The notes below the pieces were generated by a model. That model was not told the origin of the DNA. It ran no database searches and saw only the letters and a program-made list of their open reading frames with translations. Made by a program: the position numbers and the translations under genes. This document shows, piece after piece, positions 1-64,000 of a stretch of 64,000 nt of DNA; position 1 is the stretch's first letter, and each line of letters begins with the position of its first letter. Origin of the DNA: an uncultured virus (IMG/VR IMGVR_UViG_3300024354_000012) (taxonomy: Duplodnaviria > Heunggongvirae > Uroviricota > Caudoviricetes); the IMG/VR virus record IMGVR_UViG_3300024354_000012; one strand, written 5' to 3'.

Positions 1-11
1 ACTTTGAAGTC

Positions 12-197
12 ATGACTGGTCTCTTACAGGAACTAGGATGGCGCAAAGTCGTTCTCTCTCCCATGACGCACGAAAAAGGCGAAGCTATCGATCGTTGGGT
101 CAAAGACAACTGTAAAGACCGTGTACACACTATGGGTTTGGTTTGGGTTTTCGAAAACGACAAAGAAGCCAATTGGTTTACTCTAAAATGGGCGTAA
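12..197 (+). CDS. small phage protein, F-x-L-K-W C-terminal paralog family
   Basis: ends WVFENDKEANWFTLKWA; motif shared with five neighbours. Confidence 0.7.
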   Translation: MTGLLQELGWRKVVLSPMTHEKGEAIDRWVKDNCKDRVHTMGLVWVFENDKEANWFTLKWA

Positions 198-587
198 ATG
201 AAAATACATCCTTGGCAAATAGATATGCTTGATAAAATGACAAAATACAAAGGGCGCGGCATGGTACAGGTAACTGGTAGACAGATCGGTAAAAGCATGG
301 TATCGGCATTAAACGCTGTCTTTCGTGATGTCTATTATCCACAGCTTACAGATATAGTGTTATCTGAAGGTAAAGTCTACGGTGCTAGATACTATACCGC
401 ACAGCCTATAGGCGGCAACTGGCACGAAATGACCGCATGGTGTTTAGAACATTTTGGTTCTTCTGGAAGCAACATGTGGGGAGAAGATAAGGCTCCCGAA
501 CCTGCTGAACGTTGGTATATGAATAATCGCAAGTTTTGGTTCCGCGATGAAATGGATCGTATGATTTTTGTGTTGAAGTGGAGATAA
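198..587 (+). CDS. small phage protein, F-x-L-K-W family
   Basis: ends FWFRDEMDRMIFVLKWR. Confidence 0.75.
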   Translation: MKIHPWQIDMLDKMTKYKGRGMVQVTGRQIGKSMVSALNAVFRDVYYPQLTDIVLSEGKVYGARYYTAQPIGGNWHEMTAWCLEHFGSSGSNMWGEDKAPEPAERWYMNNRKFWFRDEMDRMIFVLKWR

Positions 588-588
588 C

Positions 589-870
589 ATGAAAAAGAAA
601 AGGCTATTGACAGATAGAGAAGGACAGTATCAATTGCCTTTTGGAATGATCGGATTATCTTGGTCGCGAACACGAGAACATCCTATCACTTTAGAATGCC
701 AGGCTCTTTACGAAAACGGTGCCGTGACTATGACTGGACTTAGAGAAGAAACATTTGTAGAAATAGCCAACTGGTGTTCAGAACACAACTGCGGTAAACG
801 CATGGCTTGGAACCAATTTCAATTCAAAAGTGAAAAACAAGTAACTATGTTTTTGTTAAAATGGGCGTAA
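589..870 (+). CDS. small phage protein, F-x-L-K-W family
   Basis: ends FQFKSEKQVTMFLLKWA. Confidence 0.75.
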   Translation: MKKKRLLTDREGQYQLPFGMIGLSWSRTREHPITLECQALYENGAVTMTGLREETFVEIANWCSEHNCGKRMAWNQFQFKSEKQVTMFLLKWA

Positions 871-1112
871 AAGTAGCTGACATCAGATCTATACTATCTA
901 CACGATCTCGCGCCACGTTTCCTTATAGGATTAATTTTGATACTGTGGGTTACGAAACTTTGCCGAAGATGAACAAGTGGTGCGAAGAACAGTGTAAAGG
1001 ATTATGGAGAGCTCAATCAGTACATGCTCTTTACTGGCAGTTTGAAAATGATCACGATGCTACTATGTTTATGTTAAAATGGGCCAATGCTGAAGGGAAC
1101 AAAATAAAATGA
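861..1112 (+). CDS. small phage protein, F-x-L-K-W family
   Basis: WCEEQC...WQFENDHDATMFMLKWA. Confidence 0.75.
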   Translation: MGVKVADIRSILSTRSRATFPYRINFDTVGYETLPKMNKWCEEQCKGLWRAQSVHALYWQFENDHDATMFMLKWANAEGNKIK

Positions 1113-1600
1113 ATATCTATGTCGACATGGACGATGTTGTAGCCGATTGGTTTGGCTATGCTAGAGAATATCTTAACGAACCTTTGTTCAAGGACGGAGA
1201 CATACTGCCAGACGCTACTTGGCAAAAGCTCAAAGATGATCAACGCATGTATAGCAAACTACCAGTCAAGGAAGGAGCATACCAATTGATCAATTGGTTA
1301 ACTGCTTATGCTACAGAACATGCCTGTGGTCTATACTTCTTAACTGCTATCCCCAAAGGCAACGACATGCCTTGGGCGCCAACTGACAAAATATTTTGGG
1401 CTAACAAATATTTTCCACAAGTGCCTGTATTCTTGGGACCATACAGTTTCGACAAATGGGTTCGCTGCCAACCCGGAGATATCTTGATCGACGATCGCAA
1501 ATCTAACTGTGAAGATTGGAAACGTGCCGGAGGCAGGGCACACATGTATAGATCTTGGGAAGAATGTAAGCCATGGCTGGAAGAGACCCTTGGGGTGTAA
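1109..1600 (+). CDS. HAD-superfamily 5'(3')-deoxyribonucleotidase-like protein
   Basis: N-terminal DMDDV (DxDxV), LTA, K and LIDD motifs. Confidence 0.8.
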   Translation: MNIYVDMDDVVADWFGYAREYLNEPLFKDGDILPDATWQKLKDDQRMYSKLPVKEGAYQLINWLTAYATEHACGLYFLTAIPKGNDMPWAPTDKIFWANKYFPQVPVFLGPYSFDKWVRCQPGDILIDDRKSNCEDWKRAGGRAHMYRSWEECKPWLEETLGV

Positions 1601-1953
1601 GCGATAGGATGATCAACCATTGGCTACACGAATCGTGGTGTAGCCAAGATCCTGGCAGGATTCGATATCCTGTGATAAACAACTATATGCTTATAGATGA
1701 CAAACTGTACGAAGTAAAAGAAATCACAGTACATGAGTTTACCATGGGCGATGTAGAAGATCCTGATCTATATGCTGCCGAACCTTTATACAATTGGCAA
1801 AAAAGTGAACAAGGGCAATGGGTAATGAAAAATGCTCTCGAAACCCCCAGTTGGTACAGGATGACGGACCATGTAGCATTTGGATACAAGTATGCCATAC
1901 GTGCTAAATTCATAGGTCCAAAAATCACTGAGTGGTATCTTAAATTCAAATGA
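1573..1953 (+). CDS. hypothetical protein, divergent F-x-L-K-W family member (start uncertain)
   Basis: ends ITEWYLKFK; coupled to next ORF. Confidence 0.65.
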   Translation: MAGRDPWGVSDRMINHWLHESWCSQDPGRIRYPVINNYMLIDDKLYEVKEITVHEFTMGDVEDPDLYAAEPLYNWQKSEQGQWVMKNALETPSWYRMTDHVAFGYKYAIRAKFIGPKITEWYLKFK

Positions 1954-2183
1954 AAGTAGTTGCCTATGGTCAACTTAATCTTTTAGACGATCAACGACTG
2001 ATGTCGTTGCTCGATACATATCATCCAATAAAGTCTTTCGATGATCAATTTCCAGAAAAATTAGTTTGGTGTTTGGAACACTGTAATAGCAAATTTAGAG
2101 ATATCAAAGATGAAAATTATCGAATTTGGTATTTCCAAAATGAGCATGATGCTACTATGTTTGCTATGCGATGGGCTTCTTGA
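1950..2183 (+). CDS. small phage protein, F-x-L-K-W family
   Basis: WCLEHC...WYFQNEHDATMFAMRWAS. Confidence 0.75.
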   Translation: MKVVAYGQLNLLDDQRLMSLLDTYHPIKSFDDQFPEKLVWCLEHCNSKFRDIKDENYRIWYFQNEHDATMFAMRWAS

Positions 2184-2208
2184 CTTTTCAATTTAGCTGT
2201 GCTATAAT
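2180..2208 (+). promoter_or_regulatory. sigma70-type early promoter
   Basis: TTGACT-17nt-TATAAT, then AAGGAG RBS before 2232. Confidence 0.85.
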
Positions 2209-2231
2209 ATAGAACACTTAAAGGAGTCTAT

Positions 2232-2633
2232 ATGAAAATCGGTTTCAGTCTCGGTCGTTGTGTTCGTGACATCGTCGAAGGATATCTGTCTGTGGATGAT
2301 GTAGCATTTATCATAGCGGCTACAGCTATCGATGATGAAAAGCATCTAGTAGGTGTTATCAAAAATTATATGGGGCGCCCCGGATATCTATACGGGCTTG
2401 ACGAAGAAATCTGTTTAGATGTAGCACATCAGTTATGGTATGCTAATAAGATCCTACAGCCTCGCAAGCAAGGTATTATGCGACACATGCAACCTGAAAA
2501 CGCAATTTGGGTAGACATGTATCCTACACAACTAAGTGAAAACGAATCTGTCAAGAAAGCCTGGGACGCTTATCGTTTCATGTTACACATGACAGAAAAT
2601 GTTGATAACGAAGCTATGGAGGCATTCCAATAG
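2232..2633 (+). CDS. hypothetical protein
   Basis: strong RBS and promoter. Confidence 0.8.
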   Translation: MKIGFSLGRCVRDIVEGYLSVDDVAFIIAATAIDDEKHLVGVIKNYMGRPGYLYGLDEEICLDVAHQLWYANKILQPRKQGIMRHMQPENAIWVDMYPTQLSENESVKKAWDAYRFMLHMTENVDNEAMEAFQ

Positions 2634-2890
2634 TGAAAGATAAATTACGAGAATTGTTAAAACATCTCAAACCTTCAAATCTAGATAAAGAAACTTTGCC
2701 CGTAGTGGTCATAGTTCTTGTCTGCGCAGGAATATTGTTGTTTAGCGATCTTGGTAAAGGCAGTACCAGAGTCTATGATTGTCGCCTAGCTGAAATCAGT
2801 CCAGACTTTCCACCAAAGGTCAGAGATGAGTGCCGCAAGCGTAGAATGGAATACCAAAAAAACAGTAACGAAAACGCACAAGGAATCTAA
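2633..2890 (+). CDS. hypothetical membrane-anchored protein
   Basis: single hydrophobic segment; coupled start. Confidence 0.65.
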   Translation: MKDKLRELLKHLKPSNLDKETLPVVVIVLVCAGILLFSDLGKGSTRVYDCRLAEISPDFPPKVRDECRKRRMEYQKNSNENAQGI

Positions 2891-2891
2891 T

Positions 2892-3149
2892 ATGTTTTTT
2901 AAAAGAAACCGAAAGGAAAATGTAATGACGTCAAATTCACAGCCTCCGACAAAAGAAACCCGAGAAGAATACTTTAGAGTAGGCGCCACTACAGATGGAC
3001 GTACCACTTTGACGTTGACAGATGGTACTACCAGCATGACGCTGACTATGAACCAACTAGCTTGTGAGCAGATGATTCGTATGATTAGAGCTACGTATGT
3101 CGAAGAGCAAAAAAATGAAGTAACCGAGGAAGCAAAGGAAGAAGCATGA
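2892..3149 (+). CDS. hypothetical protein (MFFKRN...; start refined from 2826)
   Basis: AAGGA RBS before ATG 2892. Confidence 0.6.
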   Translation: MFFKRNRKENVMTSNSQPPTKETREEYFRVGATTDGRTTLTLTDGTTSMTLTMNQLACEQMIRMIRATYVEEQKNEVTEEAKEEA

Positions 3150-3682
3150 TCACCCTCAAGCAATGGTTGGAAGTCTGTGACTATCGCATCACTGAAGGTA
3201 GCGATTACCAATGGCAATGTTTTGGCCCTACAGCCTATCGTCTAGATAGCTGGAACGGTGACCACGACGGACATACAGTCACTATCTTGTTTGATACTGC
3301 TACACAAGAAGTCTATCAAGTGGAAGCATTTGACTACAAGCGTGAACGTGCTTATCGTATGACCAATCCAGAATACCTCGAAGCGTTTGAAGCCGAATGT
3401 AAACAACGTGCCGTTATCGACGAAGCATGGGAACGCGACGACGGTACACCGGTCAAGTTCACCGATCTTGATGTTGAAGAAGATTGGATCGAAAAAGCCG
3501 TTGCTATCGTTAACGAAGAAGATTACGACACCCGAGTACAGGTGCCAGTTAACTTCACAGATGAAGAATTGCTTACTTATATGAAGATGGCTCATGAACG
3601 CGACATGACTTTTAACGAGTTTGTCGAACACGCACTCAAGTCAGCTATAGAGGCACATGATGAACTTACAGCAGATAATTGA
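3146..3682 (+). CDS. hypothetical protein with possible C-terminal ribbon-helix-helix
   Basis: C-term VQVPVNFTDEELLTYMKMAHERDMTFNEFVEHAL resembles RHH. Confidence 0.65.
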   Translation: MITLKQWLEVCDYRITEGSDYQWQCFGPTAYRLDSWNGDHDGHTVTILFDTATQEVYQVEAFDYKRERAYRMTNPEYLEAFEAECKQRAVIDEAWERDDGTPVKFTDLDVEEDWIEKAVAIVNEEDYDTRVQVPVNFTDEELLTYMKMAHERDMTFNEFVEHALKSAIEAHDELTADN

Positions 3683-3824
3683 TTCTATAGCATCTCTAAA
3701 CGATCAAGAATTGCTCGAGTTAGCTGAGGGTCTATTTAAATATGATCCTGTATTGGCAAGTGATCTAGAATTCTTGATACATGTCTGCCAAATGGACGAA
3801 ACTTTTTCTAAGGAAGATTTATGA
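3660..3824 (+). CDS. small hypothetical protein (54 aa, not in ORF track)
   Basis: MNLQQIIDSIASL...EDL fills the gap and is ATGA-coupled to 3821. Confidence 0.6.
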   Translation: MNLQQIIDSIASLNDQELLELAEGLFKYDPVLASDLEFLIHVCQMDETFSKEDL

Positions 3825-4573
3825 TAGTTGTTTTCGGCAAAGGTATAGTAGGTCAAGCCACAGGTCTTGTTTTTAACAAGGAAGTGTCTTATATAGATCC
3901 AGCATTTGGTTTATCTATCGATGATCTTAAACCATATAAACATGCTGTGATCACTGTGCCTACACCTGCGGCCGAACATGGACTAGATCATTCTGGTATA
4001 GTTAGATGTATCGACGAACTTAAACAAAAAGGGTTTGGTGGTATTGTGATCATACGTTCTACCTGCCAAACTGAGTTTCTTGCCAACATAAGCGATCATT
4101 ATCATTCTGTCGTTTATTGGCCAGAATTCTTACGTGAAGAAAATTACAAATATGAAGCCATCCATCCTAGTATCGTTGTGTTAGGTGGATCCAATCATAT
4201 GTGTCAGTCTGTTGAATCTCTGCTTAAAGAATATCAACATGGTACACGATCTAAATGGCATCTGACAGATATCGTAACTGCCAGTATCATAAAGCTAGGT
4301 TTGAACACAGCATTAGCAGCCAAAATAACCATGTTCAACAGCTTATATTCCATAGCAGAAAAAAATGAAGCAAATTGGAATGTAATACACGATGCTATCT
4401 GCGAAGATTGGCGTATCGGTTTTGGGCAAAGCGAAGTACCTGGGCCAGATGGCAAAGTCGGGTTCGGGGGTAAATGTCTACCAAAAGATGTAGCTACTAT
4501 GGCTAATATGGATGTGGACAACGTTTACCTTCAATCGATAATGTCGTATAATAAACTACTAAGGGATGAGTGA
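3821..4573 (+). CDS. UDP-glucose/GDP-mannose dehydrogenase family protein
   Basis: GKGIVG Rossmann, VPTP, RST, PEFLRE, GFGGKCLPKD. Confidence 0.85.
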   Translation: MIVVFGKGIVGQATGLVFNKEVSYIDPAFGLSIDDLKPYKHAVITVPTPAAEHGLDHSGIVRCIDELKQKGFGGIVIIRSTCQTEFLANISDHYHSVVYWPEFLREENYKYEAIHPSIVVLGGSNHMCQSVESLLKEYQHGTRSKWHLTDIVTASIIKLGLNTALAAKITMFNSLYSIAEKNEANWNVIHDAICEDWRIGFGQSEVPGPDGKVGFGGKCLPKDVATMANMDVDNVYLQSIMSYNKLLRDE

Positions 4574-4938
4574 CTGAAATGATAACAGACGAAGTTATAG
4601 TAATTTTGGCGTTGTTAGCTATCAAGCACTTTTTGATAGATTTTGTTTTCCAAACTAACGAACAGGTAAAACAAAAAGGTGTATATGGTAATCTAGTGGG
4701 TATCACACATAGTTTCCAACACGGAGTTGGTACTATTATAGTTTTCCTGATCTATCTGAACTTTTGGTTTTCTCTAATCTTTGCTATTTTTGACAGTCTT
4801 ATACATTATCATATAGATTGGATTAAATCTAAATTCGGTGAAAAGGATATCACCAAAAAATCTTTTTGGATTTGGTTCGGCGGTGATCAACTTTTACACT
4901 GGATGACTTACATTTGGTTTATATGGATCTTACTCTAG
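4570..4938 (+). CDS. DUF3307-like membrane protein
   Basis: HFLIDFVFQ, HYHIDWIK, DQLLH motifs. Confidence 0.75.
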   Translation: MTEMITDEVIVILALLAIKHFLIDFVFQTNEQVKQKGVYGNLVGITHSFQHGVGTIIVFLIYLNFWFSLIFAIFDSLIHYHIDWIKSKFGEKDITKKSFWIWFGGDQLLHWMTYIWFIWILL

Positions 4939-4959
4939 GCTAAGTAATACAAATACTAT

Positions 4960-5532
4960 ATGGAGCCAAGGTTGAAAAAATTCCACGAGTTCAACGCAGA
5001 AGATCGCATTGACCTCAAACTATTAGAGAATTCGATGTATTTCCTCACGGGCGAAATCGATGAAGAAACTATCACACCCGCTATCAAATGGATCACTTAC
5101 GAGAATCTCGAATCTAAAGACAAGGTTCTGACCCTTTATATAAATTCTACGGGTGGTGATCTGTATCAAGCATTTGCTCTAATAGATGTCATGCGCTCTA
5201 GTCCACATACGATTAGAACCGTCGCTATAGGTTGCGCCATGAGCGCAGCTTTCTTGATTTTTACCAGCGGTGATAGAGGACAGAGATACGTGTCCAAAAA
5301 TGCCAGTTTGATGTGTCATCAATTCACTGAAACTATGGATGCTAAATATCATGACCTTAAAGCCACTATGAGAGAAAATGATTTGTGTAATGACAAGATG
5401 CTAAACATTTTGAAAGAAGCTACAGGATTAGCACCTAGCGTGATAAAGAAGAAACTTCTAGCAGCCAGTGATGTATATCTCACAGTTGAAGAAGCAATTG
5501 GATTGAATATCGCAGATCATCTGTTGTCATAA
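4960..5532 (+). CDS. clpP: ClpP-like ATP-dependent Clp protease proteolytic subunit
   Basis: [13 protein letters not shown] (catalytic Ser), MCHQ (His). Confidence 0.85.
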
Positions 5533-5747
5533 TGGCTAAGCAAGATCTTATTACTGCCGAGGGGAAGGTCGTTGACGTTCTTCCGAATACGATGTTTAAG
5601 GTTCAGCTAAATGAGGGACCGAATATTATCGCTCATTTGAGCGGTAAGATGAGACAGAATAACATAAAGGTGTTATTGGGCGATGAAGTCAAAATAGAGC
5701 TTAGTGTATATGACCTCTCTAAAGGACGCATTATTTACAGAAAGTGA
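5532..5747 (+). CDS. infA: translation initiation factor IF-1
   Basis: [15 protein letters not shown]...AHLSGKMR...[11 protein letters not shown]. Confidence 0.95.
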
Positions 5748-6372
5748 TATCATTGATCCCTTTTGGGTGATACGATATCTCGAAAATCATGTTCCTCTAG
5801 AAAAGATCAGTGCTAAATCTCTGATACAGATCATACGCAGAATGAAGCGCCGCCATATGGTAGGCATCAAAGTAACTTATCGTAGAGTGTCAGGATTAAA
5901 GGATTGTTTTACCATACACGGATTCTACGAAAAAACTCATAAGAAATCTATAGAGCTACAGGTCTGCTGTTCTAGCGAAAAGAAAAAATTCAATCTCACA
6001 GAAAAACTACACAGGCTGTTGATCAACGAAATAGCCGATGCTCTGTGTCACGAGAGCATACATAGATATCAATTTCAATTTAAAGACTATCAAGAAAGCT
6101 GTATACACAACGGCACTGAAGAACAGATCTATTACAGCGATAAAGATGAAATGTTCTGTTTCGCTGTAAACATAGCTCACAATCTTTATAGGCAATACGG
6201 AATAGAGTCATTAAGACAGTTACAACATCTTACCGAAGCTGTTAAGTTTGATCCTTATCTAGCAGACTACTATAGCCTGTTTTCACACACTAAGATTTTT
6301 AATAAGGTAATTAAAATGGTATACCTTAACATTCTCGCCATAGACAGAGGAGAGATATGTCATAGACCATGA
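5704..6372 (+). CDS. hypothetical protein with HExxH motif (start uncertain)
   Basis: [11 protein letters not shown] with downstream E. Confidence 0.55.
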
Positions 6373-7340
6373 TTAAAGAAATTCCATTCAACAACATAAA
6401 ACATTTCGGTCAAATCAATATGTTAGATCGCCCTTTATTCAACATCAGTTGGATACTAGGGCGTTTTTGTAACTACAAGTGTTCTTACTGTTGGCCATAT
6501 GCTAACAGTGATAAGTTAGATTTCCAAAGCATCGATGTTTATAAAAGAACAGTAGATGAAATCAAAAGACAGGCAAGGCTGAATGGTTTCAATGAATTCC
6601 ACTGGAGTTTCAGCGGAGGAGAACCTACGACTTTCAAACAGTTGTTGGAACTGACTAGACACCTCGACGAAATGGAAAGCAGCTATCAAAGCATACACAT
6701 GACTACTAATCTAAGTCCTAGCATCAACTGGTGGAAGTCTTGGGCTAACGCTGTGAGCATGTTACAAAGAAAAAGTATTACTGCCAGCTATCATGCTGAG
6801 TTTGCCAAAGAATCAGAGTTTGGAGACAAGTGTCTGAAGCTGATGGATGAGTTTGTGTACGTGACTGTAAATCAAGTCATGGTGCCAGAACAGTTTTTTG
6901 AACTTTATGAACGCTGCGAACGTTTACACAAGAGAGGAATCAATGTTACTCTTAAACCACAGAGCAACGAAACTGCTAGTGCCATCGTAGATGGATACAC
7001 GCCAGAGATGATCAACATAATGAAGCAGGGATTCCCACAGAAAGCATTTGATGAAAACATTTATCAGATAAGATTAAATGATGGTGGACAAGACTATCTA
7101 TTTGATCAAGCAGAAAGATTCAATGCGTTTGGATTTAATAGTTTTAAAGGATGGGACTGTAATAGCGGATATCAAAGTCTAGTAATAAGAGGTAACGAAG
7201 TCAGGCGAGGTTATAGCTGTAGAGAAGAACCGATTGGCACCCTAGACTCATTCCAATTGTTTGCCAAACCTATGCCCTGTGTTACTGAAAGATGCGTAAG
7301 TAGTGCTGACAGCAAGATACCAAAGATAAAAAATGTTTAA
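6369..7340 (+). CDS. radical SAM protein
   Basis: CNYKCSYC, SGGEPT, C-terminal Cys cluster. Confidence 0.9.
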   Translation: MIKEIPFNNIKHFGQINMLDRPLFNISWILGRFCNYKCSYCWPYANSDKLDFQSIDVYKRTVDEIKRQARLNGFNEFHWSFSGGEPTTFKQLLELTRHLDEMESSYQSIHMTTNLSPSINWWKSWANAVSMLQRKSITASYHAEFAKESEFGDKCLKLMDEFVYVTVNQVMVPEQFFELYERCERLHKRGINVTLKPQSNETASAIVDGYTPEMINIMKQGFPQKAFDENIYQIRLNDGGQDYLFDQAERFNAFGFNSFKGWDCNSGYQSLVIRGNEVRRGYSCREEPIGTLDSFQLFAKPMPCVTERCVSSADSKIPKIKNV

Positions 7341-8418
7341 GTTCGATCAACTGTATCAGATACACCTAGAGATATCAAATAACTGTCAAGCACGATGTCC
7401 TATGTGTGCTAGGAACAACCACGGAGGCTTGCCCAATCCTTTGCTGAGCAACAGTGAATGGACTCTCGATGACTACAGGAAAATAATGTCTAGCGAAGTA
7501 CTCTTCCAAATCAAGCGTATCTATTTCTGTGGTAACTTCGGCGATCCTATGCTCAATGATGAATTCATAGATATGGTTCGTTACACTGTCAGTGTCAATC
7601 CTAACATAGGTATAAGCGTACACACAAATGGAGGTGCTCGTAAGACCAGCTGGTGGCAGGATCTTGCGGTAGCACTACCTGTAGATCATATGGTACACTT
7701 TGGCATCGATGGTCTAGAAGATACTCATAGTCTACATCGTGTAGGAACAACATACGAGAACGTTATTAAAAATGCCACAGCATTTATACAGCGTGGTGGG
7801 AATGCCGAATGGACTTTCTTAGAATTTAAACACAACGAACATCAAGTAGAAGAATGCCAGCTTAGAGCAAAAGAACTGGGCTTTAAAAAGTTTGTTTTAA
7901 AATCTAGTTCTAGATTTGTAGGCGAACCCAAGTTTGATGTTTATGACAAGAATGGAAATACAACTCATGTCATTCATCCACCTACTAGCAGCAAGTTAAC
8001 TTATATCAGCAAAGAAGTCATAAACAACTATAAAAGCATGGTTAAGGAAGCTGAGATTTCCTGTCATGTTCAGAACATAAAAGAAATATACATAGACGCA
8101 CACAAAAAGATTATGCCCTGCTGCTGGTTAAGTTCTATTCCTGAAACTTATTATGATAACAAGTTCGTAGACAAAAGCATTGACGACGAAATTAAATCAC
8201 AATACAACAAGTTAGTTAACGACCTCGGTGGTCCGGATGCTATCGATGCATTTAATGGAATAAAGAATGTCGTTGAGTCTAATGCTTATCAAACTGTGTG
8301 GAACAAATATTGGACTGAGGAAAAACTGATCACTTGTGCTAGGATCTGTGGCAAGTTTAAAAATGTAAAACTTTCACAGCCAAACGATCAGTTTTTAGAA
8401 AATCATTCTTACGAATAA
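7333..8418 (+). CDS. radical SAM protein with SPASM/twitch-like domain
   Basis: CQARCPMC, GNFGDP, PCC...CARIC. Confidence 0.9.
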   Translation: MFKFDQLYQIHLEISNNCQARCPMCARNNHGGLPNPLLSNSEWTLDDYRKIMSSEVLFQIKRIYFCGNFGDPMLNDEFIDMVRYTVSVNPNIGISVHTNGGARKTSWWQDLAVALPVDHMVHFGIDGLEDTHSLHRVGTTYENVIKNATAFIQRGGNAEWTFLEFKHNEHQVEECQLRAKELGFKKFVLKSSSRFVGEPKFDVYDKNGNTTHVIHPPTSSKLTYISKEVINNYKSMVKEAEISCHVQNIKEIYIDAHKKIMPCCWLSSIPETYYDNKFVDKSIDDEIKSQYNKLVNDLGGPDAIDAFNGIKNVVESNAYQTVWNKYWTEEKLITCARICGKFKNVKLSQPNDQFLENHSYE

Positions 8419-9440
8419 AATTTTTGTGAAATGCTCGATCCTGTTTTGCTCTTTCCACAAATCAAAGAGCACATAGGATTCCTACCTGCTTGTATAGTTT
8501 TGTTCCAATTTTCTTTTAACATCATATATGTTTTACTAGCAAATATAGAAAAAATATCTGCCTTGTAAAGACTGATATCATCTCTAGAAAAACTTTCTTT
8601 AGCTTTCGGAATCCAGTCATATTCATCTGGTAAAAAGTCATCTGGTAATAACATCAGGCTGGCAAGATGACAGCACGGATATACTAGTCCTTCGGCAGAA
8701 ATATAACAACTAGAATCGTTGATGGCTGCGCATGAAATATCTAACTCATCAAAATGTTTTTCTATCTTTGCTTTATTAGTAAAATCTAATATTGGAAAGT
8801 CGTGAGTATATCTAGGATCGTCGGCATATTCTATCTCTGTCTGAGGAGTCATTACGTTCCTATAAGTTATCTTGGTCTTGAACTCTTTGAATCCCATCTC
8901 TTTAGATAAAGCTTCTGCGTATTCTACTTGATGTTGATTATGCTTAAATGGTATGAACTGCCACGTCGCCGGTGCTCCAGAATCTATATAAAATTTGGCG
9001 TTCCTCATTACAGCAGCCCATTTAACATTTCTACGATAGATATGATTAGTATCTTCCATACCATCTATAGCGAAAGTCATCTTGCTATTCTGTCCTAATA
9101 ATTCTCCTAGCTCATACCACCATGTTTCTTTCTGTATTCCGCCGTTAGAAGAAATTTCTATAAACACGTCTGGGTTGGCATTCCTAAACCATCGTATGAC
9201 GTTAGGTAGATGAGGATTCATCGCTGGATCACCTGTCACTCCTGCGATATAGATATGCTCTAGATTTTTAGCAAATTCTTCCCCAAGACAGATTTCTAAA
9301 AATATAGTATCTAGATTTTTCTGGGCAAAGAAACTATGATCGCCACCTTTCATTTCTCTAACACACAGAGGACATCTAGCATTACAGAAAGAGGATACTT
9401 CAAATTCTATTTTTTTAACAGTATCTTTATAAAATGTCAT
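8409..9440 (-). CDS. radical SAM protein with SPASM/twitch-like domain (paralog of 7333)
   Basis: CNARCPLC, GVTGDP, YPCC...CSLIC. Confidence 0.9.
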   Translation of the reverse strand: MTFYKDTVKKIEFEVSSFCNARCPLCVREMKGGDHSFFAQKNLDTIFLEICLGEEFAKNLEHIYIAGVTGDPAMNPHLPNVIRWFRNANPDVFIEISSNGGIQKETWWYELGELLGQNSKMTFAIDGMEDTNHIYRRNVKWAAVMRNAKFYIDSGAPATWQFIPFKHNQHQVEYAEALSKEMGFKEFKTKITYRNVMTPQTEIEYADDPRYTHDFPILDFTNKAKIEKHFDELDISCAAINDSSCYISAEGLVYPCCHLASLMLLPDDFLPDEYDWIPKAKESFSRDDISLYKADIFSIFASKTYMMLKENWNKTIQAGRNPMCSLICGKSKTGSSISQKFYS

Positions 9441-10099
9441 GATATAAAAACTCTAAAACCTTTTGCTCTCAATTCTGCTACATAAGGATCTAAAACTTTT
9501 AGATCGCAGTTTATTAATGCTTCTCGCTCATTTACTTTCTCAAACCCCTGTATGATATTTTCTTTGATGGCTTTATTAAAAAATTTCATCACCACAGTGT
9601 ATGCTTCTTGCTTCCAATCAAAATCATTAGGTTCTATGCTTAACCTATGATAAGGTTCTTTTACAGCTGGCAAGGGGACACGTATGTTTAGATGTATACG
9701 ATCTCTGCCACCGTAGTTTGCTGCCACATGAGTATGGCTGGTGTCCATATACCATAACTGACCATCTACAGGTATGTGATACAGTTTCTGTTCGTCAAGG
9801 TCTATGAGATAGCAGTGTAGGTTAGTAGTGATAGCTAAATGTATCCTGTCGTCTGGATCACAATGAGCTGTGTAACTTTCTGCCGATTTTAATTTGAGTA
9901 GACGTGCTTCACCTATGTTGTCTAATGACTCTAATAGATCTCCCAAAGGTGTGCCTTTATATTCCTGTTTGACGGTATATGGTCCGTTTAAGATATTTCC
10001 AGTTGTTTCGTTTAGTTGTAATCTTTTTTCAAAATGAAGATTGTTGACCTGCTCTACTATAGGTCCAATATCAACGTTTTTTGGATATTTGGTAATCAT
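9437..10099 (-). CDS. cupin / aspartyl-asparaginyl beta-hydroxylase-like oxygenase
   Basis: HCD...H...R-I-H double-stranded beta-helix pattern. Confidence 0.65.
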   Translation of the reverse strand: MITKYPKNVDIGPIVEQVNNLHFEKRLQLNETTGNILNGPYTVKQEYKGTPLGDLLESLDNIGEARLLKLKSAESYTAHCDPDDRIHLAITTNLHCYLIDLDEQKLYHIPVDGQLWYMDTSHTHVAANYGGRDRIHLNIRVPLPAVKEPYHRLSIEPNDFDWKQEAYTVVMKFFNKAIKENIIQGFEKVNEREALINCDLKVLDPYVAELRAKGFRVFIS

Positions 10100-10138
10100 G
10101 AAATATTTATGTGCTACTTTAATGATGTAAATAGTTTC

Positions 10139-11002
10139 ATGGATCGCTTAAAAGTAGCAGAGCAGTATGACGAAAGGTATCTAGAAATAGATAGGCCACA
10201 GCCGTTGTCTGACAATCGTATCGACGCTCTTATTTTAGAAGTGTTGAGCGGACGTATAGATAGAGATTTTAGTGATTCCATATTTCAAAAGTTCAAAGAC
10301 GAAACGACTGATTGGTTTTTGAAATCTTCATTAAACCATTTGACTGGGTTGGACACGTTTGCCAGAGTAGACATATGCTCTGGCTGTACACAGTTTATCG
10401 ACGACATCTATATGACTGGTGCGTTACAGGTGTTACGTGGAGATTACAAATACCATGAAAGATTGAATATAGCATATATCAAAGATGTAGGAGGTCTGAT
10501 ACCAGGGTTGCCGTTGATCATAGCTATGCCGTTTCCTCAAATAGGAGCGCCACACTTTGACATGGAGGAAATTTTACATGAGTGTAAAATTAAAAAAATT
10601 GAAGTACACATCGATGGCGCTTGGATCGGTTGCTGCCGTGATATTAATTTTGATTTTAGCAATAAAGTTATTAGATCCGTTGGCATCAGCCTTAGCAAAG
10701 GTCTTGGTCTCGGGTGGAACCGGGTAGCACTTCGTTGGAATAGATTTGATAATCAAGATAGCATATCTATCATGAATGACTTTGCTATGGTCAATAAAGC
10801 ACCTGTGATGATAGGATCACATTTCATAAAAAACTTACAGCCAGACTATCTCTGGAACACACACGGAGAGCGTTATCAAAGAGTATGTAACGACTTCGGT
10901 TTAGAGCCCACTAAGGCCATACACTTGGCTTTGAAAGATGGACGACCAGTGGGTGTAAGCCCACTGATAAGATTTTTGGAAAACAATAATGATAATACAT
11001 AA
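10139..11002 (+). CDS. PLP-dependent fold-type I-like enzyme (start refined)
   Basis: HIDGAW and SLSKGLG...RV motifs; TAAATA-N5-ATG start. Confidence 0.65.
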   Translation: MDRLKVAEQYDERYLEIDRPQPLSDNRIDALILEVLSGRIDRDFSDSIFQKFKDETTDWFLKSSLNHLTGLDTFARVDICSGCTQFIDDIYMTGALQVLRGDYKYHERLNIAYIKDVGGLIPGLPLIIAMPFPQIGAPHFDMEEILHECKIKKIEVHIDGAWIGCCRDINFDFSNKVIRSVGISLSKGLGLGWNRVALRWNRFDNQDSISIMNDFAMVNKAPVMIGSHFIKNLQPDYLWNTHGERYQRVCNDFGLEPTKAIHLALKDGRPVGVSPLIRFLENNNDNT

Positions 11003-11729
11003 TATCGACGGAGTCTTATTACCTTATGATCCAACTTGGAAAAATATAGCTGTTAGCATCAGTGGTGGTGCAGACAGCACTCTATTATCCTATCTAGTAT
11101 GCGATCTTATAGAAAAATACAAAGCACAAACTATAGTACATCATATCAGTCATGTACGTATGTGGAAAACTAGACCGTGGCAAGAAAGCGATGCTAGAGT
11201 CATACATGTAGAATTAAACAAGCGTTTTCCTAATGTTGTGTTTTCTAAAAGACATGTAAATTTTATAGCACCGGATATAGAATATGGAAACATAGGTGCT
11301 ATTGTAAAAGATGAATATGGAAAATATGTCAGTGGCGACAATGCTCAGATACGTGCGTTCTCTGAATACATATGCCATAAAGAAAATGTTGATGCCTATT
11401 ACAACGGAGTTACCCGTAATCCTAGAGGAATAGATCTAGGAGGTATGAAGGAAAGAGATATAGAACCCAACGAATCAAATAAACATCTAGAAATGATGGA
11501 ACACATGGGTCGTTGGGCATTACATCCTTTTAGATTTACAGAAAAATCTTGGGTAGTAAAACAGTATAGAAAATTAGGTATTATGGATCTGTTCGATCTC
11601 ACACGTAGCTGCGAAGGCGAGTTCGAAGGAATTGATTATAAAAATTATATATCAGGAGATACTGTACCAACGTGCGGTAAGTGTTTCTGGTGTAAAGAAC
11701 GGGAGTGGGCCATTGAACAATCAAAGTAA
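10989..11729 (+). CDS. QueC-like PP-loop ATPase
   Basis: SGGADS PP-loop; TRSC...CGKCFWCKER Zn motif. Confidence 0.75.
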   Translation: MIIHNIDGVLLPYDPTWKNIAVSISGGADSTLLSYLVCDLIEKYKAQTIVHHISHVRMWKTRPWQESDARVIHVELNKRFPNVVFSKRHVNFIAPDIEYGNIGAIVKDEYGKYVSGDNAQIRAFSEYICHKENVDAYYNGVTRNPRGIDLGGMKERDIEPNESNKHLEMMEHMGRWALHPFRFTEKSWVVKQYRKLGIMDLFDLTRSCEGEFEGIDYKNYISGDTVPTCGKCFWCKEREWAIEQSK

Positions 11730-12978
11730 AACATTTTGTCTACATCCATTTACTGGATTAGCAACTAGTACAGACGGCTCTATATTGGTCTGTTGCCGTA
11801 GTCATCCTATAGGAAATATCAAAGATAATTCTCTAGAAGAAATATGGAACAACGATAAGATGCGTGAAATACGTAGAAAGGTCTTAAACGGAGAATGGCC
11901 TAGCGAATGTGCTTCATGTAAGTTAGACGAAGACAGCGGAGTTGAAAGCATGAGGCTTAGACATATTTCAGGAAGAATTCCTGAAACAAGATCTTTGTTA
12001 TATCCTAATGCTCTAGATGAGCTTGACGACGATCACAAGATGCCTTTTAAGATTCCAAGCATGGAGATTAAGCTGAATAATCTCTGTAATCTAAAATGTC
12101 GCATGTGCCATCCTATGGATAGTACAAGTTGGAACGATTGGGACCAAGTAGAAGAATTCTATAAAAAAGAAGGCAACTTTATGATCAATTTTATAGAAAA
12201 AAATAACCTTAAAAGAAAACCATATCTTAACTTCTACGAAGACAATCCTAACTGGTGGAACAGCTTTGAAAAGAATATACCTTACTTTGATCGTGTAGAG
12301 TTTGCGGGCGGCGAACCATTGATGGATCCTGAACACTATAAAATACTGTCAATGCTAAAACCCTACGGCAAAAATATCACTTTGAAATACGCTACCAACG
12401 GTACTACTCTAGGAATCAAGAGCGGAAACATATATGATTATTGGCCAAATTTTAAATCAGTGATGGTATCTATAAGCATGGACGGCATCGGAGATGTCTA
12501 CAATTATATCCGTGGTAATAGCGAGTGGCAACTTGTACTTGATAATATTAAACGTATACAGATGATGCCTAATATCAAACGCATCGTATGCTCAGCAGCA
12601 GTACAGGTCGGTAACGTGATGAAAATAGATCAGATGATAGAATTTTTACTCGACGATCTAGGAGTTGTTTATTGGAATAATTTTGTCAACCATCCTAATC
12701 TTTTATCAGCACAGGTACTTCCTGAACCGTTGAAAAAAATAGCAGCAGAAAGATTGATGGATATGAGAGATAAAGTACCAGGTTTTAAAATGGTACAGCA
12801 ATATCCTATTTTAAAAGATTTAACAATTAACCAGATCAACGGAATAATAAGTTATATGTATGCTAAGGATCTAAGTCATATGTGGAAGGACTGTGTGGAG
12901 TTTAATCATAGATTAGATACTAGTAGAAATCAAAAGAAATTTGAAGAAGTTAACGAGGATTTCCTACCCTATGTCTGA
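11713..12978 (+). CDS. twitch/SPASM-domain radical SAM protein (start uncertain)
   Basis: N-terminal FCLHPF...CC...CASC; CNLKCRMC; GGEP. Confidence 0.9.
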   Translation: MNNQSKTFCLHPFTGLATSTDGSILVCCRSHPIGNIKDNSLEEIWNNDKMREIRRKVLNGEWPSECASCKLDEDSGVESMRLRHISGRIPETRSLLYPNALDELDDDHKMPFKIPSMEIKLNNLCNLKCRMCHPMDSTSWNDWDQVEEFYKKEGNFMINFIEKNNLKRKPYLNFYEDNPNWWNSFEKNIPYFDRVEFAGGEPLMDPEHYKILSMLKPYGKNITLKYATNGTTLGIKSGNIYDYWPNFKSVMVSISMDGIGDVYNYIRGNSEWQLVLDNIKRIQMMPNIKRIVCSAAVQVGNVMKIDQMIEFLLDDLGVVYWNNFVNHPNLLSAQVLPEPLKKIAAERLMDMRDKVPGFKMVQQYPILKDLTINQINGIISYMYAKDLSHMWKDCVEFNHRLDTSRNQKKFEEVNEDFLPYV

Positions 12979-13876
12979 GATAGAAAATTTATTCCGTAAT
13001 GGGTTTGGTAACAACACTCTGAGAATAACACTAGACAACGGAATAGATTTATACTACCATCTGTTTGATAATCCTGTACAACATTGCTGGCAAGATTATT
13101 GGCAAAACATTCTAGTCGAAAATCTATCAATAGATTCTGAATTCGCTAATCAAGAACTAGCAAATTATGTAGATCAATTAAACAACTACCATTTGCGATT
13201 GGGGTTTGACAAAATTGATAACAGGCCTAGTAGAGAGTTGCTTAACGATTTACACAATCGTTTCGTAGAAAATAAAGATAATCCAGATTGGGATACTGTT
13301 AATAAATTAATACATAAGATAGAAAATAATTTAATTATAGATTGGAATTCGCAGATAAAATTTTATTGCGGTCAGATAAAGCCTTCAGTTCTTATAAAAC
13401 CCTATCATAAATTATTTTTATCAACAGAATTTAGTAACTGGGGAACACTGTATCTAGGATACGAAACTATAGGCAAAGACTGGGCAGACATAGCATTAGA
13501 TAATGATAACGGAAACGATCTAGCTGTACAAGATAGTATAGGTACAGAAACAGTCATGAGTTTTCAAACTCAAGCACCTTATGAAAAATTAATAGAAAAT
13601 CAATTTTACAAATGGTATATGAAAAACGACAGTTTTATGAATATACCTATAGACAATCTAAATAAATTATCATTAGGAAGATATCTATTAGGAAAGGTAA
13701 TCGTCACTGAAGCATTTTTAGATTATGAAAAGAATCCATTAGTATGGTATATGCCTAATCATAATATAAAACAAAAATGGAACAAAGATATACTTTCAAA
13801 AGCCAATAGCATTTCTAAGTTAGAATTTTTTAATTCTACTATGTTCTATGATACATTAGTTAAACATACAACATGA
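12971..13876 (+). CDS. hypothetical protein
   Basis: long ORF coupled between radical SAM genes. Confidence 0.7.
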   Translation: MSEIENLFRNGFGNNTLRITLDNGIDLYYHLFDNPVQHCWQDYWQNILVENLSIDSEFANQELANYVDQLNNYHLRLGFDKIDNRPSRELLNDLHNRFVENKDNPDWDTVNKLIHKIENNLIIDWNSQIKFYCGQIKPSVLIKPYHKLFLSTEFSNWGTLYLGYETIGKDWADIALDNDNGNDLAVQDSIGTETVMSFQTQAPYEKLIENQFYKWYMKNDSFMNIPIDNLNKLSLGRYLLGKVIVTEAFLDYEKNPLVWYMPNHNIKQKWNKDILSKANSISKLEFFNSTMFYDTLVKHTT

Positions 13877-14775
13877 AATCAATAACTAGTCGCTGGCCAC
13901 ACCAGGATCAATTAAAAGTAGAATGGAACATAGGTAAACGCTGTAACTATGATTGTTCATATTGTCCTGACAGTATACATGACAATTGGAGTCCGCATAC
14001 ATCTATTGATGTACTAGAAAAGACCGTGGATAAATTATCAGAGATTGGGCGTCCGCTACGATTAAGTCTTACTGGCGGAGAACCTTGCGTACATCCTGAC
14101 ATAGAAGATCTTTTTGAATATACTAAACGCAAAGGAGTTTTTTGGCTCAGCGTGACCACTAACGGTACTCGAGCTGCTCAGTGGTATATTGACAATTCGG
14201 AATTTTATCAACATCTTGTTATCAGTTTACATTTCGAGCATGACTGGCGCCGTGTGTTGAATACCATATATGAAATCAAACATTCAAGTAAATTACAATA
14301 CTTTGTCAATGTTATGGCCCACCACGACTATATGGACGATGTGAAGAAAGCTGTAGAATTCTTAGACGATAAAGATATCAAATATGCTATAAGACGCATA
14401 CGCTGGACTGAAGGTGACCATAATGTGTTTGACGACATGCGCTACGATGGAAAAGATCTCCAATGGATATTAAGCAAACAATCAACAGTGTCCCCGAATA
14501 CAATAATTCGAAATGATGATCAAACAGAAATACTTCACGCCAATGATGTCATAAAGCTACACTTAAATAAATTTAAAGGATGGTCATGTCAAGCAGGTAT
14601 AGAAAGTCTCATGATAAATTGGGACGGCGAAGTACACCGAGCAACTTGTAGAGTTGGAGGTAGTCTAGGTAATATATACAAAGATACTTTTACAGTACCT
14701 AGAGAACCGATTATATGTACTCGTGATTTCTGTACCTGCGCTGCCGACATACCTATTAGCAAGAATGAAAATTAA
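13873..14775 (+). CDS. radical SAM protein (paralog of 6369)
   Basis: CNYDCSYC, TGGEP, C-terminal Cys cluster. Confidence 0.9.
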   Translation: MKSITSRWPHQDQLKVEWNIGKRCNYDCSYCPDSIHDNWSPHTSIDVLEKTVDKLSEIGRPLRLSLTGGEPCVHPDIEDLFEYTKRKGVFWLSVTTNGTRAAQWYIDNSEFYQHLVISLHFEHDWRRVLNTIYEIKHSSKLQYFVNVMAHHDYMDDVKKAVEFLDDKDIKYAIRRIRWTEGDHNVFDDMRYDGKDLQWILSKQSTVSPNTIIRNDDQTEILHANDVIKLHLNKFKGWSCQAGIESLMINWDGEVHRATCRVGGSLGNIYKDTFTVPREPIICTRDFCTCAADIPISKNEN

Positions 14776-15532
14776 AAATTTAGATCCGACAAAGTACAAA
14801 AGATTTTTTGCGTTCGGCTGTAGCTTTACCAGATACAAATGGGCTACATGGGCAGATATTATAGGACAGAATATTCCTTACTACGAAAACTGGGGTAGAC
14901 AGGGAGTAGGCAATCATTATATCTTTAATGCGGTATTAGAAGCAGACGCCAAGCACAACTTTGGTCCAGACGATCTAGTGATAATAATGTGGTCCCAGTT
15001 AGGGAGAGAAGATAGATATTTTGATAAGCGTTGGATCAGCCAAACTATATCTGAACTCACAGACTCCGAATCGAGAAAATATGCCATAGACACTAGAGCT
15101 CACCTAATACGAGACTTAGCTTACATTAAGTCGATACAGACTTTCTTAGAACATAAAAAATGTGATTACGCACATTTGGCTATGTATCCTTTAGTGTATC
15201 TTACAACTGACTTACCATTTGCTTTTTCAGCACCGGATATGATAAGAACGGAAATGCTGCTGTCAGCTTGGATCGATCTTCGAGTGAATAAACACATTGG
15301 TAAGAGTATAGAACACCCAGATGTAGTAGAATCTTATATAGACGTTTATACAAGTATAGAAAAAACTATATTAGAATGTTTTTCCTCTATGTATGTTCTA
15401 AAAAGAGAAAATAATGATCCACATCCCACGCCCGAAGAATTTGTCAAATACCTAGACAAATTATGGCCGGATAATAAATTAGAAAATAAAACTATCCCAG
15501 ATAGTTTATCACAGGCTCCACAGAGATTGTAA
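14765..15532 (+). CDS. SGNH-like hypothetical protein
   Basis: FGCSFT, GVGN, DPHP motifs. Confidence 0.6.
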   Translation: MKIKNLDPTKYKRFFAFGCSFTRYKWATWADIIGQNIPYYENWGRQGVGNHYIFNAVLEADAKHNFGPDDLVIIMWSQLGREDRYFDKRWISQTISELTDSESRKYAIDTRAHLIRDLAYIKSIQTFLEHKKCDYAHLAMYPLVYLTTDLPFAFSAPDMIRTEMLLSAWIDLRVNKHIGKSIEHPDVVESYIDVYTSIEKTILECFSSMYVLKRENNDPHPTPEEFVKYLDKLWPDNKLENKTIPDSLSQAPQRL

Positions 15533-16900
15533 CTCCGGAAATATAGATAAAAATTCAGTTTGTCTTATTCTATCTAGATTTTTTATATATTCTCGAAAGT
15601 CAGGTAACAAATGCGTATGGTCTTCTGCTGTAACAAATTTTAATATAGCTTCCCAACGTTTCCACCCATAGGGATTGATATTCCAAAAGTCATCATCCTG
15701 CCTATAGTTATCCCATAACCAAGTTTTTAATTCTTCAAAACTATTACGCACTTCTTGTTTTTCATTCTCTGGTAATATCCGTGCGCTAAGATATGTAGGT
15801 ATGTATAACAGATGTAGATTGATTATTCCGCCGCCTGCTTCATATTCATCTAATTTAAATTTATTGATCTTTTTAAAATTTTGTGTCAATTTCCATTTGG
15901 CAAAATCTGCGATATGCTTGATGTTCAATATCTGTACAGCACAAGCTATATGTACGTGAATATTGTCTGGTGTATTATCTAGTAGTCTAAGACTACGTTC
16001 TACATCAGTCCATGCTGTAGGATATCTAATGTACGAATTCCGTTCACCTACAGCATCAATACTAAAAGCAAAACGCACCTGCTTGAATTTGGACCAAACA
16101 TCTATTATATCCTGATCTACTAGTATACCATTAGAGTTGTATCTTAATGTTATTTTATCAGCATAACCTCTTGCTATGATTTCATCCAAGAACTTACGAT
16201 GTTCCTTAATCATCAAGGGCTCGCCGCCGGCAAAATATAAGTGTCGTATGTTGGGTATCTGATCAAATATCTGTTCCCACAACTCAGGTCTTTCGTACCA
16301 ATAGTTATTAAACTCTTTACGATCCCAGTTGATTTGATGTAACACTGTCTTGCTACTAGTCATATTGACCAATTTGTCATAATCCTGTACCCAACGACTA
16401 CTGTCATGAGGACTACACATTACACATTTCAAATTACAAGTATGTCCTAATCTTAGATCTAGATATCTGATCACTGGAGGAATTTTACCATCAGGATCTG
16501 TATTATCTATAAGGTCATTAAAATCCAATCCTTCTTTATTCCATTCGTACAGTTCCCATAATCTTTTGCTAACTACACCATTAGATTCCTCTTCGAAACA
16601 TTTGGTACAACTTGCTGGAATTTTTCCTTCTAGCATGGTCTTACGAACACTACACATATATTCGTTGTTCAGCGCATCTAAAGGAAGCTCTCGACCAAAG
16701 TTAGCTGGCTGTCCGTTTTCTTTCTTTACCAACCCTACTGTATGATCACCTGTGGCCGCGCCTGATGCGTTAGTGACACAGCAGAGTCTAGCATCACCGT
16801 TTGGTCTTGTGGCTATGTGTATCCATGGCAACGCACAAAAAGTAGGAGTACCTGTGCGCTCTTCAACTAACTTTATATAATTTTGGATTTTATCTTTCAC
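15509..16900 (-). CDS. twitch/SPASM-domain radical SAM protein (paralog of 11713)
   Basis: FCALPW...CC...CTKC; CNLKCVMC; GGEP. Confidence 0.9.
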   Translation of the reverse strand: MKDKIQNYIKLVEERTGTPTFCALPWIHIATRPNGDARLCCVTNASGAATGDHTVGLVKKENGQPANFGRELPLDALNNEYMCSVRKTMLEGKIPASCTKCFEEESNGVVSKRLWELYEWNKEGLDFNDLIDNTDPDGKIPPVIRYLDLRLGHTCNLKCVMCSPHDSSRWVQDYDKLVNMTSSKTVLHQINWDRKEFNNYWYERPELWEQIFDQIPNIRHLYFAGGEPLMIKEHRKFLDEIIARGYADKITLRYNSNGILVDQDIIDVWSKFKQVRFAFSIDAVGERNSYIRYPTAWTDVERSLRLLDNTPDNIHVHIACAVQILNIKHIADFAKWKLTQNFKKINKFKLDEYEAGGGIINLHLLYIPTYLSARILPENEKQEVRNSFEELKTWLWDNYRQDDDFWNINPYGWKRWEAILKFVTAEDHTHLLPDFREYIKNLDRIRQTEFLSIFPELQSLWSL

Positions 16901-16925
16901 TCTGTAGTTATCCTATAAATAGTTC

Positions 16926-17603
16926 ATGAACACTAATAATTGGAAACCCTATTACAAACAAGCCGAAAAAGAAGGTGGTTCAATAACCACACAGATGTGC
17001 TATACTCCGTTAGTCAGCCCCGATGGAAAGACTTTCTGTATGGACTACAACTACCCTAGCCAATACCAGCTATCACAAGACAGGCTATGCTATAGAGAAG
17101 AGTTTGTCGAACTTATGTGGCAACGTGAAGTTGAATTCGTCAACCACGTGAGATACTATCAGTGGGCACCCGAACTTGTAGATATCGCCGATCATAAGAT
17201 ATTTTTTAAATGGTATGGCGGTACCGTCAACGATGTTATCTATGGTAGTAGAGATCTAGAAAATAGACATCCTACTTGGAGACGAGATATACTTCGTGTG
17301 ATCACCCAACAGTATAACGATGCTGGAATCATTAAACCAACAGTGTATCCACATAGTTATTATTATGATGGAATCGGAAATCTAAGAACTTTTGATTTTT
17401 ATAGCTGCGTTTATAAAACTGATGTCAAGATACCTTATGAAGATATCAAAGATCTAGTAAGTGATAATTCTAGATTTGACGAAGCATTAGAAGATGATCA
17501 AGTTAACGTAGAAACTATTTTTAAATCTGGATTGTTAAAATATTCTAAATGGCCTGATAATCTACAGGCTGTTTATGATGCTATTTTTAGTGCCAAAGAT
17601 TAA
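16926..17603 (+). CDS. hypothetical protein, possible protein-kinase-like fold
   Basis: WQRE...PELVD...YPHSYY...FDFY; paralog of 21423. Confidence 0.5.
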   Translation: MNTNNWKPYYKQAEKEGGSITTQMCYTPLVSPDGKTFCMDYNYPSQYQLSQDRLCYREEFVELMWQREVEFVNHVRYYQWAPELVDIADHKIFFKWYGGTVNDVIYGSRDLENRHPTWRRDILRVITQQYNDAGIIKPTVYPHSYYYDGIGNLRTFDFYSCVYKTDVKIPYEDIKDLVSDNSRFDEALEDDQVNVETIFKSGLLKYSKWPDNLQAVYDAIFSAKD

Positions 17604-18138
17604 AAGTATATTTCGGTGTCAGCCCACAGTTGGCACCAGCATGCCATGATCTTCTTTCAGGCCAGCGAAATACATCTCCTTGCCTTCTGAGATATAGACA
17701 TTCATCTTCTACTATGAATATATGACCATGAGTAGGAGGTGAAATATGGCAATGGAATCTATCCATTCCTCTTCCTTCTTTTATTAATGTTTCCTCGTCA
17801 TCAGTGATATCCCAATGCCACGGAGCTACATCACCGGGTTTTACTCTACTGATCCAACAGTTAGTATAACCGTCAAGGCCTACAAAATCTATAAATTTCT
17901 CGACGATGTCTCGACTAAAATTTACTCCCGGAAGATACATATCCCATCTAGCATTGCCTCCCTCGTGAGCCATCTTGTATCCAGCATTCCTTAGTTGGCC
18001 TGCTACTTCTTCTACACCAGGAACAGCGTGTCCTACGTCATGCTTAGGACCTACATAAGCAGGTTCTTGGTTGGCTAGATCTTCTATGACTTTGTTCCAA
18101 TCTATTATCTCGGAACAGTTACCTACATATTTTACCAT
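17587..18138 (-). CDS. cupin / 2OG-Fe(II) oxygenase-like protein
   Basis: HWD...WHAGAN facial triad. Confidence 0.7.
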   Translation of the reverse strand: MVKYVGNCSEIIDWNKVIEDLANQEPAYVGPKHDVGHAVPGVEEVAGQLRNAGYKMAHEGGNARWDMYLPGVNFSRDIVEKFIDFVGLDGYTNCWISRVKPGDVAPWHWDITDDEETLIKEGRGMDRFHCHISPPTHGHIFIVEDECLYLRRQGDVFRWPERRSWHAGANCGLTPKYTFNLWH

Positions 18139-18690
18139 TTAAATCTCTCTAAAATCTAGGCTAGAAATATATGTGTTTGACTTGAGAACAAAATCTACTA
18201 TCTCAGTCATTTGTTTTTCTGTGCTGTATGGTTCATTAGATCTCTTGTCGGTTTTCATACCGTAATTAGCAAACCGTATCAATACGCTCTGAGGTTGCGG
18301 ACCGAAAGGAGTTTCTATTGATAATTCTGCGTGTATTTTTTCTAGACTTAATTTATGTCCTAGCATGAACATATCGACAGGAATCCTTTTTAATAAACTG
18401 AAAGGAGCAGCAGTAGCCAGTGTGCCAAAGCTGATTATCTTTCCTGGTTTATTATTTTCCTGCCAGAGTCTATATACTCCATAGAGTAGGTCGCATTGAG
18501 AATGTCCCACATTGGCCAGATTAATAAAGTGATCGCAATCTAAAGATAATGCTATAACTTTTTCAATATCGGCAGGATCGGTAAGATCAAAATTACTAGA
18601 ACGAGATATACCCACTATCTCGTGATCCTTATAAAACTCACAAAGTGCTCGTCCTACGCTAGAAGTATGTCCAGTCATTAACAGTTTCAT
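18139..18690 (-). CDS. short-chain dehydrogenase/reductase-like Rossmann protein
   Basis: TGHTSSVG, FINLA; catalytic YxxxK not clear. Confidence 0.65.
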   Translation of the reverse strand: MKLLMTGHTSSVGRALCEFYKDHEIVGISRSSNFDLTDPADIEKVIALSLDCDHFINLANVGHSQCDLLYGVYRLWQENNKPGKIISFGTLATAAPFSLLKRIPVDMFMLGHKLSLEKIHAELSIETPFGPQPQSVLIRFANYGMKTDKRSNEPYSTEKQMTEIVDFVLKSNTYISSLDFREI

Positions 18691-19493
18691 CAGTAGGCCT
18701 CTATATGATCTATGCCCAATTTCTTACGGAACTCGTCGGTAAATTTTCCATCTATTCTTAGACCATAACTCTGTTCCATTATGCGTTCACCGCCGTGCCA
18801 GTCAGTGTCGTTCCACCATGCTGCTCTTGTATTGAGATAGGTTTTGTTTTTTGTTTCTGGATCCCAAAGATAAAATGCTTTTTTAGTATTAGGACGTATG
18901 TGTATAAATTCATTCCTATGCGGCTTGATCACATTGATGCCATTAGCAGCATCTAGATCTCTATGCTCAAATGGAATGCCATCTGCTTCACAGTGAAAGA
19001 AAATAACACGACCTATATCAACAAAAATTTCTCCTACCATATTTTCTATCCAATTAACTACGTTAGGAAAATATTGTGCTTCGGGTGTTAGCTTTCTAGG
19101 TGCTGTTCTGTCATCCCATGAACCTTCTTCCCAAAGGAAATAATAGATATATGGATCATATGCCCCCATTGCCATTTTGATATATCTAGTGAATATATTA
19201 CGTTCTTGAAAATTTTTGAAATCTTTGGGCATCAGTTCTAAGCCTGCTTGTTTGATAGGATCGCTGTCAGGCAGATCGAGAAAGTCTTTCATGGCTTGAT
19301 AAATTGGTTTCCAGTTATGGACATAACTCATATTATCAAAAGTAAATCCAGGAGTCATCCATGTGCCTTCTTTGGCATGATGCCTAGCCAAAGCAAACCC
19401 TTTGTATATTTCGGGCTGTAACCGATCAAACTCTACCATATTTAGGTAAGGTTCTATATCTATATAAGGTTGATTATTAATTCCTCTGAGCAT
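18690..19493 (-). CDS. cupin-like Fe oxygenase (start refined)
   Basis: HRD...WHGG; TAAATA-N5-ATG start. Confidence 0.6.
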   Translation of the reverse strand: MLRGINNQPYIDIEPYLNMVEFDRLQPEIYKGFALARHHAKEGTWMTPGFTFDNMSYVHNWKPIYQAMKDFLDLPDSDPIKQAGLELMPKDFKNFQERNIFTRYIKMAMGAYDPYIYYFLWEEGSWDDRTAPRKLTPEAQYFPNVVNWIENMVGEIFVDIGRVIFFHCEADGIPFEHRDLDAANGINVIKPHRNEFIHIRPNTKKAFYLWDPETKNKTYLNTRAAWWNDTDWHGGERIMEQSYGLRIDGKFTDEFRKKLGIDHIEAY

Positions 19494-19535
19494 AAAATTA
19501 TTTATAGGGTGGTTCCCAGCGGAGTTAAATATCTG

Positions 19536-20195
19536 ATGATACACGATGGTCGATACTATTTGGTAAGCACTGCCAGAAGTCTTAAACTGGACTTAAAAAT
19601 TCCGCATGAAGAAATGCTAAGTGAAGCCAAAGCACTGCGCGAACACTTCATAGAATACCGGGCCGATGGTGATCAATATAAAGGTTGGCACAGTTTACCT
19701 ATACACGGGCTAGGCGATGACAAACCCTATAGCTGGGAAGATTACGGCTACAAGACAGCTAACGCAGCCAGTGATGATATGAAATGGACTACATGGGCCA
19801 ATTTATGTCCGGTCACTGTGGCTTGGCTCAAGATGGTCTTTCCTAGCAAACGTTTTGGTCGGGTGAGGTTTATGTTACTAGAAGCCGGTGGCAGTATAGG
19901 TCTACATAAAGACACCGATCATAGCATATTGGAAATGGTAAACATAGCACTAAACAATCCGGAAGGGTGTGAATGGCATTGGGGTGATGGCAGTAGTCTA
20001 GACTTTTCACCAGGTGATGCTTATGCGGTCAATCTTAGCTACGAGCATCGAGTGATCAATAACAGTGGAATAGATAGGTATCATCTGATAGTACACCATC
20101 ATGATTCTACACCAGAATGGGTATCTATGATGAAGAAAGCATTAAAGGAACATGGCGAAAAAGGTGAGTTTCATCACAGTACGATGCTGTACTGA
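19536..20195 (+). CDS. aspartyl/asparaginyl beta-hydroxylase-like oxygenase (start refined)
   Basis: RVRFMLLEAGGSIGLHKD...EHRVIN...RYHLI. Confidence 0.75.
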   Translation: MIHDGRYYLVSTARSLKLDLKIPHEEMLSEAKALREHFIEYRADGDQYKGWHSLPIHGLGDDKPYSWEDYGYKTANAASDDMKWTTWANLCPVTVAWLKMVFPSKRFGRVRFMLLEAGGSIGLHKDTDHSILEMVNIALNNPEGCEWHWGDGSSLDFSPGDAYAVNLSYEHRVINNSGIDRYHLIVHHHDSTPEWVSMMKKALKEHGEKGEFHHSTMLY

Positions 20196-21426
20196 TGACG
20201 AGTGGTTGAACAACAAGATGCTCCAGATCACTAGATCGGGTCAGGAGCATCTGGTGAACGGAAGATATCCTACATATATCATTGACAACTATGACCAAAT
20301 CAACAACTACCTAGATGACGCCGATTGGCTATTTGTACAGACAGCAGGCGACTACATATTAGATTTTGATCACTTATGGACAAAGATACACTCCATACCT
20401 GACTATGTAGGACTTGTAGGACATCTAATCTGGGACCAAGGTGAATTTACTCCCTATCTAGAGGAACAGTGTTTTATTATAAACACCAAAGCTGTTAAAC
20501 ATCTAGATTTTAATTCATATATCGAAACAGGTAAAAACTTCATAAGAAGCGAAGATGACTTACATGAAGGTCATGCTCCTTTATGGTTAGCATTAGGAGA
20601 TCGTACAGAGATACGACATGGTAAGTTTGGAACCAAGCTGATGTCAGATATCTTAGAGAACGATTACTCTGTAGTAAATTTTGATCAGTCGTGGAGATAT
20701 TCTGACACGATCAAATTACCTATTAGACAAAATCCCTTGATAGAACAGCTGCCTACTAGAGGATATCTCTATCCGTATATAAAAACAGTGGCTTTTTCAG
20801 AAGCTCTAAAGTCTCTCAAGAGCAGCGATTATCTAGATCCAGCACAGCAGATAGCACTATCTGTGATCAACGAAACTATGAAGTTTAATTATATCAACGC
20901 CCTCTATTGGGATGATATCGTCAAAGACTACGACTGCGACTTAGTCATAGCACCTGCTAATGGGCTTATGGCTGAAACTTTGGCCTACTACAATCATGCC
21001 AAGAAGATTGTGATATACGATATTAATCCAAACAACATAGAATTCAAAAAATTTCTATATGAAAATTTTGATGGGCATGACTATGAACAATTTTATAAAA
21101 AATATGCCAAAGAAAGAAATCTCAAGATAGAACCCAATCATACTGTAGCGATAACCGATGAAATAAAATACCATAACAGAGAAGTGTTAGCCAATTGGGA
21201 TAAGATCAAGAAGATAGAAAAGACGTATATCAGTGGTGATCTATTTACGACATTGCCTTGGATACTTCCTCTTATAAGCAGCAAGACTATCATACACACT
21301 AGCACTATCTTAGGATACTATATCTTTTCCAATATACTACACGACCAAGAAGAGATAGATATGCGTGTAAGTGAACTATCAGCAGTTATAGAATCCACTG
21401 GAGCCGTTTGGTTAGGAGAAAGATGA
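20152..21426 (+). CDS. hypothetical protein, possible Rossmann/methyltransferase-like C-terminal domain
   Basis: IAPANG...VIYDIN. Confidence 0.55.
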   Translation: MAKKVSFITVRCCTDDEWLNNKMLQITRSGQEHLVNGRYPTYIIDNYDQINNYLDDADWLFVQTAGDYILDFDHLWTKIHSIPDYVGLVGHLIWDQGEFTPYLEEQCFIINTKAVKHLDFNSYIETGKNFIRSEDDLHEGHAPLWLALGDRTEIRHGKFGTKLMSDILENDYSVVNFDQSWRYSDTIKLPIRQNPLIEQLPTRGYLYPYIKTVAFSEALKSLKSSDYLDPAQQIALSVINETMKFNYINALYWDDIVKDYDCDLVIAPANGLMAETLAYYNHAKKIVIYDINPNNIEFKKFLYENFDGHDYEQFYKKYAKERNLKIEPNHTVAITDEIKYHNREVLANWDKIKKIEKTYISGDLFTTLPWILPLISSKTIIHTSTILGYYIFSNILHDQEEIDMRVSELSAVIESTGAVWLGER

Positions 21427-22106
21427 AGTACGAATACTATTACAATCAGATGCCAGGGCAAGAACCTTGGCGCAACAATCTGATCTATACCAGCCTTATG
21501 AGCGAAGATGGTACTGTATTCGTACAATGGTACTATAATGATACTGCCTATCACCAAGGGCAGAATCAGGTAGTGGATCCCGAATTGATGGAAGAAAAAT
21601 GGCAACGTGAGCTAAAGTATCTACAGCTGATGCGAGCTTCGCACAGTCATCTGGTGCCAGAAATACTAGACATCGATTACAAGTATAGAAAAATCTATCT
21701 GCGTGTCAATGGCAACGACTTTTGGCAGCGTAAGCTAGACGTTGGCAGTTTCGATGCTGTGTTGCCCAATTGGCGTGAACAGATGTTGGAAATCATAGAC
21801 GCACACAAGAAGCTAAAATTACACAAATACAGCATGCATCCCAGCAGCTATTTCCTAGTCGACGGACAGTTGAAAAGCATCAACTACTTTTTTACCTATC
21901 ACGACAGCGAACCTTATATCAGCATAGCCGACGTAGAAAGCCATATCTATTCTACGAGACAGGAACAGATGAAGAAAGTGTTAGCTGAAAGCACGATTAG
22001 CTGGAACGATCCGCAACCCTGGACCACTTTCGATTGGCTGTGTTGGAACAGCTTTAGATCAGAATATCCAGCAGATTTCGTAGAGGAAGCATTAAAACAT
22101 GTTTAA
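21423..22106 (+). CDS. hypothetical protein, possible kinase-like fold (paralog of 16926)
   Basis: YTSLMSEDGTVF, WQRE, PEILDID, MHPSSYF. Confidence 0.55.
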   Translation: MKYEYYYNQMPGQEPWRNNLIYTSLMSEDGTVFVQWYYNDTAYHQGQNQVVDPELMEEKWQRELKYLQLMRASHSHLVPEILDIDYKYRKIYLRVNGNDFWQRKLDVGSFDAVLPNWREQMLEIIDAHKKLKLHKYSMHPSSYFLVDGQLKSINYFFTYHDSEPYISIADVESHIYSTRQEQMKKVLAESTISWNDPQPWTTFDWLCWNSFRSEYPADFVEEALKHV

Positions 22107-22656
22107 ACTCATACGCTGGAACCCCGATCTAGATCTTTCGGACTTTTACAGGCGAGCAGCAGCCAAAGGTTTTGAAAATAATTCCAATCAGCAGATCATG
22201 ATCGATTCTTTGAGCAAAGAAGAACGATGGGCCGCATGGATTTTATATTATAATGATCTAGCTGCTGGTGCTGTAGCTGCGCATTCTTTTCCTGAGATGG
22301 GAGAAAATGCTTATAGGATCTGCGCCAGGACTTGTGTACTATCTGATGATCTGCCTTTACATCATTTGAGAACCAAATGGGGAATCATACGGCATCAAAA
22401 CTACACCGCACAGTTTTTCATACCTGCCTGTATAGAATGGGCCGGTCGTGACAAAGATCTTTACATCACTAGCAATGAAAGCAAATCAGGTAGCCAAAGA
22501 CTGGTACATGAAATTTTTTGTCCTTTATTAGCCAAAAGTGGTGTACTTTCCAAAACAAAGGATATATACTATAGAGGTCTTACACAAACTGCTTGGCGTC
22601 TCGATGTTGAGCTGTTTTTTAAGCAACTAGATCAATTTGGTAGATGGGTGTTGTAA
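22099..22656 (+). CDS. hypothetical protein, possible GNAT-like fold
   Basis: AWILYY...AGAVAAH...RICARTCV pattern. Confidence 0.45.
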   Translation: MFKLIRWNPDLDLSDFYRRAAAKGFENNSNQQIMIDSLSKEERWAAWILYYNDLAAGAVAAHSFPEMGENAYRICARTCVLSDDLPLHHLRTKWGIIRHQNYTAQFFIPACIEWAGRDKDLYITSNESKSGSQRLVHEIFCPLLAKSGVLSKTKDIYYRGLTQTAWRLDVELFFKQLDQFGRWVL

Positions 22657-22691
22657 AAATGCAACAATTTTACCAAAAATGAATCTAGGGG

Positions 22692-22720
22692 TTGACAACG
22701 AGACTAAATAAACTTATACT
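22692..22720 (+). promoter_or_regulatory. sigma70 promoter of leader/tRNA operon (TAAATA late motif in spacer)
   Basis: TTGACA-17nt-TATACT. Confidence 0.9.
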
Positions 22721-22761
22721 TGGACTAACTGTTAGAAATAACAGAAAGGAAACTGAAGCAA

Positions 22762-22911
22762 ATGAAATCATCGACATTACATAGACAAATGATACAGAAA
22801 GCGCAATTGGGCGGCTTTAATGCCACCTATTGGCCCGTATGTTCAATTAGTCTCGCTAATGATCGTACACCAGAGCTACAGCCGGGGTCCACGAAGGATA
22901 CGATGATGTAA
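22762..22911 (+). CDS. putative attenuator leader peptide (49 aa, all 20 amino acids)
   Basis: AGAAAGGA RBS; MKSSTLHRQMIQKAQLGGFNATYWPVCSISLANDRTPELQPGSTKDTMM; overlaps antiterminator. Confidence 0.75.
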   Translation: MKSSTLHRQMIQKAQLGGFNATYWPVCSISLANDRTPELQPGSTKDTMM

Positions 22912-22944
22912 CACAAATTACACATCAAGAATTCAAAGGACCCC
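22884..22944 (+). promoter_or_regulatory. antiterminator hairpin
   Basis: GGGGTCC pairs with GGACCCC; inner GATG-A-TGTAA pairs with TTACA-CATC. Confidence 0.75.
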
Positions 22945-22972
22945 AGGATTAAAAACCCTGGGGTTTTTGTTT
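22940..22972 (+). terminator. intrinsic terminator (attenuator)
   Basis: ACCCCAGG / CCTGGGGT stem followed by TTTTGTTT. Confidence 0.85.
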
Positions 22973-22986
22973 ATAAGGAATGAAGA

Positions 22987-23175
22987 ATGGAATGGAAATA
23001 CGAAAACATCGATCATAGCAAGCTCAATGATCGTATCGTCGAGCAAGCATATCATGGAACGCTTCCATCTGTTTTAAACGAGGAAAGTGTTCAGCGTATG
23101 ATCGCTGACAAGATTGAAAGAGCAAAACAGGAAAGAAACTGCTTAGTTAAGCTAGGTTACTTTACTGAGAACTAA
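22987..23175 (+). CDS. small hypothetical protein, first gene after attenuator
   Basis: AAGGA RBS; 62 aa. Confidence 0.6.
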   Translation: MEWKYENIDHSKLNDRIVEQAYHGTLPSVLNEESVQRMIADKIERAKQERNCLVKLGYFTEN

Positions 23176-23185
23176 AGTGTGTATA

Positions 23186-23410
23186 GGGAACGCGGCCCTG
23201 CTGGCACTATAAACATCGGCTATTAACGTGGGCGGCCTGGGGGATGAGAAGCCTGTGGCGGAAACGCAGGTGGTAAAAACCCAGTGTAGTTAAACACTCT
23301 CTCTTGCCTTTGAAACAGGCATGACAGCATAGCGGAGAGTGCTTAACTACCCACACCTACCCTTCTCCCCCTGACGGATAAAACGCATAGCGGCTGGAAT
23401 AGGTGTGGTA
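23186..23410 (+). ncRNA. structured non-coding RNA(s), unknown
   Basis: GC-rich multi-hairpin region; 16-bp stem 23286-23301/23335-23350; 9-bp stem 23351-59/23400-08. Confidence 0.55.
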
Positions 23411-23418
23411 CATAATTT

Positions 23419-23504
23419 GGAGGCGTGTGCCGAGCAGCGAAGGCAGCGGTCTGTAAAACCGTGACATAGAAACAGCGTAGGTGCGAGTCCTACCGCCTCC
23501 ACCA
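23419..23504 (+). tRNA. tRNA-Tyr(GTA)
   Basis: cloverleaf, loop CTGTAAA, long V arm, CCA. Confidence 0.9.
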
Positions 23505-23532
23505 TATTCACGCTAAATATTAGGCAAGGAGA

Positions 23533-23970
23533 ATGCCTATGATAGCTACTAAATTTACTACGACTAACAATGATTCTAATTTTACAACCATCGACGAGTT
23601 CAGTGGGTGGTTAAGGGATCTTGTAGGAATAGAATATTTTAAAGAACTGACTTATATTAGGTCGGATGCGATCATAGACGGAATTGCTACTCCTGTAGGT
23701 AGTTATTATTGGGAAGCAGAAACAAAGAGTGCGATTTATATGGTCTTTCATCGAGATCTGCTTGACGCTAAATCCTTCCAATTAAATTACCTTTCTAATG
23801 ATATAGCACGTTCTGTAGAGCAGGCCGTCAAAGAACACGGTTGGTCTATTAAGATGGAATCACTATCAGCAGATCCTGATCCGGAAGTTAGCAATTTCCA
23901 AATCATAGATCATCCTACAAACGTAGAAAACATACGCCCTAGCAGAAGAACAGAAATTAGCGGCCCTTAA
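23533..23970 (+). CDS. hypothetical protein
   Basis: TAAATA motif and AAGGAG RBS upstream; stop overlaps next tRNA. Confidence 0.65.
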   Translation: MPMIATKFTTTNNDSNFTTIDEFSGWLRDLVGIEYFKELTYIRSDAIIDGIATPVGSYYWEAETKSAIYMVFHRDLLDAKSFQLNYLSNDIARSVEQAVKEHGWSIKMESLSADPDPEVSNFQIIDHPTNVENIRPSRRTEISGP

Positions 23971-24038
23971 CTCAGCTGGACCAGAGTGCTTGTCTTCGAA
24001 ACAAGAAGTCGGGAGTTCGAATCTCTCAGGGCCGGCCA
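23961..24038 (+). tRNA. tRNA-Arg(TCG)
   Basis: loop CTTCGAA, TTCGAAT, CCA. Confidence 0.9.
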
Positions 24039-24044
24039 ATCATT

Positions 24045-24118
24045 ATCGGACTGATGTAACGGCAGCATGACGGTCTCCAAAACCGTTCGTTGGGGTTCAA
24101 ATCCCTAGTCCGGTGCCA
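24045..24118 (+). tRNA. tRNA-Trp(CCA)
   Basis: loop CTCCAAA, CCA end. Confidence 0.9.
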
Positions 24119-24121
24119 TTT

Positions 24122-24199
24122 ACCACTTTAGCTCAACTGGATAAGAGCACAACCTTGCGAAGGTTGAGGTTAGGGGTTCGAGTCCCTTAAGTGGTGCCA
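24122..24199 (+). tRNA. tRNA-Arg(GCG)
   Basis: loop TTGCGAA, CCA end. Confidence 0.88.
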
Positions 24200-24612
24200 A
24201 AGATGTCTGGATGTGAAGGTTTAACTGTAACATTTATGACTTTGCTGACAAATTTAAAATGTCGGCTCAACGTATCAAATATTTCGATGTTAAGTGCTTG
24301 ACCTGCTCGGCTATAACTGTTACTGCCTATAGCACCATAGTAATCTATGTCAAGACCTTTGCGTCGACCATAGTCAGGAAATACACCACAAAGAAAGAGA
24401 CATTCGTCTCCTAAGCTCTTAGCATCATGTGAGTTTTTTATCCTATGATAAGTTTCTATGAAACTATCTTCGGGCATCCAGTTTGGACGATCGATATGGC
24501 TGGCGAGCAACATGACTACATATTGCTCGACGAACAACGGCAGCTCATACCCGTAACTATCTTTAGTTTGGTTAATGAGCAGCTTGAATGCTGAAACGTA
24601 TTCATCGCTCAT
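24187..24612 (-). CDS. hypothetical protein antisense within tRNA array (start refined)
   Basis: MSDEYV...LGDECLFLCGVFP...YY; TAAATA-N5-ATG start. Confidence 0.7.
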   Translation of the reverse strand: MSDEYVSAFKLLINQTKDSYGYELPLFVEQYVVMLLASHIDRPNWMPEDSFIETYHRIKNSHDAKSLGDECLFLCGVFPDYGRRKGLDIDYYGAIGSNSYSRAGQALNIEIFDTLSRHFKFVSKVINVTVKPSHPDIFGTT

Positions 24613-24630
24613 AATAATATTTATTTCAGA

Positions 24631-24704
24631 GGTGTCTTTAGTGTAGTGGTAGCAAAGCTGACTGTGAATCAGCAGGCGAGGGTTCGATTCCCCAAGGCAC
24701 CCCA
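24631..24704 (+). tRNA. tRNA-His(GTG)
   Basis: loop CTGTGAA, G-1/C73 arrangement, CCA. Confidence 0.85.
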
Positions 24705-24708
24705 TTTT

Positions 24709-24860
24709 AAGGGATAGACGATAGTTTAGAGTCCCTGCCAGTCTAGGCACAGTGGGGTTGACTGTGTTGACACTATAGTATGACTGAAGCCGGTATGTTA
24801 AACTTGACTATTCGAGACAATCTAGCGAGTCCTCCCAGGAGGATAGTTAGGCGCCCGACT
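24709..24860 (+). ncRNA. structured intergenic RNA, unknown
   Basis: hairpins GCACAGT/ACTGTGT, TCCTC/GAGGA, GGGA/TCCC between two tRNAs. Confidence 0.45.
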
Positions 24861-24865
24861 TTTAT

Positions 24866-24943
24866 CTGTGTGTAATGTCAGCCCGGGAGACGGCCTGGTT
24901 TGGAGCCAGGAGGCCGTAGGTTCAAATCCTACCACACAGACCA
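24866..24943 (+). tRNA. tRNA-Pro(TGG)
   Basis: loop TTTGGAG, CCA. Confidence 0.88.
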
Positions 24944-24948
24944 AATAT

Positions 24949-25024
24949 GCCAGTTTAGCTGATGTGGTCATAGCGGTGGTCTGAAGAACCATTGAACTAG
25001 GTTCGATTCCTAGAGCTGGCACCA
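24949..25024 (+). tRNA. tRNA-Phe(GAA)
   Basis: loop CTGAAGA, CCA. Confidence 0.9.
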
Positions 25025-25034
25025 AATTTTTTAG

Positions 25035-25062
25035 TTGACACGTTTTTTAGATGTGCTATATT
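25035..25062 (+). promoter_or_regulatory. sigma70-type promoter
   Basis: TTGACA-16nt-TATATT. Confidence 0.7.
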
Positions 25063-25079
25063 AGTATCATAACTGGCTA

Positions 25080-25154
25080 GGGCGTGTAGCTTAAAGGTGA
25101 AGCCGGCCGCTCATAACGGTCTTAGTGTGTGTTCGAGTCACACCGCGCCCACCA
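25080..25154 (+). tRNA. tRNA(CAT), probably Ile2 (lysidine type)
   Basis: loop CTCATAA; Ile2 vs Met assigned by resemblance only. Confidence 0.8.
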
Positions 25155-25169
25155 GTTATTAAAGTTTTT

Positions 25170-25268
25170 GCCCCTGTAGCTTAATGGTAAAGAAGCGAGC
25201 TTATACCTCGCCAAAGCACAGGCCAGATAAGCCTGAGTGTGCAGGTTCGAGTCCTGCCAGGGGCACCA
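25170..25268 (+). tRNA. tRNA-Ile(TAT) with very long variable arm
   Basis: loop CTTATAC; about 29-nt variable region; CCA. Confidence 0.7.
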
Positions 25269-25273
25269 TATGC

Positions 25274-25349
25274 GGGCGTATAACTCAGTCGGTAGAGTAG
25301 CTGACTCTTAATCAGTTTGTCGTAGGTTCGATCCCTACTGCGCCTACCA
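25274..25349 (+). tRNA. tRNA-Lys(CTT)
   Basis: loop CTCTTAA, CCA. Confidence 0.9.
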
Positions 25350-25354
25350 AGTAT

Positions 25355-25430
25355 GCCGTCGTAGTGTTAGTGGCTAGCACGACTGTTTGTGGAGCAGTAG
25401 GAGTTGGATCGAAACCAACCGCCGGTACCA
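25355..25430 (+). tRNA. atypical tRNA(GTG), His anticodon
   Basis: loop TTGTGGA; T-loop ATCGAAA; A73; acceptor mismatch. Confidence 0.65.
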
Positions 25431-25435
25431 TTTAA

Positions 25436-25530
25436 GCACTAGCCGTAAGGCCGGCGATAAGAAGGAAGCACGAGCATAGCTGTGTTTGCTTGGTCGGTGG
25501 ATTGGAACGACTCACTCTTTTCACTAGTGC
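25436..25530 (+). ncRNA. stem-closed intergenic RNA, unknown
   Basis: GCACTAG/CTAGTGC closing stem with internal hairpins. Confidence 0.45.
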
Positions 25531-25535
25531 CCTTT

Positions 25536-25613
25536 GCCCCTGTGGACAAATTGGTAAAGTCATCTCTCTCAAAAGGAGAAGTTCTCTCAGTTCGAATCTG
25601 AGCAGGGGTACCA
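25536..25613 (+). tRNA. tRNA-Leu(CAA), short variable arm
   Basis: loop CTCAAAA, Leu-type D loop, CCA. Confidence 0.8.
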
Positions 25614-25628
25614 CTTATAAATAGACTG

Positions 25629-27116
25629 ATGAAAGGTCTTATTTTTAATATTTTGGGTTCACCGACCCGAACGCTAGGCGCATATCGTATAGCTCATTGT
25701 CTCAGAGAAGAAGGTTGGGACATCGAAGTTATCGACTTCTGCGAAGTTTGGGAGTTAGATGAATTACAAGAGTTAGCAAAATCCCGGATCGACAAAGACA
25801 CTGTCTTTCTAGGATTTAGTTTTCTTTTCAGCAACATGTCTGAAAGATTTGAAAACTATATCAAATGGTTGAAAGTTACTTTCCCAGATGTATTGTTGAT
25901 TTCAGGAGGACAAGTAGCTGCTCAGTTTGATACTAGTTCTTTTGATTTACATATAAAAGGTTTCGGTGAACTAGCACTGTTAGAATTCCTTAGATGGTAC
26001 AAAGGCAACGGACCTAGACCGAGATTTGATTTGTTATCAAAAGGGTGTAAGCTCATAGATGCTAACAAACAGTATCCGGCATATCCAATGAAGAGTCTCA
26101 TGGTCAAGTATGAAGATAGAGATTTCATAGACTCAAACGAATGGTTGACTATAGAGTTTGCTCGAGGTTGTAAATTTAAATGTGACTTCTGTAACTTTCC
26201 AATCTTAGGAGTCAAGGGCGACTATAGCAGAGATGCCGAAGACGCTAGGATACAATTACAAGACAGCTATGATAGATTCGGAGTATCCAACTATCTCGTA
26301 TCAGATGAAACATTTAATGACCGAACTGAAAAGATCAGCAAGTTCGCTGATGTTGTAGAACAGCTTTCATTCCGACCTTGGTTCTCAGGATTCGTCAGGG
26401 CAGATTTATTGATATCTCGTCCTAGAGATAGAGAAGAACTGCTTAGGATGAATTTCCTAGGACAGTATTATGGTATAGAAAGTTTCAACAGAGATGCTGC
26501 CAGGATAGTTGGCAAAGGAATGGATCCTGAAAAGATCAAACAAGGGTTGATAGATATAAAAAATTATTATCATTCAAATGGTACAAAATTGTATCGAGGA
26601 TCTATTAGTTTGATCATAGGGTTAGCAAAAGAAAATAGAGAAAGCCTAGACAATACTATTAGATGGTTGACAGAGAATTGGAGTGGCGAATCATTCAGTC
26701 CGTTTGTATTAGAAGTGCCTATAGGTTCGTTCGATACAAAATCTTCGATAAGTTCAAACTATCAATCATATGGTTATAGATTGATGAAAGATTCTGATGT
26801 AAAACGCAGCGCAAACTTGAATGTCGGGTATGTTAGGAGAGAAACAGCTCTTAGTGAAGACTGTCTAAAATGGGAGCATGACGATCTTAACATAGTAGAA
26901 GCTACCCAGATACAGGATGAATGGTTAGAAGTTAGAGATAATCCTAACAATAAATTCACTGTAAACTGTTTTAGTTTAAGCGATGTCGGTAGACACTTAC
27001 CTATATCTGAAAAATTAAAACTGCCTCAAAAGGCAATCGACATGAGTACAGATTGGAATCATCCAGATTTCAAAGAACTGATGGCGAATTATAAGTTCAA
27101 AAAATTATCTTTGTGA
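25629..27116 (+). CDS. B12-binding-like radical SAM protein
   Basis: ISGG...GFGE, ARGCKFKCDFC, SDETF, GIESF. Confidence 0.88.
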   Translation: MKGLIFNILGSPTRTLGAYRIAHCLREEGWDIEVIDFCEVWELDELQELAKSRIDKDTVFLGFSFLFSNMSERFENYIKWLKVTFPDVLLISGGQVAAQFDTSSFDLHIKGFGELALLEFLRWYKGNGPRPRFDLLSKGCKLIDANKQYPAYPMKSLMVKYEDRDFIDSNEWLTIEFARGCKFKCDFCNFPILGVKGDYSRDAEDARIQLQDSYDRFGVSNYLVSDETFNDRTEKISKFADVVEQLSFRPWFSGFVRADLLISRPRDREELLRMNFLGQYYGIESFNRDAARIVGKGMDPEKIKQGLIDIKNYYHSNGTKLYRGSISLIIGLAKENRESLDNTIRWLTENWSGESFSPFVLEVPIGSFDTKSSISSNYQSYGYRLMKDSDVKRSANLNVGYVRRETALSEDCLKWEHDDLNIVEATQIQDEWLEVRDNPNNKFTVNCFSLSDVGRHLPISEKLKLPQKAIDMSTDWNHPDFKELMANYKFKKLSL

Positions 27117-27145
27117 TTGACAGCAGTCAGTTAATGTAGTACAAT
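27117..27145 (+). promoter_or_regulatory. sigma70-type promoter
   Basis: TTGACA-17nt-TACAAT. Confidence 0.85.
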
Positions 27146-27157
27146 AATCAAACTTAG

Positions 27158-27235
27158 GGACAGGTGCCAGAGAGGTCCAATGGAACAGTCTGCAAAACTG
27201 TAAAGCCGTGGGTTCAAATCCCACCCTGTCCTCCA
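27158..27235 (+). tRNA. tRNA-Cys(GCA)
   Basis: loop CTGCAAA, U73, CCA. Confidence 0.9.
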
Positions 27236-27262
27236 CGTTGTTTGACAATCAAATCAGTTAAT

Positions 27263-27337
27263 GCTCCGGTCGTCTATCGGTCAGGACGCTGCCCTTTCAA
27301 GGCGGAAAGAGGGGTTCGACTCCCCTTCGGAGTACCA
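27263..27337 (+). tRNA. tRNA-Glu(TTC)
   Basis: loop CTTTCAA, CCA. Confidence 0.9.
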
Positions 27338-27343
27338 TTTAAT

Positions 27344-27419
27344 GCGGGCGTAGCTCAGTTGGTAGAGCATTACCTTGCCAAGGTAAATGTCGTCGGTTCG
27401 AACCCGATCGCCCGCTCCA
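27344..27419 (+). tRNA. tRNA-Gly(GCC)
   Basis: loop TTGCCAA, CCA. Confidence 0.92.
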
Positions 27420-27474
27420 ATTTTTTAAAGGAGGAAACTATCATGGGAGATGATGGTAAATCTGGTAAACGTTT

Positions 27475-27550
27475 GGGCCCTTAGCTCAGTAGGTAGAGCA
27501 GCGGACTTTTAATCCGTTGGTCGTGAGTTCGAATCTCACAGGGCCCACCA
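27475..27550 (+). tRNA. tRNA-Lys(TTT)
   Basis: loop CTTTTAA, CCA. Confidence 0.92.
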
Positions 27551-27648
27551 TTACCATATTGAAATATACTGTAGCGGGTTCGCAAGTATGAGTCGCATTC
27601 TAAAGAGTGTCCTTGAACTGAATATAGTGTATTTCAATATGTTAATGG
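27548..27648 (+). ncRNA. long-stem-closed intergenic RNA
   Basis: about 19-bp stem 27555-73/27623-41 (two G.U), extendable by CCATTA/TAATGG. Confidence 0.55.
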
Positions 27649-27722
27649 CAGTATAGCATAGCGGCTAATGCGGCACCTTCATACGGTGTATATCGTAGGT
27701 TCGAGTCCTACTACTGCTACCA
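27647..27722 (+). tRNA. tRNA-Met(CAT), elongator
   Basis: loop TTCATAC, CCA. Confidence 0.85.
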
Positions 27723-27731
27723 TAAAAATTC

Positions 27732-27807
27732 GGGCCAGTAGCTCATCTGGGAGAGCGCCTCGTTTGCACCGAGGAGGTAGCGGGTTCAAGTCCTGTCTGG
27801 TCCACCA
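27732..27807 (+). tRNA. tRNA-Ala(TGC)
   Basis: loop TTTGCAC, G3.U70, CCA. Confidence 0.92.
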
Positions 27808-27813
27808 TGTTAT

Positions 27814-27888
27814 GGCTCGTTCATATAGTGGCTATTATGCCTGCCTGTCTAGCAGGACATAGGGGTTCGATTCCCCTACGAGTCGCCA
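27814..27888 (+). tRNA. tRNA-Asp(GTC)
   Basis: loop CTGTCTA, CCA. Confidence 0.9.
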
Positions 27889-27895
27889 ACTCTAT

Positions 27896-27971
27896 TCCGG
27901 AGTAGCACAGAGGTAGTTGCAGCGGACTGTTAATCCGCGTGTCGTTGGTTCGATCCCAACCTCCGGAGCCA
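27896..27971 (+). tRNA. tRNA-Asn(GTT)
   Basis: loop CTGTTAA, CCA. Confidence 0.92.
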
Positions 27972-27974
27972 AGT

Positions 27975-28189
27975 TTTGAGAGTGTCAGCAAGAGAAAGAC
28001 ACGCTGGTTAGGTTTCTTCGAAGGACCGACCCAGTAGAAGGTGGCGGGTTCGATGCCCGGCGGATCGGAAGATCCGTGTACAAGGTGGCGTACTATCTGG
28101 TCCGGTATCCCGAGTGACGTACCGAGTCCCGCTAGCTAATCCGGAGAAGGGTGAATGGTAGCAATAACGATGGTGCTACAACTCTCAAA
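27975..28189 (+). ncRNA. highly structured RNA of about 215 nt, unknown
   Basis: TTTGAGAGT/ACTCTCAAA closure; T-loop-like CGGGTTCGATGCCCG; several GC hairpins. Confidence 0.6.
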
Positions 28190-28197
28190 TTCATTAT

Positions 28198-28272
28198 TGG
28201 GGAATCGTCTAATCGGTAGGACACCTGACTTTGACTCAGGCAGTATTGGTTCGAGTCCAGTTTCCCCAGCCA
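28198..28272 (+). tRNA. tRNA-Gln(TTG)
   Basis: loop CTTTGAC, U1-A72, CCA. Confidence 0.9.
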
Positions 28273-28273
28273 C

Positions 28274-28348
28274 ACCGGAGTAGCTCAGAGGTAGAGCAGC
28301 GGCCCGATAAGCCGTTGGTCGTTGGTTCAATTCCAACCTTCGGTACCA
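28274..28348 (+). tRNA. tRNA-Ile(GAT)
   Basis: loop CCGATAA (C33), CCA. Confidence 0.85.
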
Positions 28349-28356
28349 GAATACGG

Positions 28357-28385
28357 TTGACACAGTCAACAAAAGACTACATAAT
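28357..28385 (+). promoter_or_regulatory. sigma70-type promoter
   Basis: TTGACA-17nt-CATAAT. Confidence 0.7.
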
Positions 28386-28394
28386 ATAAACAAT

Positions 28395-28477
28395 GCCCCG
28401 ATGGTGGAATTGGTAGACACGCTGGTCTTAGAAGCCAGTACTTCGGTGTGCGAGTTCGAGTCTCGCTTGGGGCACCA
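28395..28477 (+). tRNA. tRNA-Leu(TAG)
   Basis: loop CTTAGAA, V arm, CCA. Confidence 0.92.
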
Positions 28478-28620
28478 TTAGTTAGTAGCATAGCTCGTCG
28501 GCCTACGATCAAGGCTAACCTTGTCCGAAGCGGGAAGCCTATGATACTAGTAACTGGTCTGTGTAACAGATCAACAATAGGTAGCAAGAGGATAGTAAAC
28601 TATGCTACTAACTAATGGTG
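28473..28620 (+). ncRNA. RNA closed by perfect 21-bp inverted repeat
   Basis: CACCATTAGTTAGTAGCATAG (28473-93) / CTATGCTACTAACTAATGGTG (28600-20). Confidence 0.6.
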
Positions 28621-28628
28621 AAAGTTTA

Positions 28629-28703
28629 GGGTGATTAGCTCAGTGGTAGAGCGCCTCGTTTACACCGAGGATGTCGGGAGTTCGACCCTCTCATCACCCA
28701 CCA
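28629..28703 (+). tRNA. tRNA-Val(TAC)
   Basis: loop TTTACAC, CCA. Confidence 0.92.
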
Positions 28704-28708
28704 ATTAT

Positions 28709-28798
28709 GGAAGTGTGGTCGAGTCTGGTTTATGGCAACGGTCTTGAAAACCGTCGAACCGAAAGGTTCCGTGAGTTCGAATCTCACCGCTTCCGCCA
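28709..28798 (+). tRNA. tRNA-Ser(TGA)
   Basis: loop CTTGAAA, long V arm, CCA. Confidence 0.92.
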
Positions 28799-28812
28799 TA
28801 TTAAATAGTATC

Positions 28813-29601
28813 ATGAAAGCTATAAAGATACTGATCTGCGGACTGCCAGGAGCAGGTAAAACAACACTGGCTAAAGCATTACAATCTAGATTAGGTGATA
28901 CCGAACACCTAGAAGCAGATGCTGTTAGAAAACGGTTTGATGATTGGGACTTCAGTGAAGAAGGACGAATCAGGCAAAGCTTCAGGATGAAACTGCTGTC
29001 AGATGAAAGCGAAGCACGTTACGTGATCGCCGACTTCATAGCACCTCTAGAAGCTACTAGAAAAAACTATTCAGCAGATTGGACCATTTGGGTTGACACT
29101 ATCCGCGAAGGCAGATATGAAGATACCAACAAGATGTTCCAAGAACCAGACATATATGATTTCCGTATCACTGAACAAGATGCTGAAAAATGGGCAGCGT
29201 TTATCTCTGATCATATATTGGCCGATCGCAGACGTCCTGTATGGAATAATCGCAAAGAAACTGTACAGATGTTAGGTCGTTGGCAACCATGGCATGATGG
29301 GCATCGTGCTCTATTCGAAAGAGCGTTGGCCAAGACTGGTCAAGTCTGTATCATGGTGCGTGATTGCCAAGGTTGGAATGATAGTAATCCGTTCAACTTC
29401 TACGATGTGGCTAGATTTATCAAGAGAGATCTAGATCCTTTGTATCAAGGTCAATTCCAAATCGTGCTTGTGCCTAATATCGTGAACATCACGTATGGTA
29501 GGGATGTAGGTTACAAGATCGAACAAGAACATTTTGATCAATCTATCACTGATATCTCTGCTACAAAGATAAGAGAATCGTTGAATATCAAGAAGGATTG
29601 A
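28813..29601 (+). CDS. adenylylsulfate kinase-like domain fused to nucleotidyltransferase-like domain (start refined)
   Basis: GLPGAGKT, ADAVR, DFSEEGR; GRWQPWHDGH and ISATKIR. Confidence 0.8.
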   Translation: MKAIKILICGLPGAGKTTLAKALQSRLGDTEHLEADAVRKRFDDWDFSEEGRIRQSFRMKLLSDESEARYVIADFIAPLEATRKNYSADWTIWVDTIREGRYEDTNKMFQEPDIYDFRITEQDAEKWAAFISDHILADRRRPVWNNRKETVQMLGRWQPWHDGHRALFERALAKTGQVCIMVRDCQGWNDSNPFNFYDVARFIKRDLDPLYQGQFQIVLVPNIVNITYGRDVGYKIEQEHFDQSITDISATKIRESLNIKKD

Positions 29602-29602
29602 T

Positions 29603-30244
29603 ATGAGTAGCGTTGTTGTTACAGGTGAAAAGAACATAGCGTTCGTACACAATCCCAAAGTGGCTGGTATGAGTATCAAGAGTTGGTTGATATCTAACAG
29701 AAAGAACAGCACGTATCAAGAATTTGATCTCAAAGTAACGTTCAATGATCTAAAAAACACAGTAGACAATTTGCCATTTAGCTTTAGCATAGTTAGAAAC
29801 CCTTGGGACCGCATGGTCAGTGGTTACTATGAACTGCGTAGATGGTATGATAATCCAGGAAAAGCCAGCCAAGACAATTTAAATTTTGTCCGAGACTATT
29901 TTAATAGATCTCCGTTTCCATCTTTCGATCAGTTTATGAACGAATTTCCACAAGACGAAATGTGGTCTGTGTTATATCCTATGCTGTCTCCATATCCTCC
30001 TACATGGCCTAAAGGTGCCGTGACACAGAAGCAGTATGTTGACGGTGTAAATTTGATATTGCGATATGAAAATATCGAAGAAGATTTCAAACAGATACAA
30101 AAGATCTATGATTGTGATGTGCCATTGCCCATGATCAATACTTCCGAAAATAATGACTATAGATCATACTACAACGATAGGACTAAAGCCATAGTAGCTG
30201 CGTTCTTCCAAGAAGACATAGACACATTCAGATACAGTTTCTAA
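29603..30244 (+). CDS. sulfotransferase family 2 protein
   Basis: FVHNPKVAG (5'PSB), VRNPWDRMVSGY (3'PB). Confidence 0.85.
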   Translation: MSSVVVTGEKNIAFVHNPKVAGMSIKSWLISNRKNSTYQEFDLKVTFNDLKNTVDNLPFSFSIVRNPWDRMVSGYYELRRWYDNPGKASQDNLNFVRDYFNRSPFPSFDQFMNEFPQDEMWSVLYPMLSPYPPTWPKGAVTQKQYVDGVNLILRYENIEEDFKQIQKIYDCDVPLPMINTSENNDYRSYYNDRTKAIVAAFFQEDIDTFRYSF

Positions 30245-30305
30245 AATCTTATACCACGATAAGTATCATTGTTCCGCAGTGCGGTAAAAAACAAGGAGGA
30301 CTATC

Positions 30306-30725
30306 ATGAGTATCATGGACTTTATCCATAAGATAGAACAAGTCAGTGAAACTGCTGCTAGAAGACTGTCTCATCGTGCTTTACACGCGGCCGCAACTGT
30401 CTATAGTGATGCTAAAGAATTAGCCGACAAGTCGGCCAAGGACGTAGACAAAGCCAAGGCCAAACTAGAAGATGCCATGAAGAAGGCATATCAACACGCC
30501 GATGCTGCCCATTCAGCCGCAGTCGACGCATATGAAAAAGCCAATGCTGAAGCACAAAGATTGGCACAAGAAGTCGAAGACGCTGCTTTCGAAGCAGCAA
30601 ATAAACTGAATGCTCTTATCAATGCTGGGTTACAACCTATTCCCGGCAAAGAAGAGAAAAAAGAAGAACCAGAACCTTATTCTAGAGCAAATGCTGTAGA
30701 CAAAGATTCTGTTTCAGTGTTATAA
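30306..30725 (+). CDS. Ala-rich coiled-coil hypothetical protein
   Basis: AAGGAGG RBS; helical composition. Confidence 0.7.
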   Translation: MSIMDFIHKIEQVSETAARRLSHRALHAAATVYSDAKELADKSAKDVDKAKAKLEDAMKKAYQHADAAHSAAVDAYEKANAEAQRLAQEVEDAAFEAANKLNALINAGLQPIPGKEEKKEEPEPYSRANAVDKDSVSVL

Positions 30726-30734
30726 TAGAACATT

Positions 30735-30826
30735 GGTGAGGTGGATGAGAGGCTTAAATCAGCAGTTTGCTAAACTGTCGTAGGCAGAAATGTCTACCGC
30801 GGGTTCGAATCCCGCCCTCACCGCCA
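30735..30826 (+). tRNA. tRNA-Ser(GCT)
   Basis: loop TTGCTAA, long V arm, CCA. Confidence 0.92.
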
Positions 30827-30849
30827 AGTTCAAATATAAGTAAGAATAC

Positions 30850-30925
30850 GCTGCTTTAGCTCAGCCGGTAGAGCAACTGCCTTGTAAGCAGTAGGTCGTC
30901 AGTTCGAATCCGACAAGCAGCACCA
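30850..30925 (+). tRNA. tRNA-Thr(TGT)
   Basis: loop CTTGTAA, CCA. Confidence 0.92.
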
Positions 30926-30939
30926 TAATAAGGCAATAG

Positions 30940-31557
30940 ATGAAATACGCTTATATCAATCCAACTGTGATAGCTGTAGACGACCTGCCAGCAGATGTCT
31001 TTGCCTATCTCAAGAACATGGTAGATACAGCGCATCAAATGACTCAGTTCAACGATGCTGGAGATCAATCCATTAGCATTAGAGGCGGTCAACAGATACA
31101 GCTATTGCCTAACGACTTTGGTCAGGATGTCACTGTATTGAAAAGTTTCGTGGAACAACGATGCTATGATTACATGGATACACTGACTAGACAATCGGGT
31201 AAACCTGATCTAGTCAATCTTGAACCAGAACTTGTGAGTGCCTGGACTATCAGACAAACAGCTGGTAACTATCAGGCCTTACATACACATAACGCACATA
31301 TCAGCGGCAACATCTACATAGATGTTCCAGACCTAGATCCAGGAAGTCAATCTTCAGATGCCAATCTAGAATTTAGATTTCCTGTGGTCAAGGATCCCAG
31401 CAAGTTTACTTTTATAGATCAATTGAGATTTTCTCCGCGACCCATGATGATGGTCATGTTTCCTAGCTATCTTCCACATACAGTATACCCGTGGAATGGA
31501 CAAGGACACAGAACTATTTTGGCATGGGACGTGAAATTAAAGCCAAAAATGGCTTGA
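30940..31557 (+). CDS. putative 2OG-Fe(II) oxygenase
   Basis: HTH...ISGNIY...FPSYLPHTVYP...R. Confidence 0.8.
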   Translation: MKYAYINPTVIAVDDLPADVFAYLKNMVDTAHQMTQFNDAGDQSISIRGGQQIQLLPNDFGQDVTVLKSFVEQRCYDYMDTLTRQSGKPDLVNLEPELVSAWTIRQTAGNYQALHTHNAHISGNIYIDVPDLDPGSQSSDANLEFRFPVVKDPSKFTFIDQLRFSPRPMMMVMFPSYLPHTVYPWNGQGHRTILAWDVKLKPKMA

Positions 31558-31582
31558 CAGCATACACAAAATATCGTATTAT
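31554..31582 (+). promoter_or_regulatory. sigma70-type promoter
   Basis: TTGACA-17nt-TATTAT. Confidence 0.8.
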
Positions 31583-31587
31583 AGAGT

Positions 31588-31850
31588 TGTTGCGTAGGAA
31601 ACTGCGCAGCCGGCGAGGTAAAGGGTAGATGAGGATAGACAATCGTTCGGCTTCATGCCGAGCTCCAATACTGGCAAACAGTCTTGAAAACTGTCCGTGC
31701 TTGTGTGTTCCGATACCAAAATAGAATGTCTGTTGATAGTCGGAAATAAGCAGGCCTCTGTGCTATGTACATTGAGGTTTGTCAAAGGCGTTATCGTTGA
31801 TCCGCCCCTGTCAGTTGTCCGGTCTATTACTTGACCTTTTACCAACCCGT
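31588..31850 (+). ncRNA. structured leader or ncRNA of about 260 nt with tRNA-Ser anticodon stem-loop mimic
   Basis: GGTAAAGGGT/ACCTTTTACC closure; ACAGT-CTTGAAA-ACTGT hairpin. Confidence 0.6.
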
Positions 31851-31871
31851 TATTAATCAAAGGAAAAAGAA

Positions 31872-32444
31872 ATGAACATCACTCTACGCAAGGCAAACGC
31901 ACTACAAACAGCAATCAATGATGCTATCCGTAGCATCAAGGTCGAAACTTCGATCGAACTGAACGAATTCCAAGATGTAGCAGCAGAATTGAAAGCTGCC
32001 AATGACCAACTGTTTGCCAGCGATGCTCGTAGACAGAAGTTGCTGTTGGCTCTTTACAACATCCGCGGTCTAGTAGCCGCAGCCAACGCTACTAATGACA
32101 TCGATCTCAACCTAACCAAGGCTGCGTTCATCGACAAGCGCATCGGCCAGTTGGAAGAAATGGCTAACCAAAAGCCAGTGACTGATGTCGCTGTGCTCAC
32201 AGGCAAGCTGGAAAAGATCAAGAATGACAAGGGCGAACATCGTAGCCGCATTTACGGCTACAGCGATACTGTCGCTACTTCTGTGCTCAGCCAGGAACAG
32301 ATCGACAAGGTCAAGGCTGAGATCTTGAATCTCAAGAAGCAGAAGCAAAAGATCAACGATTCTATCTTGGAAGCTAACATCAAGACAGAAATTCCGTTGA
32401 GCGACGATGTCGCAGAAACATTGAAAGTAGAAAATCTACTGTAA
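31872..32444 (+). CDS. coiled-coil protein, DIP1984/DUF6847-like
   Basis: MNITLRKA...KINDSILEANIKTEI pattern; AAGGA RBS. Confidence 0.6.
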   Translation: MNITLRKANALQTAINDAIRSIKVETSIELNEFQDVAAELKAANDQLFASDARRQKLLLALYNIRGLVAAANATNDIDLNLTKAAFIDKRIGQLEEMANQKPVTDVAVLTGKLEKIKNDKGEHRSRIYGYSDTVATSVLSQEQIDKVKAEILNLKKQKQKINDSILEANIKTEIPLSDDVAETLKVENLL

Positions 32445-32450
32445 GTTTAT

Positions 32451-32525
32451 AGCAGGGTAGAGAAGCAGTAACTCACCAGGTTCATACCCTGGAGATCGGT
32501 GGTGCGATTCCACCCCCTGCAACCA
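32451..32525 (+). tRNA. tRNA-fMet-like (CAT)
   Basis: 1:72 mismatch, loop TTCATAC, CCA. Confidence 0.8.
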
Positions 32526-32529
32526 GTTT

Positions 32530-32606
32530 CGGAGTGTAGCGCAGCCTGGTAGCGCAACTGGTTTGGGACCAGTGGGTCGGGAGTTCGAATCTCTCCACTC
32601 CGACCA
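32530..32606 (+). tRNA. tRNA-Pro(TGG)
   Basis: loop TTTGGGA, C1-G72, CCA. Confidence 0.92.
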
Positions 32607-32621
32607 TTTATTGAGGTATAT

Positions 32622-32969
32622 ATGAGTGACGGCGGCAAAGGTAGTAAACCAAGACCATTTAGTGTTGATCAAAAGACATTCGATAATAACTGGGATAATA
32701 TCTTTAACAGAAAAAAGAAAACAGACGCAGAACTGTTTGATGAAGCTGTCATGAAAGATGAATACTACGATTTGGAGAATGAAATGCAGATGCCTGTAGA
32801 AGAAAACGCAGATGAAATTGGTAAATGTGGTTGTGGTCGCAGCCCCACTGGTAAGTGTATCGGTTGGCATGGACTGACCGAAGAAGACTATCGAGTCAAG
32901 CTAGCAGAATGGGAAGAAAAGAAACTAAGCGATCGCAAAGTCGCAGCCAGCTATATCAAAGAAGATTAA
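32622..32969 (+). CDS. CDGSH-type iron-sulfur domain protein
   Basis: CGCGRSPTGKCIGWH resembles CxC-x2-S-x4-C-D-G-S-H. Confidence 0.65.
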   Translation: MSDGGKGSKPRPFSVDQKTFDNNWDNIFNRKKKTDAELFDEAVMKDEYYDLENEMQMPVEENADEIGKCGCGRSPTGKCIGWHGLTEEDYRVKLAEWEEKKLSDRKVAASYIKED

Positions 32970-32976
32970 TAAAAAT

Positions 32977-33052
32977 GCGGGTGTAACTCAGTTGGTAGAG
33001 TGATAGCCTTCCAAGCTATATGTCGCGAGTTCGAACCTCGTCGCCCGCTCCA
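32977..33052 (+). tRNA. tRNA-Gly(TCC)
   Basis: loop CTTCCAA, CCA. Confidence 0.92.
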
Positions 33053-33063
33053 GGATTTTTTCT

Positions 33064-33633
33064 ATGATACCGGTCATCGATAGTAACGACATCTTTAAGA
33101 CATATGATTTCAGTTCTGTCATAACACAACAGGATGTCGATCAGGCTATTTCTAGTATCGAGCGTGTCATAGCAGATGGTAACTATTTTGAAAATAGTCC
33201 CAAGTTCCAAACCAAAGAAAACATATTCCAAAGACCAGAATCCTGTTGGTTGAAGTTTCGTATGAGCTTTATATTCAGTGTGTTCATGTATCTAGGACGT
33301 GAAGCAAAGATATCAAATATGATGGCTTGGTCATTTATGACCAATCTACACGGTGCCGAGGATCGAGATAAACTTTGGCATCATCATCACCATAAAACAA
33401 ATACTAACATGCTCAGTGGCATAATGTATCTTCATATACCCGACGATGTTACCAATCGGGATACCTGCGGAACAGAAATGGCTCCAAACGGTCTAGAATC
33501 AGATGACAGACTGTTTATTAGACCATATAATTATACTTGGTTGATATATCCAAGCAGGATATGGCACCGCCCGGGAATAGTACAGAGTAACAACTATAGA
33601 TTCGTATTAGCAGGAGATATCGAATACAGTTAA
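33064..33633 (+). CDS. putative 2OG-Fe(II) oxygenase
   Basis: WHHH...LSGIMYL...YPSRIWHRP...R. Confidence 0.7.
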   Translation: MIPVIDSNDIFKTYDFSSVITQQDVDQAISSIERVIADGNYFENSPKFQTKENIFQRPESCWLKFRMSFIFSVFMYLGREAKISNMMAWSFMTNLHGAEDRDKLWHHHHHKTNTNMLSGIMYLHIPDDVTNRDTCGTEMAPNGLESDDRLFIRPYNYTWLIYPSRIWHRPGIVQSNNYRFVLAGDIEYS

Positions 33634-33639
33634 AAACAT

Positions 33640-33717
33640 CTGCCCGTAGCTCAGCCGGATTAGAGCAACAGCCTTCTAAGCTGTGGGTCGGGGGTTCGAA
33701 TCCCTCCGGGCAGGCCA
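33640..33717 (+). tRNA. tRNA-Arg(TCT)
   Basis: loop CTTCTAA, CCA. Confidence 0.92.
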
Positions 33718-33720
33718 CTA

Positions 33721-33796
33721 CTCTCCGTAGTTCAACAGGATAGAACAAGACACTCCTAAGGTTTAGATGGCTGTTCGAGTCAGCCCGGGGAGGCCA
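33721..33796 (+). tRNA. tRNA-Arg(CCT)
   Basis: loop CTCCTAA, weak anticodon stem, CCA. Confidence 0.8.
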
Positions 33797-33799
33797 AAT

Positions 33800-33882
33800 G
33801 CGAGCGTGGAGAAATCGGTAAACTCAGGAGACTTAAAATCTCCCGCTTCGGCTTGTGGGTTCGAGTCCCACCGCTCGCACCA
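33800..33882 (+). tRNA. tRNA-Leu(TAA)
   Basis: loop CTTAAAA, V arm, CCA. Confidence 0.92.
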
Positions 33883-33885
33883 AAG

Positions 33886-33959
33886 GCTCCTATAGTTAAG
33901 TGGTATAACACATCCTTGGTAAGGATGAATTACAAGTTCAATTCTTGTTGGGAGCACCA
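33886..33959 (+). tRNA. tRNA-Thr(GGT)
   Basis: loop TTGGTAA, CCA. Confidence 0.88.
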
Positions 33960-34034
33960 TCTTTATCTGTATGTTTTTAAAGGTATTTGTCCAAAATAAG
34001 TAATAAGTTGGCCTTTAAAAACATGGAGGTTATT

Positions 34035-34538
34035 ATGAGAAACATAGCAATAGTCTGTGTTGCCCTGTTATTAGGTGGCTGTCAGACTACAACACAAGCA
34101 GCTAGACCCTACATGGAAGAAGCACATCGTATGGAGGGCATGGATGCTAAAACTAATCGTAAAGAACTCAAGCATTATATGAATTCGGCCAGAACAGGCA
34201 CCGTAGATCCTTTACATATTCCTTGGTGTGCTGGTTGGGCAAATGCCGTATTACAGAATAATGGAGTACAAGGAACTCATAGTCTAATGGCTCGCAGTTT
34301 CTTGAAATGGGGTCATCCTACACATAATCCACAAGAAGGCGACATCGTGGTTCTGCGTAGAGGTCGAGCCGAATGGAGTGGTCATGTGGGATTCTTCAAA
34401 GGATATGAAGTAGTCGATGGCGTCACTTATGTCAAGGTATTGGGAGGCAATACTGACAAGAGTGTCGCGATCGGATACTTTCCGACTAATTATGTCCTAG
34501 CATTTAGAGCACCAAATTATTCTCCCAAAATGAATTAG
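34035..34538 (+). CDS. TIGR02594/NlpC-P60-like peptidoglycan hydrolase with lipobox (start refined)
   Basis: LLGGC lipobox, PWCA, GDIVV, GHVGF, LGGN; GGAGG RBS. Confidence 0.8.
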   Translation: MRNIAIVCVALLLGGCQTTTQAARPYMEEAHRMEGMDAKTNRKELKHYMNSARTGTVDPLHIPWCAGWANAVLQNNGVQGTHSLMARSFLKWGHPTHNPQEGDIVVLRRGRAEWSGHVGFFKGYEVVDGVTYVKVLGGNTDKSVAIGYFPTNYVLAFRAPNYSPKMN

Positions 34539-34614
34539 CCCTGGTGGCGGAATCGGTATACGCACTACGTTGAGGTCGTAGGTTTTGCGGGTTCGAATCC
34601 CGCCTAGGGCACCA
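34538..34614 (+). tRNA. tRNA-Leu(GAG), short variable arm
   Basis: loop TTGAGGT, Leu-type D arm, CCA. Confidence 0.82.
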
Positions 34615-34615
34615 C

Positions 34616-34644
34616 TTGACTTTTCGATCGTTTTTGTGTATAAT
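34616..34644 (+). promoter_or_regulatory. sigma70-type promoter
   Basis: TTGACT-17nt-TATAAT. Confidence 0.85.
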
Positions 34645-34673
34645 AAACACATGTTCAATTCTTAAGGACTTTT

Positions 34674-34934
34674 ATGAATCGCGATGAGCATTTTGAGTAT
34701 AACAATGAAGAAGAAGCTGAGATCGCACAGATCAACAGCTTAGTGATGAATATGAACGCAGAGAGAGCACTGCGTGACAAATTGGAAAAGCAACGTTCGC
34801 AACCTTCCGCTGAGTTCTGCGAAGGCTGTGGCGATGAAATTCCAGAACCGCGTAGATTGGCTATACCTGGTGTCACACACTGCGTATACTGCCAAGATCG
34901 AAATGAACGACTGAGCAAACTAACTGCTAAATGA
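34674..34934 (+). CDS. TraR/DksA C4-type zinc finger protein
   Basis: CEGCGDEIPEPRRLAIPGVTHCVYCQ. Confidence 0.9.
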   Translation: MNRDEHFEYNNEEEAEIAQINSLVMNMNAERALRDKLEKQRSQPSAEFCEGCGDEIPEPRRLAIPGVTHCVYCQDRNERLSKLTAK

Positions 34935-35395
34935 AAGGGGCCGTCATGGCTAGAGAACGTGCGAAATTGAGCGAAAAGGAAGAACGAATCCTGATCCAAA
35001 GTCAGTTGATGGGTCTTACTACTGCTAACATGATCCGTATCGGTAATCGCCTGCGAGCCATTGATATCGAACGCGAGCAAAAAGAACTGATCAATCGTCT
35101 GATGGAAGGACGTTCTTATAGCAAGCAGACCAATGGTTGGAAAATCGTTGATCAAGATGGTGTGAACTATGAGTTCAACAAGATCAAACTCAAGCGCAAG
35201 ACCAACTATTACGAATCAGCATGGGCTTGGGAAGTCACTATCACTAAGCCAGGTACTAGATTCGTGCCCAAGAAATTGGAGAAAGTTTCTCGCTACAACG
35301 GCAATTACGATGATCCTCCTCAGCGTCTCTGCCCTGACAACAGCAAGGAACTATTTGGAGTATTGAAAGTTTTAAACAACGTAAGGATCTCATGA
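34931..35395 (+). CDS. hypothetical protein
   Basis: coupled ORF. Confidence 0.65.
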   Translation: MKGAVMARERAKLSEKEERILIQSQLMGLTTANMIRIGNRLRAIDIEREQKELINRLMEGRSYSKQTNGWKIVDQDGVNYEFNKIKLKRKTNYYESAWAWEVTITKPGTRFVPKKLEKVSRYNGNYDDPPQRLCPDNSKELFGVLKVLNNVRIS

Positions 35396-35604
35396 TGAAA
35401 GTCTTAGACGTTAGGTGGTTTAGTGGTGGTCATGTGGTAGGCATCGTTCGAGTCGATGTTCCATATGAAGGTATCAAATATTACATAGGTTCAGGAAACG
35501 GTGACGACGAAGCTGTGGATATCGAATACATCTCTGCGTATGGCGCTACATTTCCTAGCGATGTAGGAGATATTTTATTTGGAATAAAAAATGAACAAGA
35601 ATAA
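35392..35604 (+). CDS. hypothetical protein
   Basis: coupled ORF, AAGGA RBS. Confidence 0.65.
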   Translation: MMKVLDVRWFSGGHVVGIVRVDVPYEGIKYYIGSGNGDDEAVDIEYISAYGATFPSDVGDILFGIKNEQE

Positions 35605-35684
35605 ACTGTATTGTGTGACTTGTTTTGGACCCTTCGCTCGTTTCCGGCAGAACGGTGTGTGGCACGTGAATCATAGGTGCTGAA

Positions 35685-35900
35685 ATGACTATAGAAGATT
35701 TACAACATATTTTTCAGCCTCAGATTGACGAAGGCACAACCAAACTCTACTATATGTTAGTAGACGCATTTACGCCTGACTCAGGTATTACTGGTACGGT
35801 GTTGCGACACGATGTAAACGATCTCGAATCTCTGTTACCCATGCTGGACTGTTTTCAATACGCTGGAACTAGAGCAAGAATGCCAAGGTTTAGAAAATGA
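35685..35900 (+). CDS. hypothetical protein
   Basis: AGGT RBS, co-oriented. Confidence 0.55.
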   Translation: MTIEDLQHIFQPQIDEGTTKLYYMLVDAFTPDSGITGTVLRHDVNDLESLLPMLDCFQYAGTRARMPRFRK

Positions 35901-35968
35901 CGCCAGAATATGGCGGCAGGTAGGTCGACAGCGGCACGGCTGATTAAAGAACATTTCGGAGTTGAAGA

Positions 35969-36532
35969 ATGAAACCGTGGATACAGAACGTAAGCCTTAG
36001 CGATGTCCGTAAGGGATTCCACATCGACGCTGGTATCAATTCTATGTTGATCCAGATCGTAGATCCCGGTATGGAGTTTCCTACACCTTCTTATCAATTC
36101 CGCGAGGTCCATCAATTTGAATTCTTGGATGTCGAAGAAAAAGATGAGGTCTTGGAAGAAGCCATGCGATGCTCGCATGAGCAGGCAGCTGAACTAGTAC
36201 GACTGCTAGAACATGCGATGGAACAGCATATGAATGTAGTTGTCCATTGTGTAGCCGGAGTCTGTCGTTCGGGTGCTGTCTGTGAAATCGGTGTCATGAT
36301 GGGCTTCCGAGACACAGAAGCTTTCCGTAGCCCTAATCTTCTAGTCAAGCATCGCATGATGAAACAGTTAGGTTGGACCTACGACGAGAATGAACCTCAT
36401 ACCATCAATGGTTATACTACTGATGCGGGGATCGTTCTTCCTAAGACCATAGACTGGGATACTGATAACGAAAAGGTCTTTACACTAGCGGCAGAACGTC
36501 GTGAGCGTAGACAGCGTGAAGGCGATATTTAA
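35969..36532 (+). CDS. dual-specificity/tyrosine phosphatase-like protein
   Basis: VHCVAGVCRSG (HCxxGxxRS). Confidence 0.85.
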   Translation: MKPWIQNVSLSDVRKGFHIDAGINSMLIQIVDPGMEFPTPSYQFREVHQFEFLDVEEKDEVLEEAMRCSHEQAAELVRLLEHAMEQHMNVVVHCVAGVCRSGAVCEIGVMMGFRDTEAFRSPNLLVKHRMMKQLGWTYDENEPHTINGYTTDAGIVLPKTIDWDTDNEKVFTLAAERRERRQREGDI

Positions 36533-36553
36533 ACTGTGGCTTTTTTACAACAG

Positions 36554-36589
36554 CCCTGTAACCTATTTTGGTTGACAGGGTTTCTTTTT
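36554..36589 (+). terminator. intrinsic terminator overlapping the next -35 box
   Basis: CCCTGT-AACC / GGTT-G-ACAGGG followed by T-rich tail. Confidence 0.6.
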
Positions 36590-36600
36590 GGTGCTACAAT
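36572..36600 (+). promoter_or_regulatory. sigma70-type promoter
   Basis: TTGACA-17nt-TACAAT. Confidence 0.8.
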
Positions 36601-36635
36601 AGACAAAGAATGAAAGTAAAAGAAAGAGGGCGAGT

Positions 36636-37070
36636 ATGTCAGTATTCAAAGATTTGATCGGAAAAAGAATCAACGGAGTGTTCGTTGGTAACGAAAACTG
36701 GAGCCTTGTGTTCCGTACGACCGATGGTAAGTTCTATCGTTACGACACTAGAAATGATTGCTGTAACAGTGTGTGGGTAAATCATATCACTGGTGTCGAC
36801 TGTGTGGGTAAAGGCGACTCCTTTGACATCATCAAAGGTGCTCTTGTTATCGACACCGAAGACAAAGGATGGGGTGAGAACCGAAGCGACGACGAAGACG
36901 GTTACGAAGTCATCCAAGATGGCTTCTGGACTATCAAGACCGACCGAGGTTATATCGATATCGAAGTTCGTAACAGCCACAATGGTTACTACGGCGGCGA
37001 CATCGAGTTCCAAGAAAACGAAGGTGTTTCAGATATCGACAACTTCAAACAAGTATTAGAAGATTTTTAA
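36636..37070 (+). CDS. hypothetical phage protein
   Basis: NDCC and HNGYYGG motifs. Confidence 0.7.
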   Translation: MSVFKDLIGKRINGVFVGNENWSLVFRTTDGKFYRYDTRNDCCNSVWVNHITGVDCVGKGDSFDIIKGALVIDTEDKGWGENRSDDEDGYEVIQDGFWTIKTDRGYIDIEVRNSHNGYYGGDIEFQENEGVSDIDNFKQVLEDF

Positions 37071-37084
37071 GAAAGGAGGGCACA

Positions 37085-37690
37085 ATGCCTAGTGTATTTT
37101 TAGTTAGCGATACGCACTTTGGTCACGCAGGTGTGTGCCGCTTCACACGTAACGACGGTGTTACAAAGTTGCGTCCATGGACTGATCCAGACGAAATGGA
37201 TGAAGCTATGGTCAAGGCTTGGAACGAACGTGTCAAGCCCACGGACAAGGTCTATCATTTAGGCGACGTGGTTATAAACCGCAAGGCAATGAAGACATTG
37301 GCTCGGTTGAACGGTGACAAGGTCTTGATCCGTGGTAACCACGATATCTTCCGTGACGACGAGTACAGACAGTACTTCCGTGAGTTACGAGCATATCATG
37401 TTATGAACGGGATGATCTTAAGCCATATTCCTGTACACAGTGACAGCTTGGGACGTTTTGGTGTTAACATTCACGGACACTTACACGCAAACCGCGTTAA
37501 GAAAGCTCGTGGCGTTGATGCTCGCACAGGAGAAATCTTGTACAGCGAGGAAAACGATGTTCGTTATCATTGCGTCTGCGTAGAACAGACTCCGGACTTT
37601 GCGCCTATATTGTTTGAAGATGTTATCAAGAACATCGAAGCAGAAGGTGGAAGTGTTGGATTTCGAAACGGCAACGGTCCGGAGATGTAA
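37085..37690 (+). CDS. calcineurin-like metallophosphoesterase
   Basis: SDTHFGH, LGD, GNHD, SH, HGHLH. Confidence 0.9.
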   Translation: MPSVFLVSDTHFGHAGVCRFTRNDGVTKLRPWTDPDEMDEAMVKAWNERVKPTDKVYHLGDVVINRKAMKTLARLNGDKVLIRGNHDIFRDDEYRQYFRELRAYHVMNGMILSHIPVHSDSLGRFGVNIHGHLHANRVKKARGVDARTGEILYSEENDVRYHCVCVEQTPDFAPILFEDVIKNIEAEGGSVGFRNGNGPEM

Positions 37691-38154
37691 TGCCAAAATG
37701 TTATCAACTTATCGGAGTCCCAGGTAGTGGAAAATCTACCTGGGTTTCCAATCAAGAGTGGGCCAAAGATTGTAGTATTGTATCCACCGATGCATGGGTA
37801 GAAGATTACGCAAAACGAATGGGAAAAACTTATTCAGAAGTTTTTACTGAATACATGCCTGTAGCAGTAAAGCTAATGGCTGATCATGTTGTCAAATGCC
37901 GTCAAGATGGTATAGATATTATTTGGGATCAGACTAGTACTACTGTCAAAAGTCGTGCCCGAAAATTCAATATGTTGCCAGAATATGAGCATATTGCTGT
38001 AGTATTCCGTACACCCGAGCATACAGAACTCATGCGTCGGCTGATGAGTCGACCTGGTAAAGAAATTCCCGAACACGTTATTACTAGCATGATCGACGGA
38101 TGGGAAGATCCAACTGAGGAAGAAGGATTTAAAGAAATTTGGTACGCTCAATAA
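37690..38154 (+). CDS. P-loop kinase (AAA_33 / polynucleotide-kinase-like)
   Basis: GVPGSGKST, STD, DQT. Confidence 0.85.
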   Translation: MPKCYQLIGVPGSGKSTWVSNQEWAKDCSIVSTDAWVEDYAKRMGKTYSEVFTEYMPVAVKLMADHVVKCRQDGIDIIWDQTSTTVKSRARKFNMLPEYEHIAVVFRTPEHTELMRRLMSRPGKEIPEHVITSMIDGWEDPTEEEGFKEIWYAQ

Positions 38155-38179
38155 AAGGACCCTAGGGTCCTTTTTTTTT
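38153..38179 (+). terminator. palindromic, possibly bidirectional terminator
   Basis: AAAAGGACCCTAGGGTCCTTTTTTTTT. Confidence 0.8.
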
Positions 38180-38229
38180 GACTTTTTTTTGGAAATCAAT
38201 AAATACGCATATAATCCTGGAGAAATAAA

Positions 38230-38781
38230 ATGCTGCTTGGCCTTGATGACCTCAGGTTTAATCAAGAATGGTTAGACCTTTTGAAAAATGATCCCGTACA
38301 TCCCGATATACCTATACATGATCGTTTGATCGATGGTCGAACTGTGTTTGCTTTCGCACCAGAAGGCACTCCGGTAGCTATGGTCTGTGCCAAACTATCA
38401 GATCATATTAACAAATCAATGACTGATATCCTTAGCCCTAGCCAACAGAAAATGGTAGCTATGTTCTATACCGTATTCCGTTTGCCTGGAGCAGCAGGCA
38501 GTGTCGGAGCCGATATCATCAATCAGGCTATCGCATACTGTAAATCTCAAGGTGTAGAACAACTTTACACTCTAAGCCCAATCCCTAGCCTCAGGAAAAA
38601 TTTCGTCGAAATGCCCACAGAAGAAGAAATTAGAGAATACATACAAGCTCGTAAAGATCCTGTAGCTCGTTTCCATTTGGGCAATGGTGCTCGTTTAGCT
38701 GGTGTTAATTTCGCAGCCGATTCTAGTCCAAAACGTTTGGAAGAAAGCTGGGGGATTATGGTGAACTACGATTATTCTTAG
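38230..38781 (+). CDS. malonyl-CoA decarboxylase C-terminal-domain-like protein
   Basis: AMFY, TLSPIP, DPVARFHLGNGARL, GIMVNY. Confidence 0.8.
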   Translation: MLLGLDDLRFNQEWLDLLKNDPVHPDIPIHDRLIDGRTVFAFAPEGTPVAMVCAKLSDHINKSMTDILSPSQQKMVAMFYTVFRLPGAAGSVGADIINQAIAYCKSQGVEQLYTLSPIPSLRKNFVEMPTEEEIREYIQARKDPVARFHLGNGARLAGVNFAADSSPKRLEESWGIMVNYDYS

Positions 38782-38865
38782 CTCGTTTTAAATTTTGGCG
38801 TGTGCTATACTAAATCATACCTCAGATAAATAACTTTGGACGGAGCGTCCTTGATTGGTGGATTT

Positions 38866-39510
38866 ATGCGCAAACGTATAGCTCTTTTTCTCAGCCACCC
38901 AAAATGTTCGATTCAATGCGGCAACGGCATGATCAGGGCCCTAAGCCCACATTACGATTTCAAAATTTTCAGCAAACACAGTCTAGAAGATGACTTCTTC
39001 GACGATGTCGATATAATCGCCATGCCCGGAGGCATAGGTGATTCCGACAGCTTCTTCAAACTTTTCAAAGAAAACGGTGAACGAGTCAAAGAATTTATAG
39101 ACAACGGCGGATATTATTTGGGCATATGTATGGGCGCCTATTGGGCTGGCAGCAGATATTTTGATATACTAGAAGATGTAGATGCTGAACAATATATCAC
39201 ACGCCCAAACACAGACACAAGAAGGCCTCACCCAAAAAATATGCCCGTAGTTTGGAACGGTCAAAAAACCAATATGTATTTCTACGATGGCTGCGCACTA
39301 GTAGGCAATAGAAATAAATTCCAAACCATAGCCACATACAGCAACGGTGATCCTATGGCTATCATACAAAATCGTATAGGAGTCATCGGGTGTCACCCTG
39401 AAAGCGAACCACACTGGTTTGAATTACAGAGCTGGATGAAAGGCAAATATCATAACGGTGTTCATCACCAATTACTGCTTGATTTTGTTGACAGGCTAAC
39501 TAACAGATAG
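38866..39510 (+). CDS. class I glutamine amidotransferase-like (BPL-N) protein
   Basis: MPGG, YLGICMGAY, CHPE. Confidence 0.8.
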   Translation: MRKRIALFLSHPKCSIQCGNGMIRALSPHYDFKIFSKHSLEDDFFDDVDIIAMPGGIGDSDSFFKLFKENGERVKEFIDNGGYYLGICMGAYWAGSRYFDILEDVDAEQYITRPNTDTRRPHPKNMPVVWNGQKTNMYFYDGCALVGNRNKFQTIATYSNGDPMAIIQNRIGVIGCHPESEPHWFELQSWMKGKYHNGVHHQLLLDFVDRLTNR

Positions 39511-39544
39511 TACACTAGTCTAATAAAGTTACAAAGGTTTTATT

Positions 39545-39769
39545 ATGGACATGAATTCACTGGCTGTTTGGTTAGCCGGTTGCGTACTGTTTTCGTTAGG
39601 CGTAGTTGTTATCATGGCGGCTGTTATCGTCATTAATAATTTGATCCACAGATTTTGGAAACCAGTTACATTTTTCTATACACAACACGGATTATTTCCT
39701 ACAGTAAGATTTGTTACACAAGAAGAACTGATACAAATAGAACAGGAAAAGGAAAAGAAAAATGTCTAA
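39545..39769 (+). CDS. small membrane protein
   Basis: hydrophobic helix; TTGACA-17-TACACT promoter upstream. Confidence 0.65.
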   Translation: MDMNSLAVWLAGCVLFSLGVVVIMAAVIVINNLIHRFWKPVTFFYTQHGLFPTVRFVTQEELIQIEQEKEKKNV

Positions 39770-39983
39770 CCTAATATGGAATTCAACACTAGACAGCATA
39801 TATGATTGTGAAGTTACCAGGATCGACGAACGTACTGGTCTGCTCAAGGTAACTAATAGTGAGTCCAAGTCTGTACTTTTAGAAAAAACCGTAGGTCTCA
39901 GTTACGGTTCAATATTTGGTCCAGATGTAGAAGATGTCGCGATTTGGCAAGAACTAGCCGTCAAAGCCGTAGACAGCCAATAA
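39762..39983 (+). CDS. hypothetical protein
   Basis: coupled ORF. Confidence 0.65.
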   Translation: MSNLIWNSTLDSIYDCEVTRIDERTGLLKVTNSESKSVLLEKTVGLSYGSIFGPDVEDVAIWQELAVKAVDSQ

Positions 39984-39989
39984 TACGTT

Positions 39990-40038
39990 ATTGATTTTTT
40001 CAATAACGCTCATAGAAATATTTTTAGAAAAAACCTAT
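39990..40038 (+). promoter_or_regulatory. OxyR/LysR-type operator upstream of ahpC
   Basis: ATTG-N7-CAAT-N7-ATAG, then TTAG-N7-CTAT abutting -35 TTGATT. Confidence 0.6.
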
Positions 40039-40119
40039 TGATTTAGGTTTTTAATAGACTATATAATAACTGTATAGAGCAAAAGTTCTATCAGGTTTTA
40101 ACACACACAAGGAGAAAAT

Positions 40120-40659
40120 ATGAAAACCGTTGGTAATAAACTAGACCCATTTGTGATCACTGGCGTCAAGCCTGGTCAACCCGAAGATGCTTTCTTCGAT
40201 ATCACACACGAATCATTTCCAGGCAAGTGGAAAGTAATCGTGTATTACCCAAAGGACTTTACATTCGTATGTCCTACTGAAATCGTAGCCTACGACAAAT
40301 TGTCTAAAGATTTCGAAGACCGTGATGCTGTATTGCTAACTGGTTCAACAGACAATGAGTTCTGTAAGGTAGCTTGGCAGAACGCACACGAAGATCTCAA
40401 GAAGATTACTCACACACAGTTTGCTGATACACAGCGTGGCGAAAACAGTTTGATCGAACAGCTTGGTGTATTTTATGCTCCAGCAGGTGCCGCACTTCGT
40501 GCCACTTTCATTGTTGATCCAAACAATGAGATCCAACACGTTACTGTTAACAACTTGAACGTTGGTCGTAGCCCAGAGGAAACTCTACGTATCCTCGACG
40601 CTCTCCAAACTGGCGAGTTGTGCGCATGTAATCGTAAGGTTGGTGGCGAAACTCTTTAA
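40120..40659 (+). CDS. ahpC: peroxiredoxin AhpC
   Basis: YPKDFTFVCPTE; LCACN. Confidence 0.95.
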   Translation: MKTVGNKLDPFVITGVKPGQPEDAFFDITHESFPGKWKVIVYYPKDFTFVCPTEIVAYDKLSKDFEDRDAVLLTGSTDNEFCKVAWQNAHEDLKKITHTQFADTQRGENSLIEQLGVFYAPAGAALRATFIVDPNNEIQHVTVNNLNVGRSPEETLRILDALQTGELCACNRKVGGETL

Positions 40660-40669
40660 TAGGTGAACC

Positions 40670-41077
40670 ATGCTTGAGTGTTTGATATTAGGTGACAGCA
40701 TAGCAGTAGGTACTATCCAGGCTAGACCTGGTTGTGTTGAAATGGCCAAAGGTGGCATCAACAGTTGGCAATGGAACAAACAATTCAGCGATCGTCCGGC
40801 ACTGGACGGAATGGAATATAAGTTTGTTGTGATCAGTCTAGGTTCGAACGATCACAAAGGTGTCAACACAGAAAAGGAAATACTTGCTATCAGAGAAAAG
40901 GTAATCGCTAAACACGTTTACTGGATCCTTCCTGCTATCAAACCAGATGTACAAGCGATCGTACAAAAGGTTGCGGGTAGGTATGGCGATACTGTCCTAC
41001 CGATCCGCACTCTTTCTAAAGACGGCGTACATCCTACAGGCAAAGGTTACAAAGAAATAGCAGAGACACTAAAATGA
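40670..41077 (+). CDS. SGNH/GDSL hydrolase
   Basis: GDS, GSND, DGVHP. Confidence 0.8.
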   Translation: MLECLILGDSIAVGTIQARPGCVEMAKGGINSWQWNKQFSDRPALDGMEYKFVVISLGSNDHKGVNTEKEILAIREKVIAKHVYWILPAIKPDVQAIVQKVAGRYGDTVLPIRTLSKDGVHPTGKGYKEIAETLK

Positions 41078-41589
41078 CAACATGGGTAGATCAAATCAAA
41101 GAGGCATTGCCAGATTATGCCAAAGACACTAGACTTAATCTGGACGCGGTTATTAATCGCAGCACATTGGATCCAATCGAGGCAAACGGTTGCGCACTCG
41201 CCGCAGCCATGGCTACCGGCAATGGAAAGCTGGTTACATTCATTCAGTCTGGGATTGAAGACACTGTTGAGCGCGATGCTGCGTTGACTGCTGCCGCTAT
41301 CATGGCACAGAATAACGTATGGTATCCATATGTTGAAATGGCTGATGATGCAAACCTCAAAGGTTTGCCAGCACAGCTACGCATGAATGCTATTGCCAGC
41401 CACGGCGGTACTACCAAGGCTCGTTTTGAATCATATAGCCTTGCTGCCAGTATCGTAGGCAAATGTCATTTCTGCGTCAAGGCGCACTATGAAACACTCA
41501 AGAAGGAAGGCTACACAGTAGAACAACTTCGAGACATAGGACGCATTGCCGCAGTAATTACATCAGTGGCAAGAGTATTAAATTCATGA
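41074..41589 (+). CDS. ahpD: alkylhydroperoxidase AhpD
   Basis: LPDYAKD, MAQNNVWY, KCHFCVKAH. Confidence 0.92.
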   Translation: MTTWVDQIKEALPDYAKDTRLNLDAVINRSTLDPIEANGCALAAAMATGNGKLVTFIQSGIEDTVERDAALTAAAIMAQNNVWYPYVEMADDANLKGLPAQLRMNAIASHGGTTKARFESYSLAASIVGKCHFCVKAHYETLKKEGYTVEQLRDIGRIAAVITSVARVLNS

Positions 41590-41780
41590 ATGTAAAACGT
41601 ATCAGAGTCTATAAAAGCACAGGGAGAAGTCCGGACTATATAAGTGTAGGAAAAAGTTGGCCTACATATGGTCCGGGCCAGACCCCGCCTAAAGAATCTC
41701 GCACAGACGAAGACTTTCGCCTGGAGCAAGAACGAATCGCTAGAGCAATTGAACAGGCTAAGAGCGGTTTGGTAAGATAA
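41586..41780 (+). CDS. hypothetical protein
   Basis: coupled ORF. Confidence 0.5.
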   Translation: MNVKRIRVYKSTGRSPDYISVGKSWPTYGPGQTPPKESRTDEDFRLEQERIARAIEQAKSGLVR

Positions 41781-41888
41781 ATAGTTGGACTAGATTTACA
41801 GTCACACTATAATACATTACTCCATAGCAATACTGCTATGCGTGTCAATATTCTATAGTCAAGGACTATAGCAACTAGAGGAAGTAAA

Positions 41889-42566
41889 ATGAAGAAAACT
41901 TTACTACTGTCTGCGGTAGCAGTTATCGCACTGGCGTCTGCCGGTATCGCTGCTGATCTACCAAAGAAGAAGAAGACTGAGCCTGCTGCGGCTGCTCCAG
42001 TCGTATCAGCAGTGCCTACTGAAAAACCAGTACAAGTAGCCAGTGCTGATACCACTATCGCTCTTGGATTCGGAATGGAATCTAATGACGGTGTTTACGA
42101 CACCGCTAACAAGTATGCCTATAAGGTAGCTGTTGAGCGTAACATCGGCGGTGGTGCGTTTGTTGGTGGTAATTTCCAAACCAGCCAAACACAACCAAAC
42201 AATGGTGCTATCAAGCAGAACATCGAAGTCATCGGCGGCTACAAGCTGCCAATGGGTCCTGTATCTGTCAAGGGAAGTTTAGGTGTCGGTGAACGTTATA
42301 CCGATGGCAATAACTTTTCTTACTATGTTGCTCGTGCTGGCGCAGACTATAAGCTGACCGACTCGATCACATTGAACGCTGCTCAATATCGTTATCGTAA
42401 TGCGTTCGACACTACCAACAACTATCAGAGCCACCAAATCGGCACTGGTATGACTTTCAACTACACGCAGAATCAGGCCATCTATGCCAATGTCTACCGT
42501 AACCTAGACAGCGGTTTCAATGTCACTGACAATGGTGTAGAAATGGGACTTAAGGTTTCTTTCTAA
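41889..42566 (+). CDS. outer-membrane beta-barrel (porin-like) protein
   Basis: signal peptide, amphipathic strands, C-terminal Phe. Confidence 0.75.
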   Translation: MKKTLLLSAVAVIALASAGIAADLPKKKKTEPAAAAPVVSAVPTEKPVQVASADTTIALGFGMESNDGVYDTANKYAYKVAVERNIGGGAFVGGNFQTSQTQPNNGAIKQNIEVIGGYKLPMGPVSVKGSLGVGERYTDGNNFSYYVARAGADYKLTDSITLNAAQYRYRNAFDTTNNYQSHQIGTGMTFNYTQNQAIYANVYRNLDSGFNVTDNGVEMGLKVSF

Positions 42567-42572
42567 TTAACT

Positions 42573-42602
42573 GAAATAGCGGCGAGAGTCGCTATTTCCT
42601 TT
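42573..42602 (+). terminator. hairpin terminator
   Basis: GAAATAGCG...CGCTATTTC. Confidence 0.6.
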
Positions 42603-42700
42603 ATATCATTTTCATGATTTTCACTATGTTTTTGAAGTTGGTTTTCCTGTAATATTACGATACATACTGTACACAAGTATGTTTCATAAAGGAGAATATT

Positions 42701-42772
42701 ATGTGGACCAAACCAGAAGCAGTTGAAATGCGATATGGTTTCGAAATCACTATGTACGTGATGAATCGATAA
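42701..42772 (+). CDS. pqqA: pyrroloquinoline quinone precursor peptide PqqA
   Basis: MWTKPEAVEMRYGFEITMYVMNR with ExxxY core; AAGGAG RBS. Confidence 0.92.
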   Translation: MWTKPEAVEMRYGFEITMYVMNR

Positions 42773-42774
42773 CC

Positions 42775-42807
42775 AAAAAAGGCCCTAAGCGATTAGGGCT
42801 TTTTTTT
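42775..42807 (+). terminator. intrinsic terminator after pqqA
   Basis: GCCCTAA/TTAGGGC stem plus T run. Confidence 0.85.
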
Positions 42808-42855
42808 GACTAAAATACCGTTGTACTTTAAATACTTTCCTGCTATACTAAATTT

Positions 42856-42966
42856 GTGGCCGTGAGTGGAATATGGCAGACCTCCAATCCGTTGTGAAAC
42901 GCATTCGGGAAAGGGACACAGGCATAGCCGCCGTCTTTGTAGGTTCGAATCCTACCGGCCACACCA
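42856..42966 (+). ncRNA. tRNA-like RNA (111 nt) with non-canonical anticodon region
   Basis: GTGGCCG/CGGCCAC acceptor, D-like loop, GTAGGTTCGAATCCTAC T arm, ACCA. Confidence 0.7.
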
Positions 42967-43007
42967 ATTACTACTATAAGTAGATACACATAACTTAAGG
43001 AAAAATT

Positions 43008-43199
43008 ATGTCAACAGTAAATCAAATCACAGAAGCAGTAACAGCATGGAAAGCAGAAGATGACAAGTTCACCGCAGGCAATGGTGCCGCAGGTACTCGT
43101 GCTCGCAAGGCACTAGCAGAACTTAGCAAGTTGATCAAGGCACGCCGTAACGAAATCACGGCAGAAAAGAACGCCCGCAAAGAAGCTAAGGCAAAGTAA
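43008..43199 (+). CDS. Hc1-like (histone H1-like) small basic protein
   Basis: KF..GN.AAGTRARKAL..L.K...R. Confidence 0.75.
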   Translation: MSTVNQITEAVTAWKAEDDKFTAGNGAAGTRARKALAELSKLIKARRNEITAEKNARKEAKAK

Positions 43200-43209
43200 A
43201 CAAGACGAC

Positions 43210-43626
43210 ATGAGCACATGTTACCCAAATACTATCACAGTCGGTAGTGGTGCTACCGGTAGCACTACCTACACTACTGCTGGTGCTACTGTCGGAGGTA
43301 TTACTACTATACCGATTGGAAATGTTACTATAGGTAGTGGTAATAGCCCTTACACGTATAGTAGCGGAACAACATGGACTACTTCTCCTATCTATACCAC
43401 TGGCAGTAATGGTAGTTCAATAAAGGTAACAGGCGATGCCGAGTTTGATGGCGATGTAAAAATCAAAGGTCATAGTCTGATGAAACTTTTAGAAAAGATG
43501 GAAGACCGTCTAGCTATTTTAATGGATCCTGATCCAGAGAAATTAGAAAAATTCGCAGCATTAAAAAAGGCTTACGAGAATTACAAATTGCTAGAAAAAC
43601 TTTGCCAAGAAGAAAAAGATAAGTGA
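43210..43626 (+). CDS. hypothetical protein, Thr/Gly-rich N-terminus
   Basis: co-oriented ORF. Confidence 0.65.
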   Translation: MSTCYPNTITVGSGATGSTTYTTAGATVGGITTIPIGNVTIGSGNSPYTYSSGTTWTTSPIYTTGSNGSSIKVTGDAEFDGDVKIKGHSLMKLLEKMEDRLAILMDPDPEKLEKFAALKKAYENYKLLEKLCQEEKDK

Positions 43627-44192
43627 TGTTATTAAGAGTCTATGATGATCTGATACCTCAACACTTACAGGATTATCTAGAGATGATCTGTTTAGGTAAG
43701 TCAGGTGATCAGCTCATACATCCCGCAGTAGATTTTAGATGTAAGTACGAAACCACAGCAAAGGAAGATGAACGATCTTATGCTCCGCTGAGTTTCGTAC
43801 ACATCCTTAAATCGAGCACAGCGACTTCTACTCACATGGATAACTTCGGTCTAGTGCCCATGGCAGTTTGCCAAGAAAATAATCTTATCATAAACAGTAT
43901 ACCTGTAGCAAGAGTTTTTATAACATTGCCATACGATACAGAATTAGATCATTATGCTCCGCATGTAGATTATCCTGGTGAGCATACTGTGGTAATTTAC
44001 TACGTCAACGACGCAGATGGCGATACTGTGTTCTTTGATCAATCAGGTAAAAACATCATCAAACGTGTCAGCCCAAAGAAAGGAAGAGTCGTGATCTTCG
44101 ATGGCCGTATACTACACGGAGGTGGTATACCTAAGAAAGGCCCTCGTTGTATCGTAAACTACGATCTACACACTTCAAATGGAAAAAGATAA
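43623..44192 (+). CDS. 2OG-Fe(II) oxygenase
   Basis: PHVD, YYVND, FDG..LH, R. Confidence 0.85.
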   Translation: MMLLRVYDDLIPQHLQDYLEMICLGKSGDQLIHPAVDFRCKYETTAKEDERSYAPLSFVHILKSSTATSTHMDNFGLVPMAVCQENNLIINSIPVARVFITLPYDTELDHYAPHVDYPGEHTVVIYYVNDADGDTVFFDQSGKNIIKRVSPKKGRVVIFDGRILHGGGIPKKGPRCIVNYDLHTSNGKR

Positions 44193-44559
44193 ACTGAGAA
44201 AATTCTGCGAACATTACGAAGTTCAAATCTTGAACGATCAGAATCGCACACAGAGATATAGGCGTCCTAATTTTTTCGCATATCCGCTCGATGCCGATGT
44301 TATCGATATCGCTTCGGAATTTTATGAAGAAAGATTGTACACAGTACAGATTCCCGAAAGCCGTTTAAAGACTCTAGTAGAAATGGAAGAAATGTTTTTC
44401 CGTGCTAGAGAACACGGACAGGGCAAAGACATGTTCGATATGCTGATGGAAAAAGAACGTGAAGAAAGAAATTTTAGGAATACAAACGAAGCTGTCAAAA
44501 AAGCCTACGAACAGTATTCCATGCTATTGAATCTAGCAGGATATCAAAGAAAGATATGA
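44179..44559 (+). CDS. hypothetical protein
   Basis: coupled ORF. Confidence 0.7.
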   Translation: MEKDKLRKFCEHYEVQILNDQNRTQRYRRPNFFAYPLDADVIDIASEFYEERLYTVQIPESRLKTLVEMEEMFFRAREHGQGKDMFDMLMEKEREERNFRNTNEAVKKAYEQYSMLLNLAGYQRKI

Positions 44560-45131
44560 CTCCACAGGCTCTTTTCCCAACAGTAGTAGCTACATCTGAT
44601 TTTAGCAAAGATTTAGATATTCCTGTGCTTTTAAAAATTATAGAAAGACAAAAAACTAACCCACATAGTCTAGTCGACGAATCACCTAGTAGTTATGGTA
44701 CATATATCAATGTGTTAGATGACATCAAACTAGAAGGTTTGAAAAAAAGAATACAGGTAGAAGTCGACAACTATACCGAACTGCTGGGACTTAGAAAAGT
44801 AAAGATAACTGGATCGTGGTTTAATATTCTAGGACAGGGAGGTAGAGTCAATGCTCACAGACATGAGTTGAGTGTGATATCAGGTGCCTTTTATGTCAAG
44901 GCAGATCCTGGTAGTGTTGGATTAAGATTACACAGTCCGCTGGCTCCTATGCGTATGTATGAATTCGCAGAAAAGGTGAATGACATCAACAGCAATTTTT
45001 GGGTGATGCCCTGTTACACTGGACAACTGGTTTTATTTCCTAGTTGGTTAGAACATAGCACACTTCCAAACCAAACTGAATCTAGAATAACGGTCAGTTT
45101 TAACACCAAATATATCAAAGAAATAGGTTGA
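44556..45131 (+). CDS. putative 2OG-Fe(II) oxygenase (TIGR02466-like)
   Basis: LFPT, HRH...ISGAFY, FPSWLEH, RITVSFN. Confidence 0.85.
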   Translation: MTPQALFPTVVATSDFSKDLDIPVLLKIIERQKTNPHSLVDESPSSYGTYINVLDDIKLEGLKKRIQVEVDNYTELLGLRKVKITGSWFNILGQGGRVNAHRHELSVISGAFYVKADPGSVGLRLHSPLAPMRMYEFAEKVNDINSNFWVMPCYTGQLVLFPSWLEHSTLPNQTESRITVSFNTKYIKEIG

Positions 45132-45156
45132 CAGTATAAGTAATTTGCTCTATAAT
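45128..45156 (+). promoter_or_regulatory. sigma70-type promoter
   Basis: TTGACA-17nt-TATAAT. Confidence 0.9.
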
Positions 45157-45180
45157 CTAAATTAGATAAAGGACTCAAAG

Positions 45181-45996
45181 ATGCGTAACTATTGGACCTG
45201 TTCAAAATTTGCTGATTGGCTTCGTGGTACTATGAAGCCATCTGCCGAAACTTCTAAAGGTTGGGCTACTTGGAAAAAGGAAGCCAAAGCCAAGCATCCT
45301 GTCCGCTATTGGATTGCCGAAGAAGGTCTCGATTACATCCAAGATGTTTGGATGTTTGTTCCTGATAGGATTAATGATGTCCGCTATTATATCAACAACC
45401 GTTGGATTACTCGTACTCATTGCCTCACTGCTCATGGTCGTGATATCAAACCTGGTAGTTGGTGTGATGTGGGTAATCGCTTTTTGCCATGTCTCTTTAA
45501 TGAACTTGTTGACTTCGTCGAAATCGAACTAGCATGGTCTAATTGTCTTTGGAGCGATGAAGCACGTAAAAAGTATAGCTATCCTTGGTGGCGTCGATGG
45601 TATCGCAACTGGCGCTGTGAAGAAGCTGCCATGGAGTATCTCAATTGGGCCAAAACATTAACCAACGCAGAGTTTTTGGACGAAGATAAGAAGCATGAAG
45701 CTGTTCCTACAGCACAAGCAGAAGCCGCAAAGGAAATCGAAATCCTTTATAAATGGTGGAAGTACGAACGTCCACAACGTCCAGATCCATATGATGTCAG
45801 CGGTTGGTCAGCTATCTGCGAACGTCGTCGTGTAAAGTATCCCGACGAAATTTTTCCAGAAGATGAGAACAAAAAGGAAAAAGCTGAATCTCGCAAAGCA
45901 CTTGACGTATTACACAAATTAGAACGCAAATACGAACAAGAAGATGAAGCGATGATGATCCGTTTAATTAAAATCCGTCAAAGCCTATGGACTTAA
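45181..45996 (+). CDS. Trp-rich hypothetical phage protein
   Basis: AAGGA RBS and promoter. Confidence 0.8.
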   Translation: MRNYWTCSKFADWLRGTMKPSAETSKGWATWKKEAKAKHPVRYWIAEEGLDYIQDVWMFVPDRINDVRYYINNRWITRTHCLTAHGRDIKPGSWCDVGNRFLPCLFNELVDFVEIELAWSNCLWSDEARKKYSYPWWRRWYRNWRCEEAAMEYLNWAKTLTNAEFLDEDKKHEAVPTAQAEAAKEIEILYKWWKYERPQRPDPYDVSGWSAICERRRVKYPDEIFPEDENKKEKAESRKALDVLHKLERKYEQEDEAMMIRLIKIRQSLWT

Positions 45997-46178
45997 CTGA
46001 AAAGAAAAAACCTTCATTCTTCAGACTTTGGGTACATCAATTTTATATGGCCAATTGCGAAGAACATGACGTGTTCAACGAACCAAAATTAACTATGAGC
46101 CAATATTGGCAAATGTATAAATGGTTCGTTAGAAGTAAATTCAGAGACCAACAACTAAAGGTTAGAAACAATGGATGA
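45987..46178 (+). CDS. hypothetical protein
   Basis: coupled ORF. Confidence 0.6.
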   Translation: MDLTEKKKPSFFRLWVHQFYMANCEEHDVFNEPKLTMSQYWQMYKWFVRSKFRDQQLKVRNNG

Positions 46179-46389
46179 TAAATTAGAAAATGTCTATGTT
46201 GAATATTTGAAATTCACAGACAAAATGGCTGGAGAATATTCTGCCATGGCTATCGCAGGTGTCATGATGGCACAGGCTTTGAGCATCTATAAGACTGCGT
46301 TAAAACCAGACGAGTTTGACAGCATGGTAGAAAACATCGTAAACTGTAAAGACAAAGTGAAAACATTCGCAGGACCTATTTTACAATGA
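46171..46389 (+). CDS. hypothetical protein
   Basis: coupled ORF. Confidence 0.65.
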   Translation: MDDKLENVYVEYLKFTDKMAGEYSAMAIAGVMMAQALSIYKTALKPDEFDSMVENIVNCKDKVKTFAGPILQ

Positions 46390-46637
46390 CCGAAGAAAAG
46401 AAAATGAAAGTGGAATTTGCTCCCGGTGCTTTTGATGGATTCGAAGGCACACAAGAAGAACTTGACGAGTTGATCGCAGAAGTCAAAGCCATGTTCGAAG
46501 GCAAGACTCGTGAAGAAATCGAATCTATGGGTCGTCCAATGGATGATGACCTCTTTGATGACATGAGCGAAGAAGAACAGATTCGCCTTATGAGGTCGTT
46601 AGGATTTGATGATCTACCACCGAGGAATCTACAATGA
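46386..46637 (+). CDS. acidic hypothetical protein
   Basis: coupled ORF, D/E-rich. Confidence 0.65.
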   Translation: MTEEKKMKVEFAPGAFDGFEGTQEELDELIAEVKAMFEGKTREEIESMGRPMDDDLFDDMSEEEQIRLMRSLGFDDLPPRNLQ

Positions 46638-47107
46638 AAGCACAAAAGCCAGCTGAAGGTATTTTGATCAACAGAGATTACGGTGATGCTAAAAACTACA
46701 CCGTAACCTGCGAGTGCGGGGACAGCGATCATTCTCATCACATCTGGGTTGAATCCGAAGATACTGGCGTCACTGTTCATACTCATACAGAACAAACTAC
46801 CGATTACTGGTCACAAAAATTAGAAACTCGTTATGATATCAATAACGAAATCTATCAGAATATACATTGGTTCTTCGTTGGACTGTTTAATGATTGGTAT
46901 CGTCGATTTAAACTAGTATGGCAAGTATTGACTAAAGGTCATATCAAATATCAGGCTACTATCATCATGACTGAACAACAGGCATTGAACTACGCAGAAA
47001 CACTTAAATCTGCTGTAGCAGATGTAAAAGAATTTAAAAAACAAAGACAATCTAAAAAGGAAAACGTTGAAGCTGTAAGAGCAGCTAGCGAACAAGATTG
47101 CGTCTGA
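46634..47107 (+). CDS. hypothetical protein
   Basis: CEC...H motif; coupled. Confidence 0.7.
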   Translation: MKAQKPAEGILINRDYGDAKNYTVTCECGDSDHSHHIWVESEDTGVTVHTHTEQTTDYWSQKLETRYDINNEIYQNIHWFFVGLFNDWYRRFKLVWQVLTKGHIKYQATIIMTEQQALNYAETLKSAVADVKEFKKQRQSKKENVEAVRAASEQDCV

Positions 47108-47109
47108 TC

Positions 47110-47634
47110 ATGAGTGACCCAAGCAAGAGCCCGCATAGGCATACCTTCCAAAAAGATGGTTATATCAAACGTATGGAAGAAAAGGGAGAAAAGCCTAACG
47201 AAGCTTATCTAGATTACTTCCAACAAATCTTAGAAGATCATAAGCACAAGTTTGACGATCCAGAAAGCCGTGTCAACAACATGGAATACGATCTCCTAAC
47301 CACTGATTGGATTTTAGAAAAAGCTCGTGCTAGCGAAACTTATTCTCAAAATCTTTATGCTGCCATGTGTAATAATGATTTCCAAAAACTAGATGTACTG
47401 CCAATCCTAAAAGAACAGTCTTGGAGTTGCTCATGGAGGTATGCGGGCGGCATCATCGCAGACATGCGACAGCAAGGAGATTACATTGACTGGTACTGTT
47501 CTGGTATCGGTGATGGTCTGGGTAATGGTGACGAAGATGGCACAAAAGGATATGTGGCAGAAAGCGTAGTAACTGATGAAATCAAGGAGGATCTGAAAAA
47601 GCTAGGATGGGTTGTCCTAGATAACGATGACTGA
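47110..47634 (+). CDS. hypothetical phage protein
   Basis: SCSWRYAGG...DYIDWYCSG. Confidence 0.7.
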   Translation: MSDPSKSPHRHTFQKDGYIKRMEEKGEKPNEAYLDYFQQILEDHKHKFDDPESRVNNMEYDLLTTDWILEKARASETYSQNLYAAMCNNDFQKLDVLPILKEQSWSCSWRYAGGIIADMRQQGDYIDWYCSGIGDGLGNGDEDGTKGYVAESVVTDEIKEDLKKLGWVVLDNDD

Positions 47635-47962
47635 TATGATTATCGACGACGGTTACAGAAAGCATGTGTTGGAAAGATTGCGAGCCAACATTAAAGCTAT
47701 AAGAAATATCGCAGAAGATTCCCTAGAGGGAGAACTATTGATAGGCATTTATGCTGTAGGAGATGTCATCCAAGCTGGAAGTTTTGATGAATCTAGCGAA
47801 GTAGAATTGCTATTTCATATCGATGGTGATGGTGAAATGGACCCTTATCTCTCAGATCAACTTCAAATTGATTTGGAATTAAATCCAGTCAGTGATTTGG
47901 AAAGCATCAAAGCTATCGTTTGGAGAGGTCCTATCGAAGAAGATACAGTGAGGTTGTATTGA
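47627..47962 (+). CDS. hypothetical protein (weak nucleotidyltransferase-like pattern)
   Basis: IYAVG...ESSEVELL. Confidence 0.5.
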   Translation: MTDMIIDDGYRKHVLERLRANIKAIRNIAEDSLEGELLIGIYAVGDVIQAGSFDESSEVELLFHIDGDGEMDPYLSDQLQIDLELNPVSDLESIKAIVWRGPIEEDTVRLY

Positions 47963-48114
47963 AATTTTGGAGACTTTGGGCTAAAGCATTAGGTGAAAAA
48001 TCGGGCAAGACAGACAAAGAAGCCGATATAGTAGCCTTGATTAGGACTTTAATAATATTATGCTATATAATTACCAATGCTTTTATCATAGCAGGGGTCA
48101 TACGCCATTGGTAG
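47959..48114 (+). CDS. small membrane protein (start uncertain)
   Basis: WRLWAKALGEK...IIAGVIRHW. Confidence 0.55.
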   Translation: MKFWRLWAKALGEKSGKTDKEADIVALIRTLIILCYIITNAFIIAGVIRHW

Positions 48115-48117
48115 TGG

Positions 48118-48146
48118 TTGACAGCACTATCATTTGAGCATATAAT
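48118..48146 (+). promoter_or_regulatory. sigma70-type promoter
   Basis: TTGACA-17nt-TATAAT. Confidence 0.9.
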
Positions 48147-48180
48147 AATAGTATTGTTAAACACAGCATAGGAGCAATAG

Positions 48181-49389
48181 ATGGCCGTTACTAAAGCCAA
48201 ACCCAAAAAAGTTGTCGTATCAGCCGGCACACGTCGAGGTGCCAATCCTGATCCAAAGTGGACCGATTGGGAAAAGATGACTGGCGAACAGTATCACCGT
48301 TTTCGCCGTAACGCTGTAGCCTATTACTATGCCGAATACAAGACCGCAGATCTTCTTCCTGATCTGTATGCGTGGATGAAAGAAAACAAATACTCGTCAG
48401 AAGATATCCGTATGGCAAAAGCAGCCAATGGATTCAATCTAACACAGGCTGCTATAATCGCTCGTTGTCTGCGTACTGGTATGCCAGACTTCAACGAGAA
48501 AGAAGCCAAGCATTGGGAAGAACTTCCAGGCACCATGGGCGAACTTAAACCTGTAACTATTTTTCTCCGGGAGCGTATCGCAGATGCTATTGAACGCGGT
48601 CGTGACGTCAAAGAACCCGAAGAAGAAAAGAAAGAAGTTTCTACTGCGCCTCAGCCTAGCATCCAAGATCGATTGCGTGAAGCTGCGTTTAAGATGACCG
48701 AGGAAATCGAAGATGCTCACGAAAGCTTCTTGATGGATCCTGAAGGGTTTGACCCCAAGGCTATCAAGATCGTTAACCTACTCAAGGGCAAAGAGTGTAA
48801 AGGTGCTCATGCTCGTGTGATCAAAGAAATCTATCAACGCCCGTTCGACGAAGTCGTTGAAGCTATGGCAGGCAAAGACGAGCAGCTGAAAGAAGGATAT
48901 GCTTGGTTAGGCAAAAAGAATATCAAGAAGCTTCATGATTTTTACCAAGAGATCATCAGTGCTTGTGATATGCTACAGCAAGAAGGCAAAGTCAATCGCA
49001 AGCCACGTGTCAAGAAGGCTGTGCCTAAGGACAAGTTGGTCGCTAAGATGAAGTACAAAAAGACTGACGACCAGCTCAAACTAGTGTCTATCAATCCTGC
49101 GGATATCATTGGTAGTCAAGAAGTTTGGGTGTTCAACACCAAGACTCGCAAGTTGGGCAAATATGTAGCGGCAGCTTACAATGATCTGCGTGTCAAAGGT
49201 ACGACCATCATCGGGTTCGATGAGAACAAGAGCGTACAAAAAACTCTGCGTAAACCCGAAGAACAGTTGAAAGAGTTTAAGGCAGCAGGCAAGGTAGCAC
49301 TGCGCAAGTTCTTGGAAGATATCAAGGCTGTGGACATCAAGCTCAACGGACGTATCAACGAAGACACTATCCTGCTTAAGGTAGCTTAA
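48181..49389 (+). CDS. basic hypothetical phage protein
   Basis: AGGAG RBS; 402 aa. Confidence 0.85.
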   Translation: MAVTKAKPKKVVVSAGTRRGANPDPKWTDWEKMTGEQYHRFRRNAVAYYYAEYKTADLLPDLYAWMKENKYSSEDIRMAKAANGFNLTQAAIIARCLRTGMPDFNEKEAKHWEELPGTMGELKPVTIFLRERIADAIERGRDVKEPEEEKKEVSTAPQPSIQDRLREAAFKMTEEIEDAHESFLMDPEGFDPKAIKIVNLLKGKECKGAHARVIKEIYQRPFDEVVEAMAGKDEQLKEGYAWLGKKNIKKLHDFYQEIISACDMLQQEGKVNRKPRVKKAVPKDKLVAKMKYKKTDDQLKLVSINPADIIGSQEVWVFNTKTRKLGKYVAAAYNDLRVKGTTIIGFDENKSVQKTLRKPEEQLKEFKAAGKVALRKFLEDIKAVDIKLNGRINEDTILLKVA

Positions 49390-52300
49390 ACTGCTGAACC
49401 AGCTATGGTGCCGTTGGCATTAAACACGGTAACCATAGCTGTACCACTAGTGGCTGCTAGAGTTATTGTACTAGCACTGACTTGACCTACAGCATTGGCT
49501 CCTACAAAACTTCCTGCCATCGCTACGTTGGCAAAACCAGAAGCAGTAGTGCTAGCTGTAATCGTGATAGCCTTAGTAGCTGCGTTAGTATTTCTTAGAT
49601 AGATCCTGACTTCTCTACCGGCTGTAAGATTACTGATATTGATAGTTCTTGCTGTACCAGATGCGCTCTGGACATAAGCATAGAAAGTCGTTGTCGAAGC
49701 ATCAACCGTAGCATCGGCATCAGAAGTCGAACTAGAATTGCCATAAGTTGGTGAAACTAATGTTGGGTTTGATCCCAATACAACGTTGCCGGTACCTGTT
49801 GTTGACAACACACTGAGGGTGCCATCACCACCTGAAGTAGTTACGATACCATTCGAAGTCAAACTACCAAGTTTCTTGTTAGTTAGACTTTCTGATCCTG
49901 CTAGTGTGGCCAATGTACCCGTAGTTGGCAGTGTTACACTTGTAGATGCTGTAGTCGTTAAGGTAAGAGCAAAATTACCAGATGTAGTTAGATTATTGGC
50001 AATATCGATATTGCCAGCTAGTTTAACTGTTCGAGCAGCATTTACGACATCTAGTGTCAATGTCCTACCTGCGGTTAACGCTGTCGAACTAGTCGCAGCT
50101 ATCGTTAGATCAAAAGCAGCACTAGTATCGCGTAAGGCAAACGTTCCTACATTCGTGATGCTAGTTGAAGTGCCGCTGATAGTAGGACTGGTTCCGAGAA
50201 CAACACTACCGCTACCTGTGGTTGCTGTTACACTTAATGTACCATCTCCGCCAGATGTAGTCACAATACCGTTTGAAGTTAGGCTTCCTAGTTTCTTGTT
50301 TGTAAGACTTTCAGATCCTGCTAGTGTGGCTAGGGTGCCAGTTGTAGGCAATGTGACGTTTGTAGTGTTTGTTGTTGTCAGTGTAAGAGCAAAGTTTCCA
50401 CTAGTTGTAAGAGCGTTAGCAGTTGTTAGGTTTCCGCCTAAATCAATATTGCCGTTTAATTTAACTGTGCGGTCGGCATTAATAACGTCAACTGTTAGAG
50501 AACGTCCTGCCGTTAACGCTGTAGAACTTGTAGGAATAACTGATAAGTCAAACGCAGCACTTGTATCTTTTACTTTTAGTGTAGTGAAACGACCTGCTGC
50601 CGCGGTCGTTACACCAATGCTCATATTATTGATTGTACCAGCTGTGGCAGGATTTACTGTCACAGTACCTGTGCCTGTGGGACTAAATGTCACATTTAAA
50701 TTTGCTGGACTTGCTGTCAATGCGTTATTAACAGTTGTTGTACCTGTAGCAGCACCGATGCTTACTGTAGTGGCTGCTCCAAAGGCATTAACTGTTGTCG
50801 CTGTGGTATTCAACAGATTAAACGAAGTTTGGTCTGTGGTTATATCACCACCTTTGACCTGTAGATCAAGGTCTACTACAAGATTGTTATTGATATTTGT
50901 CGTACCACTAGAATTTCCAATCTCTATAGTCGTTCCAACTGTAGCAAGATTAACTGTTGACGCTGCGCCAAAGGCATTGATCGTAGTAGCATCAGTGTTC
51001 AACAAATTGAATGTAAGTGCGTTAGTGGTTAGATCGCCACCTTTGATCTGTAGATCTTGGTTGATCACTACATCACTTCTAAATGTAGTTGTACCGCCAG
51101 CTGTTGAGAACGTCAATGTAGTGGCTGCGCCAAATGCCTGGACTGTTGTTGCTGTGCCATCGATTAAATTAAACGAAGTTTGGTTAGTGGTTATATCGCC
51201 ACCTTTAACCTGTAGATCACCATTTATAACAACGTTGTCATTTTTGATCGTTAATGTTCCTGCTCCTCCCGACGCACCAATGTCAATCGTAGTAGCTGCG
51301 CCAAACAGGTTTCCAGTCACTGCATTAGTATTAAACACAGACACTGTGCCTGTCGATGTTGTCGTGATAGATGGCGATGAACCATTTAGATTCAATGATG
51401 TAGCATTCGTTCCGGTAATTGTAGGATTGCCAATAGTCAGCGTTCCGCTGTTGGCTCCTATGTTAACTGCCGTAGCCGCTCCAAATAGATTACCGGTAAG
51501 AGCATTAGTATTGAATACTGAAGCAGTACCTGTGCTAGTAGTACTGACACTAGGATTTGCTCCGTTCATATTGAACGTGCTCAGGTTAGGAGTGGTCAGT
51601 GTAGGATTGTTGATATTGAAAGTGCCTGTTGCTGCTCCCATCGTTATGGTAGTAGCAGAACCACCTATATTCAATGTAGTAGCTGTAGTATTGATCAGAT
51701 TAAACGAAGTCTGATCGGTCTTTAATGTAGTAGCTCTTAGCTCTAAAGCACCTGTTCCGTTTAGATCTATAACTATATCATCATTGGAATTAGTACCTAT
51801 GATGTTATTTTCAAAAATCCTTAGACCATTAGTGTCAACACGACTGTTAAGATAGATAGTGCCGCCACTGCTGCCCAATGTCAGTGTCTGATTGTCAGTG
51901 TCGGTGGTCAACATGGTAACACCAGTTACAGGCGCAGGATTGAATGAAACTCTTATCCTATAACTAACATTGCCAGTATTGCCAGTCCAATCAATGATTA
52001 TCCTATAATTTACTGCTCCATTATAAACTTCTGAATATATGTTACTGATTTGATAACTTTGTAAAGCCACCACACCGCTGGCGCTGTCTAGATTTGACCA
52101 AATCAATGTGCTAGGATCTTGCCTTTGTAGTACGACAGATCCTGATACTATACTATCTAATACTTTATAAACAGCGGTATAATCTAGCATACCGTCACCG
52201 GCTGCTGTGAAGTTGATAGTAACAGTCCTAGCAGCCGACGAGCTTTGTGTTTCATCGGGACTGAGCAATAGTGGATTGCCAATGGTACCAGTACCTGTAA

Positions 52301-53075
52301 CGTTGTCACCAGCACTGATTGTGATACCAGATAGCCCGCCGTCGCTGCTTTCGATATCAGCGACTACTAAATTTTTTACATAAATGGTATTGCTGGTTAT
52401 GTTGCCTCTAGTAGTCACAGACTGTAGATTGTCAGTTTCTGTAACACCGAAACTTTCGAATTTTAATTCTTGTGGGCCGCCGCGTGTGATAGAAATACCA
52501 CGCACAGGAGTTATAGTGATGCTTTGATTAGCACCTGCTGTGCTGCTAAGGTTGATATCTGTAGTTGCTAAAGGAACAGTCATGCTGTATTCAGCAGAGT
52601 TAATGTTCACAGATCCTGTATCTTGATCGATACCGTTGACAAACATACCAGCACCTAAAGTTATGTTTAGGCTGTCTCTGACACTTTTGGCTTCCAGGGT
52701 AGATCCAACAACAGGCAGTGTAGGATGGAAAAATCTCACAGTCCTAAAGGTGTCTATATAGGCTGTATCATAAGGAAAAGTATAATCAGCTACTAGCAAA
52801 TGATTCGACCCAGATCCAACTGACAGCAGATCTATAGGAACGATTTCCCTAGCATTTTGCTCAGTGGTTGCCAGTTTAAATGTGTTGGCTGTGAGATAGA
52901 TAATGTAATACTTGTGTCCGTCTACTAATCCGCCTATACTGGTTCCGCCACCGTTATAATATATAACACCTTGATAATTATTGAATCCGTGGCTGTTCTT
53001 TGTAATTACGTCTGTACCAATGTTAACCGCTGTAGCAGGGTTAAACGTTATCGGGCTAGTTGAAATCGCTGGCAT
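49386..53075 (-). CDS. Thr/Gly/Asn-rich tail fibre/adhesin-like structural protein
   Basis: 1229 aa, internal repeats, TAAATA late motif plus RBS upstream. Confidence 0.8.
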   Translation of the reverse strand: MPAISTSPITFNPATAVNIGTDVITKNSHGFNNYQGVIYYNGGGTSIGGLVDGHKYYIIYLTANTFKLATTEQNAREIVPIDLLSVGSGSNHLLVADYTFPYDTAYIDTFRTVRFFHPTLPVVGSTLEAKSVRDSLNITLGAGMFVNGIDQDTGSVNINSAEYSMTVPLATTDINLSSTAGANQSITITPVRGISITRGGPQELKFESFGVTETDNLQSVTTRGNITSNTIYVKNLVVADIESSDGGLSGITISAGDNVTGTGTIGNPLLLSPDETQSSSAARTVTINFTAAGDGMLDYTAVYKVLDSIVSGSVVLQRQDPSTLIWSNLDSASGVVALQSYQISNIYSEVYNGAVNYRIIIDWTGNTGNVSYRIRVSFNPAPVTGVTMLTTDTDNQTLTLGSSGGTIYLNSRVDTNGLRIFENNIIGTNSNDDIVIDLNGTGALELRATTLKTDQTSFNLINTTATTLNIGGSATTITMGAATGTFNINNPTLTTPNLSTFNMNGANPSVSTTSTGTASVFNTNALTGNLFGAATAVNIGANSGTLTIGNPTITGTNATSLNLNGSSPSITTTSTGTVSVFNTNAVTGNLFGAATTIDIGASGGAGTLTIKNDNVVINGDLQVKGGDITTNQTSFNLIDGTATTVQAFGAATTLTFSTAGGTTTFRSDVVINQDLQIKGGDLTTNALTFNLLNTDATTINAFGAASTVNLATVGTTIEIGNSSGTTNINNNLVVDLDLQVKGGDITTDQTSFNLLNTTATTVNAFGAATTVSIGAATGTTTVNNALTASPANLNVTFSPTGTGTVTVNPATAGTINNMSIGVTTAAAGRFTTLKVKDTSAAFDLSVIPTSSTALTAGRSLTVDVINADRTVKLNGNIDLGGNLTTANALTTSGNFALTLTTTNTTNVTLPTTGTLATLAGSESLTNKKLGSLTSNGIVTTSGGDGTLSVTATTGSGSVVLGTSPTISGTSTSITNVGTFALRDTSAAFDLTIAATSSTALTAGRTLTLDVVNAARTVKLAGNIDIANNLTTSGNFALTLTTTASTSVTLPTTGTLATLAGSESLTNKKLGSLTSNGIVTTSGGDGTLSVLSTTGTGNVVLGSNPTLVSPTYGNSSSTSDADATVDASTTTFYAYVQSASGTARTINISNLTAGREVRIYLRNTNAATKAITITASTTASGFANVAMAGSFVGANAVGQVSASTITLAATSGTAMVTVFNANGTIAGSAV
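49790..50560 (-). repeat. tandem duplication (420-nt/140-aa unit) within fibre gene
   Basis: TLATLAGSESLTNKKLGSLTSNGIVTTSGGDGTLSV occurs twice; DNA copies at about 49864 and 50284. Confidence 0.8.
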
Positions 53076-53132
53076 TATCCTGTCCTTTTACCAAGTATTT
53101 ATTGTTTTTGACAAAGGATAAATATTCGTACT

Positions 53133-54575
53133 ATGGAACAAACCAACATTGATCAAATACTCGGTGGCTTGGCTGATGAGCTAAAAGCCATTTCTGCTGC
53201 TAACAAAGTCACTGCGCCCGGAGAAATACTAGCTGTTATTGAACAGAATCTAGCTAGTCTTTTCAGGAATGTACCCTACGGTTCATTGAGCGGAGACCAC
53301 ATAGAAGGCGGAAAAATCAAAAATTTCAGCAGCTCTGGTATAAGAGATTCTGCTACAAAAACTGTTCTGACTATCGACGACACAGGAATCAAAACTAGAA
53401 ATGCCAGCATCGACAACGTTGATTCCAATCTAAATGTATCTAAAACATTGACTGCCAACGAGCTAGTAGTAGTCAACGATCTCACAGTATCAGGCATTTT
53501 AAGAGCCAATTTAGAAGTAGACTACAAAAAAATACTCAATCAGATTCCGCAAAGAGCCTTTACAGGCGATATGATCGCAGGCGGTACTATAAGAAACTTT
53601 GCTAGTACCGGTATACGAGATGTAGCTACTAGTCCAAAGATCGTAGTCCAAGATGATGCTGTAGCGATAGAAGCACTCAAGACTCCTTTAATCAAAGGCG
53701 ATGTCGCTGTAGAAAACTCACTCACAGTCAAAGATGCCAGGATTACTGGCACACTTACTGCTGAAGTAATTACTGTAAAAGAATTAAGAACTGATATCAG
53801 GATTGAAAGATCTACACCATTAGAATTCGTAGAGACAGCAGACAGTCCTATCATAGGAAAAGGGCTAGTTTGGAAAAGCGGTAAGAGTCCTAAACAACTG
53901 ATATTAAAAGATCAAGAAACTATTTGGTCTTCACAAAATATAGATCTAGCACAAGAACGTTCTTACATGATAGACAGTGTGTCTGTGCTGAGTGTAAAAG
54001 AACTTGGGCCCACAGTTTCCAAGAGCAGACTCAAAGAAGTCGGCAATCTTAATAAACTAACAGTGTTGGGAGATGTAAACTTCAATGATGTATTCGTTTA
54101 CAATTCTGTCAGCGATAGGATTGGTATAGGCATAGAACAAGGACACAGCAAGCTATCTGTATTCGAGCATAATGTAGAAATCATGGTAGGCACTAAAGAT
54201 CAAAGCAAGGCTGTGATCGGAACTTTTGCCAGCAATGAATTACATCTAGTCACAGATGATACTTCAAGGATCGTGATTGACGGCTCTGGTAATACCACAG
54301 TGGGCGATGCCAATAATCCAAAACAGGTCAAGATATTTGGCAAGGTTAGTATAGGTATCAAGAATCCAGATCCTTCAGTTTCACTACATGTCGACGGACC
54401 TATCAGGATCGCAGATCGACTACAGTCATATGGTTCAGCAGCACCTATCTATGGTACTTACAAGAAAGGTGATATTGTTTGGAATTCAGAACCTGCTATC
54501 AATCAACCCATAGGTTGGGTATGTGTAGCAGACGGTAGCCCTGGTATCTGGGCCAAGTTTGGTATGATCGGATAA
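53133..54575 (+). CDS. putative virion/tail-associated protein
   Basis: GDxIxGG repeat, RIGIG/VSIGIKNP strands, C-terminal GWVC...G.W; late motif. Confidence 0.65.
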   Translation: MEQTNIDQILGGLADELKAISAANKVTAPGEILAVIEQNLASLFRNVPYGSLSGDHIEGGKIKNFSSSGIRDSATKTVLTIDDTGIKTRNASIDNVDSNLNVSKTLTANELVVVNDLTVSGILRANLEVDYKKILNQIPQRAFTGDMIAGGTIRNFASTGIRDVATSPKIVVQDDAVAIEALKTPLIKGDVAVENSLTVKDARITGTLTAEVITVKELRTDIRIERSTPLEFVETADSPIIGKGLVWKSGKSPKQLILKDQETIWSSQNIDLAQERSYMIDSVSVLSVKELGPTVSKSRLKEVGNLNKLTVLGDVNFNDVFVYNSVSDRIGIGIEQGHSKLSVFEHNVEIMVGTKDQSKAVIGTFASNELHLVTDDTSRIVIDGSGNTTVGDANNPKQVKIFGKVSIGIKNPDPSVSLHVDGPIRIADRLQSYGSAAPIYGTYKKGDIVWNSEPAINQPIGWVCVADGSPGIWAKFGMIG

Positions 54576-54577
54576 AG

Positions 54578-55168
54578 ATGCCAGTCCTAGCGATAGGAAA
54601 CGGTGAAAGCCGAACAAACATAGATCTAACACCGTATACTAAAAAATATCTCACAGTAGGTTGTAATGCTCTGATCAGAGACTACGATGTCGATCATCTG
54701 GTCTGTGTAGATCGAAGAATGGTCACGGAAGCAGTAGCATTAAACAAACAATGTCGCATCTATACTAGACCAGATTGGATCGATCAATTTCAATCATATC
54801 CCCAAGTAACTACGGTACCCAAATTGCCTTATAAAGGTGATCAAAGAGCAGACGAGCCATTCCAATGGGGTAGTGGACCTTATGCTATATTGCTAGCTGC
54901 CAATCTATGTACAGACACAGTATACATGATGTCTTTTGATCTATATGGAAAAGTAGACAAGGTCAACAACGTGTACAAAGGTACATCCAATTATGTCAAA
55001 GACGATTCTCATGCTATAGATCCTAGTTATTGGATACATCAAACCAAAAAAGTATTCGAAAGTTTTCCAGAGTTAACATTTGTGATAGTCAACGATGATG
55101 ATTGGCCTAATCCATTAGAATGGCGACTGCCCAATGTGGAACTAATCAGTTTTAAAGATTTCTCTTGA
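54578..55168 (+). CDS. hypothetical protein, glycosyltransferase/MptE-like Rossmann fold
   Basis: IGNGESR, VGCNA, LVCVD, SGPYA, FDLY. Confidence 0.55.
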   Translation: MPVLAIGNGESRTNIDLTPYTKKYLTVGCNALIRDYDVDHLVCVDRRMVTEAVALNKQCRIYTRPDWIDQFQSYPQVTTVPKLPYKGDQRADEPFQWGSGPYAILLAANLCTDTVYMMSFDLYGKVDKVNNVYKGTSNYVKDDSHAIDPSYWIHQTKKVFESFPELTFVIVNDDDWPNPLEWRLPNVELISFKDFS

Positions 55169-55206
55169 CCATGTTATAAATATCCTGTAACATTATTAAA
55201 TGTTAC

Positions 55207-55246
55207 GAGGACTAAGACGCTCACCCCTCTTTAAATACTCTGCGTG
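55207..55246 (+). promoter_or_regulatory. candidate preQ1-I-like pseudoknot upstream of queD
   Basis: GAGG/CCTC stem, loop ending CACC, A-rich tail, ACGC/GCGT pseudoknot. Confidence 0.4.
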
Positions 55247-55282
55247 TCATCAAACTTGCTCATTTGTTACAGGAGACTAGAG

Positions 55283-55822
55283 ATGGCAAAATATTACTCA
55301 ACAAAAACTTACGGCAATGACAGAGGGCTGTCATGCTGTTTTAGACAATGGCGTTCAACACATAGCCATTGTTCACTATTACACGGTTACTCTATCGGAA
55401 TCAAACTGATTTTTGAAAGTGAAACCCTAGATGATCGCAATTGGGTCATGGACTTTGGAGGTCTAAAGGCATTCAAAGAATGGTCAGAATTTATGTTTGA
55501 TCATACCTTGGTAGTCGCCCATGATGATCCTCATCTTGAAAAATTTCAAACGCTAGCAGAATTGGGTTTGAATGATGTAGGAGGGATCTGCGATCTACGT
55601 GTAGTCGACGGAGTCGGTTGTGAAAAGTTTGCCGAATTGGCATACAAAACAATGGACGATATCTTGAAAACGTTCCAAGCAGGTAAAGTTTGGCGTTACA
55701 CTGATCATAGAAACAATTACCTAAAAGCGTTCGAACCTCGCTATCCTGTAGGCAGCGGTGTGAGGATCAAGAGCGCAGAAGTATTCGAACACGCAGGTAA
55801 TTCCGCGATCTACGAAGGTTAA
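55283..55822 (+). CDS. queD: 6-carboxy-tetrahydropterin synthase / PTPS family (start refined)
   Basis: SHCSLLHGY, MDFGGLK, FDH, E.FA, terminal FE; AGGAG RBS. Confidence 0.8.
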   Translation: MAKYYSTKTYGNDRGLSCCFRQWRSTHSHCSLLHGYSIGIKLIFESETLDDRNWVMDFGGLKAFKEWSEFMFDHTLVVAHDDPHLEKFQTLAELGLNDVGGICDLRVVDGVGCEKFAELAYKTMDDILKTFQAGKVWRYTDHRNNYLKAFEPRYPVGSGVRIKSAEVFEHAGNSAIYEG

Positions 55823-55824
55823 TC

Positions 55825-56523
55825 ATGCTCAATGTGATCTGTTTAAAACACGGAACCAAGTACAGTTCCGATTATGTAAACAGATTGTATAACATGATCG
55901 AGAGGCATCTAACGGTGCCTCATCGTTTTGTCTGCTTCACAGACGATCCTTCAAATCTAAACACAGCTATCGAAATACGTATGCTGCCAGACAATCACCT
56001 ACAAGGTTGGTGGTGGAAACCATATGTATTCAAAAAAGATCATTTTCCAGAAGGAGATACTTGCTTCTTTATAGATCTAGATATGGTCATTGTACGAAAC
56101 ATCGATCATTTGATTTCCTATAGGTCAGGAGATTTTGTAGGACTGAGAGACCCTGGTCGTGTGTTTAGGAGAGATTATCAAAAATTAGGCAGCGCAGTCA
56201 TGCGTTGGCCAGCAGGAAAATTTTCTAATATATGGGATGATTTTGTAGTCAAATTTGAAACTATCTGCGCTAGACTACACGGAGATCAAGATTGGATATA
56301 TGATCTACACAAAAATAACATTTACTTCTATCCAGACGAATGGATCAAAAGTTATAAATGGGAAGTACGAACTAGGGATGAAATTTTAGGCTTCGGTAAG
56401 AATTCAAAATTTAAATTCGTATCTAATCCCAAAGTTTTAAAAGAAACTGCTGTGTTGGCCTTCCACGGGTATCCTATGGTACACGAAGTTCAAGATCCTA
56501 TTATCGTAGACAATTGGAGATAG
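55825..56523 (+). CDS. glycosyltransferase (GT-A, GT8-like)
   Basis: FVCFTD, WWWK, DLD, GDQDWI, FHGYP. Confidence 0.8.
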   Translation: MLNVICLKHGTKYSSDYVNRLYNMIERHLTVPHRFVCFTDDPSNLNTAIEIRMLPDNHLQGWWWKPYVFKKDHFPEGDTCFFIDLDMVIVRNIDHLISYRSGDFVGLRDPGRVFRRDYQKLGSAVMRWPAGKFSNIWDDFVVKFETICARLHGDQDWIYDLHKNNIYFYPDEWIKSYKWEVRTRDEILGFGKNSKFKFVSNPKVLKETAVLAFHGYPMVHEVQDPIIVDNWR

Positions 56524-57323
56524 GGCGAAAGCAGGCTCTGAGGAATGCCTTCTCTCATTTCATCTTCAGTCCATTCACACCAACAAATATCATTAGCCCA
56601 TTGTTCTCTATCCAATCTTGGTAGATTTTCGATCAAAGAAATATCAGTAGCAGAAACAGGTGCTGCCAAACTGCTTCTATCTACTATAGCCGGAACTCCT
56701 GCTATAACAGATTCGATACCAGGATTGCTATTATGGTTAATAACACAATAGGCATCCAGAAGTTCTTGTTGGAAAGGTTTAGAATCGTCAACTTCCACTC
56801 CACTAACCGCAAACTTAAATCTAGGATGTTGGCGCAACACTATATTCCTGTCTGTATACTTTCGAACTTCTTCTATTATATTTTTGGTCCAGGTAATAGG
56901 ATCAGGCTGACCTGCCCACTGTTGGCTGTGTGCGTGTTGAGAACATATGATTATCTTTCCGTCATTGTTCTTCCAAGGCTGTAGTTCTATTCCTAATTTC
57001 TTTCTACGTGTCGAATCTTTTGGACCTTGTACAAAATAGTGTCCTGCGTTTATGCCGTTGACTCCTATCTTCCAAGTGATATCTCTTTTCAGTCCGCCGA
57101 TTTCCAAAACTACTACCGGCTTGTTTTGGGCTCTATATGAATCAAAAACAGCTTTGTTGAATCTCATACGACCATACCAAAGCACACTCCAGATAACGGC
57201 TACGTCACCGTCTCCGGAATTATAAACGACTTCGTGTCGAAATTTTTTCAAACCTCGAGCAAAGGATTCGAATATGGGCGGACTATTCATGGCCCCGAAA
57301 TTGGTGTAGAGATCAAATTTCAT
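56490..57323 (-). CDS. capsule-biosynthesis-type GT-B glycosyltransferase-like protein
   Basis: RQHPR and NSNPGIESVIAGVP. Confidence 0.7.
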   Translation of the reverse strand: MKFDLYTNFGAMNSPPIFESFARGLKKFRHEVVYNSGDGDVAVIWSVLWYGRMRFNKAVFDSYRAQNKPVVVLEIGGLKRDITWKIGVNGINAGHYFVQGPKDSTRRKKLGIELQPWKNNDGKIIICSQHAHSQQWAGQPDPITWTKNIIEEVRKYTDRNIVLRQHPRFKFAVSGVEVDDSKPFQQELLDAYCVINHNSNPGIESVIAGVPAIVDRSSLAAPVSATDISLIENLPRLDREQWANDICWCEWTEDEMREGIPQSLLSPYLQLSTIIGS

Positions 57324-57333
57324 ACTGTATATA

Positions 57334-57362
57334 TTGACTTATAGCTCTGTTGATAGTATAAT
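57334..57362 (+). promoter_or_regulatory. sigma70-type promoter
   Basis: TTGACT-17nt-TATAAT, ATG 6 nt downstream. Confidence 0.8.
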
Positions 57363-57368
57363 AAGACT

Positions 57369-57830
57369 ATGACTAAGACTATCTTCTATAAAAAAGTAGG
57401 ACGCCGTTATGTTCCGGTTTCGGAATATGACAGCGAATATTTGGATAGCTTTCCAAAAGGAAATCATTTGGTCAGTGTATATCCGGGAGGTTCTAGTCGA
57501 AGATTCAATATCAATCCAAACTACGCTGCTATGATCGCAGCAGGCCGAATTGCCGAAGATGCTATCAGTCGTGCTGTCTATCAAGCGACAGAAGTCCGAC
57601 CAAAACGCAAAGCTATGACCCAGGCAGAAATAGATGCTTGGAACAATCTTATCAAAGTATGGGGAGAAGAAGCTCGTGGCCTTGTTCACCCATCTGCTAG
57701 AGAAGTTGCTGAAGTCGGAGTCGCTGCTATGGTAGAAGAAGCTGAAAAACTTTTACAAAACGAAAGTGTTCGCAAGGCATATGAACATTTTATGCTAATG
57801 TGCGAACTTACCAAGGATAAAAATGACTAA
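57369..57830 (+). CDS. hypothetical phage protein
   Basis: YKKVGRRYVPV motif. Confidence 0.75.
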   Translation: MTKTIFYKKVGRRYVPVSEYDSEYLDSFPKGNHLVSVYPGGSSRRFNINPNYAAMIAAGRIAEDAISRAVYQATEVRPKRKAMTQAEIDAWNNLIKVWGEEARGLVHPSAREVAEVGVAAMVEEAEKLLQNESVRKAYEHFMLMCELTKDKND

Positions 57831-58233
57831 GATTGGTTTTACTTGCTCTACGTTTGATCTGTTCCACGCAGGTCATGTGATGATGCTAGAAGAAGCTAAA
57901 ACAAAATGCGATTATCTAATTGTGGGATTACAGACCGATCCCACACTAGATCGGCCACACAAGAATAAACCTGTACAAGGTGTATTTGAAAGGTGGGTAC
58001 AGCTTAATGGCTGTAAGCATGTGGATCAGATCGTTCCATATGCTACAGAACAAGAGCTCTACGATATCTTGAATTCTTTTCCTATTGATGTTAGAATATT
58101 AGGAGAAGAATACATAGACAAAGATTTTACTGGCAGCGGTCTACCGATGGAATATCATTTCAATAGACGCAGGCACAGTTTTTCCACAACCGAATTAAGA
58201 CAGCGTGTAGTTGACGCAGAAAGCAACAAATGA
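57823..58233 (+). CDS. cytidylyltransferase (TagD-like)
   Basis: FDLFHAGH, LIVGL, STTELR. Confidence 0.88.
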   Translation: MTKIGFTCSTFDLFHAGHVMMLEEAKTKCDYLIVGLQTDPTLDRPHKNKPVQGVFERWVQLNGCKHVDQIVPYATEQELYDILNSFPIDVRILGEEYIDKDFTGSGLPMEYHFNRRRHSFSTTELRQRVVDAESNK

Positions 58234-59258
58234 CTAAACGTATAGGGTTTGCCTGTAAATGGATCGACGGTCCTAGCCAAATCGACGGCATCAAACAGAA
58301 GGACGACTGTAAGCAGTACAATACAGGTAGCACCACTGTGGCATGGTTAAATAGACAGACGAGAGAAGTAGCAGAACAAAAGCTATGGGATCTAGCTAAT
58401 GCTAATATCGAAGCTACTCGTAAACTTGTCGAACGTGTAGGAGAATTACCCGATGAACTCCGTATGGTCCGCCTTAGCAGTGATATTCTTCCTGTCTACA
58501 CTGAGCCTAGCTGGTCTTACTATTATCGTCAGCCTGATGTCCGCTTACATCTTGAAAGAGCCTTTTCGAGTGTGGGCGATCTGGGACGCAGTCGGGGGGT
58601 ACGCCTTAGCTTTCACCCTGGTCAATTTTGTGTGTTGGCTAGTGATAATGATGACGTTGTTAGTCGCTCTATAGAGGAGTTCGAATATCATGTGGACATG
58701 GCTCGCTGGATGGGATATGGCAAAACGTTTCAAGACTTTAAAATCAATGTTCATATCGCAGGCCGACAAGGCCCAATGGGAATACGTGCTGCGTTGGCTA
58801 GGATGACTCCCGAGGCCCGTAACACGCTAACTATCGAAAATGATGAAATGACTTGGGGCATAGAAGACAGCATCGAGCTAGTCAACGATTGTGCCCTTGT
58901 ACTAGATATACATCATCATTGGGTAAACTCAGGAGAATATATCGATGCTAATGACGACCGTGTTAAAAGGATTATTGATAGCTGGCGGGGTGCTAGCCGC
59001 CCTGTGCTTCATTACTCTGTCAGCCGTGAAGATATATTGGTTGGACACGACATGTATACCCTTCCTGATATGGCCCAACTGCTGAGCCAAGGATACAAAA
59101 AACAAAAACTCAGAGCTCATTCTAACTTTTACTGGAATCAACCAGCAAACGAATGGGCTCTGAGTTTCCGAGACAACTTCGATATCATGTGCGAGAGCAA
59201 AGCTAAAAATCTAGCTAGTTTCGCACTATACGAAGAAGCGCAACAGTTAGGCTGCTGA
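58230..59258 (+). CDS. uvsE: UV damage endonuclease
   Basis: RIGFAC, RLSS, FHPGQFCVL, END, DIHHH, AHS, ESKAK. Confidence 0.9.
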   Translation: MTKRIGFACKWIDGPSQIDGIKQKDDCKQYNTGSTTVAWLNRQTREVAEQKLWDLANANIEATRKLVERVGELPDELRMVRLSSDILPVYTEPSWSYYYRQPDVRLHLERAFSSVGDLGRSRGVRLSFHPGQFCVLASDNDDVVSRSIEEFEYHVDMARWMGYGKTFQDFKINVHIAGRQGPMGIRAALARMTPEARNTLTIENDEMTWGIEDSIELVNDCALVLDIHHHWVNSGEYIDANDDRVKRIIDSWRGASRPVLHYSVSREDILVGHDMYTLPDMAQLLSQGYKKQKLRAHSNFYWNQPANEWALSFRDNFDIMCESKAKNLASFALYEEAQQLGC

Positions 59259-59516
59259 TTTTGGTTTACGGCCGCGTTTAGGCGTTCCTTCTTTCTTCTG
59301 AGCAGGCTTCTTAGCAGGAGCCTTTTTCTTTGGAGTAGGAATGCTCTTTACAGCAGCTTCTGTAGCAGCTTCAGCTACGCTAACTGGTGGTTCAACTTTA
59401 TATGGGGCTACTGGTGTAGAATTAGCTACAGCTACCGCAGAACTATCTGTAGTAGGACTGCCTGCCGGTAATACAGTTGTACCAAACCCAAAAAGCTGTT
59501 TTAGAAATTTAATCAT
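59247..59516 (-). CDS. Lys/Ala/Pro-rich small protein
   Basis: TAAATA and AAGGAG RBS upstream. Confidence 0.7.
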   Translation of the reverse strand: MIKFLKQLFGFGTTVLPAGSPTTDSSAVAVANSTPVAPYKVEPPVSVAEAATEAAVKSIPTPKKKAPAKKPAQKKEGTPKRGRKPKSAA

Positions 59517-59556
59517 GTTAATCTCCTTACAGCCTATTTAGCTGGTAAATATAGTC

Positions 59557-60114
59557 ATGAAGGACATAAAGACCTATATCAATTTAATAGAAGTAGCAGA
59601 CAAACAGCTCAGGCAAGAGCCACTGCCTTATAAAAGAACCGAGCTAGATCCTGTTTTGAGTGAAAAAACTCTGGATTATCATTATGGTAAGCTAGCTAAA
59701 GCCTACGTAGAACGTTACAATAAAGGTGAAGGTGATTCAGATTTTAATAAAGGCGGAGCAGTACTACATAACATTTATTTTTCACAGCTAAAGCCGCCCG
59801 GTGGTGCTAATCGCCCATTCGGTGCTAGTGAAGAACTTATAGAAAGAAAATACAAATCGTTCGACAGTTTTAAAGAAGAATTTTTAAAAACTGCTATGAC
59901 TATACAGGGCAGCGGTTGGGTGTTTATGGACAGACAAGGTGAAATAAAGACTATAAAAAATCATAATATCACCGGTGATCCTACTAGGATAGCACTGTTA
60001 GTAGATTGGTGGGAACACGCTTGGGCATTAGATTACCAAGCAGACAAAGACAAATATATGAATAACTTTTGGCGCATAATAGATTGGGCCATAGTAAATG
60101 ATAGATTACAATAA
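59557..60114 (+). CDS. sod: Fe/Mn superoxide dismutase
   Basis: LPY, LHNIYF, GSGW, DWWEHAW. Confidence 0.88.
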   Translation: MKDIKTYINLIEVADKQLRQEPLPYKRTELDPVLSEKTLDYHYGKLAKAYVERYNKGEGDSDFNKGGAVLHNIYFSQLKPPGGANRPFGASEELIERKYKSFDSFKEEFLKTAMTIQGSGWVFMDRQGEIKTIKNHNITGDPTRIALLVDWWEHAWALDYQADKDKYMNNFWRIIDWAIVNDRLQ

Positions 60115-60130
60115 CTAAAGGAGACCAAAC

Positions 60131-60247
60131 ATGTTAGAAACAGTATTTTGGATTTTAGTAGGTGCATTCGTGGGCTGGCATATTCCACAGCCATCTTGGG
60201 CTAAGGCTTTGGAAGATAAAGTCAAAGGTTTTTTTATTAAGGACTAA
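60131..60247 (+). CDS. small membrane peptide (38 aa)
   Basis: AAGGAG RBS; MLETVFWILVGAFVGWHIPQP... Confidence 0.65.
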   Translation: MLETVFWILVGAFVGWHIPQPSWAKALEDKVKGFFIKD

Positions 60248-60249
60248 TC

Positions 60250-60669
60250 GTGGCATATAGCAACCAGGTTATTGATCATTATGAAAACCCCCGCAATGTG
60301 GGTAGTCTTGATAAGTCTGATCCTACCGTTGGTACTGGTATGGTTGGGGCACCTGCTTGCGGCGATGTGATGAAACTTCAAATAAAGGTAGATGAAAATG
60401 GAATCATCGAAGACGCAAAGTTTAAAACCTACGGGTGCGGTTCGGCGATTGCGAGTAGCTCGCTCGTTACCGAATGGCTTAAAGGTAAGACGCTCGACCA
60501 AGCGGGTACGATTAAAAATTCGGCTATCGCAGCAGAACTCGCTTTGCCCCCCGTCAAGATCCACTGCTCTATCCTCGCAGAAGATGCTATTAAATCAGCC
60601 ATTGAAGATTATCGTAGAAAGCAAAGAGAAACTGAATTAAATGATAACACTGTCGGAACTAGCAGCTGA
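60250..60669 (+). CDS. iscU: Fe-S cluster scaffold IscU
   Basis: [30 protein letters not shown]. Confidence 0.95.
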
Positions 60670-60961
60670 AAAAGTAAAGACACAGTTAGAACGCAGAGGC
60701 AAAGGATTGGGCATAAGAGTAGGAGTAAAAAACTCCGGATGTTCAGGTCTTGCTTATGTTTTAGAATATGTCGACACTCCAAACGAGCATGATGACGTTT
60801 GGCAAAGCAATGGTGTTAACATTTACACAGATAAGAAATCTCTAGTGTACCTGCTAGGTTTAGAAATGGATTGGATCAAAAACGGACTTAACGAAGGGTT
60901 TGATTTTAAAAACCCCAACGAAACTGCTCGCTGCGGGTGTGGGGAAAGTTTCAAAGTATAG
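60641..60961 (+). CDS. iscA: Fe-S cluster carrier IscA
   Basis: [11 protein letters not shown]...CGCGESF. Confidence 0.95.
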
Positions 60962-60962
60962 A

Positions 60963-61057
60963 ACACCTACCTTAGGACGTTATCGTTACATAGGTGTGCC
61001 CGGCTGCTGGGCGAGGATGATAGTAGGAGTCGTGCCCGAGGGCATCCTTAAGTGAGC
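60963..61057 (+). ncRNA. structured RNA, unknown
   Basis: ACACCTA/TAGGTGT, GCCCG/TGGGC, AGGATG/CATCCT hairpins. Confidence 0.5.
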
Positions 61058-61058
61058 A

Positions 61059-61346
61059 TTAATATTTGCTAACAGGTAACAGACTGCTAGCGGGCATGTC
61101 CCATATCTTTTTCCTATCTACTCCTTTTTTCTGTGCGAAACGTTTAACATCGCACTTTGAGCAGCAATGGAAATAATTGTTACTTAGACGCCTATGGTCT
61201 ATGTGTTTTAGATCTCTTTCAAATTCTTCATCACAACTGTCGCAACGGAATACCGCCACAGTCTTTTCTCTCGTATAGACATGATCCTTACCTAGCTTGC
61301 TAGGTCTAGTGTATTCTGTGGTACGTGTCAGTTGTTTCAAGTACAT
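61059..61346 (-). CDS. Cys-rich zinc-binding hypothetical protein
   Basis: CDSC...CCSKC; TAAATA-N4-ATG. Confidence 0.7.
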   Translation of the reverse strand: MYLKQLTRTTEYTRPSKLGKDHVYTREKTVAVFRCDSCDEEFERDLKHIDHRRLSNNYFHCCSKCDVKRFAQKKGVDRKKIWDMPASSLLPVSKY

Positions 61347-61418
61347 AAGATATTTACATTCGGCTTATAGAATTTTGGGCTAAATATTAGGAGCAAGTAG
61401 CTTTTTCCGGAGTTTATA

Positions 61419-64000
61419 ATGGCTAGACAAGAGATTAATATTGGTATCGAAGGCAATGACGGTACCGGCGACAGTATTCGTGACAGTTTTAAGAAAGTCA
61501 ACGAAAATTTCACAGAACTATATGCTATTCTAGGACAAGAAGGTAAACTGTCCTTTACTGGGCTATCTGACACACCTAGCCAGATACGCCTAGCTGATTC
61601 AAATAAAATACTGGTCGTTGATGGTGTAACTGAAGAAATTGTTTTTAAAGAACTAGTAGGTGATGCTACTCTAGTTATCAACCAAGTAGATCCAGGAGTT
61701 ATCCGTTTTAGTTCTCTAGCTTCTGCGTTGATCAACGATGCCACTCCAACACTTGCTGCCAACTTAAACTCTAATTTCAAACGTCTAACAAATCTTAGTC
61801 CAGCTCAATTAGATACAGATGCTGCTACAAAAGGATATGTAGACGGAAAATTATCTCTAGCTGGCGTAAATGCTAGAGATCCAAACACTAATGCTATTAG
61901 GACAGAATGGGGAACTATGACTGGTCCGCTGATCCTAAGCAGAAATCCTATACAAAGCGATGATGCCAACTACAATGGGTTAATCGCTGCTACAAAATCT
62001 TATGTAGATGGCAAAACATTTACCAGTGCTAATAACATCTTTGTTGCTAAAAATGGTAGCGACAATAGAACAGATATTCCAGAAAACCAAAGAGGACGTT
62101 CTTGGTCAGCTGCCTATGCTACTGTTAGCTATGCTGCTCAAGTAGCAGAGCAGATCATTAACAGTGCTCCATTTGAACTAGGTCCTTATAGAAAGAAACT
62201 TACCTACGATTTTGGTACCAAGAATTCAACACTTTATTCGTTTGCTGCTTCTCCCTTGTCAGGAGTAGGTGCTACAGCAGTAGCAAGGATGGGCGTCGAT
62301 TCTTTCACTATCCCTATCGTAGGAACTGGGTACGAACTCGGAGATGTGTTAACGCTATCTGGAGGTACTCCTGTTATTCCAGCACAGGTGCGTGTAGAAG
62401 CCAAAGATATCACAGGCGGCATTACTCAACTTTCTATCGTAGAAGCAGGTGTCTATAGCGCATTACCTGATAATATAACCAATATCACTCTCGTAGGAGG
62501 AACCGGTAACGGTGCTAGGATATCGGCTACCTGGAAAGTCAGTAGCATCATAGTTACTAATGGAGGTAGCAATTACGGTTCTGCTTCTGCCATATTCTCA
62601 GGAGGATCTCCTACATTAGGAGCAGAAGCCACTCCTATAGAAGTAGGTGGAGTTATCAAGGATGTGAATATCGTAAGCAATGGTTCTGGATATACATCTA
62701 TTCCAACTATCGATATCTATCTACCAAGAATAACCATAACTACAGAAAATCTAGGTTCCGACTTTGACAACGATCTATCAGATGGTCAACTATTACGAGG
62801 ATTAACTTCAGGTGCTGTAGCTAGAATCGTTAACTTTGCTGCCGAAATAGATAATCTAGGCAACGAAATATTTGATATACAAACACTTACTGGTAATCTT
62901 CTTGTAGGAGAAGAAATAGAATACGGCCAAGCTACCAAGAACGTACAAGTTACTATTGAAGTAGAAAGTGGTATCTATTACGAACATTTTCCTATACGTC
63001 TAGCAGCTAACGTTTCTATCAAAGGAACAGAATTTAGACGTGTCCAGATCAGACCAAAACCAGGAATCAGCAGATCCCCTTGGGCTAGATTATATTTCCG
63101 TAGAGATCCTATCATCGACGGAATCCGTGTCTCGACCACAGAATACGGTTATCACTATCTAACAGATCCGCTGGACTACTCAAGCACTCCCAAGAATAAC
63201 GACGAAATGGATGTGTTCTTAGCCAATGACGCTGTTGTTGTACGTAACATGAGTGTTCAAGGTCACGGCGGATTCATGATGGTACTTGACCCCGAAGGTC
63301 AGATATCTGCCAAGTCACCATACATGCAAGTTGGATCAAGTTTTACTGGCAGCACTAATGCCAAGAGATTTGCTGGTGGACAATACGTCGATGGATTCGT
63401 AGCTAACATGCCCGGTGTGCTACTAGATAAGAGCGATGACGGATATAAGATCACTATCGGTGGTCTTTACAGAGAACCTCAGCTACCAACATCATTTGTG
63501 TTCGGCAGTGATTTATATAGGATTACCTTAGCGACTAGAGTAGAAACACCATATTTTGGCGCTAAGACTCTGCTGGCTGCTAACAAAACATTCATACAAA
63601 CAGAAACCATAGCATGGATCAATTCACCTAGTGGATTTCCTAATCTAAACTATGACGAAGATATTTGTTATAGAGATGTAGGACTGATCGTTGATGCTGT
63701 CATGGAAGACCTTCTATATGGCGGTTATAGACATAGCTCACAAGCAGGTAGACTATATTTTTCTAGTGGTTCTACTATCATTGCCGGTCAAGTAACACAG
63801 ACTGCCGCAGCTATAAGACATGCTAGAGATATCGCGATAAAATGTATCAAACAAGAACTGTTTACACCTGTGCTAGGCAGCGCAGGACAAACTACTATTC
63901 CGTCGATCACTGATGGTGCCACTGCTCAAACTATCGTTGACAACTGTTTTGAAATCATAGCTAATATTGTTCAATACGGAGAAGCTATGTATAAGGCCAA
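61419..64000 (+). CDS. large baseplate/tail structural protein, T4 gp9/gp10-like N-terminus (runs off window)
   Basis: MARQEINIG...NDGTGDSIRDSFKKVNENFTELY; AATKGYVD and GG.G.GA repeats. Confidence 0.8.
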   Translation, partial: MARQEINIGIEGNDGTGDSIRDSFKKVNENFTELYAILGQEGKLSFTGLSDTPSQIRLADSNKILVVDGVTEEIVFKELVGDATLVINQVDPGVIRFSSLASALINDATPTLAANLNSNFKRLTNLSPAQLDTDAATKGYVDGKLSLAGVNARDPNTNAIRTEWGTMTGPLILSRNPIQSDDANYNGLIAATKSYVDGKTFTSANNIFVAKNGSDNRTDIPENQRGRSWSAAYATVSYAAQVAEQIINSAPFELGPYRKKLTYDFGTKNSTLYSFAASPLSGVGATAVARMGVDSFTIPIVGTGYELGDVLTLSGGTPVIPAQVRVEAKDITGGITQLSIVEAGVYSALPDNITNITLVGGTGNGARISATWKVSSIIVTNGGSNYGSASAIFSGGSPTLGAEATPIEVGGVIKDVNIVSNGSGYTSIPTIDIYLPRITITTENLGSDFDNDLSDGQLLRGLTSGAVARIVNFAAEIDNLGNEIFDIQTLTGNLLVGEEIEYGQATKNVQVTIEVESGIYYEHFPIRLAANVSIKGTEFRRVQIRPKPGISRSPWARLYFRRDPIIDGIRVSTTEYGYHYLTDPLDYSSTPKNNDEMDVFLANDAVVVRNMSVQGHGGFMMVLDPEGQISAKSPYMQVGSSFTGSTNAKRFAGGQYVDGFVANMPGVLLDKSDDGYKITIGGLYREPQLPTSFVFGSDLYRITLATRVETPYFGAKTLLAANKTFIQTETIAWINSPSGFPNLNYDEDICYRDVGLIVDAVMEDLLYGGYRHSSQAGRLYFSSGSTIIAGQVTQTAAAIRHARDIAIKCIKQELFTPVLGSAGQTTIPSITDGATAQTIVDNCFEIIANIVQYGEAMYKA

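Follow-up and report, generated by a model that had tools for sequence, protein, structure and literature searches.

A candidate transcription attenuator with an all-amino-acid leader peptide upstream of a viral tRNA array

The window analysed here, a 64,000-nucleotide stretch of DNA from an uncultured virus, contains between positions 22692 and 22972 a near-consensus promoter, a 49-codon open reading frame (ORF), a hairpin at its stop codon and a GGGGUCC box. We consider this element to be probably a ribosome-mediated transcription attenuator, which would read through except when a ribosome has finished the entire leader in time, and which would sense every aminoacyl-tRNA. The original prediction had proposed such a leader-peptide attenuator requiring all 20 amino acids, and it gains support from a family of related elements, in which 162 of 180 leader peptides hold the complete set, single residues relocate, the pairing of boxes A and B and the terminator covary, and all 107 elements with at least 1 kb of downstream sequence precede tRNA genes.

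Organisation and family of the leader element

The features of the element and of the region behind it are compiled in Table 1. The promoter that had been noted, TTGACA and TATACT with a 17-nt spacer, is present and matches the consensus at 11 of 12 positions, which would place the transcription start at about 22727. The 5′-terminal hairpin recurs at the same place in homologs with arms that differ in sequence (CTGTT/AACAG, GCGTT/AACGC and GCACT/AGTGT; alignment A1, by eye). The box taken as the ribosome-binding site was likewise found where it had been reported, and its AAGGA lies around 11 nt before the ATG, farther than usual; neighbouring genes carry AAGGAG 7–8 nt upstream of their starts. 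Across the family, a Shine-Dalgarno-like 4-mer within 20 nt of the start was observed in only 86 of 146 distinct coding sequences. As read from these sequences, the ribosome-binding site of the leader appears weak or distant, which counts against the attenuator reading.

Table 1. Features of the leader element and of the downstream region (positions in the window)
Feature	Position	Strand	Basis
Sigma-70-type promoter, TTGACA (22692–22697), 17-nt spacer, TATACT (22715–22720)	22692–22720	+	11/12 consensus matches
5′-terminal hairpin of the leader transcript, CUGUUA/UAACAG	22729–22744	+	Predicted fold
Purine-rich Shine-Dalgarno-like box, AGAAAGGA	22744–22751	+	Read from sequence
Leader ORF, 49 codons and TAA, all 20 amino acids, 37 distinct codons	22762–22911	+	ORF list, codon count
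Block AATGATCGTACACCAGAG (peptide NDRTPE)	22858–22875	+	Nucleotide conservation including wobble positions, alignments A1, A2 and A3
Box A, GGGGUCC, antiterminator 5′ strand, within codons 41–43	22884–22890	+	Minimum free energy (MFE) fold, covariation
Stop hairpin, GATGATGTAA (22902–22911) with TTACACATC (22918–22926), last sense codons and TAA	22902–22926	+	Fold, alignment
Box B, GGACCCCAGG, common to antiterminator (with A) and terminator (with C)	22938–22947	+	Fold, RNAalifold, covariation
Box C, CCUGGGGU, and U tract, 3′ arm and tail of the intrinsic terminator	22957–22972	+	RNAalifold, covariation
ORF2, 62 aa, own AAGGA	22987–23175	+	ORF list, promoter scan
Conserved structured RNA, candidate new kind	23176–23418	+	Consensus structure
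tRNA-Tyr, first downstream tRNA gene	23419–23504	+	ARAGORN

Related elements were recovered with a pattern consisting of GGGGTCC, 35–60 nt and then AAGGACCCCAGG, which matched 114 stretches of viral contigs and at least 121 of metagenome contigs. A loose A-to-B pattern also returned GC-rich chance matches and a tandem palindromic repeat; these false positives were excluded by requiring the terminator arm. Among the matches listed, 157 distinct elements carry this arm, 151 of them with enough upstream sequence. Leaders were taken to start at the first ATG that follows the predicted transcription start; by this rule all 151 have an ORF that ends between boxes A and B, and each also has a promoter with 10–12 of 12 matches at the homologous place. 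Members occur in uncultured jumbo-phage contigs. A search for homologous loci upstream of tRNA arrays had been suggested, and such loci were indeed found, with promoter, ORF length and frame kept and with hairpins that covary despite divergence of the peptide. We also considered whether the element was tied to the 185-aa gene upstream of it; the relatives of that gene (L013–L031) do not carry the element, which travels with the tRNA array and not with the 185-aa gene.

A comparison of the leader with 5.8 billion proteins retrieved only the leader itself; since short ORFs are rarely called as genes, this protein search is uninformative on how the leader is distributed. Searches with blastn and tblastn using the leader gave no match in cultured phages, no cultured relative was found with either program, and the large neighbouring protein had only weak partial matches to cyanophage tail-fibre genes. 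When contigs of prokaryote genomes were scanned with a looser pattern, too loose to judge prokaryotes, none of the 120 matches listed was a family member. The Rfam leader families (Trp, His, Thr, Leu and Phe) and the T-box gave no match at E values up to 1 (22000–35500) or up to 10 (22690–23430), and a literature search found no description of an all-amino-acid leader attenuator.

The stretch is contained in 24 runs of riverine metatranscriptomes, four of which were examined as contigs. In these four, the contigs break at 22943–22972, in sequence common to several related phages, where depth rises and joints lead to other ORF2 variants, and they start upstream of the promoter. Because the breaks fall in shared sequence and the starts precede the promoter, the contigs reveal neither transcript ends nor whether RNA or DNA was sequenced.

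Coding signature and amino acid content of the leader

The pattern of conservation points to translation of the leader ORF. All 146 distinct coding sequences keep its frame open, whereas none keeps the +1 or the +2 frame open (0/146 each); the family conserves its ATG start and its TAA stop (TAA in 141 of 146), and the indels in alignment A1 are multiples of three. Leaders favour slowly decoded NNU codons and codons that are rare in phage genes, the NNT fraction for Asp, Phe, His and Tyr being approximately 0.9 in leaders compared to 0.59–0.67 in genes.

The ORF encodes the 49-aa peptide quoted in the original prediction, and the hand count given there holds: 20 amino acid types and 37 distinct codons among 49, with the set complete at codon 38 by reading of the peptide. 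Codon diversity of this degree is unusual, at least 37 distinct codons being present in only 1 of 974 control windows of 49 codons. There are no codon runs, and each of the 20 amino acids occurs in about 1 to 6 copies. The chance of encountering all 20 is approximately 0.03–0.05 at 46–49 residues, and they were found together in 27 of 1067 windows of 46 aa from the long ORFs of this phage. Among the 68 six-frame ORFs of 42–53 aa in the window, one has the complete set, namely the leader itself.

At least 180 distinct leader peptides of 42–65 residues, with a median pairwise identity of 0.38, were recovered. In the first set (143 distinct peptides), 127 contain 20 amino acids, 13 contain 19 and three contain 18; in a second set of 37 further distinct peptides, anchored on a different motif, 35 contain 20 and two contain 19. 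For peptides of 46 residues, about 3% would be expected to be complete, and a uniform composition would raise this only to about 10%. The 14 conserved columns were also kept fixed and the remaining ones redrawn for the 143 peptides, which yielded 21.7 ± 3.7 complete peptides with the composition of the family's variable columns and 7.9 ± 2.4 with that of the phage proteome, versus the 127 observed. The 18 of 180 leaders that lack one or two amino acids count against the attenuator reading.

Mapping of residues on a tree of the 143 elements revealed that the sole Cys moved between alignment columns on at least 26 occasions, using 19 columns in all, with at least 22, 18 and 23 such changes for a sole His, Tyr and Phe, respectively. 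Cys is missing from one of the 143 leaders, and the 16 incomplete leaders on this tree go back to at least 12 separate changes. This repeated relocation of single rare residues, together with the high proportion of complete leaders, points to selection on the presence of each amino acid and not on its position. No other peptide family is known to us that combines shifting single residues with a set that stays complete.

Sensing is not expected to be equal for all amino acids. The full set is already encoded upstream of the box-A codon in 107 of the 143 leaders; in the other 36 it is completed only at or after that codon, and in 18 Val comes from the tail alone. Furthermore, the often unique Asp and Glu codons sit 3–5 codons before box A, where a stalled ribosome should already overlap the box in part.

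A pure composition sensor does not account for the motifs that are conserved in position (AKQAGFMP.YW and NDRTPE) or for the conserved wobble bases. One column holds Trp in 136 of the 143 leaders, AKQAG and NDRTPE are recurrent motifs, and within the NDRTPE block ATGATCG and nearby bases are at least 90% conserved in alignments A1, A2 and A3. RNAalifold gave no conserved pairing partner for this block. The idea that it (ACACCAGAG) acts as an anti-antiterminator by pairing with box A (four of five pairs by eye) was dropped because the block stays constant where box A has A in place of G.

Alternative RNA folds and the downstream unit

The structural elements that had been claimed are all present, namely GGGGTCC at codons 41–43, the hairpin at the stop, the GGACCCC arm (22938–22944) and the intrinsic terminator, whose stem joins ACCCCAGG (22940–22947) with CCTGGGGT (22957–22964) ahead of the T tract. 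The stop hairpin forms the inner part of the antiterminator helix. For the window transcript, the MFE fold pairs GGGGUCC with GGACCCC and the centroid fold is the terminator; its fold z-score was -4.39, with none of 200 shuffles as good.

Box A is read in frame 2 in 124 elements, in frame 0 in 23 and in frame 1 in four, according to subfamily, and this use of the same GGGGTCC in three frames indicates a constraint at the RNA level. For covariation we used the 72 members whose anchor lies outside all three boxes. Position 1 of the A:B helix is G-C in 35, A-U in 34, G·U in two and A/C in one, and 503 of 504 A:B cells are standard pairs; position 7 of B:C is C-G in 36, U·G in 25 and U-A in 11. 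One member, L337, shows two more compensatory A:B changes, its boxes reading GGAGUCU and AGACUCC, and its box C has changed to match. These substitutions support both the antiterminator and the terminator helix, as far as sequence comparison can tell; independent events are few, perhaps three or four. Eleven terminator pairs followed by the U tract appear in the RNAalifold consensus in all 75 aligned sequences, the inner antiterminator segment exceeds its shuffles in stability in 98 of 99 representatives (mean z -3.0), and the hairpin spanning the stop is kept in structure and not in sequence.

Folding with and without a ribosome footprint had been proposed as a check on the switch. Without a ribosome the two forms are nearly isoenergetic, with means over the 99 representatives of -26.0 kcal/mol for the antiterminator and -26.3 kcal/mol for the terminator, and at full length 65 of them have the antiterminator as MFE fold, 33 the terminator and one another fold. 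Placing a 30-nt footprint over the stop codon gives the terminator an advantage of more than 3 kcal/mol in 94 of the 99. Box A ends 15 nt ahead of the stop in 58 and 14–18 nt ahead of it in 86 of the 99 (18 nt in the window); given usual footprint sizes, a gap of 14–18 nt would match approximately the rear edge of a ribosome that is terminating. RNAalifold, applied to 75 leaders, detected no conserved structure within the ORF body, including a pause or anti-antiterminator (1:2) hairpin, and returned only the terminator. Without a 1:2-type hairpin, nothing is visible that would synchronise polymerase and ribosome as in trp, a further point against the attenuator reading.

Beyond the terminator, ORF2 begins around 15 nt past the U tract in the window and 15–24 nt past the matched terminator in the family. 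No promoter of its own was found, and from its position ORF2 would be the first gene to depend on read-through. An ORF of 40–69 aa occupies the same place in 81 of 107 family elements. The product is a small basic protein without a match in Pfam, PHROGs, PDB sequences or the Atlas, and its predicted model consists of two helices (pLDDT 74). The structured RNA that follows appears from its position to belong to the same transcription unit as the leader and ORF2; in 25 sequences it has 43 consensus pairs, 25 of them with compensatory changes, and it has no match in Rfam.

The tRNA array extends to 34614. The count of 35 tRNAs covering all 20 amino acids was reproduced, with 33 called by ARAGORN and two by Rfam (25170–25265 and 25355–25427). 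In the family, all 107 elements with at least 1 kb downstream are followed within 1.4 kb by 1–11 tRNA genes on the same strand and none on the other, and only 15 of 124 elements have a tRNA in the upstream flank. Of the internal promoters that had been listed, those at 25035, 27117 and 28357 were recovered with 11 of 12 matches each, and none was found at 23514; the plus strand from 22720 to 25035 has no promoter-like site with at least 10 of 12 matches. The caveat that only part of the array may depend on the leader therefore stands: strong internal promoters directly precede later tRNA blocks, so only the first part of the array need do so.

Proposed mechanism, alternatives and relation to known systems

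In the mechanism that we favour, host RNA polymerase would initiate at the strong promoter and a ribosome would load onto the 49-codon leader. On naked leader RNA the antiterminator would be preferred, box A pairing with box B in a helix extended by the stop-codon hairpin; this would block the B:C terminator, and transcription would continue into ORF2, the structured RNA and the tRNA genes. The terminator would form only if a ribosome stood at the last codons or the stop while polymerase was making boxes B and C, where it would melt the stop hairpin and keep A and B apart. As finishing the leader requires all 20 aminoacyl-tRNAs, a ribosome held up at any hungry codon before box A would leave A free and switch the unit on, and a shortage of any charged tRNA, or generally slow decoding, would thus lead to the supply of phage tRNAs.

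The natural cause of such a shortage may be a mismatch in codon usage, decay of host tRNAs or tRNA-cleaving defences. A more specific version, which we put forward tentatively, is that the leader is a universal aminoacyl-tRNA alarm with at least one test codon per amino acid, in which cleavage or depletion of any single host tRNA would stall the ribosome and turn on a rescue operon of replacement tRNAs, ORF2 and structured RNA. Depletion could then come from anticodon-nuclease defences or from phage-induced decay of host tRNAs, and the connection that had been drawn to defences such as PrrC, RloC or PARIS would fall under the former.

The same RNA switch could also respond to overall translation capacity or to transcription-translation coupling, with the leader serving as an average message; ribosome availability, a shut-off of initiation during infection and global slowing of elongation would all be covered. 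Read-through as the default without a ribosome (antiterminator as MFE fold in 65 of 99), the weak ribosome-binding site and the lack of codon runs would suit such a sensor, and slow NNU and rare codons would confer a general sensitivity to speed. We nevertheless regard it as unlikely, given that an average message needs no full set, which is present in 162 of 180 leaders against an expected 3–15%, and that the set is kept through repeated moves of single rare residues.

Other explanations dispense with the switch. The fixed Trp column and the recurrence of AKQAG and NDRTPE at set positions would be expected of a functional micro-protein followed by a plain gene-end terminator, in which the full set and the A:B complementarity are by-products, and a strong promoter and a terminator do flank the ORF as in an ordinary small gene. 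This is improbable in view of rare residues that change columns but stay, of a box A read in three frames with A:B covariation and isoenergetic folds, of a promoterless ORF2 only 15–24 nt past the terminator and of the constant position of the element at tRNA arrays; moreover, the leader matches no protein family. Still less credence can be given to a small non-coding RNA that would span the roughly 240 nt between promoter and terminator, with an incidental ORF. Its fold is more stable than shuffles (z -4.39) and blocks including wobble positions are conserved at the nucleotide level, but an open frame in 146 of 146 sequences against 0 of 146 for the others, indels in threes and the conserved ATG and TAA speak for a coding sequence, and the ORF body lacks conserved structure by RNAalifold and the element any Rfam match.

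If the attenuator reading is true, it would explain when large phages turn on their tRNA arrays; omission of any one amino acid or tRNA from a defined translation system should then increase read-through, and loss of a unique codon should make the sensor blind to the matching amino acid. The alarm reading, if true, would make this the first known regulator that watches the entire decoding alphabet, and a counter-defence sensor of phages. With its size and diversity, the family provides a mutational series made by nature, single residues shifting while the full set stays, and a compact biosensor for the state of translation could be built on the design.

To our knowledge, the known leader-peptide attenuators all watch one to three amino acids and control their synthesis; here, textbook attenuation hardware appears to have been rebuilt as a 20-amino-acid detector that controls viral tRNA genes. 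The ilvGMEDA leader senses Leu, Val and Ile and the thr leader Thr and Ile, through codon runs, and both control the synthesis of these amino acids. The phage leader shares with them a promoter-proximal short ORF, an intrinsic terminator, an antiterminator that uses a terminator strand and more than one amino acid, and it differs in having no runs, all 20 amino acids, a position before tRNA genes and no conserved pause (1:2) hairpin. In trpL and hisL, a single amino acid is sensed, and the untranslated trp leader terminates via its 1:2 hairpin. As proposed here for the phage leader, a ribosome stalled early frees the antiterminator strand and a ribosome at the stop favours the terminator; unlike the trp leader, 65 of the 99 phage representatives are predicted to prefer read-through as naked RNA.

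In pyrBI (pyrL), a closely following ribosome prevents the terminator and the signal is UTP-dependent pausing. Both leaders, pyrL with about 45 codons, are without enrichment of a single amino acid, and in both the distance between ribosome and polymerase would set the output; the effect would be opposite, since the phage stop codon lies 26 nt before box B and a closely following ribosome should favour termination. A T-box contacts a single specific uncharged tRNA itself and needs no translation. Charging of tRNA would likewise control terminator read-through via an alternative antiterminator on the phage leader, which, unlike the T-box, has a conserved ORF and gave no T-box match. Taken together, the features of an attenuator that we observe are a short ORF after a promoter, an intrinsic terminator before genes and a covarying alternative antiterminator; a regulatory codon run or enrichment and a synchronising pause (1:2) hairpin are absent. 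The difference from known leader attenuators is that a full set of 20 amino acids stands in place of the codon run.

The leader element and its relatives

The window lies within a 101.6-kb IMG/VR virus record with an estimated completeness of 29%, so it belongs to a jumbo phage. The promoter, purine-rich box, 49-codon ORF and terminator stem-loop of the original prediction were all recovered by sequence reading, the promoter scan and the ORF list (see table), and the codon count confirmed that the leader ORF uses 20 of 20 amino acids and 37 distinct codons. For the transcript from approximately 22727 to 22972, the predicted folding energy was -67 kcal/mol, with a z-score of -4.39 relative to 200 shuffled sequences. 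Its minimum-free-energy structure contained the alternative pairing that had been proposed, i.e., GGGGUCC (box A, 22884-22890) with GGACCCC (22938-22944, within box B), enclosing an inner hairpin with the stop codon, while the centroid structure had the terminator in its place.

Features of the leader element and of the region downstream
Feature	Position	Strand	Basis or remark
Promoter TTGACA, 17 nt, TATACT	22692-22720	+	sequence reading and promoter scan
Purine-rich box AGAAAGGA	22744-22751	+	sequence reading
Leader ORF, 49 codons	22762-22911	+	ORF list
Block AATGATCGTACACCAGAG (peptide NDRTPE)	22858-22875	+	
Stem-loop and U tract	22940-22972	+	sequence reading
ORF2, small gene past the terminator	22987-23175	+	ORF list
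Conserved structured RNA, ~200-240 nt	23176-23418	+	between ORF2 and first tRNA
33 tRNA genes	23419-34614	+	ARAGORN
tRNA match, 59.8 bits	25170-25265	+	Rfam only, missed by ARAGORN; 96 nt
tRNA match, 44.4 bits	25355-25427	+	Rfam only, missed by ARAGORN
Radical SAM + B12-binding protein	25629-27116	+	within tRNA array
P-loop kinase	28732-29601	+	within tRNA array; match to phrog_10255
Sulfotransferase-like protein	29603-30244	+	within tRNA array
2OG-Fe(II) oxygenase	30940-31557	+	within tRNA array

A peptide scan confirmed by tblastn yielded relatives at 47-65% identity (L005-L009), located at tRNA-array heads in other viral contigs. Alignment A1 of related leaders showed blocks without nucleotide variation, indel lengths divisible by three and a stop-spanning hairpin kept through different sequences (UGUAA/UUACA, GAGUU/AACUC, GUGUA/UACAC). 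A pattern scan for GGGGTCC, 35-60 nt and AAGGACCCCAGG matched 114 viral and at least 121 metagenome stretches; when the terminator 3' arm was required afterwards, at least 157 distinct elements were obtained, 151 of which were listed with at least 230 nt upstream, GC-rich chance matches, a tandem palindromic repeat and six elements near a contig end having been excluded before this count. Tandem arrays of the palindromic unit AAGGACCCCGGGGTCCTTTT were false positives of the A-to-B pattern, unrelated to the leaders; long arrays of this unit occur on metagenome contigs L155, L169, L179, L207, L210, L211, L216, L234, L237, L240 and L273. A second sample, collected through a different motif (ATGATCGNACACCAGA), comprised 99 distinct segments, namely 72 family members and 27 unrelated chance matches.

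All 151 elements listed carried a promoter with 10-12 of 12 matches (10 in 4, 11 in 73 and 12 in 74) and an ATG-initiated ORF terminating between boxes A and B. Leader length was 42-53 codons in 139 of them, the other 12 being longer through an extra upstream in-frame ATG. Homologous loci precede tRNA arrays elsewhere, with ORF length and covarying helices kept despite a median pairwise peptide identity of 0.38.

The leader frame was open in 146 of 146 distinct coding sequences, whereas none of them was open across that span in frame +1 or +2. TAA served as the stop in 141, and 127 had Lys, Gln or Asn as second residue. Subfamilies read GGGGTCC in three frames (124, 23 and 4 elements), and it is therefore conserved at the RNA or DNA level. 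From these patterns, the leader is predicted to be read as a gene and to be constrained as RNA as well. Family leaders encoded Asp, Phe, His and Tyr by the wobble-read NNT (NNU) codon about 0.9 of the time, vs 0.59-0.67 in phage genes; relative to phage genes they avoided GCT, ACT, CCT, GGT, ATC and AGC, and they favored GAG, GGG, GCG and CCC, which are rare there. These counts are uncorrected for relatedness, and conserved blocks dictate some of them. This codon choice fits a speed-sensitive leader.

Conservation of the complete amino-acid set

At 46-49 residues, the probability of all 20 amino acids is approximately 0.03-0.05 under phage proteome or family composition. The complete set was present in 27 of 1067 46-residue windows from long ORFs of this phage and in 1 of 68 six-frame ORFs of 42-53 aa within the window, that one being the leader; 37 or more distinct codons, as in the leader, were reached in 1 of 974 control windows. 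The composition of the single peptide is consequently unusual, not extreme, and the comparative evidence is the decisive part of the case.

The 151 elements listed encoded 143 distinct peptides, of which 127 had 20 amino acids, 13 had 19 and 3 had 18. Second-sample members with non-canonical boxes contributed another 37 distinct peptides (complete in 35, with 19 amino acids in 2), so that 162 of 180 distinct leaders among the matches listed in both samples were complete; the outlier L337, counted outside the 180, was also complete. Clustering at 60% identity gave 27 clusters, 21 of them all-20. When the 14 conserved columns, which assure 11 amino-acid types, were fixed and the remaining columns redrawn, 21.7 +/- 3.7 of 143 peptides were expected to be complete under the family variable-column composition (maximum 31 over 300 simulations) and 7.9 +/- 2.4 under the phage proteome composition, compared with the 127 observed.

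On a FastTree phylogeny of 143 elements, the single Cys shifted alignment column at least 26 times, across 19 columns, and the single His at least 22, Tyr 18, Phe 23 and Trp one time, part of these changes possibly being alignment shifts. At least 12 separate tree changes were needed for the 16 incomplete leaders. Completeness is not due to relatedness, and the fact that rare residues wander yet stay present argues for selection on presence, not position. Against a whole-alphabet reading, 18 of the 180 leaders among the matches listed are incomplete.

Alternative helices and a candidate switch

RNAalifold on 75 leaders returned a consensus with the terminator only (11 pairs, AGGACCCCAGG with CCUGGGGUUU), and conserved structure was absent from the ORF body. 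The antiterminator (A:B helix plus inner stop-codon hairpin) and the terminator (box B with its 3' arm, box C, plus U tract) share box B, and covariation was read from 72 members anchored outside all three boxes, which gives an unbiased view. The first A:B pair was G-C in 35, A-U in 34, G.U in 2 and A/C in 1, and L337 had two further compensatory pairs (GGAGUCU with AGACUCC) together with a matching change in the terminator 3' arm, CCUGGAGU. Similarly, B:C position 7 was C-G in 36, U.G in 25 and U-A in 11 members, and position 8 was U-A instead of A-U in L380. Standard pairs occupied 503 of 504 A:B cells. The independent events are few, perhaps three or four, and each preserves both helices; covariation backs both of the predicted exclusive structures.

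Among 99 representatives, mean energies were -26.0 kcal/mol for the antiterminator vs -26.3 kcal/mol for the terminator, and the inter-box segment was more stable than its own shuffles in 98 (mean z -3.0), with the stop codon located within the 5' arm of its hairpin or bordering the loop. The minimum-free-energy fold of the full-length naked RNA was the antiterminator in 65, the terminator in 33 and another structure in 1 (mean A:B pair probability 0.65). When the bases from -15 to +14 relative to the stop were kept single-stranded, mimicking a ribosome, 94 of the 99 favored the terminator with a margin above 3 kcal/mol. The distance from the end of box A to the stop was 15 nt in 58 and 14-18 nt in 86 representatives, which, given ribosome footprint sizes, would place that end near the trailing edge of a terminating ribosome. 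In these models, the energetics look switch-like.

Leader RNA that is untranslated, or translated only slowly, would then fold into the antiterminator by default. Only once a ribosome had passed the whole leader and reached the final codons or the stop, just as the polymerase was making boxes B and C, would it open the inner hairpin, part A from B and allow the terminator to form; a hungry codon anywhere upstream of box A would delay the ribosome, leave A free and permit read-through. Completeness, open frame, covariation and tRNA context lend support to the attenuator originally suggested. That a translated leader is linked to a terminator/antiterminator switch ahead of tRNA genes is, taken as architecture only, likely on this comparative evidence, and it is moderately probable that the element works as a ribosome-mediated attenuator sensing every amino acid via the leader peptide.

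The amino-acid set was complete before box A in 107 of the 143 leaders listed. However, several observations count against the mechanism: Val is supplied by the tail only in 18 of these 143, no pause hairpin was found in the 75-leader RNAalifold analysis, the ribosome-binding site is weak or distant from the start, and the codons for Asp and Glu, in many leaders the only ones, are situated 3-5 codons ahead of box A, so that a ribosome stalled on them should already start to mask the box. Furthermore, the motifs AKQAGFMP.YW and NDRTPE, with conserved wobble bases, have no place in it; they may serve to pause translation or transcription, be bound by a protein or RNA, or act through the nascent peptide. 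The block encoding NDRTPE is conserved at the nucleotide level, wobble included, in otherwise strongly divergent leaders, and it contains a GATC site; RNAalifold on the 75 leaders found no pairing partner for it.

Downstream unit and known systems

The 33 ARAGORN genes and two Rfam matches bear out the expected array covering all 20 amino acids; the 96-nt tRNA may carry an insertion or long variable arm. Protein genes are interleaved with the array between 25629 and 31557 (+). A context survey under the general pattern gave 197 distinct elements, and all 107 with at least 1 kb downstream were followed within 1.4 kb by 1-11 tRNA genes on their own strand, the opposite strand having none. The first tRNA lay at a median distance of 447 nt and was most commonly tRNA-Tyr (39 elements); upstream flanks held a tRNA in only 15 of 124 elements.

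An ORF of 40-69 aa began 15-24 nt past the matched terminator in 81 of the 107 elements. The ORF2 family, to which the window copy belongs, is basic, 50-62 aa long and has the motif TL(T/S)xEQxxKLIQDKFERA; ORF2 had no match in Pfam, PHROGs, PDB sequences or Atlas, and its predicted structure consists of two helices (pLDDT 74). The motif of the structured RNA, TAYAGGNAACGNG, was present past the leader terminator in 37 of the 107 elements. A consensus fold computed from 25 sequences contains 43 pairs, of which 25 show compensatory changes, and Rfam gave no match to this RNA at E up to 10; in L337, L340, L342 and L381 it directly follows the terminator, without ORF2.

The promoter scan found no site with at least 10 of 12 matches on the + strand from 22720 to 25035, so, as far as sequence can tell, ORF2 and what follows depend on read-through, i.e., the structured RNA, tRNA-Tyr, a 145-aa ORF with its own AAGGAG and tRNAs to 25024. 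Blocks of tRNA genes further along have 11/12 promoters of their own directly before a tRNA (25035, 27117, 28357 and others), as had been cautioned; control by the leader can thus extend to only part of the array. The stretch is present in 24 riverine metatranscriptome runs as contigs, which show neither transcript ends nor RNA-vs-DNA origin.

The leader element had no match in Rfam, Pfam or PHROGs, nor among cultured phages. Full-text searching of journals open without subscription, read as titles and abstract openings, returned no all-amino-acid leader or attenuator before phage tRNA genes; a description may already be in print. The nearest known systems are the multivalent ilv and thr leaders, the trp and his attenuators, the coupling-sensitive pyrBI leader and T-box riboswitches. 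The window element differs from leader-peptide attenuators in having neither a codon run nor a pause hairpin, but it has their defining structural features of a short promoter-proximal ORF, an intrinsic terminator and an alternative antiterminator helix; compared with the classical anatomy, the presence of every amino acid in place of a single-amino-acid codon run is a change of principle.
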